A stretch of DNA of 43,645 nucleotides from an uncultured Bacteroidales bacterium (lineage in GTDB: Bacteria > Bacteroidota > Bacteroidia > Bacteroidales > UBA932): positions 1 through 43,645 of the forward strand of contig CAJOMY010000001.1 of the NCBI GenBank assembly GCA_905235775.1. The letters run 5' to 3'. Positions 1 through 43,645 of this stretch are shown here, one piece after another (the first letter of the stretch is position 1; every line of letters begins with the position of its first letter). The notes beneath the pieces are model-generated. The model was given only the letters and a program-made list of their open reading frames with translations. It was not told the origin of the DNA and made no database searches. A program made the translations under genes and the position numbers.

Positions 1-99
1 ATCTCCTTCCCCCGCAGCCAGGGGTGTTCGCGCTCGATGCGGGCGATCTCCCGGAACTGTCGCTCCGGCGTCCACTTCACGCCCTCATTCGGCGTGTCT
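1..99. repeat. Terminal direct repeat (99 nt, identical to 43547-43645); circular assembly overlap
   Basis: Exact sequence identity at both ends. It lies inside terL and its length matches a common assembler k-mer. Confidence 0.97.
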
Positions 100-1061
100 G
101 TGCAGCCGTAGAGCTCAAGGATGCGGTAGATCACCCCGTCGTAGTCCACGGCCCACCACGCGCAGGAGAAGGGCTTGGCATAGCCGAAGTCATAGCTGCG
201 GCAGATCTTCCAGTGCTTCATCTCGCCGCGCGTCAGGTCCAGTGGCGGGATCACGTGGCACCAGCGGTGGTGCTGCCTCAGCTCTTCGGCGGAATCCTGG
301 CAGCCTGCCGCCTCTGCCGCCACCAGATCGGGCTCCGGCCGGAAGTCCTCAAAGAACTGCCCCTCGAAAATATCCCAGCGCCCTTTCAGCCAGGCCTTGC
401 GCAGCTTGGGCGGGAGGTTCTCAAGCTGCTTGATATAGTCCGGGTTCGCCTCCATGAGCGCCTTGTTGTCCGTGACCAGGCTCTGGATGAAGCTGTACTC
501 CTCCGGGTCCTCGTCCGGCTTGAAGCGCCGGTCGATGAACAGGCGCCTGACCCACTCGTGTCCCACGCCGCCTGGGTTCATGGTGTAGTAGATCCGCTTG
601 GGGAAATTGTTCACGCCTCGGACGCAGGCCCGCAGCTTGTCCATGCTGTCCTCGCTCTGCTGCGTCGCCTCGTCCACGAACAGCACATCGATCTCGGTGC
701 CCTGAAAGCGCAGGGCGTCCCGCTCCTTGTCGCAGTATCGGAAGAGGATGCGGCTGCCGTTTGGGAACACGATGTGCTTTTTGCTGTCGTTGTAGGTCGC
801 AAGGCGCTCGCCGGCGCTCTCGGCATGGACGTGCAGCAGCTCGCAGAGCGGGAGGATGTGGTTCTCCTGCAGCTCCGGGTAGGTCTTGCGCACGATCATG
901 ACCTTGATGCCCGGATAGCGGAAGCACAGCAGCACGGCCTTGATGCGCACGGCCCAGCTCTTGCCGCCGCCGCGCGCCCCGCCGAAGCCGACGTATTTGT
1001 GCGTGTCGGTCAGAAACAGCTTTTGCTTGGGGCTCGGCGCCGGTATGTCCAGTGTCGGCAT
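1..1061 (-). CDS. terL: Terminase large subunit, 5' part (continues across the circular junction into 43546..43162; about 481 aa total)
   Basis: Manual translation from ATG 1061 (RBS GAAAGGAG): MPTLDIPAPSPKQKLFL..GFGGARGGGKS (Walker A), VLFVDEATQ (Walker B), YTMNPGG, SYDFGYAKPF nuclease motif. Missing from the ORF track because it runs off the contig end. Confidence 0.95.
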   Translation of the reverse strand, partial: MPTLDIPAPSPKQKLFLTDTHKYVGFGGARGGGKSWAVRIKAVLLCFRYPGIKVMIVRKTYPELQENHILPLCELLHVHAESAGERLATYNDSKKHIVFPNGSRILFRYCDKERDALRFQGTEIDVLFVDEATQQSEDSMDKLRACVRGVNNFPKRIYYTMNPGGVGHEWVRRLFIDRRFKPDEDPEEYSFIQSLVTDNKALMEANPDYIKQLENLPPKLRKAWLKGRWDIFEGQFFEDFRPEPDLVAAEAAGCQDSAEELRQHHRWCHVIPPLDLTRGEMKHWKICRSYDFGYAKPFSCAWWAVDYDGVIYRILELYGCTDTPNEGVKWTPERQFREIARIEREHPWLRGKE

Positions 1062-1074
1062 TCTTTGCTCCTTT

Positions 1075-1185
1075 CAGTCGCAGTCGTAAGTCGTGAGTCG
1101 TGAGTCGTGAGAAGGCAAGCCCCGGACCTGTCATTGCGAACCAGTGCGCACACTGGTGTGGCAATCCGTCTCTTTTCTCACGACT
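1075..1185. repeat. Heptamer tandem (AGTCGT[G/A]) plus a REP-like palindromic element between terS and terL
   Basis: Heptamer copies at about 1075-1113. Inverted repeat AGTCGTGAGAA (1103-1113) / TTCTCACGACT (1175-1185) encloses TGTCATTGCGAACCAGTGCGCACACTGGTGTGGCAATC (1129-1166). Confidence 0.75.
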
Positions 1186-1198
1186 GCCGCGCAGCGGC

Positions 1199-1696
1199 TT
1201 ACCCGCTCGCCTCCTCCGTCCCGTCCACAAAGCGGATTGTGACCTCTTCCCGGCCTCCGCTCTGTGCGGTCTCCCTCTGCAGCGCCAGCAGCCGCAGCTC
1301 GCTCTCCGCCGCCTCACGCGGCGTCTGGATGCCCAGCAGCGTCCGCACGTCCAGCAGGGCAGCCGTGGCAGCCCTCAGATCCCGCGCGTTTAGATGCTCG
1401 CTCCGCAGGATCTCGCCGGCCTTGTCCTTGGCAAGCAAAGCGATCTCCCGCATGGCGGCGTAGTCCTCGCAGCCGTCCCACTGTCCCGCAGCTGTCCCAC
1501 TGTCACGCTGTCCCGTTTCTTTCGGCGGTGCACACGCGGCAGGCTCGACAGGCGCGCTCTTATCCTGCGTCCATCCGTATTGCTTCACCCAGCGCCCGAC
1601 CGTGCTCTTGGGCACGTCGTACTTGGCCGCCAGCTGCCGCATGGAGAATCCGCGCCGGTAGTCTGCGCGCACGGCTTCTTTGTCGATATCTGCCAT
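1199..1696 (-). CDS. terS: Terminase small subunit (N-terminal HTH)
   Basis: HTH motif SMRQLAAKYDVPKSTVGRW, C-terminal VTIRF, directly upstream of terL. Confidence 0.85.
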   Translation of the reverse strand: MADIDKEAVRADYRRGFSMRQLAAKYDVPKSTVGRWVKQYGWTQDKSAPVEPAACAPPKETGQRDSGTAAGQWDGCEDYAAMREIALLAKDKAGEILRSEHLNARDLRAATAALLDVRTLLGIQTPREAAESELRLLALQRETAQSGGREEVTIRFVDGTEEASG

Positions 1697-1716
1697 CGTC
1701 TCACCTCTTTTCCTCC

Positions 1717-1754
1717 ATTATCCGCAAACATGCCGCCCTGTTTAATCCCCGCCT
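1717..1754 (-). promoter_or_regulatory. Putative late promoter: AGGCGGGGATTAA-N19-GATAAT
   Basis: The same 13-mer occurs at four intergenic sites with fixed spacing to a -10-like hexamer. Confidence 0.7.
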
Positions 1755-1783
1755 CGCAAAAAAAGCAAGGGACAGGCCGCAGC

Positions 1784-1999
1784 CTATCCCTTGTTGTGGT
1801 TTATCAGCATATTGGCGAGCGGGCAGCTCTTCCAGTCGCTGCGGCAATACCGCTCCTTGATCCGCCTGGCCCCCTGCGCATCCTTGAAGCTCAGGTTGAT
1901 AGACATGCCGGGCGAGAATCCGTCGCAGAAGAGATCGGTCGTCTCTTCTCCGTTGTAGAACGGGCACACCGCTGCGCTGCTCTCATAGTGCCGCGCCAT
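1784..1999 (-). CDS. Small Cys-rich protein (CPFY..C..C..C), candidate late activator
   Basis: 71 aa ORF with four Cys; last early gene before the late promoter. Confidence 0.6.
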   Translation of the reverse strand: MARHYESSAAVCPFYNGEETTDLFCDGFSPGMSINLSFKDAQGARRIKERYCRSDWKSCPLANMLINHNKG

Positions 2000-2267
2000 C
2001 GTTGATCTCCTCCTCTTCCGGGTCCGCCGGGATGACCGCCGGCAGCGCGTCGATCGCTTTATCGGACGTGACCAACACCTTGTCGAGCATGACGTAACGG
2101 ATCTTGTCCCTGTCGATCAGATCCCCGTGCGGCGGGACAGGGACGGCTTTACCTTTTTCAAGCGCCTCTCTAACTCCCGGCAAACACTTATGAACAGTCC
2201 CGTCAGAGAACACGACAATCATTTCGCCGCCTTTCGGCATCTCCATGTCGGAGATGTAAAGTCCCAT
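1983..2267 (-). CDS. Hypothetical phage protein (VPPHGDLIDRD motif)
   Basis: Overlaps its neighbours; probable start MGLYISD at 2267. Confidence 0.7.
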   Translation of the reverse strand: MGLYISDMEMPKGGEMIVVFSDGTVHKCLPGVREALEKGKAVPVPPHGDLIDRDKIRYVMLDKVLVTSDKAIDALPAVIPADPEEEEINDGAAL

Positions 2268-2269
2268 AC

Positions 2270-2467
2270 TTACAGCGCCCCCTTTCCCGGCTCGTCGATC
2301 CTGGCGAAGTAATCGCACTCCACTCTCAGATCGAAATTCTGGTTCGCCGGGAGCTTGCCCATATCGGCAAGCTCCTTTTCCAGCGCCCTCTTTTTGGCCA
2401 GGAGGGCGCAGACCTGGCCGTGCTGACAGTCGTTGCAGGCCTGCGGGTTCTTCCTTGTTTTGGTCAT
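2270..2467 (-). CDS. Hypothetical protein (CxxC..C)
   Basis: RBS GGAGG, operon-coupled. Confidence 0.65.
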   Translation of the reverse strand: MTKTRKNPQACNDCQHGQVCALLAKKRALEKELADMGKLPANQNFDLRVECDYFARIDEPGKGAL

Positions 2468-2481
2468 TCTTTATCCTCCTC

Positions 2482-3219
2482 CTAATCTATTTCCATCAGG
2501 CAAAAGATAGAGCAATCATCCATAATTTCTTCGTTCATGCGTCCTGCATTTGGGTCAAGCTCGTCAAGGTAAATCGGCCCGTTTTCGTCGTGCAAAATAG
2601 TATGTCCGATTTCGCGCTCCATCTTTGCCCGATCCTCAAACACTTCGGGGAAGTCAACACGGATTTTATTCCAGTATCCTGCTCCCCCCTTGACGCATCC
2701 ACGGCAGTTATTGTTTGAATACCCCATGTCATACATTGCAGGGCGCTTTATACCAAGTTCTTTGCAGATACCATGAGCATCCTGTTTTGTAAGCTCACGG
2801 TCTATAAGCGGAAACTCATGCTCAAAGTCTGGCATAGTTTCGATAAGCCTATCTGCGCGGTGCTTCTCGTTTGCATCCATGCCCCACACATAGGTTATGT
2901 TATAGTCCTGATGCTCAAACTCCCATTTCTTACGCACACGTTTCTTTAGCACTTCGGTACACTTTGCCCCATACGCTGAGTTTACAAAGCGAAATGCGCG
3001 GCACACGTCGCCTACACAGCTATATTCATCGGACTTCAAGATTTCAACAGGCTTGCCAAGCGCTTTCTCACAGTCCTTAATAAACCGCAAACTGTCAGGG
3101 TGTTGGTCTGCTACGTCAATGTAAATAAACTCGTCAACCGTGTCTCGAACAAGATACCCCGCTATGAACGATGATACGCCCGCTGAAATCCAACATACTT
3201 TAAGTTTTGGCTTTGTCAT
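2482..3219 (-). CDS. PAPS-reductase-like (PP-loop) protein with C-terminal Cys cluster
   Basis: WISAGVSS PP-loop-like motif, CTEVLKK, NNNCRGCVKGG, terminal CSIFC. Confidence 0.75.
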   Translation of the reverse strand: MTKPKLKVCWISAGVSSFIAGYLVRDTVDEFIYIDVADQHPDSLRFIKDCEKALGKPVEILKSDEYSCVGDVCRAFRFVNSAYGAKCTEVLKKRVRKKWEFEHQDYNITYVWGMDANEKHRADRLIETMPDFEHEFPLIDRELTKQDAHGICKELGIKRPAMYDMGYSNNNCRGCVKGGAGYWNKIRVDFPEVFEDRAKMEREIGHTILHDENGPIYLDELDPNAGRMNEEIMDDCSIFCLMEID

Positions 3220-3244
3220 AACCTCTCCTACAGATCCAACGCAA

Positions 3245-3886
3245 TCATTGTCCCACCCTCCAATAGTTCGTGCTGCCGGTCTCGATCAAAGTGTCCCTCA
3301 GCGTCACGCGGTCCCGGCCGAGCTTTATAAATACCATGTCTGGATCGCACAGCAGGGTTTCAGATTGGTGGATTTTGTCCAAATACCTGTACGCGAGCTG
3401 GTAATCCGCCTCAATGGGCTTATTGGAGGCGTCATACATGTCGAAGGCGCCGGGCTGGAGCAGGACCTGCTCGATCGTATCGGGGAACTCGTCGTTTACC
3501 ACGCGGTTCCAGATGCCTTGCAGGAAGGTTTCTTTGGATTGATCGTCATAATGGAACTCACTTATGCCTGCCAGGCACTTAGCAAACAGCATGGCCTCAT
3601 GCTTGAGCTGGATCGTGTACGGGTCCTGCTCAATGGCCTCCTGCGCCGCTGCCTCCTGTGCGGCCTCGTAGTCCGCCAGCCACCCGGTATAGGTCTCCAG
3701 CGCCTGCTTCTGGCCGTAGCGGGATGCTGCTATGGTCCAGGCCAGCAGCAGCAGACCGCAGAGGAAATACCGGGCGCACAGCGCAATTCGCCAGCGCAGC
3801 CGCTTGTCCGTGCGGATCTTCTCCGCCGCTCCCTGCAGGGCGGCGTGGATGCCGCCCCAGATATCGTTTATAATGCTCTTGCTCAT
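3245..3886 (-). CDS. Membrane-anchored SleB/CwlJ (Hydrolase_2)-like protein
   Basis: N-terminal TM helix, then WNRVVNDEFPDTIEQVLLQPGAF resembling the NRV..FP.TI..V..Q..QF signature. Confidence 0.6.
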   Translation of the reverse strand: MSKSIINDIWGGIHAALQGAAEKIRTDKRLRWRIALCARYFLCGLLLLAWTIAASRYGQKQALETYTGWLADYEAAQEAAAQEAIEQDPYTIQLKHEAMLFAKCLAGISEFHYDDQSKETFLQGIWNRVVNDEFPDTIEQVLLQPGAFDMYDASNKPIEADYQLAYRYLDKIHQSETLLCDPDMVFIKLGRDRVTLRDTLIETGSTNYWRVGQ

Positions 3887-4599
3887 TCTGTATCTCCTTT
3901 CTCGTCGTCAAGCTCTGTTCTGCTGATCCCGTCCCTCTCCGCCATGCTGTACCAACATCCGGGGTCCCAGTTCATTCCGCGGAAAAATTGTATTCTCTTT
4001 CTGAGGAAATCAATCCGGTCCTTCCTCTGTTCGGGCGTCATCTCGGGCGGTGGCGGGTTTCCCCCTTCAGACTTCCCCTTTCCTTGACTACCCTCTCCTA
4101 TACTTACCTCTTCTAACCTATCCTTACCTAACCTATCCTGTGTATCCGGTTTGGATACATCATGTATACAGTCTGTATCCATGCTGGATACACTTTGTAC
4201 ACGTCCCGCGTCCAATGCGGGCAGGACCGGCGTTTTCCCTTCTCCTGGGGTCATGGTGTATGCCTTGTTCTCGTCGTAATAGACGCCGCGCAGCAGCTCC
4301 CGGAAGGTGCTGGCCTTTTTCCGGTCGCTCTGGATATAGTTGTGGATTCGCCAGTGCTTGATGAGATACACGAAGTTGTCTCCCTTCTCGAAAGCAAGGA
4401 TGAACTTCTTGTTAATGAGCAGCATCATGGCGTCGTTGCTCGCTCCGCACATCCGCATGATCGAACGCGGATTTGACACGAAGCCGTCGTCGTCAGCGGC
4501 CAGATTGAGCCGCACATAGAGCATTTGCGCCTCCACAGGCATATCGGAAAAGGCGTCCGATTCTATGATGCTCTTGGCCAGCATCCTGCGTTCAGCCAT
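3883..4599 (-). CDS. Phage replication initiator (replisome organizer)
   Basis: MAERRM..SDAF.DMP..AQ.LY..L...ADDDGF N-terminus, IKHWRIHNYIQSDR, and internal iterons. Confidence 0.85.
   Translation of the reverse strand: MAERRMLAKSIIESDAFSDMPVEAQMLYVRLNLAADDDGFVSNPRSIMRMCGASNDAMMLLINKKFILAFEKGDNFVYLIKHWRIHNYIQSDRKKASTFRELLRGVYYDENKAYTMTPGEGKTPVLPALDAGRVQSVSSMDTDCIHDVSKPDTQDRLGKDRLEEVSIGEGSQGKGKSEGGNPPPPEMTPEQRKDRIDFLRKRIQFFRGMNWDPGCWYSMAERDGISRTELDDEKGDTE
4141..4202. repeat. Replication origin iterons: six heptamers at exact 11 bp spacing
   Basis: TGTATCC 4141, TGGATAC 4152, TGTATAC 4163, TGTATCC 4174, TGGATAC 4185, TGTACAC 4196. Confidence 0.8.
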
Positions 4600-5005
4600 T
4601 GCCATCACCTATGAACGCCTCGCGGATCTCCCCCTCGAGGTCGATCTGCTGATCCTTGCGGCCCTTCTTGATGACCCTGCGCACGCGCTTGAGCTTGCGG
4701 AAGATCTCGGCGAGCTCTGCCATGATGAACTCCTCGAACTCGTCCTCGTTGGCGAGCTTGATGCCCTTGCTGCCGCTTATGATGACCTTGGGATAGAGAT
4801 CCGAGGCGTTGATCTCCTCGATATCCCGCGTCAGGAGCCGCCGTGCCCCGCTGTTGTGGTAGGTGGTCCGGAAAATGCAGGGGTATTGCTTGATGCTGTC
4901 CGTGGTCTGCTCCATGCTCGTCCAGCGGTCCCCGCGGGAGAGGAGGAAGCGGTAAAGCGCTTCCTGCCTCGTCACGGTCTCCACGTAATCCTTGTCATAT
5001 CGCAT
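4592..5005 (-). CDS. Hypothetical protein, possibly winged-HTH
   Basis: 137 aa, operon-coupled, RLLTRDIEEIN..IISGSKGIKLA. Confidence 0.65.
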   Translation of the reverse strand: MRYDKDYVETVTRQEALYRFLLSRGDRWTSMEQTTDSIKQYPCIFRTTYHNSGARRLLTRDIEEINASDLYPKVIISGSKGIKLANEDEFEEFIMAELAEIFRKLKRVRRVIKKGRKDQQIDLEGEIREAFIGDGNG

Positions 5006-5017
5006 GATGGGCCCTCC

Positions 5018-5926
5018 TTACTGCAGGAAATCCGGGTACTCGATTTCCCCGGCGGGGACAGCCTCGCCCTCGGCCGGCGCGGGGATATCAACGCGCTCCG
5101 GCTCCTCCGGCACATCCAGCATCGGCGTCTCGCCGATCTCGTCAACCGTTACATAGTCCGTTTCTTCGTAGGTCTCTGTAGGTAAATCAACCATGTTTTC
5201 TTCGATAACGCTCTTGATCGTTTCATCCGCGGCAATCTGTCTGGAAAAGTCACTTTTCATTGGAGCGTATTTCAGTGTGCTTTTCAAAACCGTTTTCTTG
5301 GCCATTTCATCAAATTCTTTATGCCACGGTGATTCGTCGGATTTGTTATATGCGTCGCTGTGTTTCTTCGCATGCGCCTCGCAATCTTCCTTGCTCATGA
5401 CCTGGAAGCCGAAGGCCCCGTCTTTTGACCTCCATATCGCATAATACTGGATAGGCTTCCCTCTGTTTGAAAGTGCGGGTTTATGCCGAAGCTTCGGTTC
5501 AAGGCCAAATTCATACTCGAAGAAGTCGTTTTCATAAACAACTTGCGCGTCGATAGCGGAGACAAAATTGCTGCGATAAGCTAAGTCGATCATGCCCTTA
5601 TATCCGAACTCGAACTGCGCTTTCCAGACGCCTTTGATCCTGCGCGGAACGATATACGCTTGGCAAAGCGGGGTATTGGGCTCAAGGCCAAGTTGCGCAG
5701 CCTGCATCATTGCACCGAGAAAGCTGTTCGGTTCACAAATCTGAAGCATTGGATTGCTCGAAATGGCTGACAAAACCATCCGAGTGAAGCGCTCAGGCGT
5801 AATGACGGAGGGTAATGCCGCCTTAATCGCCGGTGCCATCTGATCGATCTTGGAAAGAAGAATTTTCTTCGGCGCATTATCTATTTTCTGCTGCTGCGCC
5901 GCGGCCTGAATCTTATTATTAGCCAT
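5018..5926 (-). CDS. recT: RecT-family single-strand annealing protein
   Basis: SFLGAMMQAAQLGLEPN, QAYIVP, GYKGMIDLAYRS, SPW..FDEMAKKTVLK. Confidence 0.93.
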   Translation of the reverse strand: MANNKIQAAAQQQKIDNAPKKILLSKIDQMAPAIKAALPSVITPERFTRMVLSAISSNPMLQICEPNSFLGAMMQAAQLGLEPNTPLCQAYIVPRRIKGVWKAQFEFGYKGMIDLAYRSNFVSAIDAQVVYENDFFEYEFGLEPKLRHKPALSNRGKPIQYYAIWRSKDGAFGFQVMSKEDCEAHAKKHSDAYNKSDESPWHKEFDEMAKKTVLKSTLKYAPMKSDFSRQIAADETIKSVIEENMVDLPTETYEETDYVTVDEIGETPMLDVPEEPERVDIPAPAEGEAVPAGEIEYPDFLQ

Positions 5927-5948
5927 GATTTAAAGCCTCCTTAAAAGT

Positions 5949-6022
5949 CATTACTTTTTGCATTACTTTTTTACACTCTGGAGTGTAAAAAGATATCAAG
6001 ATATCAAAATGTCAGTTAGTTA
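5949..6022. repeat. AT-rich repeat cluster (CATTACTTTTT x2; TTTTTACACTC-tg-GAGTGTAAAAA; AAGATATC x2)
   Basis: Direct repeats at 5949 and 5961, inverted repeat 5968-5991, 8-mer tandem 5990-6013. Confidence 0.75.
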
Positions 6023-6235
6023 GCTTACAAACGGGTTCTCGGTGATCTCTGCAACTCGGGCGTGATCCGCTCCAACAGCCTCACAAAATCCGAGGAAGCA
6101 GTCCTCGCACAGGTAAACTAAAATCTTCGGGGTGAACCAGGACCCACGCCGCACGCAAATCCCATACATGTCGGTCTTGCGGAGAACATCTTTGCAGACC
6201 GGGCATTTTGCGAAGTGTCTGGAATGTTGGCTCAT
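6020..6235 (-). CDS. Small zinc-finger-like protein (CPVC..LCEDC)
   Basis: Two CxxC pairs, operon-coupled. Confidence 0.65.
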   Translation of the reverse strand: MSQHSRHFAKCPVCKDVLRKTDMYGICVRRGSWFTPKILVYLCEDCFLGFCEAVGADHARVAEITENPFVS

Positions 6236-6402
6236 CCCCGTTTTCCCTTTCGCTCGTTCATCAACCGCTTCGCCCAGTTGTCCAGGCGGATGAATTCCGC
6301 CGTGCTGAGCTCCTTGTCGCGGGCGGCCTCAAGCAGGATTCCCCCGCGCTCGAGATCGCTTTGGGCCCTGTCAATGCGGGCCATGTACTCGCCGTAGCTC
6401 AT
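6232..6402 (-). CDS. Hypothetical 56 aa protein (MSYGEYMARIDRAQ...)
   Basis: Manual translation; ATGA overlaps with both neighbours. Confidence 0.6.
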   Translation of the reverse strand: MSYGEYMARIDRAQSDLERGGILLEAARDKELSTAEFIRLDNWAKRLMNERKGKRG

Positions 6403-7376
6403 GCCGCCCCCGCTCCCTTCTTCTCGGTGATCCGAAACACGCGGGACTTCCTTGCGTATTTGCTGAAATCAAAATCGGGGTAGTCCGCCTTGATCGCGTC
6501 CCGGTCGAGCGCCGCGGTGTTCTGCATCTTCCAGGAGACCGTGAAGCGCCCGCACTGGCCGCGGCTCTTGCTGCCGAGCTGCAGCTTCATCATGTTGTCC
6601 AGCCCGTCGATCTCCTCATTGAGCTCCTTGATATGCGCGTTCAGCACCTTCCGTCGCTCGAAAAACGGCTCAATCCCGGAGAGATCCACCGTGTCGCCGT
6701 CATCGGTATCGAACAGCTTCTTGATGGTCTCGCTCGTGGCGCTGTGCCCGTCTGCAGGCGGCGTCTTCCGGGGTAGCACATAGGTGTTCCAGAACGCTGC
6801 CTCCGCGTCCATGAGGGCCTTGATCTCGTCCTCGTCGCGCTCCAGCTCGAAGATCCGGAAGTCCCTGCACTCGCTCAAAACAGCCAGATACGCCTTCTGC
6901 GCCCCGGTCACAGCCAGGTAGTGCGTCATCTGCGCATACCACATTTCCGGGTATTCTCCCGTCCTGAACTTCTTCACGTTCACAAAGCTGTTGGTGGTCT
7001 TGCACTCGAGTATCGCGTCCTCGCCGATGATCTCCCGGTCGATGTTCGCACAGGCGAAGGGGTATTGCTCGTTGACCAGGGTGAAGTTGAGCCGCTGCAC
7101 CTTCTTCCCGGTCTCCTCCATGAAGAGCTTCGCCACCAGGTCCTCCAGCAGCGTCCCGGTCCGGGTGCTGATATTCCCCTCGAACTCGGGGACCTTCCCG
7201 GTCTTCTCCGCCCACACGGAAAAGGCGCTGCTGTAGGGGTTCATGCCGATAATCGCGCCGGCGTCGCTGCCGCCGATATAGCCCCGGCGGATCTGCAGCC
7301 ATTCCTCGTGGCTGCCGTAGGGAATCATCTGTAACCCGCGGTTGCGGATGGGGTTTCTCTCACTTGCTGTTGACAT
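6399..7376 (-). CDS. yqaJ: YqaJ / lambda-exonuclease family recombination nuclease
   Basis: EWLQIRRGYIGGSDAG, ANIDR, ILECKT, YAQMTHYLAVTG; sits near recT. Confidence 0.93.
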   Translation of the reverse strand: MSTASERNPIRNRGLQMIPYGSHEEWLQIRRGYIGGSDAGAIIGMNPYSSAFSVWAEKTGKVPEFEGNISTRTGTLLEDLVAKLFMEETGKKVQRLNFTLVNEQYPFACANIDREIIGEDAILECKTTNSFVNVKKFRTGEYPEMWYAQMTHYLAVTGAQKAYLAVLSECRDFRIFELERDEDEIKALMDAEAAFWNTYVLPRKTPPADGHSATSETIKKLFDTDDGDTVDLSGIEPFFERRKVLNAHIKELNEEIDGLDNMMKLQLGSKSRGQCGRFTVSWKMQNTAALDRDAIKADYPDFDFSKYARKSRVFRITEKKGAGAA

Positions 7377-7593
7377 AGATCTTCCTCCTTCTGAAAATGA
7401 TCTTTGTGACGCCGTTCCAGGCGATCCGCTTTCCTGTGCGCATCCGGCGCACCTGCTCGTCCGGGTTCCAGCCGCAGTGCTCGCAATCGTGATCGCAGGT
7501 CACCGTAGGGAAAAACATCTGTTCTTTCCCGGTGACTTCATTCCAGCCGAGATATCGGCACGGCGCACCCTCGTCCTTGCGCTTATAGCTCAT
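7360..7593 (-). CDS. Hypothetical Cys-rich protein (CDHDCEHCGWNP)
   Basis: Probable start MSYKRK at 7593. Confidence 0.6.
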   Translation of the reverse strand: MSYKRKDEGAPCRYLGWNEVTGKEQMFFPTVTCDHDCEHCGWNPDEQVRRMRTGKRIAWNGVTKIIFRRRKIYVNSK

Positions 7594-7693
7594 CCTCGTC
7601 CTCGTCCTCCCCGTAGGCGGCCTCAAAGCTCTCGTCAGCCACGATATCCGGGTCGAGCTTCCAGCTCGGATCTGGCACATCAAACATTGACAT
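7583..7693 (-). CDS. Small acidic peptide (MSMFDVPDPSWKLDPDIVADESFEAAYGEDEDEDEL)
   Basis: Manual translation with AAAGGA RBS. Confidence 0.5.
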   Translation of the reverse strand: MSMFDVPDPSWKLDPDIVADESFEAAYGEDEDEDEL

Positions 7694-7739
7694 TGGTCAT
7701 TCCTTTCTGGTAAAATACACATGGTTGAATTTTTTCGGC

Positions 7740-7777
7740 TGCCGCTTTCCCGTGTGCCCGCACGGGGAGGCGGCTTT
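7740..7777. terminator. GC-rich hairpin downstream of the MTase gene
   Basis: GCCGCTTTCCCGTG..CACGGGGAGGCGGC. Confidence 0.5.
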
Positions 7778-8344
7778 CTATTTTGTTCCTTTCTCCAAGG
7801 GGACAAATCTTGTGAATCCCTTTTTGTGGATCTCTGGCAGCCATACGCACCACATCACATCCATGAGTGGAGCGCCGTGGTTTCCTTCTTCCTTGAACAG
7901 GAAATCAGGCCGCCATGTCAGCGGGGCGACAATATCAGGGGGAAATTCCCTGAATAGTGGGATTCTCCTGCCTGCGTGCCAGTATTGGGACTTCAGCAGG
8001 AAAGCGAAGGGCTTCTTGTACCCGGCTGCGCGCTTGATAAATGCTTCGGAACACGAGAACGGGGGATTGGTGATAATCCAATCGAAACCGCATACAGGCG
8101 GGTTGCAGGTCAGGAAATCACTTCCTGCGCTGATGTCCGTCCCTACGCACCTATAGCCGCGTTCTTGAATTGCCTGGACCATATCACCGCTCCCGGATGC
8201 GCACTCCCATATGATCGTCTTTTCCGTGAGGATAGGTGATATCAGGTCGATAAGCGCGTCCGTCACGTCCGGCGGCGTTGGGTACAAGTCGTTCTTTCTT
8301 CGGGCCGAAGAATTCCCGGCTCCTATGATCCTGTTTGTCTCCAC
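7778..8344 (-). CDS. Small N6-adenine DNA methyltransferase
   Basis: DLYPTPP, WECASGSG (SAM motif), IITNPPF (motif IV). Confidence 0.85.
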   Translation of the reverse strand: METNRIIGAGNSSARRKNDLYPTPPDVTDALIDLISPILTEKTIIWECASGSGDMVQAIQERGYRCVGTDISAGSDFLTCNPPVCGFDWIITNPPFSCSEAFIKRAAGYKKPFAFLLKSQYWHAGRRIPLFREFPPDIVAPLTWRPDFLFKEEGNHGAPLMDVMWCVWLPEIHKKGFTRFVPLEKGTK

Positions 8345-8358
8345 GCATTAACCTCCTT

Positions 8359-8616
8359 TCATTTCGCTGCCGCTGCCAGGGCTTCCTCATACGGGCAGCC
8401 GATCACGTCGCAGTATTTTTTCAGCGCACCGATGTTCCACTGGTTGGCAGGCTTGCCGATCTGGTGCCGCACGTTTTCCGCCGTGACGCCGAGCTTCTTG
8501 CCGATCTGCTCGCTCGTCAGCCCGGAGGCCAGCTTGTAGCCGCGCAGCGTCGCCGCCAGGGCGTTATACGGTTTCGGCTTTTTCTTTCCCGTCCCCAGCC
8601 AGGTCACTTTCGGCAT
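8359..8616 (-). CDS. XRE-like HTH DNA-binding protein
   Basis: GLTSEQIGKKLGVTAENVR HTH pattern. Confidence 0.7.
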   Translation of the reverse strand: MPKVTWLGTGKKKPKPYNALAATLRGYKLASGLTSEQIGKKLGVTAENVRHQIGKPANQWNIGALKKYCDVIGCPYEEALAAAAK

Positions 8617-8677
8617 GGTTATGCACCTCCTTTCTGTGAGAATTTGGGAGGGGGAACGCCCCCCCCCGATTTGAAAA

Positions 8678-9400
8678 TCAGACCATCACAACGACGACGC
8701 CCATCTCGATCTCGTCGTGCAGATGCTCCTCGAAGTAGGCCTTGATGAGGTCCTTGGCCTCCATCTTCCAGATGCCGCCGTCTGCCTCGAAGAGCCCGAC
8801 GTCACCGGAATCGTTCAGGCGCAGGATGAACTCGCTCTCCGGCTGTGGGACCTCGCGGAACGTGCGGAAGGGCTGCATCGAGAGCCGCTGCTTGACGTTT
8901 TCGTTAGAGAACAGAGAGACGCCCTGCCGGGTGACGACCGTCTGAGAGACGCCGTTATCGGTGCTCTGAACGCCCTGGTCGCAGTTGATCCGGGAGATCA
9001 GCCCGATCAGGTACTCGCTGTCCTCCGTGGGGAGAAAGCGGCTCTTGAGCTCGATAATGGCCTCCTGCTGGCTGCGCCATCCCGTCTTGAATCCCGCGTC
9101 TGCGCACTTTGCCTCGTATGGATATTGGCGTTTCTCCCTTTCATCGGGCCGGGTGAACACCGCGACATTCTCATGATCGTTGATAAGAATGAAGACCGGC
9201 TCTGTCCCGTCGGTGTAGTCGCCCAGCTCCGCCCTGACCATCTTCACGATAGCGTCGAGGCTGCCGAAGTGGACGGTGTTTCGGTAAAACTTCGGGGCCT
9301 CCACAAGGACGAGCTGATGATCGGAAAAGTGTTTGCCGTCGAACTCATAGGTCTTGTTGTCCTTGAGGCCGACAAGATACTGAATTGCTTCTTTAAGCAT
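8678..9400 (-). CDS. Conserved hypothetical phage protein
   Basis: DNGVSQ..PFRTFREVPQPESEFILR..LFEADGGIWK; coupled with the upstream 124 aa gene. Confidence 0.8.
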   Translation of the reverse strand: MLKEAIQYLVGLKDNKTYEFDGKHFSDHQLVLVEAPKFYRNTVHFGSLDAIVKMVRAELGDYTDGTEPVFILINDHENVAVFTRPDEREKRQYPYEAKCADAGFKTGWRSQQEAIIELKSRFLPTEDSEYLIGLISRINCDQGVQSTDNGVSQTVVTRQGVSLFSNENVKQRLSMQPFRTFREVPQPESEFILRLNDSGDVGLFEADGGIWKMEAKDLIKAYFEEHLHDEIEMGVVVVMV

Positions 9401-9413
9401 GGTTTTTCCTCCT

Positions 9414-9788
9414 TTAATTCGATGATGCGACAAGTTTGAGAATCTTCGGCTGTTCCTGCTCCCCTCCGCTCATATCGAACTGGCCGGGGATCTGCGGGAC
9501 CATTTCCGCGACGACCATCTCGCCGTTGCCGTCCGCGGCAATCATCATGGACGTGGCCACGGCTGCCGTCGGCGCGAGGGTGGACTTCGCTTCCGCCTGA
9601 ACGGCGATGTGCTTGCGCTCCGCGTCCGGCTGGAATACCAGGGTGATGGTGATCTTGCGCTTGGCTTTCGGGTCCGTGTTCAGGTCGAGGATGTTGTCGA
9701 TCACGCGGGTAACCTCAAGATCCACGCGCTCCTCGATGGCGCCGGACGCCATGCGCAGGATGCTGTCACGCTCGAGCTGTTTGCTCAT
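9414..9788 (-). CDS. Conserved hypothetical phage protein
   Basis: GAIEER..NILDLNTDPKAKRKITITL, QIPGQ; strong RBS. Confidence 0.8.
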   Translation of the reverse strand: MSKQLERDSILRMASGAIEERVDLEVTRVIDNILDLNTDPKAKRKITITLVFQPDAERKHIAVQAEAKSTLAPTAAVATSMMIAADGNGEMVVAEMVPQIPGQFDMSGGEQEQPKILKLVASSN

Positions 9789-9816
9789 GGGCTTTACCTC
9801 CTTTCTGTTGAGATCA

Positions 9817-9881
9817 TGGTGACGGGGGACGGGGTTGAACCGCCCGGCAGGAGCCGACCCTGCCGGGCGCCGGAGCCCATC
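9817..9881 (-). ncRNA. tRNA-like element lacking a D-arm, ending in ACCA
   Basis: Minus strand GATGGGC..CGGCAGG-GTCGGCT-CCTGCCG-GGCGG-TTCAACC-CCGTC-CCCCGTC-A-CCA. T-arm geometry is canonical and the acceptor stem pairs 6 of 7. Confidence 0.55.
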
Positions 9882-10071
9882 ATTTGAAATAGTTCAAGCC
9901 TGGATAATCCTTGATCGCAAACGCCTTGACCTGCCCTCTGTCCCGATAGGTCAGGAACTTATTACCGGGTTTCCCCCGGAAGGCCACGACGCACAGAACT
10001 GGCTCGTGGCCTTCCTTCTGGATGCTGACGGTATCGCCGATCAGCAGGGCCTTCACTTGAGCTGCGGTCAT
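9880..10071 (-). CDS. Hypothetical protein (MTAAQVKALLIGD...)
   Basis: ATGA overlap with the upstream small ORF. Confidence 0.6.
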   Translation of the reverse strand: MTAAQVKALLIGDTVSIQKEGHEPVLCVVAFRGKPGNKFLTYRDRGQVKAFAIKDYPGLNYFK

Positions 10072-10157
10072 AAAAACACTCGGACGATCAGCTGCCCCGC
10101 GATGGCCCCGAACAGCATGGAGATAAAAGTGCAGATGTACCACAAATAGTTTTTCAT
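10068..10157 (-). CDS. 29 aa single-TM peptide (MKNYLWYICTFISMLFGAIAGQLIVRVFL)
   Basis: Manual translation with GGAG RBS; coupled on both sides. Confidence 0.55.
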   Translation of the reverse strand: MKNYLWYICTFISMLFGAIAGQLIVRVFL

Positions 10158-10379
10158 CTACTCCACATCCTCCTGCCCGAGCTCCGCCAGGTACTCCAGC
10201 GTGATCCCCTCGGCCTCGAGCTGCTTGCCCTTCTTCTCAAGCATGCGCAGCTGATACATGTACTGCCTGCGGCGGTTGCGGATCGCCTCCTCCCGCCGCG
10301 CCAGCTTCACATACGGGCTGCTCTGCAGCCGTTCGATTTCTTCCTCCACGGCCTCGTCCGTCAAAAATTCTCTCGGCAT
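10158..10379 (-). CDS. Hypothetical phage protein
   Basis: 73 aa, RBS AAAGGAGG. Confidence 0.75.
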   Translation of the reverse strand: MPREFLTDEAVEEEIERLQSSPYVKLARREEAIRNRRRQYMYQLRMLEKKGKQLEAEGITLEYLAELGQEDVE

Positions 10380-10394
10380 CGTCTTTTCCTCCTT

Positions 10395-10526
10395 TCACAG
10401 AAATACCATCATGCAGATCAGCACCGCCGGGACAGCCAGCACCAGTGCGATCTCGCCCAGCATCGCCACCGTGGCGAGCCAGGCCGCGGCGACGATTGCC
10501 GTCACCGCAAGCTTTGTCCATTGCAT
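10395..10526 (-). CDS. 43 aa hydrophobic membrane peptide
   Basis: MQWTKLAVTAIVAAAWLATVAMLGEIALVLAVPAVLICMMVFL with AAAGGAG RBS. Confidence 0.6.
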   Translation of the reverse strand: MQWTKLAVTAIVAAAWLATVAMLGEIALVLAVPAVLICMMVFL

Positions 10527-10549
10527 GAATACTCTCCTTTCTTTACCTC

Positions 10550-10578
10550 TTGCATCCCCCTCCCGTTTCGTGTATAAT
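10550..10578 (+). promoter_or_regulatory. SigmaA promoter TTGCAT-N17-TATAAT
   Basis: Near-consensus hexamers with a 17 bp spacer. Confidence 0.75.
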
Positions 10579-10583
10579 CCACG

Positions 10584-10668
10584 TGGTGCTGCTGCTATCA
10601 GCACCCTCTCCCTTCGGTGTGGGAGAACGGAAGACGTCTGCACTTCGGTGTGGGCGTCTTTTGTATTT
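10584..10668 (+). ncRNA. Putative sRNA of about 80 nt with three hairpins, antisense to the early lytic transcript
   Basis: Promoter, hairpins at 10585-10605, 10607-10626 and 10631-10660, then a T-rich tail; no ORF on this strand. Confidence 0.65.
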
Positions 10669-10681
10669 GCAAAAATCTTCA

Positions 10682-10719
10682 AGGCGGGGATTAATCAAGT
10701 GAACAATTAGCGTTAAGCT
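10682..10719 (+). promoter_or_regulatory. AGGCGGGGATTAA-N19-TAAGCT promoter motif (opposite orientation to the other three copies)
   Basis: Same 13-mer and spacing as at 1742, 22495 and 29835. Confidence 0.65.
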
Positions 10720-10750
10720 GAAAACACATCTTTGAGGGGAGGTGAAAATC

Positions 10751-10903
10751 ATGGACGAGATCAGGATCAAACTCGCAGTCTGGGAGGCCATTCTGAATGC
10801 TCAGAAAAAGAGCGGAGATAAAATTACAAAAGAAACTCTGCTCAATGCAATCACGGCTGGAATTGCTGAATATGATCGAATGAAGAACAACAGCAAAGAA
10901 TAA
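10751..10903 (+). CDS. 50 aa protein (MDEIRIKLAVWEAILNAQKK...)
   Basis: Strong RBS GGAGGTG and a downstream hairpin at 10910-10945; below the ORF-track size cut-off. Confidence 0.7.
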   Translation: MDEIRIKLAVWEAILNAQKKSGDKITKETLLNAITAGIAEYDRMKNNSKE

Positions 10904-10992
10904 TCCATGGAAGGGCCTGCGGCACGCAACGCCGTGGGCTCTTTCCCGTCCATGACTTACATCTCCCCTCGAATGTTTACTACTGTAAACTT

Positions 10993-11187
10993 TCAGCTTA
11001 AAAAAATTTCGCTCACAGGATATCCAAGCGCATTAGAGAGAGCCAGAAGCGTACTGACTTTGCAGTCCACCTTCTGATTGGTCTCCAATTTGGATATCAT
11101 TGTGCGCGAAATTCCTGATTTTTCAGCCAATTCGGCCTGGCTCATACCAAGATTTTCTCTTATTTCCTTCACTCGGTTAGCGATCAT
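10993..11187 (-). CDS. cro: Cro-like XRE repressor
   Basis: MSQAELAEKSGISRTMISKLE; divergent from cI. Confidence 0.88.
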   Translation of the reverse strand: MIANRVKEIRENLGMSQAELAEKSGISRTMISKLETNQKVDCKVSTLLALSNALGYPVSEIFLS

Positions 11188-11208
11188 TTATCTCACCTCC
11201 TCAACGCA

Positions 11209-11237
11209 AGTTTAACACAGTAAACACCGCTTGTCAA
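11209..11237 (-). promoter_or_regulatory. Lytic promoter TTGACA-N17-TAAACT (TGn extended -10)
   Basis: Read from the reverse complement. Confidence 0.8.
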
Positions 11238-11268
11238 CACTTTTCGTATACTGTGTTAAACTTTTTTC

Positions 11269-11297
11269 TTGACAGCATGCATCTTGATTTGTATAAT
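11269..11297 (+). promoter_or_regulatory. Lysogenic promoter TTGACA-N17-TATAAT
   Basis: Perfect sigmaA consensus upstream of cI. Confidence 0.9.
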
Positions 11298-11325
11298 AAA
11301 GTGAACCGAAAGCGAGGTGATTCCC

Positions 11326-11739
11326 ATGAAGCTACAAGATGTAATAAAGCAATATCGAGAAGAAAATAATCTTTCCATGCAGGAATTCGCAGACAGAGCA
11401 GGCCTGAGCAAAGGATATATTTCCATGCTTGAAAGTGGGAAGCATCCCAAGAGCCAACGACCGCTGAGGCCGTCGCTTCCAACATATCAGAAGATTGCTT
11501 CTGCTATGAATATGCGATTGGATGACCTACTGAAAAAACTGGATGGAGAAGAGCCGGTTTCGCTAGGCTCTAAAACAACTCAGTTTAGTGAAGAGGACGC
11601 CGAGCTCCTCGCCTATCTTGACATGCTGCGCACGCGGCCAGAGTGCCGCGTCTTGCTGGACACCCTCAAGGGCGCGACGAAGGAAGAGGTCGAGGCGAAC
11701 GTCAGGTTTATCGAGGCCCTGCGCCGGGAGGAGAAATGA
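11326..11739 (+). CDS. cI: CI/ImmR-like XRE repressor (no S24 peptidase domain)
   Basis: LSMQEFADRAGLSKGYISMLE HTH; followed by an ImmA-like protease gene. Confidence 0.88.
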   Translation: MKLQDVIKQYREENNLSMQEFADRAGLSKGYISMLESGKHPKSQRPLRPSLPTYQKIASAMNMRLDDLLKKLDGEEPVSLGSKTTQFSEEDAELLAYLDMLRTRPECRVLLDTLKGATKEEVEANVRFIEALRREEK

Positions 11740-12122
11740 AGCGCGAGCTGATCGAGAATGTCGACTATTTCCTCCACTATGTTCAGTTTCCGAACCGCGC
11801 CAATCCCTCCATGGTCTTCCCGAATGACGACGGGACCTTCGATATCTACCTGAACACCCTCTTTGACAAGGACTTTCTGCGCCGGAAGCTGGAGCACGAG
11901 CTGGAGCATCTCTACGACGAGCATTTCTATGTTGATCTTCCCATCGAGACGATCGAGCGCCAGGCGGACGGGGAATCCGTCCTTGCCGCCGTCGTCTCCC
12001 CTCCCCCCGGCAAGATCGCGCACTTCCCCTCCGAGGCGGCCTTCGCCCACTGGGTGAAGACCGTCGCCGCCCAGACCGGAACGGATCTCCATCTCTCAGA
12101 TATGAGAAAGGAGATAGTATGA
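11736..12122 (+). CDS. ImmA/IrrE-like Zn metallopeptidase (anti-repressor)
   Basis: NDDGTFDIYLN..LEHELEH (HExxH), overlapping the cI stop codon. Confidence 0.8.
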   Translation: MKRELIENVDYFLHYVQFPNRANPSMVFPNDDGTFDIYLNTLFDKDFLRRKLEHELEHLYDEHFYVDLPIETIERQADGESVLAAVVSPPPGKIAHFPSEAAFAHWVKTVAAQTGTDLHLSDMRKEIV

Positions 12123-12418
12123 AAAAAGTCATCGCTGTTTTGATCGTTTTTGCTTCGCTTTTCCTCTGCTCCTGTGGATTCGACACGTCCATTTATGACA
12201 AGGCTTATAATGAGGGATATGAGGATGGTTATGAGGCTGGAAGGTGTGCAGACAGGGAAGACGCAGATGATGAATCATGGGATAAAATGAATACCGCGGC
12301 TGAATGGATAGGAAAAGCGATCGCCATGATGGACGATTTCGACACCGGAGACTTTACCGTGGATGACATCTATGACGCACTGTGTAAAGCGGATAACGCA
12401 TTGAAGGGTAGTGTATGA
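12119..12418 (+). CDS. Acidic lipoprotein
   Basis: MKK, hydrophobic signal and lipobox LCSC; YNEGYEDGYEAG repeat. Confidence 0.75.
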   Translation: MKKVIAVLIVFASLFLCSCGFDTSIYDKAYNEGYEDGYEAGRCADREDADDESWDKMNTAAEWIGKAIAMMDDFDTGDFTVDDIYDALCKADNALKGSV

Positions 12419-12789
12419 AAGAGAAACTGATATGGGCCGCTGAGCATTGGTTCCTTTTGCCGGTCGCTGCTTTTGCCGTGATGGTTATCCTCTCAATAGC
12501 TGGTGTGCGCGGACCGGCTCCAGAAGCGGAAGATTCCTATGCCGGCATAGATATAGTTTGGCAGGAAACGCCGCGGTCAACTTGCTTCTCTTACGTCGGA
12601 TACGATGAAGATAACGAAGTTCTGGCTCTTGTGTTCCGCGATAATGATTCGAGAATATATCTGTATGCGGAGTTCCCGGCAGCTGAATATCATGCCTTTA
12701 TGAGCGCAGATTCTCTTGGAGGCTATTACAATAAACATATCAAAGGGGAATATCCATCAGAGAGAATCGATGATATAGACGGGTGGTGA
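12415..12789 (+). CDS. Membrane-anchored KTSC-domain protein
   Basis: N-terminal TM, then STCFSYVGYD..L.LVF....Y.Y..FP...Y..FMSADSLGGYYNKHIKGEY. Confidence 0.8.
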   Translation: MKEKLIWAAEHWFLLPVAAFAVMVILSIAGVRGPAPEAEDSYAGIDIVWQETPRSTCFSYVGYDEDNEVLALVFRDNDSRIYLYAEFPAAEYHAFMSADSLGGYYNKHIKGEYPSERIDDIDGW

Positions 12790-12883
12790 TGAAATGATCT
12801 GCCGCAACTGTGTGTATTTTGGCAAGGTGCTGCTGCATCAGCGCCTGCCGCAGCCGGAGTATATGTAAGGGAGGACAATATTT

Positions 12884-13309
12884 ATGAAAGAAAAGCCGGA
12901 AGTAGGAAAGGCCATTTTGTTTTCTCTGGTAGGAATTGTTGCTTTTATTCTTTGCGAGATCGTTGTCACTCTGGTCATTGGATTATTATTTGCGCTTTTT
13001 CTTCACATTCCCATTCTGAAAAATGTTGTTAGTTTCATTTTCAATATTCGCGGCGACACTCCGGACTTTTTAGCTCTTTTAATTGGAATCGTTGCCGCAT
13101 ACAACGCAGTAGTTTGGATGATATCTCGATTCTGCAATAGCAAAGCGACGGAGAGCCTGTCGCTGGAAATATGCGGTATAACCCTTTTCGTTTTTCATGT
13201 CTTATTCTTCTTCGTTAATCTTATTGGTCATAACGGGATAACTGCAAATATTTTAACTTTGATCGCAGCTTTTATTATGGCAATGCGAGGCGTATCAATG
13301 AAGCAATGA
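12884..13309 (+). CDS. Multi-pass membrane protein (AT-rich gene)
   Basis: About four hydrophobic helices; overlaps the integrase start. Confidence 0.75.
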   Translation: MKEKPEVGKAILFSLVGIVAFILCEIVVTLVIGLLFALFLHIPILKNVVSFIFNIRGDTPDFLALLIGIVAAYNAVVWMISRFCNSKATESLSLEICGITLFVFHVLFFFVNLIGHNGITANILTLIAAFIMAMRGVSMKQ

Positions 13310-14424
13310 TCTGTAAATACTGTCACAAAGACGGGCTGCCGGACCGCGCTCTCTTCTGTCCCTGGTGTGGGGAGAAACAGATCCGCGCCCGCAAGAAAAA
13401 GGAAGAGCCCAAATACCCCAAATTTCGCGTTCTGGCGGACGGGACGCTGCTGGGGCAGGTGATGATTGACGGTCGGCGGGAAACGATCAAGGCGGCTGAC
13501 GAGGCCAAATACCGGGCCAAAATCGACGGGCTGCGCACCGGCGTGATGGAATTGAAAGCGCACCCGGAAAAGCGGCCTCTTGAGAAGGTCCTCCGGGCCT
13601 ATATCGACAAGAACGATGAAGTCCTCTCCCCCGCCACGATCCGCGGCTATGAAGTGATATACAAAAACCGCTTCAAGTCCTACATGAAAAAGCCCGTCGG
13701 CGAAATCGACTATCAGAAGATGATAAACGCTGAGGCGAAGATCGTCGCGCCAAAGACGCTTAAGAACAGCTGGGCGCTTGTGACCGCTGCGTTCCGCGAT
13801 GCCAAGATCCCGGTCCCGGACGTCAACCTTCCCCAGGTGCCGGAGAGTGACGAGGACTTTCTGGACTATGAGCAGATCCAGGTGTTTCTTGAGGCCATCC
13901 GCGGCGACACCTGCGAGGTCGCCGCGCTGCTGCTGCTTCACAGCCTGCGCATGTCGGAAGTCCTGAAGCTGGACGCCGCCGAGGATATCAAGGACGGCAT
14001 GATCTATGTTCGCGGCGCTGTCGTCCCCGATAAGAACAACAAGCTCGTCGAGAAGAAGACAAACAAAAACAGGACCTCTCGAAGAGAGATCCCGATCATG
14101 ATTCCGCGCCTGATGGAGATCCTTCCGACAGAGGGGAAGGCCGTCACCGTCTGGTCATCCACCGTCAGCAAGCATATCATCAAGGCGTGCGTGCGTGCCG
14201 GCCTGCCGTCCTGTTCTCCCCACGACCTGCGCCGCTCCTTTGCGTCGCTGGCCTATCATCTGAAATGGTCGGAGCGCACCGTGCAGGAGATCGGCGGCTG
14301 GAACGACCTGAACACCGTGCATAAAATCTATGTCAAGCTGTCCCGCAAAGACGTAAACGCCGACGTAGAAAAGATGAAAAATTACTACCAAATTACTACC
14401 ACTTCTTCAAGCCAAGCAAAATAA
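13306..14424 (+). CDS. int: Tyrosine integrase with N-terminal zinc ribbon
   Basis: CKYC..CPWCG; SLRMSE (R), HDLRRSFAS (HxxR), GGW, KIYVKL (Y). Confidence 0.93.
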   Translation: MICKYCHKDGLPDRALFCPWCGEKQIRARKKKEEPKYPKFRVLADGTLLGQVMIDGRRETIKAADEAKYRAKIDGLRTGVMELKAHPEKRPLEKVLRAYIDKNDEVLSPATIRGYEVIYKNRFKSYMKKPVGEIDYQKMINAEAKIVAPKTLKNSWALVTAAFRDAKIPVPDVNLPQVPESDEDFLDYEQIQVFLEAIRGDTCEVAALLLLHSLRMSEVLKLDAAEDIKDGMIYVRGAVVPDKNNKLVEKKTNKNRTSRREIPIMIPRLMEILPTEGKAVTVWSSTVSKHIIKACVRAGLPSCSPHDLRRSFASLAYHLKWSERTVQEIGGWNDLNTVHKIYVKLSRKDVNADVEKMKNYYQITTTSSSQAK

Positions 14425-14640
14425 CAGCGTTTTTACGCACATGGAAAAGGGTTCAAGTCCCTTCTCCCGCACCAGATAAACAGTCCGATTTGGTTATCAA
14501 ATCGGACTGTTTCTTTCATTTTTCAGCATCTTTCCCATTGAAAAAGTTCGTTTCCGTTTTGGCCGTAGTAATGGTGTATAGCCCGGAAAACACACCAGAA
14601 AAGCCATCTAAACACGCAAATTTACTACTAAATTACTACG
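14379..14640. other. attP: tRNA 3'-end core (14447-14474) flanked by ATTACTAC-type arm sites
   Basis: Core AAGGGTTCAAGTCCCTTCTCCCGCACCA. Arms: AAATTACTACC at 14379 and 14390, inverted GTAGTAAT at 14565, TTACTAC at 14622, AAATTACTACG at 14630. Confidence 0.88.
14478..14520 (+). terminator. Intrinsic terminator after the att core
   Basis: AAACAGTCCGATTTG-gttat-CAAATCGGACTGTTT followed by a T-rich run. Confidence 0.85.
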
Positions 14641-14651
14641 GCTTTTGAAGC

Positions 14652-14682
14652 AAAAAGGAGGCGGTTTCCCGCCTCCCCTTTT
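14652..14682. terminator. Bidirectional terminator closing the cassette
   Basis: AAAAA-GGAGGCGG-tttc-CCGCCTCC-cc-TTTT. Confidence 0.75.
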
Positions 14683-14683
14683 G

Positions 14684-15100
14684 TTAACCGCGGAGCTCCC
14701 GCAGGACCTGACCGACAACACGGCGCGTGTAATCGTCGCCGGTTCCCTTCAGCTCCTCGAGCTTGCGAATGGCGTCTTCGCTGGGACCATCCGCCCATGC
14801 GCGGCCACGCTCGACGGCGAATCTGCCGCGCCCATCACGGCGCTCAGATCCTTCCTCGCCCATGTAGCCGGACATGCCGCCCTCATAGGAGCGCCCGCTC
14901 ATGCCGTTGGCATAGCTGCGGCGCGACATGCGGTTGCTGTACTCTTCCTCCTCGGATGCCTCGATCACCTTGCACAGGTTTTTGGTCGCGTGAGCAAGGG
15001 TGTCGATCATGGCGAGAGAGGACGCATTGATCTCGCCCTTCTTGGCGAAGCCCTCCAGCTCCTCCATGAGCTGTTTCTTGAGTTCATAAAGAGCGTGCAT
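14684..15100 (-). CDS. Cassette helical protein with an RRDGRGRF motif
   Basis: Start MHALYELKK with RBS AAGGAGG. Confidence 0.8.
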   Translation of the reverse strand: MHALYELKKQLMEELEGFAKKGEINASSLAMIDTLAHATKNLCKVIEASEEEEYSNRMSRRSYANGMSGRSYEGGMSGYMGEEGSERRDGRGRFAVERGRAWADGPSEDAIRKLEELKGTGDDYTRRVVGQVLRELRG

Positions 15101-15119
15101 TTTGAAATCCTCCTTCCTT

Positions 15120-15611
15120 TCAGCTTCTGATGCCAGCAAAGTCAAAGACCAGGTTGGCATTGAGCACATTGATAGGCTGCGCGCTGATGTTCCTGACAGA
15201 GACCGAGCTGCAGCGGCAGATCCACGGCACCGACACGATGATGTCAGCGCCGACGTTATCGCCGGTAACGTCGGAGACGAGAGGCACCGTCACAGTCATA
15301 ATGCTGCTCGGGTCGATCTCCCCGTCGATGACAATTGCGAGGCTGATCGGCTCCACCGTCCCGGCTGGGTCGGTGGGCACGGAGATGTTGCAATGGAAAG
15401 CGCACTCGTAGTTTGCAGAGGGGAGCGGCCCGCAGCAGCACGACCTACGGAAGCTGTAGCCCATTGTCGTGGGAGACGCCAGGCGAAACAGCCCGCTTTC
15501 GTCCCGGTGGTAGATCAGGCCTCGATTGCAGGGGACAGGAGATTCCGTGAAGATGACGCTGCCGTTGGGCTGCACCACTTGGAGTGCATTGGCACTGTAC
15601 TCAGCAGCCAT
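15120..15611 (-). CDS. Cassette beta-rich, Cys-rich protein (possibly BclA C-terminal / C1q-like jelly roll)
   Basis: MAAEYSANALQVV..PCNRGLIYHRDESG..SVSVRNIS..NANL; the fold is inferred only. Confidence 0.7.
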   Translation of the reverse strand: MAAEYSANALQVVQPNGSVIFTESPVPCNRGLIYHRDESGLFRLASPTTMGYSFRRSCCCGPLPSANYECAFHCNISVPTDPAGTVEPISLAIVIDGEIDPSSIMTVTVPLVSDVTGDNVGADIIVSVPWICRCSSVSVRNISAQPINVLNANLVFDFAGIRS

Positions 15612-15625
15612 GACGTCACCTCCTA

Positions 15626-16462
15626 TCAACCGATGAAGCCGTTATTGCCACAACCGCACCCGTAGCCCTGATTGCAGCAGCTCGGGTTCTGTACGATATA
15701 GGCCGGGATCGGTGCAGGATTGAGGATTGCGGTCTGACGCGCGTTGTCGGCCAGGATCTGCGCGGTCTGCGCAGTCTGAGAGGCCGCCAGGTTCGCCATG
15801 TTGAGCTGCGTGCGCAGGTTGTCGTTCTCCCGACGCTCGGCCTGGAGCTCCTGATCGCACAGCTTGTCGAGGATGCGCTGCGTGTTCGCGGTCTGATTGG
15901 TCAGCAGATCGCGGACGCCGTTGGACAGGGCCTCGCGGTCAGCGCAGTTCTCGCTCTGGACGAGCGCGGAGAGGTTGGCCGTGGCGAGACGGTTCTCGCA
16001 GCAGCAGTCGGCGAACTTGCTCTGCATCGCAAAGCTGTTCTGCATGTCGGCAATCTGGTTCGCATAGAGCTGCTGAGAGATCGCGTTCTGAGCGCCGGAG
16101 ATCGAGGAATTGACGCCGGCAAAGCCGCCGCACAGGCTGTTCTGAACGTCGCCGAAGCCGCTGGTAATGGCGTTCTGCAGGTTACCGAACGCGGTCTGCG
16201 TGGCGAGCTGATTCACAGCAGCGTCGGTGTTGGCATTGACGCCGGACATGATGCTCTGCTGGCCGTTGAGCAGCCAGGGGAAATCATAGCCGAGCATGCC
16301 GCCGCCGAAGCCGCCCATGCCCCAGCCGCCGCCGAAGGCAAGCAGAAGCAGGAGAATCCACCATCCATCACCGCCGAAGCCGTTGTTTCCGTAGCCGCCG
16401 GCATAAGCAGGTGCCACAGGCATATACATGCCGGTGCCGGAGCCGTTTTCAGTGAGAGACAT
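15626..16462 (-). CDS. Cassette Gly-rich TM / coiled-coil protein with CCC motif
   Basis: GFGGDGWWILLLLLAFGGGWG, Gln/Asn-rich heptads, ADCCCENR, PAPIPAY, Cys-rich tail. Confidence 0.85.
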   Translation of the reverse strand: MSLTENGSGTGMYMPVAPAYAGGYGNNGFGGDGWWILLLLLAFGGGWGMGGFGGGMLGYDFPWLLNGQQSIMSGVNANTDAAVNQLATQTAFGNLQNAITSGFGDVQNSLCGGFAGVNSSISGAQNAISQQLYANQIADMQNSFAMQSKFADCCCENRLATANLSALVQSENCADREALSNGVRDLLTNQTANTQRILDKLCDQELQAERRENDNLRTQLNMANLAASQTAQTAQILADNARQTAILNPAPIPAYIVQNPSCCNQGYGCGCGNNGFIG

Positions 16463-16522
16463 ATTCGTTTTCCTTTCAAAATATATTTATGCCAACCGCC
16501 TGTGCACCGACGGGGAGCATAC

Positions 16523-16747
16523 CTACCGCCTCATGCGGCCCATCATCTGCATAGCCTGCTGATATCTGGCCTGCGGGACCTGCCCGCTCTGCATGAGGTG
16601 CTGGACGATCTGTTGGGGATTGGTGAGATTTGCCGGGACATTCAGCCCGGCCTGCTGAAGAACAGCAGCGGGATTTTGCTTGAGCTGCGAAAGCATCTGC
16701 ATCGGATTCATCTGTGTCTGCTGCCCGAGCTGCTCAAAAAGGCTCAT
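16523..16747 (-). CDS. Cassette Gln/Met-rich small protein
   Basis: NPQQIVQHLMQSGQV; coupled. Confidence 0.8.
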   Translation of the reverse strand: MSLFEQLGQQTQMNPMQMLSQLKQNPAAVLQQAGLNVPANLTNPQQIVQHLMQSGQVPQARYQQAMQMMGRMRR

Positions 16748-17145
16748 TCCTCCACCGCCTCCTTCTTCGTCCTGCGCGGCGTCAGAGCGCTCAGACGCTC
16801 CTCCAACTCCTCGCGCGTCACATAGACCGCCGGATCGAACGCCGGGGCCTGCGGGGCAGGCGGGCGCTTGTCGTAGATATCCAGCGTGTAGCCGTTCGCC
16901 TGCGCGGTCTTGATGATGATCGCGCTCTCATCCTTGAGAATGAACATCTGGGATGTTCCCGCGCCCACGTTTGACTGTCGGATCTCGTCGATGCTGCCAG
17001 CCTGGATGATATCTGCGTGGATCGTCGGGAGCGTCATCTGCGGTGCCGGCTGCATGGGCTGCTGCATCTGATAGGCCTGCTGCATCGGCTGGATGTAAGA
17101 GGGGTAGCTGCCGGGAACATACGGGTTAAAATTCGGCATGGTCAT
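16744..17145 (-). CDS. Cassette protein with Q/P-rich N-terminus and YVTREEL motif
   Basis: ATGA overlaps on both sides. Confidence 0.8.
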   Translation of the reverse strand: MTMPNFNPYVPGSYPSYIQPMQQAYQMQQPMQPAPQMTLPTIHADIIQAGSIDEIRQSNVGAGTSQMFILKDESAIIIKTAQANGYTLDIYDKRPPAPQAPAFDPAVYVTREELEERLSALTPRRTKKEAVEE

Positions 17146-17522
17146 TCATCCTTTCTGTACCAGAAGTAAAAAATGGTTTCGTCGCCACAGTCGAAAATAT
17201 CGAACCAGTCGCCGTCGATGACCGTGACCACGTGCCGGTCCATCCCAAGCAGGAAGGTCCCCTTGGGATTGTCCCGGCTGAAATCCCGGACGGTGTAACA
17301 GTCCGGGCACGTTTCCGGGAGGGCTTTGCGATAGAAACCGTTTTGCCGGAGGACAGAGCCCCACACGCTGTTGATCTCCATCATGTCGCCCATCTGCATG
17401 CCGGCCAGCGCGATAATCAGATAGGTGGTCTCCCAGTCCTTCCCGATGGCGAGCGATACCGCCCGCACCGCGCAGTCTGTCACGCGCCTTCCTACCGGGT
17501 TCGGGTTAAATTCACGAAACAT
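17142..17522 (-). CDS. Small papain-like cysteine peptidase candidate
   Basis: NPVGRRVTDCAVRA (Cys), HVVTVIDG (His), DIFD (Asp); probable start MFREFNP. Confidence 0.65.
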   Translation of the reverse strand: MFREFNPNPVGRRVTDCAVRAVSLAIGKDWETTYLIIALAGMQMGDMMEINSVWGSVLRQNGFYRKALPETCPDCYTVRDFSRDNPKGTFLLGMDRHVVTVIDGDWFDIFDCGDETIFYFWYRKDE

Positions 17523-17580
17523 CGTCCTCGCCCTCTTTCCAGAAGAGATCATCGTCGAGGACCCACTCGTTGTCGTACAT
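17512..17580 (-). CDS. 22 aa acidic leader peptide MYDNEWVLDDDLFWKEGEDDVS
   Basis: Manual translation with RBS GAAGGTG; overlaps the peptidase start. Confidence 0.5.
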   Translation of the reverse strand: MYDNEWVLDDDLFWKEGEDDVS

Positions 17581-17599
17581 ATCAGCACCTTCTTTCTGG

Positions 17600-17680
17600 A
17601 AAAAGTGTATAAAAAAAGCTGCTGTCAGGCCATGAAGCCAAACAGCAGCTTTTCAGCATCTTTCATGAAGTTTTCCGGAA
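17600..17680 (-). promoter_or_regulatory. Cassette control region: phased repeats, 12 bp inverted repeat and -10 TACACT
   Basis: Minus strand AAAACTTCATG/AAAGATGCTG/AAAAGCTGCTG/TTTGGCTTCATG; inverted repeat AAAAGCTGCTGT..ACAGCAGCTTTT at 17614-17653. Confidence 0.6.
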
Positions 17681-17682
17681 AT

Positions 17683-17710
17683 AAAAAAAGCGCCCCACGC
17701 GGGGGCGCTT
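17683..17710 (-). terminator. Intrinsic terminator after the HTH gene
   Basis: AGCGCCCC..GGGGCGCT stem followed by a T7 run on the minus strand. Confidence 0.8.
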
Positions 17711-17951
17711 AAGAAATCATGTGTGAAAATACGATCGTGCTGGTCTCCTTGATGATATCGGAACACCGTCTCGGCGTGATATCAAATTGCTCTGACAGCG
17801 CTTCAATCGGTATGTGATCCAGCATGCGGGTCAGGAAGATCTGCCGGTTCCGGTCGTGATGCACATACTGATTCGCCAGCTCGATCAATTCATCCGTCGA
17901 GTGTTGCTTGATCAGCGCTTGGATCTCCTTGTACGAATAGATTTCCTCCAT
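17709..17951 (-). CDS. Small HTH regulator (sigma70 region 4 / Mor-like)
   Basis: RNRQIFLTRMLDHIPIEALSEQFDITPRRCSDII. Confidence 0.75.
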   Translation of the reverse strand: MEEIYSYKEIQALIKQHSTDELIELANQYVHHDRNRQIFLTRMLDHIPIEALSEQFDITPRRCSDIIKETSTIVFSHMIS

Positions 17952-18195
17952 CCTGTACTCCCTCTTCTGTGCGGTTCTGGAAGAAGTCCATCCAAGTGTT
18001 GTTCATATCCTTATAGGCATACAGGAAGCAGCACACCGTGATGATGAGCGTGACGCAGACCGTAATCAACGCGGTCAGAAGTCTTTTGTTGCTACTGTCC
18101 ATTTTATCAAGCGCCTCTTTACTGGATCTCTGCAGCTTATCGCAGACGGCCTCATGGATATAAAAAGGGACCTCTTCATACTTTTTTTCTTCCAT
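17890..18195 (-). CDS. Single-TM membrane protein paired with the HTH regulator
   Basis: VPFYIHE..NKRLLTALITVCVTLIITVCCFLYAY; has its own promoter. Confidence 0.75.
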   Translation of the reverse strand: MEEKKYEEVPFYIHEAVCDKLQRSSKEALDKMDSSNKRLLTALITVCVTLIITVCCFLYAYKDMNNTWMDFFQNRTEEGVQDGGNLFVQGDPSADQATLDG

Positions 18196-18223
18196 GCCTG
18201 TGATCTCCTTTTCTTTTTTGGAG

Positions 18224-18252
18224 ATTATACCACCCTATCCAGTTGTTTTCAA
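18224..18252 (-). promoter_or_regulatory. SigmaA promoter TTGAAA-N17-TATAAT (TGn extended) for the TM + HTH genes
   Basis: Read from the reverse complement; overlaps the holin stop codon. Confidence 0.8.
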
Positions 18253-18458
18253 GGCTCCTTGTCCTTGTTGTACTGCGCCGTGCTGATTCCGAGCAGAGCG
18301 CCCAACAGCGTGCAGATGACGGTGGCGGACTTGGCGATCTCATCGGCGAGAGGCCAGCCCCAGATGCCTGCGAATCCGACATAGGCCGTCGCCAGCGCCG
18401 GGATGACGATCATGGTGACCCATTTGAGAACATCGTACACTTTGTCATTGAGTTTCAT
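18249..18458 (-). CDS. Holin (Dp-1 type)
   Basis: MKLNDKVYDVLKW..IPALAT.Y..LGALLGISTAQY; two TMs. Confidence 0.9.
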   Translation of the reverse strand: MKLNDKVYDVLKWVTMIVIPALATAYVGFAGIWGWPLADEIAKSATVICTLLGALLGISTAQYNKDKEP

Positions 18459-18470
18459 TTTTTCTCCTCC

Positions 18471-18749
18471 TCATGTGTTGTGCGCCTTTTCATTCAGGTG
18501 CTTCTCTATTTTGGTGATTGCTTCGTGCACGGGCCCGTCGGCTCCCTGCTCGGCGAGGCCCTTCAGGCAGGCCAGTACTCCATAGGTCAGAATGGCCTGT
18601 TCGGACTGGATGTCCTGAATAATACGATCCTGCTCTTTCTGTCTTTTCACGAAATCGTATCCCCTATTATAAATTGCGATCAAAGCTCCGATTGCCGCCA
18701 GAAAAGCGGCAAACGAAATGATCGTGTTGGGAGTGATCGTCACGCTCAT
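18471..18749 (-). CDS. Holin-like / lysis-associated membrane protein
   Basis: N-terminal TM; lies between endolysin and holin. Confidence 0.7.
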   Translation of the reverse strand: MSVTITPNTIISFAAFLAAIGALIAIYNRGYDFVKRQKEQDRIIQDIQSEQAILTYGVLACLKGLAEQGADGPVHEAITKIEKHLNEKAHNT

Positions 18750-19501
18750 ACCGTCACCCCCAGCAGCGCCGCCCAGGTCTTGGCGCCGATTACGCCGTCA
18801 GGCGTCAGGCCCTTGACGGTCTGATAACGAAGGACCGCTCCATAGGTGTTGTCGCCGAATTCGCCGTCGGACCCGTAGGGCCCGCAGCGGTAGCCGCGGC
18901 CGATCAGGAGGATCTGCACCGCTCTCACGGTCTCGCCCGTAGCGCCATACCGCACCACCGGCAGCGATGCCGTCGGCAGCTCCGGTGCACTGTCGTTTTG
19001 AGGCGTGGCCGGAGAATCCACCGGATCCGCGTCGTTCTGAGCCGAAGACTCCCCCGCCTCCTCGTACCGCAAAACGCAGTCCCACGGGAAGTTATAGTAA
19101 TTCTGCTGGGTGATCTCCCGCCCGGTCTGATCGCCCGGAGCGCCGCCGGTCGTGGTGTTGCGCTCATTGATCCGGGCCGCGACGATCCTGCCGGAGCCCG
19201 TCACCATCGCGGTGTGCGCCGCGTAGTTGAGCAGCACGTCGCCGGGCTGCATACCGCTCCCGGTCGCGAGGTTGACGCGCTGCGTCACGTCCTTAAAGCC
19301 GCAGGCCAGGAACGCGCCGCGCATGTTGCCGGTGTAGCTGGCCCCGGCCTCGCGGACCGTCACGCCCACGCTCTCCCACGCGGAGATCACGAGGCTGCTA
19401 CAGTCGTAGTCCGGGCCCCAGCGGCTGGCCTGATCATAGCCGTGCGCGGGATTGTTGGCGATGGCCACCGCCCATGCAACGGCGCCTTCTGCTTTACTCA
19501 T
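18746..19501 (-). CDS. Endolysin: NlpC/P60-type catalytic domain plus PG_binding_1
   Basis: GYDQASRWGPDYDCSS, HTAM; DGEFGDNT..YQ...GL.PDGVIG..TW. Confidence 0.9.
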   Translation of the reverse strand: MSKAEGAVAWAVAIANNPAHGYDQASRWGPDYDCSSLVISAWESVGVTVREAGASYTGNMRGAFLACGFKDVTQRVNLATGSGMQPGDVLLNYAAHTAMVTGSGRIVAARINERNTTTGGAPGDQTGREITQQNYYNFPWDCVLRYEEAGESSAQNDADPVDSPATPQNDSAPELPTASLPVVRYGATGETVRAVQILLIGRGYRCGPYGSDGEFGDNTYGAVLRYQTVKGLTPDGVIGAKTWAALLGVTV

Positions 19502-19596
19502 TCCTCACTCCTCCCCGCTACAACACAGAGGCAGGTAAACACCACACCGATGCCCGTACATAACGGGCAAATCCACAAGAGATGCAAAGGACTCAT
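19498..19596 (-). CDS. 32 aa hydrophobic Cys-rich peptide
   Basis: MSPLHLLWICPLCTGIGVVFTCLCVVAGRSEE with ATGA overlaps on both sides. Confidence 0.55.
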   Translation of the reverse strand: MSPLHLLWICPLCTGIGVVFTCLCVVAGRSEE

Positions 19597-20012
19597 GCCA
19601 CTACCTCCACATAAATCCCCACCAGATCAGCCAGCGGGTTATACACGGGGATTCCCGTACTGCGGATGCAGATGTACGTCACGCCGTCTTGTGAATAATA
19701 CTTGCCCTCAAACAGCTCCATGTTGCCGTCATAGGGGATGGGATTATCAGGCGTGTCACCTTCGCCGGGTTTTTCCACCTCCGCAAACAGCGCGGGAACA
19801 TTCGGCGGTTCCCATCCCTCTTGTGATGTGTGCGCCAGTCTGACACGGTACAGCTTGTTTTCATAACGGATGCGCTGATCGACTTCGTACCAGATGCCAG
19901 CAACCCACGCGGGGAACAGCTCAACAGCGTCAAGCGCGTCATCGTCTGTGAGGGACACAGCGGCTTTTTCAATGATGGGTCTAAGCGCCCTCGCTTTTTC
20001 CTGCGGTGTCAT
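19593..20012 (-). CDS. CBM5/12-like (ChtBD3) carbohydrate-binding protein
   Basis: W..G..Y..D.RIRYENKLYRV..AHTSQ.GWEP...PALF. Confidence 0.75.
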   Translation of the reverse strand: MTPQEKARALRPIIEKAAVSLTDDDALDAVELFPAWVAGIWYEVDQRIRYENKLYRVRLAHTSQEGWEPPNVPALFAEVEKPGEGDTPDNPIPYDGNMELFEGKYYSQDGVTYICIRSTGIPVYNPLADLVGIYVEVVA

Positions 20013-20209
20013 GTTGCACCTCCTACAAGGATGTCGTAGGCTTCGGCTTTGGCTTTAATTGTAGATTCATCTGGGATGTCTTCGTCGTTGATCTCGTGCC
20101 AGTTGTTTATGCTGTCATGTTTGCCAAGATACACCAGCTTGCTATAGGTTTCCCCGTTCGTAAGAGACTTGCCCTCATCAGCAGTCAGCCTGTTTCCATC
20201 AACAATCAT
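20009..20209 (-). CDS. Small tail-associated hypothetical protein
   Basis: LTADEGKSLTNGE..VYLGK.DS..NW.EI. Confidence 0.7.
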   Translation of the reverse strand: MIVDGNRLTADEGKSLTNGETYSKLVYLGKHDSINNWHEINDEDIPDESTIKAKAEAYDILVGGAT

Positions 20210-21579
20210 GCTACCGTCCACCCCTTCTCTGTTGCTATCGCAATTTCAGCATTTGTAAGTTTAGCCTGTAAAGTTGCTCCAAGCGTAATCGTTTGCGTTG
20301 CTGTTACGGGCTGTAATGCATTTAGCAGACCAACAAGACTATCATGATCAAGAGATGTCGGTGACACGGAAAATGATGTGTAGATTTTTGTGCCATTTGT
20401 TACAAGAGACGTTAAGCGGGAACAACTTGTAAACATATTAGTAGTATTTGTTGCACTTTGCATGTCCCACCCGGATATGTTAAGTACATTCAATAAAACA
20501 CACATATAAAATGCATTTGCAAAATTCGTAACGGAGGAAACGTCTATCATGCTTAAATCCAGTGTAAGTAAATTTACTGCGCCACTAAATGCGCTAGATA
20601 TATTCGTCGCGTCAGGCACAGACTCTGGGAAAACGAGACTCTCGATCTGCGGGAGTCTTGCGAAAGAGCTGTAGTCCATGCTTTGTCTCGTTAACACAAA
20701 GTCGCTTAAGTTGATATACTGGAGGCTCTTAGCGTACGAGTAAAAGCTCGATATACTCGGGCTAGTGGCAGTCTCATAATCTAGCAATGTTACAGATTGG
20801 ATAAACGGCCCAAAGCTTCCATAGTAGGCGGTGTTATAGTCCATAAAAGCTACATTTCCAGGGCGTCCATAAACTTCAACACAACTGTCAATAACACCTC
20901 GATCCGTCTGAAATGTGATTCTTCCACTAGAAACATTATTCAGATTAAGCTCAACCGCCACATAATCGTCATCAGATGGAAAAAATGTCTCCAGAAAATT
21001 AGGAGAACTCGTAGACCGTGTCAACGTGCGGATAGGCGTAAATTCGCCATTTTCTATCCGTCCAATTCTAGCAATAGTACCAGCAGGAGCCGTATATATA
21101 ACCAATCCTACTGACAAGATTCCGCTTTTGTTGGGTCTTGTGTCATATGTTAAATAAACGCAACAATTTGTCGGATCGTTTTCCATATGCAAGGATTCGT
21201 AGTTTGGCCAATTTGATGGACGTGTCCAGTATCCATGCATAACAGGTTGGTCGCCCGACACATTGACCGTGATCTCCGCGTTCGCATACGCCGCCACGTC
21301 TTCGGTGGTCGTGCCGTTCTCGGTGATGGAGATTTGTTTCGTGCCTGTCGGAGCAGGAGTCGGCACGTTGACCTGTGCAGAAGCGAATCCGGCCACATTA
21401 TGCGTACCGTTCGTAATGATCTGTTTCGTGCCGGATGGTTTTAAAGCTCTTGCGGCTGCGGCCATGCCGGACGGGAAAGAAAGCTGCTCAGATCCGCCGC
21501 TGGCATATCGGATACCGTCAGCGACGGTTCCGAGATCGCTGTCGAGCTGTGTACTGTCTACCAGTTTGTCAAGAGCCAT
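20206..21579 (-). CDS. Adhesin / receptor-binding protein with BspA/DUF285-like leucine-rich repeats
   Basis: LDLSMIDVSSVTNFANAF, LNISGWDMQSATNTTNMF, ends IATEKGWTVA; AT-rich middle. Confidence 0.75.
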   Translation of the reverse strand: MALDKLVDSTQLDSDLGTVADGIRYASGGSEQLSFPSGMAAAARALKPSGTKQIITNGTHNVAGFASAQVNVPTPAPTGTKQISITENGTTTEDVAAYANAEITVNVSGDQPVMHGYWTRPSNWPNYESLHMENDPTNCCVYLTYDTRPNKSGILSVGLVIYTAPAGTIARIGRIENGEFTPIRTLTRSTSSPNFLETFFPSDDDYVAVELNLNNVSSGRITFQTDRGVIDSCVEVYGRPGNVAFMDYNTAYYGSFGPFIQSVTLLDYETATSPSISSFYSYAKSLQYINLSDFVLTRQSMDYSSFARLPQIESLVFPESVPDATNISSAFSGAVNLLTLDLSMIDVSSVTNFANAFYMCVLLNVLNISGWDMQSATNTTNMFTSCSRLTSLVTNGTKIYTSFSVSPTSLDHDSLVGLLNALQPVTATQTITLGATLQAKLTNAEIAIATEKGWTVA

Positions 21580-22431
21580 TTAATAACTACCTCCACTCCA
21601 TGCCTGCATTGCCACGGGTACCACAACGCCGTCACTCCCCACGACCATGAACTTCCTGGCGTTCCCAGCGCCCTGATTGGCGTTGAGCTTGCCGCTGATG
21701 TCCTGATGCTGCGTCAGAAAGCCGCTGTCGTTCGTCAACTGGCTCGTCCGCGTCGGGATGTCCACCGATGCCGCAAGACCAAGCTGTGCGGCCGTCTTGT
21801 TCCCTCGCAGTTCGTTGCCGTTGATCTGCGGCTTGTTCGTAAGATCGGAATAGTCACTTGTGCCGCCGCCACCACCGGAGCCGTCCATCACGTCAAAGCT
21901 CTGTCCCTGCGGATGGTCTGCGTCCGTGATTGTCACGCGGTTACCGCCCGTGATGGTCGTGATCGTGACAGTCGGGCTGTACCCGTCTTCCCCGTCGAAC
22001 TCCCCGTTCTCCGCTGCCGTCTGGATCGCATTCGCAATGCGCAGCGCCGCGGCTGCGGCCTGCTGAACCTGGTAGCTCCACTCGGGCGTCGGTTCAGACG
22101 GGTCGGGCTCTATCGGCTGCGTGCCGTCGTAGATGTACCCGGCCTTGCCCCAGACGGTCGGCATGGCAATCGTGCCGTAGGCGTCGCGCCCGTACACGCC
22201 GATATACAGGTCATCCCCCGGTGTGGCGAGAACTTCCGGCGGCACCATGCAGCTGTCCGAGAGGAGCGCAACTTCGTTCTCGGCCTCAGATCCGCGGAAG
22301 ACGGCAATGCGGTTCAAACCGTCCCATGCGTCATCAAAGTTAAAAACGACAGGCAGACCCACGCTGCCCGATGTAATCGGCCACAGCGGAACAATATACA
22401 GGTCTCTGTCGCGCGCACGTACAGCAATCAT
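21580..22431 (-). CDS. Tail fibre-base / BppU-like protein
   Basis: ITSGSVG..F.FD..WDGL..IAVF; DGEDGYSPTVT; DYSDLTNKPQING. Confidence 0.7.
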   Translation of the reverse strand: MIAVRARDRDLYIVPLWPITSGSVGLPVVFNFDDAWDGLNRIAVFRGSEAENEVALLSDSCMVPPEVLATPGDDLYIGVYGRDAYGTIAMPTVWGKAGYIYDGTQPIEPDPSEPTPEWSYQVQQAAAAALRIANAIQTAAENGEFDGEDGYSPTVTITTITGGNRVTITDADHPQGQSFDVMDGSGGGGGTSDYSDLTNKPQINGNELRGNKTAAQLGLAASVDIPTRTSQLTNDSGFLTQHQDISGKLNANQGAGNARKFMVVGSDGVVVPVAMQAWSGGSY

Positions 22432-22469
22432 GTTTCCGCCCCTCCTTGGGCAAAGTATTCTCTATCTAT

Positions 22470-22509
22470 AGAATAAAAAAATAAGGCGGAGAGTTTAATC
22501 CCCGCCTTA
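22470..22509 (-). promoter_or_regulatory. Late promoter motif AGGCGGGGATTAA-N19-TATTCT inside a terminator hairpin
   Basis: 13-mer at 22495-22507; stem TAAGGCGG/CCGCCTTA with flanking A/T runs. Confidence 0.7.
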
Positions 22510-22519
22510 AAAAAAGATA

Positions 22520-24250
22520 TCAGTATGAGAAGACCGCGACATACAAATAGACGGTTGTGTTATTTGTAATTGTGATTTCGCTTGTCGCAGTAGCTATTGT
22601 TACAGATGACGGTGCTGTTCCGATTGCACTTAAGGTTATTGCTCCGCTGGTGGTTGAGTTATAAACCCATATTCCCTTGTTGTTATATCCGCCACCGGCT
22701 GTAACAATAAAACCATGAGTACTTGCGGGGATAGTAATGTCTCTTGATGCATTAGCCGCTATATTAAAACTTCTTAATTCAAGACTGCCAAGCCCAAGAT
22801 TTACTTTTGCAGCTTCGGCCGTTGTTGCCCCTGTGCCACCCTGTGCAACAGGGAAAACGATCGGTCCCGTCCCCCTGTAGATCTCCCAATCGGCCGGGAT
22901 CTCCAGCGCCTTATCGTGCTCGGCCGCCTTGCCGAAGGCCACGCCGTTCCCGTCCGGGCGGAACTTCATGGCCCAGGCGCGGGCCGGGAGGCGCTGCTCA
23001 TATTGCGCGGTGTTTGCGAGCGCGTCCGTGAGCACGATGCGCACGTCGTAGGTCGTATCCGCCGAGTAAGTCCCGACGGTCAGCGCCGCGCCGGACGTCA
23101 TGCTCCCGCGCTCGGCCCAGCTGCCCGAGACGGGCTTGATATACAGCTTCATGGCATAGCTGTTCTGCCCGTTCAGGGGGCTGAAGTTTGCCGCCGCCCG
23201 CGCCGTGATATAGGCCCCGTCCTCGTCTTCGGTGCCGCTTGAATCGCTGCGGAGGATCGCGAGCTGCGTGAGCGTCGGCTTCGCGTAGGGCCGCAGCGAG
23301 ACGGATAGCGTCTCGGCGGCGCTCTGCCCGCGGCTGTCCGTCACGGTGCAGACGATACTCGCCGAGGTCCCGGCCAGGGTGCCGGTGCGGTAGGGGCTCG
23401 CGGAGTCCGTCACGCCCTCGCAGCTTATGGAATAGCCGCTGATCGTCGCGCCGTATTGACAGCTGATCTTCGATGCATCAAACGTGACCTGCGCCTTGCT
23501 GTAGCCCTGGACATACTCGGTGATCGATGCGGCCGCGGTGCCGGTGTTGTAATAGCTCGCCGCCGCCCAGCCGGAGCTGACGACCGGCGCGAGGGAATTC
23601 GCCGCGAAGCTCACCGTGATGCTCTTCGTCGAAGTCCCCATCGAGGTGCTGCCGTAATAGGTCGTGCAGGTGATCGTCGCCGCGGCGCTGTTCGCGCTCG
23701 TGATGAGCGCCGCGTAGGTCGCGGTGTCCGGCACCCAGCTCAGGTTCAGGGCGCTGCCCTGCGTTTGCAGCGTCTCGGTCCGGCCCGCGCAGCTCACCGT
23801 GACCGTGTGCGTCAGCGCGCCGGAGACGGCCTTCGTGATCGTGATCGGGATCGCGCTGCCGAAGGTCCCGTTCGAGGCGCTCACCGTGCTCGGGGCGTTC
23901 GGCGTCGCGCCGAGCGTGGTCCAGACGCTTCTCAGCCCGATCAGGAAGTTGACATTCTGTCCCGACCAGCTGTTCGGCACCTGGATATATTTGGTGTAGG
24001 TATAGCCGACGCGCGTCCTGTCCTGGATCAGGATCTCCGTGCCGTTGAATACGAGCTTGTCGGTGCTGTACTCGATATAGTTCTCCGGGTAAGCCCAGGA
24101 GCTGTAGGTCGTAAAATCCACCCGCAGGCGCATTTTACCCGCCTGTGTCGGCGTCACCTCGGTGACGGTCCAGCCGTTCTCCCAGTAGACCTGTCTGCTG
24201 CTGTCTGCCCAGCCGGTGTTGCGTCTCTCTGCTGTGTAACTCCATGCCAT
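22520..24250 (-). CDS. Tail fibre/spike protein (DUF859-like)
   Basis: Ser/Thr-rich beta protein, VTDSRGQS, GNGVAFGKAAE, PVAQGGTGATTA; AT-rich tip. Confidence 0.75.
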   Translation of the reverse strand: MAWSYTAERRNTGWADSSRQVYWENGWTVTEVTPTQAGKMRLRVDFTTYSSWAYPENYIEYSTDKLVFNGTEILIQDRTRVGYTYTKYIQVPNSWSGQNVNFLIGLRSVWTTLGATPNAPSTVSASNGTFGSAIPITITKAVSGALTHTVTVSCAGRTETLQTQGSALNLSWVPDTATYAALITSANSAAATITCTTYYGSTSMGTSTKSITVSFAANSLAPVVSSGWAAASYYNTGTAAASITEYVQGYSKAQVTFDASKISCQYGATISGYSISCEGVTDSASPYRTGTLAGTSASIVCTVTDSRGQSAAETLSVSLRPYAKPTLTQLAILRSDSSGTEDEDGAYITARAAANFSPLNGQNSYAMKLYIKPVSGSWAERGSMTSGAALTVGTYSADTTYDVRIVLTDALANTAQYEQRLPARAWAMKFRPDGNGVAFGKAAEHDKALEIPADWEIYRGTGPIVFPVAQGGTGATTAEAAKVNLGLGSLELRSFNIAANASRDITIPASTHGFIVTAGGGYNNKGIWVYNSTTSGAITLSAIGTAPSSVTIATATSEITITNNTTVYLYVAVFSY

Positions 24251-24253
24251 GCC

Positions 24254-25084
24254 TTAATCCCCCACATACCGGATGCCGAAGCCGTTCACGCCCGTCGCGA
24301 GCCAGCCCGCTCCGATGCGGAGGCTGTTCTCCACGGCGAGATTCGCCACGTGCAGCATCCCGTCCACGGAATCGAACCAGCCGCGCTTCGAGCCGTTGAT
24401 CCAGAACTGCCAGCCCTTCGAGGTGTAGAGGCCCAGCGTCTGGCCTGGGCTGAGCTCGTAATAGGTAAGGCCGTCCTGTGTGACTTGAGCGCCGGTGAAG
24501 CGCAATTCCTCCGAGATGGCGATGCCCATCGCGGTCTCGCCGGTCTCGGGATCGGTGATAAGGCCGCGGCGGATCTCGCCCTCAATGCTGGTATAGTAGG
24601 TCTGCAGCAGGTCAATACTGTCCTGCGCGGATTCGATGGCGCTGTCATAGTCGTAGCTTTCCACGACGCCGCGGGCGGTGTTCTCAATCGTACTGTTGAT
24701 GGTCTCTGCAAAGGAGCCAAAGGTTGACTGCGCAAGATAGCGAGAATCGTATACGTCGATCCTGCTGTCCGCGTAGCTGATGACGGTCGCGTCGCCCGCC
24801 TCGATCTGCTTCTGCAGGTCCTTCGCGCTCTTGGTGATGAGGCTGCGCAGCTCGGCCGCGTTCTTCCGCACGGCGTCCACGTCTGCGCCGGACGCGCCCC
24901 CGCCTGTTCCCTGCCGGTAGACCCGCTTTCCGTCCGACCCGACGCTCACGGCTGCGGTCTCGGCTGCGTCCGCCGTCGCCACGCCTTCCAGGCTCTGCGC
25001 CATGCGGAACAGGTAGTCGCGCAGCGCGTTCACCTGCTCCTGCGTGGTGCCGCGCAGCATCGGCGGTTTTTCAGTGAAGGCCAT
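24254..25084 (-). CDS. Tail protein (coiled-coil plus beta C-terminus)
   Basis: Probable start MAFTEKPP at 25084; position within the tail module. Confidence 0.65.
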   Translation of the reverse strand: MAFTEKPPMLRGTTQEQVNALRDYLFRMAQSLEGVATADAAETAAVSVGSDGKRVYRQGTGGGASGADVDAVRKNAAELRSLITKSAKDLQKQIEAGDATVISYADSRIDVYDSRYLAQSTFGSFAETINSTIENTARGVVESYDYDSAIESAQDSIDLLQTYYTSIEGEIRRGLITDPETGETAMGIAISEELRFTGAQVTQDGLTYYELSPGQTLGLYTSKGWQFWINGSKRGWFDSVDGMLHVANLAVENSLRIGAGWLATGVNGFGIRYVGD

Positions 25085-26844
25085 TACATATCGCTCCCTT
25101 TGCTCAGAACGCGCGTGATGGACAGGATGCGCACATCGCCGCGCCCTTCCAGGCGCAGACGCAGATGGTCGCAGCGCCGCGGCCGGACCGGGATGTTCGC
25201 CGTTCCCGTGTTGTCGGTCATGATATCCCCGGCCTCGATATCCCCGGCAAAGATCCAAGGCCCCTTGCTGTCATACTCGATGAACATCTTCATGCGCGTG
25301 CCCTTTGCCATTTGCAGGCGGATATTGTACCGGGACAGGTATTTCTTGTCCGGGTAGTCATAGTGCATGATCCCGGTCTCAGCGATCCAGTGCGGAGGCG
25401 CTTCCAGCGTGCCGACGGTCCCGTTGATGGCGAGGATGCGGTTCTCGCTCTGCACATAGAGCTCGTCGCCCACCTGGGCAAAGTTCTCGGCGTGCAGTTC
25501 GTCCTCGTGCATCCAAAGGCCTTTCCCCGCGTCGAAGCAGAAGAAGTGCCAGGCGTCATAGGCGTCCTGCATGCTGATATAGTAGAGCTGCCCGAACACG
25601 CCGGCCACAGCCTTATAGTATTTCTCGTCCCCCAGCGCGTCAGAGACCGCTGCCGGCATGCCGCCCTGATAGGCCACGACGCCGGTCCGGGACTTGTAGT
25701 AAAGTGTCTCGTTCACGACGGCGAGGCTCTTGTGGCTGCCCTGCTGCACACCGCGCGCCGGGATATCCCCGATCTGATGCGCGCCGACGGAAGAAACCGA
25801 TACGGGGTGTATCACGTTCTCCTTGAAGAAGGTCGGCGTGCCAAGGTAGTTGATGCAGCCTGTCCACGGCCCGTCTGAGCCGCGGGAGGCGCGCCAGCTG
25901 TCGGTGCTGATGCCGAGATACTGGCTCCAGTTGCGAAAGTCTCCGAGCGCGCAGCAATAGATCTCGTTCAGGTTCTGGGTGCCGTCGTTTCCGTAGAAGC
26001 AGCCCCAGAGCCGGTTCTGCGCCTCGCACACAAAGTCCATGTCCGGCACCTTGCGCGAGATGGTAACGGCGCCTTCCTCTTCGGTGTAGGGCTCCTCCTG
26101 GATGCCGACAAGCACGATGTAATCCTGCTGGTCCTCCTCGTTCCCGCCGACGGCATAGAGGATCTTCGAGCCGTTTAAGTCCTCGAAGTGCGCGCCGGCG
26201 AGCTCCACGCCGTCGTATTCCTTGAACAGTCCCGGCACCTGCCCCATGGTGGTGAAGTCCAGCCGGGTATAGACGGTCTCGATCACGACCCAGATCTCTT
26301 CGCTGTATTCCTTCACGGTGCCGCTCGTCGTGTCGATCCACACCGCGCCGTTTGCGGGGTTCTGCGGCTCGCTGCCGCTCTTCGTGACGTTTGTGTAGAT
26401 CTCGCCGTCCGCGTGGCACATCGAATAGGTCACGGGGCCGGTATAGCTCCACTCCGCGCCCATGCTGCCGAAGTCCGTCAAGTCCTGGGTGTTGATATAT
26501 TTCTTGTCCGGGAAAATGCAGATGTACGCGCCCATGCTGACAAGCTGCGTCTCCCTCTCGGTCTGCAGGCCTGTGAGCCCGGTCGCGTAGCCGTTGGCGT
26601 AGAGCGTCCCGTCATCCACCCAGTACAGCGCGTCCTTGGCGATGATCGCCTGCAGGTTGGTAAAGCTGCGGTCCAGAACGCCGCGCCGCCCGCGGTTGGC
26701 GAACAGCGGGTAGTACTGGTTCGTCAGATCCTTGGTGAAATAGAACTCGCCGTCCCGGATTTTGAGATTGTGGTTGTACCCGGCGAAAACGTCAATCATT
26801 TCCCGCGTGGTCGAGCCGCCGCTGAGAATCGGAAGTTTCGGCAT
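25084..26844 (-). CDS. Podovirus-type tail nozzle / DNA stabilization protein
   Basis: About 586 aa beta-propeller-like protein (NRLWGC, IYCCALGDFRNW) following the adaptor. Confidence 0.7.
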   Translation of the reverse strand: MPKLPILSGGSTTREMIDVFAGYNHNLKIRDGEFYFTKDLTNQYYPLFANRGRRGVLDRSFTNLQAIIAKDALYWVDDGTLYANGYATGLTGLQTERETQLVSMGAYICIFPDKKYINTQDLTDFGSMGAEWSYTGPVTYSMCHADGEIYTNVTKSGSEPQNPANGAVWIDTTSGTVKEYSEEIWVVIETVYTRLDFTTMGQVPGLFKEYDGVELAGAHFEDLNGSKILYAVGGNEEDQQDYIVLVGIQEEPYTEEEGAVTISRKVPDMDFVCEAQNRLWGCFYGNDGTQNLNEIYCCALGDFRNWSQYLGISTDSWRASRGSDGPWTGCINYLGTPTFFKENVIHPVSVSSVGAHQIGDIPARGVQQGSHKSLAVVNETLYYKSRTGVVAYQGGMPAAVSDALGDEKYYKAVAGVFGQLYYISMQDAYDAWHFFCFDAGKGLWMHEDELHAENFAQVGDELYVQSENRILAINGTVGTLEAPPHWIAETGIMHYDYPDKKYLSRYNIRLQMAKGTRMKMFIEYDSKGPWIFAGDIEAGDIMTDNTGTANIPVRPRRCDHLRLRLEGRGDVRILSITRVLSKGSDM

Positions 26845-27212
26845 TAGAAGATCCAGCTCCCTCCGTGAATGGCTCTGTGTCTCTTGTTGTACTGTTCGCA
26901 ATATCCGCGGTATTCGGCGTTGAACAGGGTCGAATACTGGTTGTACAGCGCAATTTCCTGGTTTGCCTCGGCGATCTTCGCCAGCAGCCAGTTTCCGTAT
27001 ACGTCGCGTGCATACGGGGCCGGAATCAGAAGCGTCTCGCTGCCGTCCTTGTACGCCTCCGGCGCTGTGCTCCCCTTCGCCTGATGATACTGCGTCAGAA
27101 TTTCCAGCCAGAATTTCCCGTCAAGGTCGCTCAGCCAGGCGAGCTTCTGCTCCGGTGTGTACTGGTTGGGCGCAAGCGTGTCCGCCCACTTGATTGCTTC
27201 CTGCCCCGTCAT
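26844..27212 (-). CDS. Head-tail adaptor
   Basis: ADTLAPNQY...K..WLSDLDG; downstream of the capsid gene. Confidence 0.65.
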   Translation of the reverse strand: MTGQEAIKWADTLAPNQYTPEQKLAWLSDLDGKFWLEILTQYHQAKGSTAPEAYKDGSETLLIPAPYARDVYGNWLLAKIAEANQEIALYNQYSTLFNAEYRGYCEQYNKRHRAIHGGSWIF

Positions 27213-27234
27213 GGCGTTCCCTCCCCGTTAAAGA

Positions 27235-27510
27235 TCAGGCCTTCTCGTTGGCGAGCATGCGCTCCTTCGCGTCGAGCATGAAGTCCTCGGCGGCCTGAGA
27301 GCGTTCGATCTCGGCTGCCACAAAGTCGGGCACCTCGACGGCCTTGCCCTTCGGGATGCGGTAATTCACGCCGTTGATGCCGACAAAGAGATCCTCGGGC
27401 TCTCCATTGCGGGCGCGGGGGATCGTGACTTTGACCTTGTCGTTGGTCTTTTGGGTCGTTTCTGCCATGATGTTCTCCTTGTCGTTGGTCTTTTGGGTCG
27501 TTTCTGCCAT
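27235..27510 (-). CDS. Small virion-associated protein with duplicated N-terminus
   Basis: VGINGVNYRIPKGKAVEVP; two RBS + ATG starts (27510 and 27468). Confidence 0.75.
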   Translation of the reverse strand: MAETTQKTNDKENIMAETTQKTNDKVKVTIPRARNGEPEDLFVGINGVNYRIPKGKAVEVPDFVAAEIERSQAAEDFMLDAKERMLANEKA

Positions 27511-27522
27511 GATGTTCTCCTT
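27435..27522. repeat. Perfect 42 bp tandem duplication
   Basis: CCTTGTCGTTGGTCTTTTGGGTCGTTTCTGCCATGATGTTCT twice, plus CCTT. Confidence 0.95.
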
Positions 27523-27528
27523 TCAAAC

Positions 27529-27558
27529 GCGGAGGGGATGTTGTTTTCTCCCCTCCGC
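27529..27558 (-). terminator. Hairpin after the major capsid gene
   Basis: GCGGAGGGGA..TCCCCTCCGC. Confidence 0.65.
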
Positions 27559-27587
27559 TCATCATTCATTTGCCCGTCTGTGCGGGA

Positions 27588-28694
27588 TTAGTAGTTGCTC
27601 TCGTCGGTCGCGGAGAAGCTGGAGCAGCTCATCACGCGCAGCATGCGCTCGGGATAGAGGATCGTCGCGCCGTTGGTCTCGAGCTTGTAGCCGATGGTGC
27701 TGAACTGGTTCAGCGGGCCGCCGATCTCGTCCTTGTCGTGGATGATCATCTCCAGGGCGCCGCCCTCGGGGTCGATGATGCCGAAGGCGTCCTTGCCGAA
27801 GAAATAGGTGGCGTAGGTCGCGCCGTTGGCCTTGTTCTTGTAGCTGGTCTCACCGACCATCAGCAGGACCGGCGCGAACACGTTCTCGATGAAGCGCACG
27901 CCGTGCAGCTCGCCGATCTCGCCGTTGAAGAGCTCCTCGGGCGCGGCGTACTTGTGCGCCTCGATCCAGCCGTCGCACTCACGCAGGTTGAAGGCCACGG
28001 AGGGATGGATCACCGCATAGTACTTGCCGTTGATGCGGGGCACGCGGTTTTTCTTCATGATGGTGACGGCCTTGTTGATCATCTCGGGCGTCAGCATGCT
28101 CATCGCCGCGGCTGCGGCCTCCATCGTGGCGCAGGTCGTCGGGGTGCTGACGAAGGCGCCGTTCGTGGGGTTGATGTTGTCGCAGTAGAGCACGTTGGTG
28201 CCGACGAGCAGCGCGTTGCGGATCAGGGCCTCCTGCGTCTCGGCGGCGGAGGCGCCCATCTCCTCGGTCGCGCCGAGGATCACATCGTCGTAGGCACGCA
28301 GCTCCAGCTTGTCGGTGATGGAGGTGTAGATGCCGTACTGGTCGATGCTGCCGAGCAGGTTGGTCACGCCGAAGGTCTTGCCGGTGGGGATCACGCCCTC
28401 CTCGAGCTTGTCGGCACGCGGGAAGGTGTTCCACTTGCGCCACTCGACCTGGCCCTTGTGGTTCTTCGGCAGGTTCTGGCGCTTGCCGAACTGCGCGTAA
28501 TACAGCTCAACGCGAGCGTTCTCCAGCAGCTCGGTGTCGTAGAAGGCCTTGAGCTCGGGTGCCATGTCGTTGGTCGAGGTGCGGGCCGTGGTCGCGCCGG
28601 TGTAGGCGTTGACCATCGCCTCGGTCGCGTTCACGTTGGTGCCGGCGTCAGCGAAAAACTGCAGGCTGAACAGCCGCTTGATAAAGTCTTTCAT
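27588..28694 (-). CDS. Major capsid protein (N4-gp56-like) with Prp-type leader LQFF|AD
   Basis: LEEGVIPTG, QYG, IHP, GEIGELHGVRF, GGPLNQFSTIGYK. Confidence 0.92.
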   Translation of the reverse strand: MKDFIKRLFSLQFFADAGTNVNATEAMVNAYTGATTARTSTNDMAPELKAFYDTELLENARVELYYAQFGKRQNLPKNHKGQVEWRKWNTFPRADKLEEGVIPTGKTFGVTNLLGSIDQYGIYTSITDKLELRAYDDVILGATEEMGASAAETQEALIRNALLVGTNVLYCDNINPTNGAFVSTPTTCATMEAAAAAMSMLTPEMINKAVTIMKKNRVPRINGKYYAVIHPSVAFNLRECDGWIEAHKYAAPEELFNGEIGELHGVRFIENVFAPVLLMVGETSYKNKANGATYATYFFGKDAFGIIDPEGGALEMIIHDKDEIGGPLNQFSTIGYKLETNGATILYPERMLRVMSCSSFSATDESNY

Positions 28695-28709
28695 TCGTTT
28701 CTCCTTTTC

Positions 28710-29747
28710 TTATCTCGGTGGATTCCTCCTGATGTAATTGAGCCGTTCTTCTGGCGTCATGCCCCTGAACATCTCCACATAGGAGGAATAGTCTCCTCTC
28801 TTGGTTGTGACGGCAGCCGTGGAGCTCCCGTTTTCGCGCGGTCTGGCCTGCATGTCGCCGCGGGCTTTGGCCGCGTCAGCCTTTGCCCTGGCCGCAACGG
28901 TTTCCACGGTGCTTTTCTCGATTTCGTCCTGATGCACCGCGCGGTACGCCCTGCGGACGTCCCACCCGATATCAGGCGCGGTGAGCCGCAGAAATTCCGG
29001 GTTCTGCATTTCGCGGTTCAGATCAAAGTTCGGGAATTCCTTGAGCATATCGGGCACCTGCTGCTGCATCTTGTAGAAGTGCTCCTCAAGCTGCTGCCGC
29101 CGCTCGTTCTGCTGCCGCTGTGCCTCTTCCCATTCCTTGCGCCAGTCGGATTTGACTTTCTCCGTGCTCTCTCCCCGCTCCAGCGCCCGATCTTCAAAGA
29201 AGTAGTCATCGTCCGTAGCGGCTGCGATCAGCGCGTCAAGGTCGTACTGGCCGTCCCTGGCTTCGATGTTGTACCGCCCGCCCAAAAGTTTGAGCAGCGG
29301 GGCCATCTTGCCAAGCTGTTCCTGCGCTGCGTTCTTGGCCTCCGTGGCGCTCTTGCCGCGTTCGGCCATCATGCCCTGAATCCTCTGCTGCACTTCCGGG
29401 ATCTTCAAAAGCGCGTCCACGTCCACGGGGGCCGTGCCCTGCGCCGGTGTTCCCTCCTCGGCCTTCCCGGCTGTGCTTCCGGGACCGTCATCCTGAGCGG
29501 AGGCGCTTTGCGCCGCATCCGCGGATTCTCCGCGGTTCTTGCTGCGCTTCTCCATCCGGCTCTTGTATTTTTCGGCCTTGTCCTTGGGAACGCCCAGATC
29601 CATCAAACGCTGTCCGGCGTCAACAGCCTTTTCGCCCGCATCCCGCCCGGCGTCGGCGGAAGTTACGCCCGTTCCGGCCCCGTCTCCGCCGTCGCCTCCG
29701 GATGCGCCATCGGCAAAGATTTGGAGCCATTTGAATGTGTTAGACAT
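28710..29747 (-). CDS. Capsid scaffolding protein with Prp-type leader LQIF|AD
   Basis: MSNTFKWLQIFADG; charged and helical; directly upstream of the capsid gene. Confidence 0.8.
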   Translation of the reverse strand: MSNTFKWLQIFADGASGGDGGDGAGTGVTSADAGRDAGEKAVDAGQRLMDLGVPKDKAEKYKSRMEKRSKNRGESADAAQSASAQDDGPGSTAGKAEEGTPAQGTAPVDVDALLKIPEVQQRIQGMMAERGKSATEAKNAAQEQLGKMAPLLKLLGGRYNIEARDGQYDLDALIAAATDDDYFFEDRALERGESTEKVKSDWRKEWEEAQRQQNERRQQLEEHFYKMQQQVPDMLKEFPNFDLNREMQNPEFLRLTAPDIGWDVRRAYRAVHQDEIEKSTVETVAARAKADAAKARGDMQARPRENGSSTAAVTTKRGDYSSYVEMFRGMTPEERLNYIRRNPPR

Positions 29748-29808
29748 AAATACTCCTTTCTTACGTCCTTTTTTGGGGGGACGGGCCCGCAGGTTTATGT
29801 CTGCCCCC

Positions 29809-29848
29809 ATTGTAAAAAAGAGAGGCGGGGCTTGTTAATCCCCGCCTC
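29809..29848 (-). promoter_or_regulatory. Late promoter motif AGGCGGGGATTAA-N20-TACAAT inside a terminator hairpin
   Basis: 13-mer at 29835-29847; stem GAGGCGGGG/CCCCGCCTC. Confidence 0.7.
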
Positions 29849-29856
29849 AGAAAATT

Positions 29857-32800
29857 TTAGTTTCGCCACGGTGCCTCGTAAATCGTCTTTTCAGACCATC
29901 CGTTTTTGCGGTACAGAGCGTCTTTGACGGCGTTGCTTACGGGCAGCGCGTCGATCACGCGCATAACCTCAGCCTTTTTCGATCCGGAATCCGTCTTGCC
30001 GTCGCCGTCAAGATCTGTCCCCTTGCACTGAGCATATCCGGTCTTGTATGTGGCGTATTGGTCAATCGTCAGCCCTGTCTCGCGCCAGCTGCCATCTCCA
30101 TCACCGTAATAGGCCTTGACGGTTTCCGTTCCATAGCGATCCACCTGTGAAGCGTAATCTCTCAGTGTGATGCCGGCCGTGTTCTTTACTCTGTCGTAGA
30201 AGTATTTGGCCTGAGTAACAGAAAGATCGTACTGCTCATACTCTGCGCCGTGCTGCCGGATGAAGCTCCTTGTCTCTCTCCACTCGGCCACGGTCTCATT
30301 CGCTTCGTCAACGGTCAGTCCGGCGTAATAACTGAGCAGCCTTCTGGCTTCTGCGTCGCTGAGCATTTTCTCTCCGAGGATCTCCTGCTCTTCCGCGCTC
30401 AGCTCATCGCCGAAGTACGCTTTCCGCACAAAGGTCTTGATCTCGGATTGTGCCGTCTTTTCTTTGACGCCGTGGCTTGTCAGATCAGTCATAGCACTCT
30501 TGAACGCCTTCTGGTCGCCGGCCAGAGCGGCGCGCTTGACCGCGGTGTATTTCCCGCTGTCGCCTGTCTCCCAGCTCTGTACGGTAAAGAAAGCATCATT
30601 TTGGCTTACTCCTGTTTTCTCCAGCAGGGCCGCGACCTGTTCCGCTGTACGCTTCCCGTCCTCAAAGTCTTTTTTCAACTGGCTTTTAACCGCTGAGAAA
30701 GCGGCTTTCTCACTCTCAAATGCCTCTGTTGCTTTCTGAACGGCAGCGTCGTCACCGCTCTCGAGAGCTCGGATCAGCACGTCGGTGCTCTGCGCCTTCG
30801 TGCGCTCATACCCGGCCTCAAAGCGTCCGAATTCTCCGTTGCGGATGTCCTCGATGTGGTAGAGCAGCGCGTCCTTGATTTTGATTGCGTTGTTTGCCGG
30901 GATGCCCAGATACTGGCACAGGGAGAGGCCGACTTTGGAAAGCTGCTTCTCAAACTTCGCCTTGCTCTTCTCGTCGTTGAGATCGTACTTTGTGCTCGCC
31001 AGCGTCACAAGATTGTCTATCAGATCGTTGACGCTGTCCACGCCGCTGAGTGACAAACCGTACCAGTTGCCGTTGCCTGTAGCCGCCATGAGGATGGAGT
31101 GGAGTTCGCTTCCACCCAGGAACATGCCGGCCATCGCGTCGATATAGTTGTCCAGGACCCGCAGGCTGACAGATTCCGCCGTCAGCTCGCCGTCATCGTC
31201 GTCGCGGTAGGCCTTCATGTTGTGCAGCAGCGCGTCGGCCAGGAGCTTGAACCCGACATAAACCGCCGCCTGCGTGAGCTGCGAGGAGACCGCAGAGACG
31301 AGTTGTGTCCGAGCCTCTGTCACGTCAGCCTTTGTTACCCCGTTCCGCTTGTTGGCAAAGTCTGCGTGGGCCTTCTGATAGCCGCCTGCCGCGTCGAAAA
31401 GAATGTTGAAGTTCTGAAGGCGCTGCGTCATGAACATCGTCAGGGCCCTCACCAGCTCGTTCGGATCACGCAGGATCTGGGGTCGCTGCATGGTGGTGTA
31501 GTTGGGCTGCGTTTTTTCCACGACGTCGTTGAACTTTTCCGCTACGGCCTCATAGTAGGCGTCAGAGCCTTTTTCGAGATTTGGCTTGTTATCCTGCACC
31601 CAGTATTCCGCCGCGTACCACAGACGCCCGACGGTCGCGCCGTCAACCGCCTGGATCCATCCCGTCGCCCATCGCGCCTTTTTCCAGACCCTCGAGCTGA
31701 GGCGCTGGCTGTTTTTGATATCGCCAAGCTCGACCGAGGAATATCCCTGCATGCGATACCACAGCAGAGGGGAGTATTTTGCGATCAGCTCGGCGTCCGC
31801 GCGGGAGATCATCCTGCCGGACTTTCCTCCGCGGAAGAACGCCTTCGTCAGCGCTTTTGAGCCTACCTCCGCCGCGGCTGTCGGGTAGGAGGCCATCTGC
31901 GCCAGCGCGACACGCACGTTGAGCGTCAGTGTTGTCTGTGCCAGATTGCCGCGCAGCCGTCCCATAAGGCGGTTGAGCCCCAGGGAATCGTCGCCGACGC
32001 CCCGGCTCCCGGTCAGGTCCGCGATCAGGTTCTCCACGTACTGGCCGCCCTCTTTGCCGAAGGTCGCGTTCACGGCGTTCTTGAGCGAATCGCTGTAGCC
32101 GGAGCCCATTTTGTTCCAGACCTTGTTGAAGTTCCGGATGGCCGGCATGAGCCCGGAATACTGTGCGACGCGCTGGATCTGATTGTTCACAACAGAGGAG
32201 ATATCCAGCGCAAGCGAGGGGTTCCCGGACTTGACGCGCTCCTTCATGAAGCCCGCGTTCTCGAGGTTCATGTCTCTCGTGACGGCCTCAAAGCTGCTCG
32301 CGAGGAAATTCGGGTCGCTCGTGATGGGGTAATAATTCTCCACCTGCGCCTTCTCGATGCCGTAAACCTCCATCGTCGTCTCGTTCAGATACCGCTTGCT
32401 GTCCGTGTCCATGAGCTGCTGTGTCGCCCGGATCCACTTCCTGTCAAAGTCCGTGAGCTGCCGCTCGATGTTTGCTTTCACCGTGTCGGCGTAAGTCTCG
32501 CCGGAAAGCTCGAGCTCTTCGATCCGTTCCTGGATCTCGTCGGCAAGGGCCTCGTCGCCTGCGCTTTTTGCCTCGCGCTGCTCGTGGTAGAGCTCGCTCA
32601 ATTCGCTCGCGATACCGACGGCCCTCTGCGTCCCGATGCCGAAGCCGCCTTTGCCGCTGTAGAAGTCGCTGAGATTCGGGATCGTCTTTCCGCCGCGGAT
32701 AAAATGCCTCCGGTTGTCCTCGTTCAGCAGATCCATATAGATCCCGGCTGCGATGCCGTGCGTCACGGGGATCGCGTTCCCGCTCTCGTCCTTGAGACCG

Positions 32801-35800
32801 ATATCGATCAGCTTTTTTTGATCCACATTCCCGAGATAGTTCAGGCCGGAGAAATCCCGCATCGCTTTTGAATCGTTGACCAGCTCCGCAAACGGGAGGC
32901 TGAGCTTCATCGTGATTTCTGTCTGCTTGAGCTGCCCGTCGTTCAGCATCCGGCACATACTCTCCCACGCCGAGTTCTTCTTGAACCCTGCAAAGCGTCG
33001 GAAGGCGACGTCCGGGCGCAGATGCGCCGGAATGTAGTGCTGTTTGGCCCAGCCCTTTTGCGCTTTCGGGATATCCCGCGTCTCCTGCGTCATGGTCTGC
33101 GCGACCTCAAAGGCATTTCTCTCCTCGTTCCCGATTCGGATCTTGACGGCGTCGTCAATGATATGCGTGAGCGCTTTCAGGGTGTTGTAGACCGCTTCGA
33201 GCTGCTCTGTGTTCATCTCATACAGCTTCGTGTCCCCGATCTTTACGCTCAGGTCCCGCAGCATCTCCGCGGCCACGTCGTCAAAGACGGCTGCGTACGT
33301 CGGGTTCTGCCGGTAGCTGTCATACATCGTGCGCAGCTGCTGGATCTTCTGGGCAAAGGCGTCTCCGCCCCGGCCGCTGTCAAAGTCGATCATGTCCAGC
33401 ACGTCGACCGTGAGCCGCACAAACTCCGTCGGCACGTATTTCTTTTCGCTCGGCTTTGCGAGCCGCCGGTTCAGATCGTCGATAAGATCTCGGATCTTTC
33501 TCCGGACGCCGGTGTTATTGCGCCGCTCTCTCGCCCGCTTTTCGATCTCCTTGTAGTGCTTCTTGAGCTCGGCGATCTGCCGCGCCGCGCGCTCCCGTTC
33601 CTTTGCCTGGATCTCGGTCGCCCGCGCCGAGCCCTCGGCCCGAAGCTGTGCAGCCCGATAGTCCGCCTCGGTGCGCAGCGTGGTATACCGGCTCTCGGCC
33701 TTGTCCAGTGCGACGGAGAGATCGTAGATCGTGCGGTAGAGGCTCGCCGCCTCTTTCGCGTCGAGCTTCTTTTCGGCTTTGAGCTGCTGGATCTGCTCCT
33801 GCAGCGCCTTCGTGCGGGCCTTCTGCTTATCGGCGGTCGTGGGCTCGTTCGCCCGCAGCACGCCGTCCATCGCGTCCATCGTGATCCTGTTCGCCAGGTC
33901 CTCGGCCGCCTCGCCCATATACTGCTCGAAGGGATTGACCTCCATCGGCCGGCTGAGATCCATGACCTCGGCGATGCGGCGGAGCTGTTCGCCCTCATTG
34001 GCCATATCGGGGAAGTAGCTCTCTCCGTATTCGCCCTGCAGGTCGTTGTAAAACTGATCGACGCTTCGATAGCCCTCGCGGCTCTCCCGGCTCTTGCTCT
34101 CGCGCTGTGCCAGGATGAAATTCCCGAAGTTCCGCTTGCGAAAGCTCTCAAAATCCTCGTTCAGCTCTCCGATAAAGTCGCTGTCCAGGCTGAGCTTGCT
34201 GCCGCGGACGGTCTCCGCGATGCTGCGCAGGGTCTCGTTCCCCTCGTCTACCGTCTGGCTCGCCGAGGCGAGGATCTCCACCGCGACGCTGCGCGCCCTG
34301 GTCTTGAGATTGTTCTCGTCCAGCTCGGCCGCCGGGGTCTGGAGGATGTAATCGCCCACGGCCTTGATCTTCTCGGCCACGCTCTGGGTGTCGGCCCTGC
34401 TGCCATATTCCCGGATGAGGCTGCGCGCCAGCTTTTTCGCGTCGCTCTGCCGCGTCTCCGGCGTCTTGGTGATCTGCATTTTCTTCTGCAGGGCCTCGAT
34501 GGTCTTGCCCTGCTTGGCAGAGAGCTTTTTCATCTCCGCCACGGTCTCGGTCAGGATGGCGTTCTCGTTCTGGAGCCGCGCATAGGCCAGCTCCCGCCCG
34601 TTCCGCTCTGCCGCCGTGTCGTCGCTCGTATCGTCCCAGCGCTGGAAAAATGCACCGATACCAGCCTCCCGTACTTCTCCCGTCTGAAAATAATACTTGA
34701 TATCATTCACAATCCGGTCGGGGCGGATCGTTCCCTCGTATTCAAGCGTTCCGATGGTATTCCCACGGCTGTCGGTCAAGTCCACATTGAAGTATTCCTC
34801 GTCAGCCACATTGCGGGCAAAGGCGCGGATTGCTCTGTACTGCTCTTCCGTTGGTTCGGTGCTGCTGATAATATCAAGGCCTGGTGCCTCCGCCATAATG
34901 CGGATGTTGCCGTATCCCATGAAACGCACCATAGCCTCGGAGCCTTGCGTTGTTGCAAAGATTTGGCCGATTGCCCGGTGATCTTCACCGCGCGTGCCGA
35001 AGTGCCTGCCCTTCTCGCCGGAGAAGTTGAGCATTTTCCCGTTGGGCACGATGTACCCGGCGTCGTAGTAATACGGGGTATAGCCAAAGGTCTTGACAGC
35101 CTGCTTTCCGAAATACTCCGCCTCCGGCAGTCCTGACTTTTCAATGTCTCGCTGTTCTTCGGCCTCCATTTCTGCGTCTCTCGCCTTGTCGTATGCAGCA
35201 TTGAGAATGTTGACGCGGCGATCAGCCTCTTTCTTTTGGTTGTAAAGGTCATCGTAGCCGCTCTCTCGGGCCCACTTTGCAAAAGCCTTCAGCTCTCTGT
35301 CTCCGCCCTGAATGGCCTTTTGCAGCCGTTCCTGATACTCGTCGTTGCGGTCGCGCAGCTGGCGCTGAAGATTTCTCTGCTGCTCTCGTTCGCTTTGCAG
35401 TTCGTCAAGCAGCTCGCTGGCAGTTCTGTTGCCGACAACAGTGTTGTATTCCTCATCGTCCCACATCTGAAGCTGTGTCCGCGATTCTGCACCAGCCGGA
35501 GCGTCATTTTCCTTGACATCCGCGGTGACTGCTGCTACAATGTTTTCAGAATAAGGCGCTGTGTCTCCGTAATTCGACTGTCCGCCCTGGTCTTTCAGGC
35601 CGGCGTCGTGGGAGAGGGCGCCTTTTTTGTTTTCAAAAATGGCATGAATAAGGCTCCTTGTATCACGCTCAGTTGTTTTTACAGAAAAAATAACTGGAAC
35701 ATATTTTCCTTCGATATTGGCAACGGCCAAAAAAGAATCCCATTCTGTATTTCCGTTGCTCTTTGCTGAACTCTCGCTATGCACATCATGCTTGGAACTG

Positions 35801-38800
35801 TAGATGTACTCAGCGTTATCAATCAGCGATGCAACCTCGGAGAAAAGAGCCCCTCGCTGCAGGTCGGCAAGTCCTCCTGCTGAGTGATTTCTTCCATCGC
35901 TTGTCAGATACGCTGTCATCGTTCCGCCATCGAAGAAGAAATGAACGGAACGGTCGCCGAGGGTATCTTTAAGAATCCCCTTAATTGCCTCACGCGCTTT
36001 TTTCAGATTTCCCCAATCTGTTTTTCCGCTTAATCTCTTAAGCGTTTCTTCTGGGATAGTCACAACTTTCCCGCGGTCAACAAGGCTTCTGGTTTTGCTG
36101 ACTTCTGCCCTTTTTCTTGCCTCTGTGTTTCTGTAGTCGATAAAAGCTCGATTGATATCTTTCCGGCTCCACGCCTGATACTGCACGCCGCCCTCCGGGG
36201 CGGTGTTTTCTTTGCCCTGCGCCTGCCGCACCGTCTGCTCGGCGTTGTAGTTCTCCACAGCCGCCGCGATTCCGTTGGCCCAGCGCTCGGTGATGCCCTC
36301 GATCTCGTCCATCACAGCGCGCACCGGGGCATAGATCGCCCGGTTCTCGTCGAAGCTCATGCCCTCGAACGCCGCGCGGATCTTCTCCGTGATATCGTCC
36401 AGCACGTCGGCCACCTTCTGTGCCAGGGTCATGTTTTCCCTCGCCATGCGCTGCACGGCCCTGTCGTCGGTGAGCATCGTCTGGCAGGCGTTGGCCACCA
36501 GCTCGTCCGTGAGCTCTTCATAGCTCTTTCCGGGCTCCCAGCGCCGCTGCTGCTGTACCAGCCGGTCAAACTCCGCCGGGCTCTTCTTGAGCACGGCTTT
36601 GATCACGTAGTCCTTGAGCTCCTGATATTCACTCGGCGCATATTCCTGCATGAAGTGCGTCAGCTCGTGGGAGAGGGACGCCGCCGCCAGGCTCTTGCGC
36701 GTCTCCTGCGTCATGCCGGAGTTGATATTGATGTACACCGTGCCGCCGCGGACATAGGCGCCGCCCAGGTTCGTCGGGCCGTCGAAGAACACATAGTCGA
36801 TGTTGATAAGATCGGCCAGCCGCTCCACCATCGCCACGATGTTTTTCTGCTGTCTGCTGAGGGAATCCCGGTCGATCCCCTTGTAATCGGTCCCGTCGAT
36901 ATTCCCGCCGTCAAAGCTGACGCTGCCCTTCTTCCGCTTGACGGGCTTGCTGCCCTCCAGCTCCTTCTTGCGGGCCTCCAGCGCCTGCACATCCTTCTGC
37001 AGCTGCACGGCCTTGTCCATATTGGCTTTGGCCTCGTCGAAGGCGCGCTCGTATTCCTCGGAGTTCTGGAATTCCGGGTCCGCCTTGACGGCCGCCTCCA
37101 GCGCGTTCCGCTGGCTCTCGAACAGCTTCACGGTCTCCGCGCCGAGCCGGTTTGCCTCGCGGATCTGCTTCTCCACCTCGGCGAGTGCCTGGGCGTCCGC
37201 TTCGCTCGCCTGCTGCAGGCTTGCCGCCTGCGTGCGGATCTCGGCCCTCCGCGCGTCCAGGCGCTTGACAGCCTCTTTCCGCTCCGTGCGCAGCTGCGCG
37301 CCGATCTCCTGCGCCTTTTCGATCTGGGCGTCCGTCAGCGTGGAGATCATGCTCTCCGCCGGGATGCCGCCCTCCTGGCTCCGGATATCCGTTCCCGTCG
37401 CGGCATAGCGTTCCGCCGCCTCGCTCATGCCGGCGGCGAAGCGTTTTACATCCTGCCCGCTCTCATATACCGCTGCGGCTGCCTCCGCATGGCTCCCCAG
37501 CGCCGCGAGAGAGGACGTCAGAGCGGCTTTCCCTTTCTCCGTGCTCGCGTCCACGCTGACCGGCGCGGAGGTCGCCACGCCGGCGCCGAGCTGCCAGGCG
37601 CGCCGGAACTGCGCCTCGCTCAGTCTGCCCTTGTAGGCGCTCGCCTTCCTTGCCTCCTGCATGGTATATTTCCCGGTCTGCCCCATCTGGTAGGCCTCAA
37701 GCGCCGCCGCGGCGTAGGTCCTTCCATCGGTCCCGGCCTCATATCCCTCGGACAGCACCCGGATATCCCCGTCGGAGAGCTCCATCCTCGCCGCCCTTGC
37801 GCTGCGTTCGATCATGTTCCCCATGACCTGCGTGCGATTCTCGACCTTTACCTTCTCCGTCTGCTCGACGGCGCTCTCAGCCGCGGCCTGCTCGTTCCCG
37901 GTGCGCTGCATCCGGTAGAGATTGGTCTCGACCTCGCGGGCGTTGGGATTGCCCTCTGTGCTCTGGGATACGTTCGTGAGATACATGGCCACCTGCATGA
38001 GGGCTTCTTCGCTGTTTTCCGATAGCGTCACGCCGGTTAGCTCGGTGAACTTCTCCTTCAAACTGTTGTTTTCAGCGATGCGCTGCGCCGCCTTATAGGT
38101 CGCCACATCCACGGCCAGATTGCGGGCTCCTGCGCTGTACTCGACCTGTGCCACGGCGCCGCCGCCCATACCGGCAAGGCCTCCGAGAAGGCCATCATAG
38201 AGGAGCTGCCCGTCGCCCCACACATCAACGAGGAAATCGCTGAGCTGCTGCATGAACTCCTTGTCCTCGCCGCGCCCGGTCGCCTCTCCGATTCCGAGGA
38301 TGCGGTCCATAAGCGGGTTGAGCACGTCAGCGATCATTTCCTCCAGCGCCTCGCCCGTGAAGGCGTTTCCCAGGGTGCCGAGTAATTCGCTTCCGGTCTT
38401 GCTTGCGATCCACTTGTCCACCTTGTTCAAAAACGCCTCGCCATAGCCGGTGCCGCGCCAGGAACCGCCGACGCCGCTGAGCATTTCTGTCGCGATTTCC
38501 ACGCCGCTGCGAGCAAACGCGGTTTCCGCCTGCTTTACAACATTTTCTCCCCGGTTTTCTGCTTCCTGCGCGCCGGACCCAAACACGCGGATGCCCATCG
38601 GGACAAGGCCCATTCCTCCGCTGAGCATGCGGTCAAGAACCTGCTCCACGCCTGTCTTTTCGAGATCCAGAACCAGTCTGCCGAGCCAGTTCGTTCCCTC
38701 GCGCATGCTGTTGAAGGCCTCAGAGGTCATTCCGCTCCCGGCGTTCTGCGCGAAGTTTGCCATCTGAAAGATGGAATTTTCTTCGATCTTTCCACCGCTC

Positions 38801-40044
38801 AAAAGATCCGCGCCGACAAGCCCCGCGTTTATCATCGACAGTGCATAATCTGCCGCCGTCATGCCGACGTTGGTGCCGAGCTTTTGGCCGTAGCTCATGT
38901 CCTCGTACTGCTGCTGGAAGGCATCGAGGTTTTCCTGCGTATTGCTGCCTTCGATGGAGGCCGTCGGGATACCGTACACCTCGGAGAGCATGCGCGCCGC
39001 CTCCGTTCCGACGCGCAGGGTGTCTCCCCAATTATCGATCGTCTCGTTTCCTGTTTCGAGATTCCCGGCTGCCGCGTCGTTCACCCGGTCCTTTACGCCC
39101 TGGATGTCCTCATAAGCATCCGTTGCGGTCTGCTGGATGACACCGCCAAAGCTGGCGTCCTTGTCAAGTCCGTGGACCTCGCCCAGCGTGACGTCTTTCG
39201 CAGGCTTATAGACGCTGTGCCCGAGGAGCCTGCTGAGAACAGGCATTTCCTCGAGCTCGTAGTCGATCCCGTACATCTGCTGGACTTCCTCTGCCGTGTA
39301 CCCGCTGCCTGGCTTCGTCACGGTCGGGCTTCCCGTTTCCTTGAGACTGTTCAGCTCCTCGTTGATCTCTTTCTTCCGCGCTGCGACGCGGTTTGCCTCG
39401 TCCGGGTCAATGATCCAACCCTCATACTGCGCGATCTGGTCAAGCTCCTGCTGCAGCTCGGCGCGGCGCTGCTCCCGGTACTGCCGGTTTCCGGTGCCGG
39501 TATCGGTATACGCCTCCACCTGTTGACTTGGCTTCACGACGCCGGGCGCGGTTCCTGCATACGTGCGGTTCCCCGTCCCGGCATCGCTGTACTGCTCGAT
39601 CTGCTGGCCGGGCTTCACGACGCCTGGTGTCGTAGCCTCTGCCGTCTGTGAAAGACCGTTGACAGCCGAGCGGAATTCATTAAAGTTGTTCAGCAGATTG
39701 ATTCCGGTCAGTGTTGGGTCCAGCTTTCCGTTCGCGTCGTATGCGAGCACGGACGACCTGGCGGCGTTTCCCAATTGGGCAATCTCTGCGCTCTGTCTGC
39801 GCGTCGTTGCGATATCCTGGTAATACTTCATGCCCTCCGGCGTGAGTGACGTAATCGTGCCAGCCTGCGGCGCGGTCCAGTACTGCCTCCGAAACTTCTC
39901 AAGGGCGTCGAGATCCGCGCTGCCGTTCTCCGCCTGAAAGCGGTAATTCGGTTCGTATGCCTGCGCTGCGGGCTGCTGAGCTGTCTGCGCCTGGCTGCTG
40001 TTCTGCCCGTACTTTTTGCGGAACTCGTCCAAATCTACTGCCAT
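29857..40044 (-). CDS. Giant (3395 aa) polyvalent virion/ejection protein with a zincin HExxH motif and inserted modules
   Basis: Uninterrupted ORF in the head operon; GTVYININ..LSHELTHFM (36655-36669); C-terminal DLDGDG. Confidence 0.8.
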   Translation of the reverse strand: MAVDLDEFRKKYGQNSSQAQTAQQPAAQAYEPNYRFQAENGSADLDALEKFRRQYWTAPQAGTITSLTPEGMKYYQDIATTRRQSAEIAQLGNAARSSVLAYDANGKLDPTLTGINLLNNFNEFRSAVNGLSQTAEATTPGVVKPGQQIEQYSDAGTGNRTYAGTAPGVVKPSQQVEAYTDTGTGNRQYREQRRAELQQELDQIAQYEGWIIDPDEANRVAARKKEINEELNSLKETGSPTVTKPGSGYTAEEVQQMYGIDYELEEMPVLSRLLGHSVYKPAKDVTLGEVHGLDKDASFGGVIQQTATDAYEDIQGVKDRVNDAAAGNLETGNETIDNWGDTLRVGTEAARMLSEVYGIPTASIEGSNTQENLDAFQQQYEDMSYGQKLGTNVGMTAADYALSMINAGLVGADLLSGGKIEENSIFQMANFAQNAGSGMTSEAFNSMREGTNWLGRLVLDLEKTGVEQVLDRMLSGGMGLVPMGIRVFGSGAQEAENRGENVVKQAETAFARSGVEIATEMLSGVGGSWRGTGYGEAFLNKVDKWIASKTGSELLGTLGNAFTGEALEEMIADVLNPLMDRILGIGEATGRGEDKEFMQQLSDFLVDVWGDGQLLYDGLLGGLAGMGGGAVAQVEYSAGARNLAVDVATYKAAQRIAENNSLKEKFTELTGVTLSENSEEALMQVAMYLTNVSQSTEGNPNAREVETNLYRMQRTGNEQAAAESAVEQTEKVKVENRTQVMGNMIERSARAARMELSDGDIRVLSEGYEAGTDGRTYAAAALEAYQMGQTGKYTMQEARKASAYKGRLSEAQFRRAWQLGAGVATSAPVSVDASTEKGKAALTSSLAALGSHAEAAAAVYESGQDVKRFAAGMSEAAERYAATGTDIRSQEGGIPAESMISTLTDAQIEKAQEIGAQLRTERKEAVKRLDARRAEIRTQAASLQQASEADAQALAEVEKQIREANRLGAETVKLFESQRNALEAAVKADPEFQNSEEYERAFDEAKANMDKAVQLQKDVQALEARKKELEGSKPVKRKKGSVSFDGGNIDGTDYKGIDRDSLSRQQKNIVAMVERLADLINIDYVFFDGPTNLGGAYVRGGTVYININSGMTQETRKSLAAASLSHELTHFMQEYAPSEYQELKDYVIKAVLKKSPAEFDRLVQQQRRWEPGKSYEELTDELVANACQTMLTDDRAVQRMARENMTLAQKVADVLDDITEKIRAAFEGMSFDENRAIYAPVRAVMDEIEGITERWANGIAAAVENYNAEQTVRQAQGKENTAPEGGVQYQAWSRKDINRAFIDYRNTEARKRAEVSKTRSLVDRGKVVTIPEETLKRLSGKTDWGNLKKAREAIKGILKDTLGDRSVHFFFDGGTMTAYLTSDGRNHSAGGLADLQRGALFSEVASLIDNAEYIYSSKHDVHSESSAKSNGNTEWDSFLAVANIEGKYVPVIFSVKTTERDTRSLIHAIFENKKGALSHDAGLKDQGGQSNYGDTAPYSENIVAAVTADVKENDAPAGAESRTQLQMWDDEEYNTVVGNRTASELLDELQSEREQQRNLQRQLRDRNDEYQERLQKAIQGGDRELKAFAKWARESGYDDLYNQKKEADRRVNILNAAYDKARDAEMEAEEQRDIEKSGLPEAEYFGKQAVKTFGYTPYYYDAGYIVPNGKMLNFSGEKGRHFGTRGEDHRAIGQIFATTQGSEAMVRFMGYGNIRIMAEAPGLDIISSTEPTEEQYRAIRAFARNVADEEYFNVDLTDSRGNTIGTLEYEGTIRPDRIVNDIKYYFQTGEVREAGIGAFFQRWDDTSDDTAAERNGRELAYARLQNENAILTETVAEMKKLSAKQGKTIEALQKKMQITKTPETRQSDAKKLARSLIREYGSRADTQSVAEKIKAVGDYILQTPAAELDENNLKTRARSVAVEILASASQTVDEGNETLRSIAETVRGSKLSLDSDFIGELNEDFESFRKRNFGNFILAQRESKSRESREGYRSVDQFYNDLQGEYGESYFPDMANEGEQLRRIAEVMDLSRPMEVNPFEQYMGEAAEDLANRITMDAMDGVLRANEPTTADKQKARTKALQEQIQQLKAEKKLDAKEAASLYRTIYDLSVALDKAESRYTTLRTEADYRAAQLRAEGSARATEIQAKERERAARQIAELKKHYKEIEKRARERRNNTGVRRKIRDLIDDLNRRLAKPSEKKYVPTEFVRLTVDVLDMIDFDSGRGGDAFAQKIQQLRTMYDSYRQNPTYAAVFDDVAAEMLRDLSVKIGDTKLYEMNTEQLEAVYNTLKALTHIIDDAVKIRIGNEERNAFEVAQTMTQETRDIPKAQKGWAKQHYIPAHLRPDVAFRRFAGFKKNSAWESMCRMLNDGQLKQTEITMKLSLPFAELVNDSKAMRDFSGLNYLGNVDQKKLIDIGLKDESGNAIPVTHGIAAGIYMDLLNEDNRRHFIRGGKTIPNLSDFYSGKGGFGIGTQRAVGIASELSELYHEQREAKSAGDEALADEIQERIEELELSGETYADTVKANIERQLTDFDRKWIRATQQLMDTDSKRYLNETTMEVYGIEKAQVENYYPITSDPNFLASSFEAVTRDMNLENAGFMKERVKSGNPSLALDISSVVNNQIQRVAQYSGLMPAIRNFNKVWNKMGSGYSDSLKNAVNATFGKEGGQYVENLIADLTGSRGVGDDSLGLNRLMGRLRGNLAQTTLTLNVRVALAQMASYPTAAAEVGSKALTKAFFRGGKSGRMISRADAELIAKYSPLLWYRMQGYSSVELGDIKNSQRLSSRVWKKARWATGWIQAVDGATVGRLWYAAEYWVQDNKPNLEKGSDAYYEAVAEKFNDVVEKTQPNYTTMQRPQILRDPNELVRALTMFMTQRLQNFNILFDAAGGYQKAHADFANKRNGVTKADVTEARTQLVSAVSSQLTQAAVYVGFKLLADALLHNMKAYRDDDDGELTAESVSLRVLDNYIDAMAGMFLGGSELHSILMAATGNGNWYGLSLSGVDSVNDLIDNLVTLASTKYDLNDEKSKAKFEKQLSKVGLSLCQYLGIPANNAIKIKDALLYHIEDIRNGEFGRFEAGYERTKAQSTDVLIRALESGDDAAVQKATEAFESEKAAFSAVKSQLKKDFEDGKRTAEQVAALLEKTGVSQNDAFFTVQSWETGDSGKYTAVKRAALAGDQKAFKSAMTDLTSHGVKEKTAQSEIKTFVRKAYFGDELSAEEQEILGEKMLSDAEARRLLSYYAGLTVDEANETVAEWRETRSFIRQHGAEYEQYDLSVTQAKYFYDRVKNTAGITLRDYASQVDRYGTETVKAYYGDGDGSWRETGLTIDQYATYKTGYAQCKGTDLDGDGKTDSGSKKAEVMRVIDALPVSNAVKDALYRKNGWSEKTIYEAPWRN

Positions 40045-40059
40045 ATTTCCCCTCCAGAT

Positions 40060-40989
40060 TTAAATACGGTCTTTTACCTGCCAGTTCTTGCGGATATATT
40101 TTGCTTCATCCTGGGTGATGGTTCCGGCCTTGACCTCCTGAGCAAGATACTGGTTGACGTCGGTAGCGGATGCTCCGTTCTGCCGTGCATTATCGTAAAC
40201 GCCGGCCACATCTACAAAGCCCCAATTCCCGGTATTTGCGGCGGTGTCGCTGCTGGTTGTGCTGCTCCCGCCGGAGCTGCTTCTCCCGCCGCCGCCTCCG
40301 CCACCGCCACCGCCGCCGGTCGCGGCCGGCGTGACGCCGCGGAGATATTCCTGCAGCAGCGCGTTCGCCGCCTCCCGAGACATGCCCGCCGCGGCGAGCT
40401 CCTGGTCCGTCGGGCTGTAGCCGGTGGAACCGATCAGGGCATACAGGTTGGAAAAAGCCTGCTGCTGGCGGCTGTACTCCTGGCTTTCGAGCTGCGTCTG
40501 ATACGCGCGCTCGTTCTCCCAGTCGCTCAGCTCGTCGCGGTATCGCCCGTATTCGGCGTCTCGCTGCTGCCCGAGCAGAGAATACTGCTGCAGCAGCCGG
40601 TCTCCCTCGTCCTGCCAGCGCCCGTATGCGCTGTTGTAGAGGTCGGGGATCACCGCGGAGAGGTTTTGCAGATAGGCGTCAAAGGCCTGCTGCCCCACCT
40701 GCTGGCCGTAGCTGGAGCCGTAGCCGCCCGTGAGCGCCGCCGCCTGGCCCATCGTGTCCCTCATGGCGAGCTTGCCGCCCTGGATATACTGGTCCTTCAT
40801 GCCCTGGTACAGCGGGTCCTGCGTCGCGTCGTACTGGAAGTTGGGCCGCGTGGTGATCTGGTTGTAAAGGTCCGTCAGCTGCGTGTCATAGCTCCCGTTG
40901 TAGGTCGGTCTCTCCGTGCGGAAGCGGTTGTACAGCGTGTCCGCGTCCACCGCATACGGGCTTTTTTTCTTATCGTCTTCAAGCGCCAT
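40060..40989 (-). CDS. Probable internal virion/ejection protein
   Basis: Q/Y-rich, DTMGQAAALTGGYGSSY, poly-Gly linker. Confidence 0.65.
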   Translation of the reverse strand: MALEDDKKKSPYAVDADTLYNRFRTERPTYNGSYDTQLTDLYNQITTRPNFQYDATQDPLYQGMKDQYIQGGKLAMRDTMGQAAALTGGYGSSYGQQVGQQAFDAYLQNLSAVIPDLYNSAYGRWQDEGDRLLQQYSLLGQQRDAEYGRYRDELSDWENERAYQTQLESQEYSRQQQAFSNLYALIGSTGYSPTDQELAAAGMSREAANALLQEYLRGVTPAATGGGGGGGGGGGRSSSGGSSTTSSDTAANTGNWGFVDVAGVYDNARQNGASATDVNQYLAQEVKAGTITQDEAKYIRKNWQVKDRI

Positions 40990-41305
40990 GATATTCTCCT
41001 CCTATCCTGAGATTGTCCGGGTGGGCCTCGGCGATCAGCGTCAGCCCGTCCAGAATGATTTGATACAGATAGCGGCAATCCGCCGCCGCTGCCCTGCTCG
41101 GGCTGCACTGTACCTCGATGATCGCCCGATCCGGGTCGATATACAGGTGCGCGCCGTAGTCCTCGCGGTTGGTCGCGGCCTCCACCAGTGTCCAGGCGAG
41201 CGCCGAGGCCCCGGCGCATACCGGGTCAAAGCCGCTCTCCGTTGCCTCGGCGTGCCCCTCCACGCGCATGCGGTACTCCGCCGGCTCATAGATCACCCTG
41301 GTCAT
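40979..41305 (-). CDS. prp: Prp (ribosomal-processing, L27-type) cysteine protease
   Basis: EGHAE..GFDPVCAGASAL matches the Prp His/Cys signature GHA..G.DIVCAG.SA. Confidence 0.85.
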   Translation of the reverse strand: MTRVIYEPAEYRMRVEGHAEATESGFDPVCAGASALAWTLVEAATNREDYGAHLYIDPDRAIIEVQCSPSRAAAADCRYLYQIILDGLTLIAEAHPDNLRIGGEYHGA

Positions 41306-43161
41306 CCGCGTGCCTCCGTTGCGCTGGCCGCTCTCTGGCGCGCCTTCGCCGTCACGCCGCTCTCGCCGCCCGCCGCGTCCAGGCTCGGCGTCATCCCGCC
41401 CGGCACGGCTGCCGTCTGCTGTGCGTCAAGCCCCATCGCCGCGGCCATCTGCGGGACGGCCTCGGGCTCGTACTTCTGCAGCAGGGCGAGCACAAGCTGC
41501 TGCGTCTGCTGCAGCATTTGCAGGAGCGTCCCGTTCTGCGCAATGTGCTGCATCACGTCGTCCTTGCCCTCGAAATCCATCATGTCCAGGCAGGCGAGCG
41601 CCGCCGTCGCCATCTCCGGGGCGAAGAAGCCCGCGCTGTAGAGCTGCAGCGCCAGCTCGTTCTGCGCCGTCCGGGTGTAGGCGTTGCGCTTTTGCACCCT
41701 GACCTTGATATCGTAAAGCGGCGTCACCGTGCCCATGCTCACGCTGCCGTATGCCACTTCCCGCGGCAGCATCGGCGCGTTGGAGACCTCGGCAAAGGCC
41801 TGCTGTCCCAAATCCCCGGTGATGCGGAAGGTGCGCGGCGTGGTGTAAAACTGGCGGATGAGCTCGATGCACATCTCGATCATCCTGCTGTACGCCCGGT
41901 AACTCGCCTGCGTCATGTCGCGGCTGGTCTTGCCGCTGGCCTCCTGCAGCGCGGCAATGGCGGAGGCCGCCGTCACGCCGGAGGCCGGCACGCCGTTCGC
42001 GGTCTCGGTGTTGCCGCTCGTCTGCCGCAGCTCGTCGATCTTGCGGTCGTAGAGGTTGAGATAGGTGCCGCCCAGCGGCTTATAGTCCACGACGCGCATC
42101 TGCATCTCGTCCAGCGAGGCGGCGGAGACCTTGACAAACGGCTTTTGCAGGTTGAGGAAGTCCTTCTCGTTTACGCCGCCGTCCGTCCGGACAAAATAGC
42201 GTGGCGTCGCGCCGACAAGGGCGTTTTTAGTAAAGGCCGTGTCCAGCATGTCGAGCTGCGTCTGCGGGTTCTGGCACAGATCCACGTAGCCGTATCCGCA
42301 GGGGCTCCCCTCGATAGGCCACAGCGCATCGAACACGAAGGGATAGAGCCCGTGATCATAAATCCCGCCCTGCCCGGCGTTTTCGGTGGAATAGAGGATC
42401 TCGTCGCCGACGTACTTGCAGTAATGCAGCACATCCTGCCCGCCTGTTTTGACCTTGTAATACACGTCGATGACCATGCTCTTGCCCGTTGTATCCACGC
42501 TGTCGTCGTACATATACCGGGTCAGGGTGTGCTTCTGGCCCTTGAGCTTGTCCTTGAGCTGCGGATACTGCAGCTCAAGCACCTCATTGTCCTGCAGCTC
42601 CACGTGGAACAGATACCGGCTCTTCTGGATATCCGTCACGCCCGGCTCCCAGAAGATGGTCAGCAGATCCACGCACTCGATTGCGATATCCCCCTGGCCG
42701 AAGGCCTTCTCCGTATCCCATCTGACCTGATAGACGCAGGTGCCGGTCTTGAGCTTCTGCCACATGGCCTTGTCGTAGGTCTCCTCAAAGTGGTTCTGCT
42801 CGAGGATGCAGGGCAGCACGTCGCTCAGCGTCTTGGCCTGCTCCCGGTCGCCGGGCTCGCGCGGCAGGATGATCGGCTCCGGGTAGTTCTCCATGGCGTC
42901 GGCGTGCTTGGAGGTTATCACATTGTGCAGCCACCCGCTTTTCGCCCGGAATCCGGCGTCCGGGTCGTTCCCGATATCCCCGTTCTTCCGCTCCTCCGTG
43001 ACATTGCGCAGCTTCCACCAGTTCTCAGCCGCCACGACGCGGCTCTCAAGGCGCTTTTTGCCGCTCTTGTACTTCTCCAGAAGCCCGTCAAATTCCAGCA
43101 GCCGCTCCTTGTCCACGGGCTGCGCCGGCTCCACCATCATCATGCTCTGCAGTTCGTCCAT
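41302..43161 (-). CDS. Portal protein
   Basis: 619 aa directly after terL; YDHGLYPFV, SGVTAASAIAALQE. Confidence 0.88.
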   Translation of the reverse strand: MDELQSMMMVEPAQPVDKERLLEFDGLLEKYKSGKKRLESRVVAAENWWKLRNVTEERKNGDIGNDPDAGFRAKSGWLHNVITSKHADAMENYPEPIILPREPGDREQAKTLSDVLPCILEQNHFEETYDKAMWQKLKTGTCVYQVRWDTEKAFGQGDIAIECVDLLTIFWEPGVTDIQKSRYLFHVELQDNEVLELQYPQLKDKLKGQKHTLTRYMYDDSVDTTGKSMVIDVYYKVKTGGQDVLHYCKYVGDEILYSTENAGQGGIYDHGLYPFVFDALWPIEGSPCGYGYVDLCQNPQTQLDMLDTAFTKNALVGATPRYFVRTDGGVNEKDFLNLQKPFVKVSAASLDEMQMRVVDYKPLGGTYLNLYDRKIDELRQTSGNTETANGVPASGVTAASAIAALQEASGKTSRDMTQASYRAYSRMIEMCIELIRQFYTTPRTFRITGDLGQQAFAEVSNAPMLPREVAYGSVSMGTVTPLYDIKVRVQKRNAYTRTAQNELALQLYSAGFFAPEMATAALACLDMMDFEGKDDVMQHIAQNGTLLQMLQQTQQLVLALLQKYEPEAVPQMAAAMGLDAQQTAAVPGGMTPSLDAAGGESGVTAKARQRAASATEARG

Positions 43162-43645
43162 TTATCTGTCACTCCTTGTGAATTGATTGAGCGGATCGCT
43201 CAGCACTTCTCTCTTCGGGGCCTCGCGCAGCGGCGTCACCGGTCTGGACATGCAGAAATAGCGCGTCTCGTCCGCGATATGGTCCTCCAGCTTGGTATCC
43301 AGGTCCTCCACCTGGTGCTCGTCGTAGAGCATCAAAGGGATGGTGCGGATAAAGCCGCTGCAGCCCTCGAAGATGTACATGCGGGCATAGCCCTCCTCGT
43401 CAAACTGCAGCCGGTAATGCACCTGCATCCAGCCCTGTATGCGCGCATTGTCGCCCGGCGTGAAGTACACGCCGCAGCGGGCCGCGGTCTCGGCGATGCT
43501 CTCCCCGCGGCTCGTGTCCCAGATAGCGGGGTCCGCCACGCCGTCGATCTCCTTCCCCCGCAGCCAGGGGTGTTCGCGCTCGATGCGGGCGATCTCCCGG
43601 AACTGTCGCTCCGGCGTCCACTTCACGCCCTCATTCGGCGTGTCT
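43162..43645 (-). CDS. terL: Terminase large subunit, 3' part (nuclease domain)
   Basis: VADPAIW, EDHIADETRYFCM; in frame with 1..1061 across the junction. Confidence 0.93.
   Translation of the reverse strand, partial: DTPNEGVKWTPERQFREIARIEREHPWLRGKEIDGVADPAIWDTSRGESIAETAARCGVYFTPGDNARIQGWMQVHYRLQFDEEGYARMYIFEGCSGFIRTIPLMLYDEHQVEDLDTKLEDHIADETRYFCMSRPVTPLREAPKREVLSDPLNQFTRSDR

Follow-up and report, generated by a model that had tools for sequence, protein, structure and literature searches.

The window analysed here, 43,645 nucleotides in length, represents a circular, terminally repeated phage genome, and between its holin gene and its attP region lies a cassette of nine genes (g1–g9), all on the minus strand and all with ribosome-binding sites. 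The attP region (14370–14644), in which a tRNA-Leu-like 3' half (~14447–14472) sits between arm-type repeats, adjoins a tyrosine integrase (13306–14424), and a hairpin with A/T runs on either side (T2, 14652–14681) closes the operon. A sequence-only reading had described these genes as a cassette that is self-contained and regulated, and a candidate for an undescribed system; the open reading frames, the ribosome-binding sites and a synteny far beyond chance confirm that the cassette is real, and the comparisons support an operon that is self-contained, separately regulated and undescribed.

The first two genes encode a single-pass membrane protein (g1, 17890–18195) and a stand-alone helix–turn–helix (HTH) protein resembling sigma-70 region 4 (g2, 17709–17951). 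The near-consensus sigmaA promoter read upstream of g1 is present (P1, 18224–18252, minus strand, TTGAAA-17-TG-TATAAT), with 11 of 12 consensus matches and an extended TG; it is the sole promoter-like site in 14300–18600, a count that by itself does not exceed chance, since shuffles of this interval average 2.1 sites. Terminator-like hairpins numbered six against 4.5 in shuffles, two of them being placed at 17688–17710 and 14657–14676, and one of the intrinsic-terminator type (T1, 17680–17710, minus strand) closes g1–g2. P1 overlaps the holin stop codon, and the search gave no terminator separating holin from g1, and therefore g1–g2 can be read from the late transcript too; of the proposal that this pair has its own regulation, the promoter and terminator stand, but the late transcript could be a second source.

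Downstream lies P2 (17604–17675, minus strand), an inferred activator-dependent promoter comprising 11-bp-period repeats, CTTCA, a weak −35 (17632–17627) and, after 17 nt, a −10 (TACACT, 17609–17604) of the TAnnnT housekeeping type, within a terminator-like hairpin with arms at 17614–17630 and 17637–17653. This core-operon promoter is conserved across relatives, where it sits within a covarying hairpin, and among the loci compared the type of repeat motif it carries changes according to the clade to which the upstream HTH protein belongs. Nine of ten g2 homologues scanned give sub-cutoff matches to sigma-70/ECF region 4 (best E 1.3e-7), and such an HTH, together with repeats upstream of a weak −35, might recall the stand-alone sigma-4-like phage activators; on these sequence features we infer that g2 regulates P2, likely as an activator. 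The g1 protein matches the profile of transmembrane genes upstream of g2 at other loci (E 2.6e-17) and is present at 43 of 63 g2 loci versus 0 of 22 g2b loci, a co-occurrence that bears out the proposed link of the membrane/HTH pair to the operon and is compatible with g1 acting as a sensor or anti-activator of g2.

Ahead of the six core genes (g4–g9) is g3 (17512–17580), a 22-aa acidic peptide that overlaps the start of g4; the reading frame is there as claimed, but it is variable, with relatives that by eye are clear at two loci (L001, L043) and weaker at two more (L003, L024), and different small ORFs or none in its place elsewhere. The product of g4 (17142–17522, phrog_3754) is a predicted papain/C39-like enzyme of 126 aa in which Cys17, His97 and Asp108 are invariant in 66 of 66 members and a CxxC is also conserved. 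Papain-like enzymes occupy the top rows when its model is compared by VIA (best Z 7.1, rmsd 3.2 Å, 98 aligned), with a best Foldseek E of 0.04, and the earlier suggestion of a Cys-His-Asp peptidase candidate is thereby strengthened. The modelled fold and the triad would be common to the clan CA enzymes, among which C39 double-glycine peptidases tie for the top matches, although a Z of ~7 favours none of C39, staphopain and Josephin, identity is 6–14%, no Pfam C39 match was obtained in the 66 members and the cassette has no ABC exporter gene. The chemistry of g4 could be cross-linking instead of cutting. The remaining small proteins are rich in Gln/Asn/Tyr or Arg/Gly/Ser/Tyr: g5 (16744–17145, phrog_21718), with a Tyr/Pro/Gln-rich N-terminus, a small conserved domain and a helical C-terminus, may be a scaffold or adaptor; g6 (16523–16747) is small, Gln/Asn/Met-rich and likely helical; and g9 (14684–15100) has a low-complexity middle of Tyr/Gly/Ser/Arg between two ends that are likely helical, with RDxxGR[YF] in 50 of 66 homologues. 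Signal-peptide-like N-termini were seen in none of g5–g9 and in 2 of 66 g4 proteins. The CCC, PAPIPAY and RRDGRGRF motifs named by the earlier reading were all found in the sequence.

The hallmark of the cassette is the 278-aa g7 protein (15626–16462, phrog_16490 and phrog_9288), in which a Gly-rich acidic N-terminus with a Trp/Leu run is followed by a predicted parallel coiled coil (~77–212) with CCCE, a Pro-rich motif and a CxC tail. Across 144 g7 proteins CCC occurs in 134, the C-terminal CxC in 129, and 72 have P[IV]P[AS]x close to the C-terminus; CCC also recurs in 10 of 10 distant homologues inspected, there are ~11 Cys per g7, and the C-termini are Cys/Gly/Tyr-rich. The first 70 residues are 30% Gly, and a Trp-led hydrophobic run of ~10 residues is found in 139 of 144 (median best 19-mer hydropathy 1.46). 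Modelled as three copies, by choice and as the sole oligomer run, g7 gave a parallel coiled coil of ~135 residues with conserved cysteines, runs sharing at least 51% of contacts at a pLDDT of at least 67; its score was 0.66 versus 0.00 for the best control, the mark for this score having been attained by 20 of the 30 solved pairs and one of the 23 single chains in a calibration unlike the present job, and coiled coils being able to pass by likeness. The model thus favours the oligomeric Cys-rich coiled coil proposed earlier, and predicts a trimeric rod ~20 nm long. An N-terminal hydrophobic peptide and a predicted coiled coil, for which only the trimer was modelled, might recall class I viral fusion proteins, but the C-terminal transmembrane anchor of that class is absent, a 19-residue Kyte–Doolittle window above 1.9 occurring anywhere in only 5 of 144 proteins. 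Weak Pox_A_type_inc matches in 6 of 144 are probably generic coiled-coil matches.

The beta- and Cys-rich g8 protein (15120–15611, phrog_20016), with three near-invariant cysteines (28, 132, 134), is predicted to be a stand-alone C1q/TNF jelly roll of the BclA-CTD/ExsF kind, all 163 residues forming the head (pLDDT 87.6); structure comparison of the model assigns to it a fold typical of spore surfaces. The closest matches by VIA were F-BclA CTD (Z 16.9, rmsd 1.7 Å, 124 aligned), BclA (Z 16.3) and ExsFA (Z 14.2), with a Foldseek E of 4e-8, and the Bacillus exosporium proteins as a group (ExsF/BxpB, BclA-CTD and F-BclA; PDB 7R1M, 8D02, 1WCK, 9H38) lie at Z 14–17. ExsF has been described as trimeric and as the binding partner of a Pro-rich leader peptide (PMC12357932). 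It stands alone, as does g8; the g7 Pro-rich motif is loosely similar to that leader, and both systems are Cys-rich. However, identity to the exosporium proteins is 9–14%, and where BclA joins its head to a collagen Gly-X-Y stalk and is a chromosomal, sporulation-expressed gene of spore-formers, the cassette is phage-encoded, has a predicted coiled-coil shaft and has g7 relatives in phages of non-sporulating hosts; collagen families matched none of 144 g7 or 81 g8 proteins, no BclA profile matched, and the exosporium leader TIGR03720 was not listed for the 144 g7 proteins at E 0.02. The g8 model also matches TNF-like phage knobs (Sf6 tail-needle knob, 3RWN; PRD1 P5, 1YQ5; cyanophage A-1(L) fibre, 8KE9) at Z 10–12.7, and a trimeric shaft with a TNF-like head, as predicted for g7 with g8, is a known phage design. 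Unlike those fibres, the cassette keeps shaft and head in separate genes, comes with a regulator of its own and an enzyme, and passes between virion types that are not related.

The order of g4–g9 is kept in 55 of 57 IMG/VR loci (the training set), 34 of 55 GTDB loci and 27 of 36 metagenome loci, and the six core genes therefore do co-occur in other genomes. The g7 family is matched by 7,999 of 8,000 scored clusters at 90% identity and extends to 2,263 clusters at 50% identity (E<=0.001). At the loci examined the module has a phage-only context, with phage markers at 5 of 6 fetched genome loci (the sixth lying outside the scan), and integrated copies are present in Clostridia genomes. Homologues of g7 accompany other partner genes in virulent phages of E. 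coli, Salmonella, Yersinia and Edwardsiella, in crAss-like and Bacteroides phages and in an archaeal virus, and the family is also carried by rumen, T1-like, Seuratvirus and T5-like phages; g8 and g4 were undetected in the enteric, Bacteroidetes and archaeal versions, leaving g7 as the only universal gene, and the partners follow host lineage rather than virion type. The enteric version was found in none of 5,426 E. coli genomes. The module usually sits where a late unit ends, behind holin, a tail-fibre gene or terL, with exceptions among early or replication genes in Bacteroides and C. perfringens phages. Nearly all named hosts and sources are gut, rumen or sewage, a bias that may partly reflect the sample make-up of the databases. 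The cassette proteins had no sequence match in Pfam, NCBIfam, PADLOC (2023 library, 0 of 12 proteins at E 0.01) or PDB; they belong to the same families as PHROG 3754, 21718, 16490, 9288 and 20016 and DUF7841, which are listed as of unknown function, and no characterised operon, module or system of this kind emerged from the databases and literature searched. The g7 family has no assigned function in these sources.

The leading explanation, to which we give a probability of about one in three, is that the module acts very late and that its products form a fibre or mesh, joined by disulfides, around virions once these are released; this would be the phage counterpart of an exosporium or of an occlusion matrix. 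The g2 protein would be made from P1 or by late read-through, possibly held by g1, and would bind the 11-bp repeats and switch on P2; the g4–g9 products would then build up in the cytoplasm, because they carry no signal peptides. The low-complexity g5, g6 and g9 might nucleate or chaperone assembly, g7 rods would join via their Gly/Trp N-termini, the Pro-rich motif near their C-terminus may attach to trimers of g8 much as the leader is described to do on ExsF, and g4 would trim or cross-link subunits, until after lysis oxygen would lock the structure through the g7 cysteines. The resulting mesh would hold progeny virions, gather them into clusters and protect them on the way from host to host. 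Insect viruses and poxviruses form occlusion or inclusion bodies, very late, separately promoted and dispensable protein matrices that protect virions; the module would resemble these in proposed role only, without shown homology, and a protective matrix made by a tailed phage was not found in the literature searched. Counted for the mesh are the late-unit-end placement, the virulent carriers, the failure to find the enteric version in 5,426 E. coli genomes and the gut, rumen and sewage sources, and the broken or partly deleted copies in phage 9NA, T5-like phages and KurtStettler fit a trait not needed for plaque growth. Counted against it are a C1q/TNF head equally common on ordinary phage fibres, the failure to detect g8 and g4 in the enteric, Bacteroidetes or archaeal versions, a near-consensus host promoter and sensor-like g1 that fit lysogen expression, and the early placements. 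The wider proposal, that tailed phages infecting gut Firmicutes, Bacteroidetes, Enterobacterales and archaea have one g7-centred module in common, which under its own very-late activator wraps progeny in an exosporium-like coat or occlusion matrix locked by oxygen, as a survival form between animal hosts, is rather doubtful. It would bear on how strictly anaerobic phages of the gut persist and pass from one host to the next. The g7 family runs to thousands of clusters, and because crAss-like, rumen, T1-like, Seuratvirus and T5-like phages all carry it, finding its function would give an annotation to many gut-phage genes that now lack one.

The same parts could instead form an accessory virion spike or whisker, in which g7 would be the trimeric shaft and g8 a knob for binding glycans or mucus, while the remaining genes would serve in assembly, a possibility that is rather doubtful as well. 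The phage-fibre knobs among the g8 matches and the trimer predicted for g7 point this way, as do the lateral tail-fibre genes adjoining the module in Drexlerviridae, Seuratvirus and T5-like phages, a reading frame of KurtStettler that runs from a fibre-chaperone-like stretch straight into the g7 body, and the GenBank labels 'spike protein/glycoprotein' and 'viral fiber' on crAss-like homologues, which come unexplained. Against it, unrelated virion types carry this module and its partners track host lineage rather than virion type; it has its own promoter and regulator, faces away from neighbouring genes in a Yersinia phage, and yielded no g7–g8 fusion among 7,989 longer candidates, a weak test. 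A membrane-active effector of the kind favoured by the sequence-only reading is unlikely; here g4 would cut after Gly-Gly and free the hydrophobic g7 N-terminus, which would enter membranes to form a pore or a fusion-like spike, to block superinfection or to modulate lysis. The Gly-rich N-terminus with its Trp-led run, the C39 tie and the sensor-like g1 suit it, but the run spans only ~10 residues, there is neither a signal peptide nor a C-terminal anchor, no immunity gene is evident, PADLOC recognised none of the 12 proteins, and g4 is undetected in enteric or Bacteroidetes versions and has a fold match that does not favour C39.

It is improbable that the low-complexity proteins and g7 condense into an intracellular body, a cytoplasmic compartment that would keep host defences away from phage DNA or assembly or act as a buffer for metal or oxidative stress, as the lack of export signals, the composition of g5, g6 and g9, the many cysteines and the placement among early genes in two phages might suggest; an ORF after the C. 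perfringens version also looks ferritin-like by eye, with no Pfam match. The usual late-unit placement argues against this, and C1q/TNF heads and disulfide-type Cys patterns mostly work outside the cell. Improbable to at least the same degree is lysogenic conversion, by which a prophage would give its host's spore or cell surface an exosporium-like layer or appendage. The closest g8 folds, the strong P1 and the Clostridia copies are consistent with it, but g7 occurs in virulent Enterobacterales phages and in Bacteroidetes and archaeal viruses, whose hosts form no endospores, no collagen region and no leader match turned up in the 144 g7 proteins, and the P2 −10 is of housekeeping type. The spore-modifier role offered earlier is not supported, given those same virulent phages of non-sporulating hosts, and neither is lysogen expression as a general rule, given also the E. 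coli genome count and some Firmicutes-type loci (L065, L080) whose core directly follows holin or another gene without a promoter region. Were one of these alternatives to hold, the module would remain a phage machine that is undescribed and under separate regulation, and whose activator–promoter pair is conserved. Phages of E. coli K-12, CAjan among them, and the Butyrivibrio phage Ceridwen carry intact copies, and the question is therefore directly testable.

The nine minus-strand ORFs (g1–g9, 14684..18252), both terminator-like hairpins and the promoter ahead of g1 (P1, 18224–18252) lie where the sequence-only reading had placed them in proposing a regulated nine-gene cassette. By count alone neither promoter-like elements (1 versus 2.1 in shuffles) nor hairpins (6 versus 4.5) rise above shuffled sequence, and the case for a cassette therefore rests on conservation. 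Using profiles built from 80 IMG/VR loci, the core order g4-g5-g6-g7-g8-g9 was found to be kept in 55 of the 57 profile-building loci with enough flank, in 34/55 GTDB loci and in 27/36 metagenome loci, where some contigs may recur between collections; this profile and synteny search bears out the claim of co-occurrence for the core genes. The profile of g7, the 278-aa hallmark protein with a predicted coiled coil, matches 7,999 of the 8,000 clusters that were scored at 90 per cent identity and 2,263 clusters at 50 per cent identity. Correlations of distance matrices among the core genes are low (0.08–0.35) and were set aside because shared descent explains them.

The ends of the window, one metagenome-assembly contig, share a terminal repeat, and it is therefore a circular phage genome. 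Its genes specify portal, major head, internal virion and tail proteins together with RecT/RecE, a tyrosine integrase and two lysis proteins, an endolysin and a Dp-1-type holin (18249–18458); the cassette sits between this holin and an intact attP, a tRNA-Leu-like 3' half flanked by arm repeats. No exact attB match and nothing over cutoff for Spo0A turned up in the window's own assembly, and g7 occurs in 0/300 genomes of that assembly's phylum; the putative host link was therefore given no weight. GTDB host names attached to g7 contigs may reflect mis-binning. A single DNA run, which may be the source, covers the cassette on one contig with no differences.

The whole cassette is carried by Butyrivibrio phage Ceridwen, which its authors regard as virulent though an antirepressor-like gene is noted in the passages covered (PMC7372960), and in Vescimonas fastidiosa it forms the end of an integrated prophage. 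Homologues of g7 with other partner genes are found in a C. perfringens phage, a Bacteroides phage, a Methanomassiliicoccales virus and crAss-like Suoliviridae, and in 227 records, mainly of enterobacterial phages. Profile comparison across these lineages links g7 alone (probability 97–98 per cent), joined in the clostridial phage by g5 and g6. The enteric four-gene version follows a tail fibre or terL gene or, in a Yersinia phage, is oriented away from the genes beside it; it was not found in 5,426 E. coli genomes or in the plasmids searched, and 9NA, T5-like phages and KurtStettler carry it in partly deleted or broken form. Plasmid records number zero for enteric g7 and two for the window's g7, one of which is the end of an integrated prophage. 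Of 399 genomes sampled from the class to which a Butyrivibrio genome (G301) belongs, with two further genomes unscored, 22 matched, eight of them with E≤1e-9; 14 of the 22 were dropped as short N-terminal Gly-rich matches. Two separate g7 loci lie on one contig of the Butyrivibrio genome (G301:C22:111424-112143 and 192294-193058).

Several features of the divergent versions were seen along the way. A short, conserved GTAA(C)-N6-GTTAC palindrome lies just after a -10-like hexamer and ∼50–60 nt before the g7-like start in 5/8 enteric versions by pattern (loci L084, L089, L172, L087 and L214), with stems that look altered by eye in L212, L213 and L215, and TTTAC tandem repeats lie upstream in 4/8; the palindrome could act as an operator or fold as a hairpin in the 5' RNA. 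In KurtStettler (bas22_0024, L085:5834-7366) the body of the g7 homologue has an in-frame junction with a stretch resembling a tail-fibre chaperone, probably the scar of a deletion. An ORF that appears ferritin-type and four-helix-like by eye, with no Pfam match, follows the C. perfringens phage module (L086:7433-7960). The module genes of two crAss-like Suoliviridae loci (L083 and L090) read through TAG (NCBI table 15), and the gene preceding g7 there is a DUF7841 protein with an Arg/Gly-rich tail.

The N-terminus of g7 is Gly-rich and acidic, with a Trp/Leu run of ∼10 residues in 139/144 sequences; CCC is present in 134/144 and a C-terminal CxC in 129/144, for a total of ∼11 cysteines. A three-copy model predicts that residues 77–212 form a parallel, in-register coiled coil with many contacts at 7+4 spacing (score 0.66 versus 0.00 for the best control, contact agreement at least 51 per cent, pLDDT at least 67), a mark reached by 20/30 solved pairs and 1/23 single chains. 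With three copies assumed, the model supports self-association and does not show it; the Fourier periodicity is not clean (3.76 and 3.95). The backbone of a g7 tree with 28 rows is weak, and the direction of transfer was not read from it. The g8 model (pLDDT 87.6) is a C1q/TNF jelly roll whose top solved matches are spore proteins, namely the heads of F-BclA (Z 16.9, rmsd 1.7 Å, 124 aligned) and BclA (Z 16.3) and ExsFA (Z 14.2), with EDA-A1 (Z 14.7), C1q domains and phage fibre knobs as close runners-up. Like ExsF, g8 is a stalkless head, and ExsF trimers hold a Pro-rich leader peptide in their clefts, according to the passages covered (PMC12357932). No g7–g8 fusion was found among longer proteins, which is weak evidence. 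The VIA matches of g4 (pLDDT 94.6) are papain-like enzymes, staphopain and the C39 double-glycine peptidases tying at a middling Z of ∼7, and Cys17, His97 and Asp108 are invariant in 66/66 sequences. The remaining core proteins, g5, g6 and g9, are of low complexity, rich in Gln/Asn/Tyr or Arg/Gly/Ser/Tyr, and a simple screen found no signal-peptide-like start in g5–g9.

Homologues of the HTH protein g2 bear a sub-cutoff resemblance to sigma-70 region 4, and a g1-like TM gene precedes g2 in 43/63 loci. In 59/109 loci the stretch ahead of g4 holds a T-run and, after it, a -10-like hexamer, versus 10.6 in shuffles. The motif TTCAT(T/C/G)G stands exactly 21 nt from a -10-like hexamer in 15/19 cases (2 of just 4 in held-out data), which sets a weak -35 at 17 nt; repeats with an 11-bp period precede it in an alignment of 17 rows selected for the motif (the window, plus the loci left once 3 of the 19 had been dropped). 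The motif sits in the loop of a hairpin that has double-sided changes in 9/11 pairs, and 85 per cent of cells are paired versus 36–48 per cent when slid. A second HTH clade (g2b) has g1 in 0/22 loci; it carries a TGTA[CT]A/CGTA[CT]A repeat in 15/22 loci versus 10/63 for g2, and TTCATnG in 0/22 versus 15/63, counts in which related loci are not independent. The motif TGATAC does not separate the clades. From these patterns we infer that the HTH protein is the cognate regulator of a promoter shielded from read-through, which it likely activates. P1 overlaps the holin stop, no terminator was found ahead of g1, some loci have g2b immediately after the holin, and in one locus (L065) g4 abuts it, so that late timing is at least as plausible as the expression in the lysogen proposed earlier. 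Other small ORF families, which start MxDIS or contain RLxRCG, replace the 22-aa g3 between the inferred promoter P2 (17604..17675) and g4 in several loci. A P2 repeat (17650–17664) is identical over 15 nt to the attP region (14519–14533; E 0.37 against the assembly), a match that could be coincidental or mark another site for g2.

A structure assembled in the cytoplasm and released at lysis best fits this parts list, in which a Cys-rich coiled-coil rod and an exosporium-type trimeric head come with a Cys enzyme and low-complexity helpers, export signals are lacking, and a dedicated switch stands where the late genes end. That the module occurs in unrelated virion types, often decays and is biased to the gut suggests that its role lies neither within the infected cell nor in plaque growth. 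Once let out, a cross-linked fibre or mesh would cluster and shield virions, perhaps in the manner of occlusion bodies. We favour this shielding mesh over four rivals at a probability of roughly one in three, and each functional step is one that we infer. A virion-bound spike, the name under which the crAss-like homologues stand in GenBank ('spike protein'), is the nearest rival and a doubtful one across such unrelated virions. An effector acting on membranes, to which the Trp/Leu run of g7 might belong, is unlikely for a set of proteins with no export signals. An intracellular body could accommodate the low-complexity proteins and is decidedly improbable where the role points outside the cell; a spore modifier, for all the exosporium-type fold of g8, is the least probable. 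The shielding mesh and its rivals concern a module that is real, widespread, testable and without description in the sources covered, and virion proteomes of carrier phages could reorder them.

Pfam and NCBIfam give nothing at curated cutoff for g1, g2 and g4–g9, no PADLOC profile matches, and a PDB sequence search with six alignments returned weak matches alone (best E 0.003–0.5; zero for g8). The sole family matches are PHROG families of unknown function, g7 and g5 lead exclusively to hypothetical viral clusters in the ESM Atlas, and three Rfam matches on 14300–18500 are all chance-level. No description of the operon was found in the literature searched, most subscription papers and all supplements lying outside it; the passages covered of the BASEL paper make no mention of the module genes (PMC8594841), and the passage available from a gut-virome preprint has another domain as its subject. 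The folds of g4 and g8 are already known, whereas the module as a whole falls outside the BclA/ExsF system, being phage-borne and free of collagen, and outside the class I fusion proteins, since the anchor is absent.

Elsewhere in the window, a 3,395-aa ORF amid the virion genes (29857–40044) belongs to phrog_22978, of unknown function. Directly upstream of the lysis genes (19593–21579) are encoded a carbohydrate-binding protein of the CBM5/12 type and a 457-aa protein rich in repeats. Three plus-strand genes that precede the integrase (12119–13309), among them one for a KTSC-domain protein whose N-terminus is hydrophobic and one for a very hydrophobic 141-aa protein, are possible lysogeny-expressed cargo.
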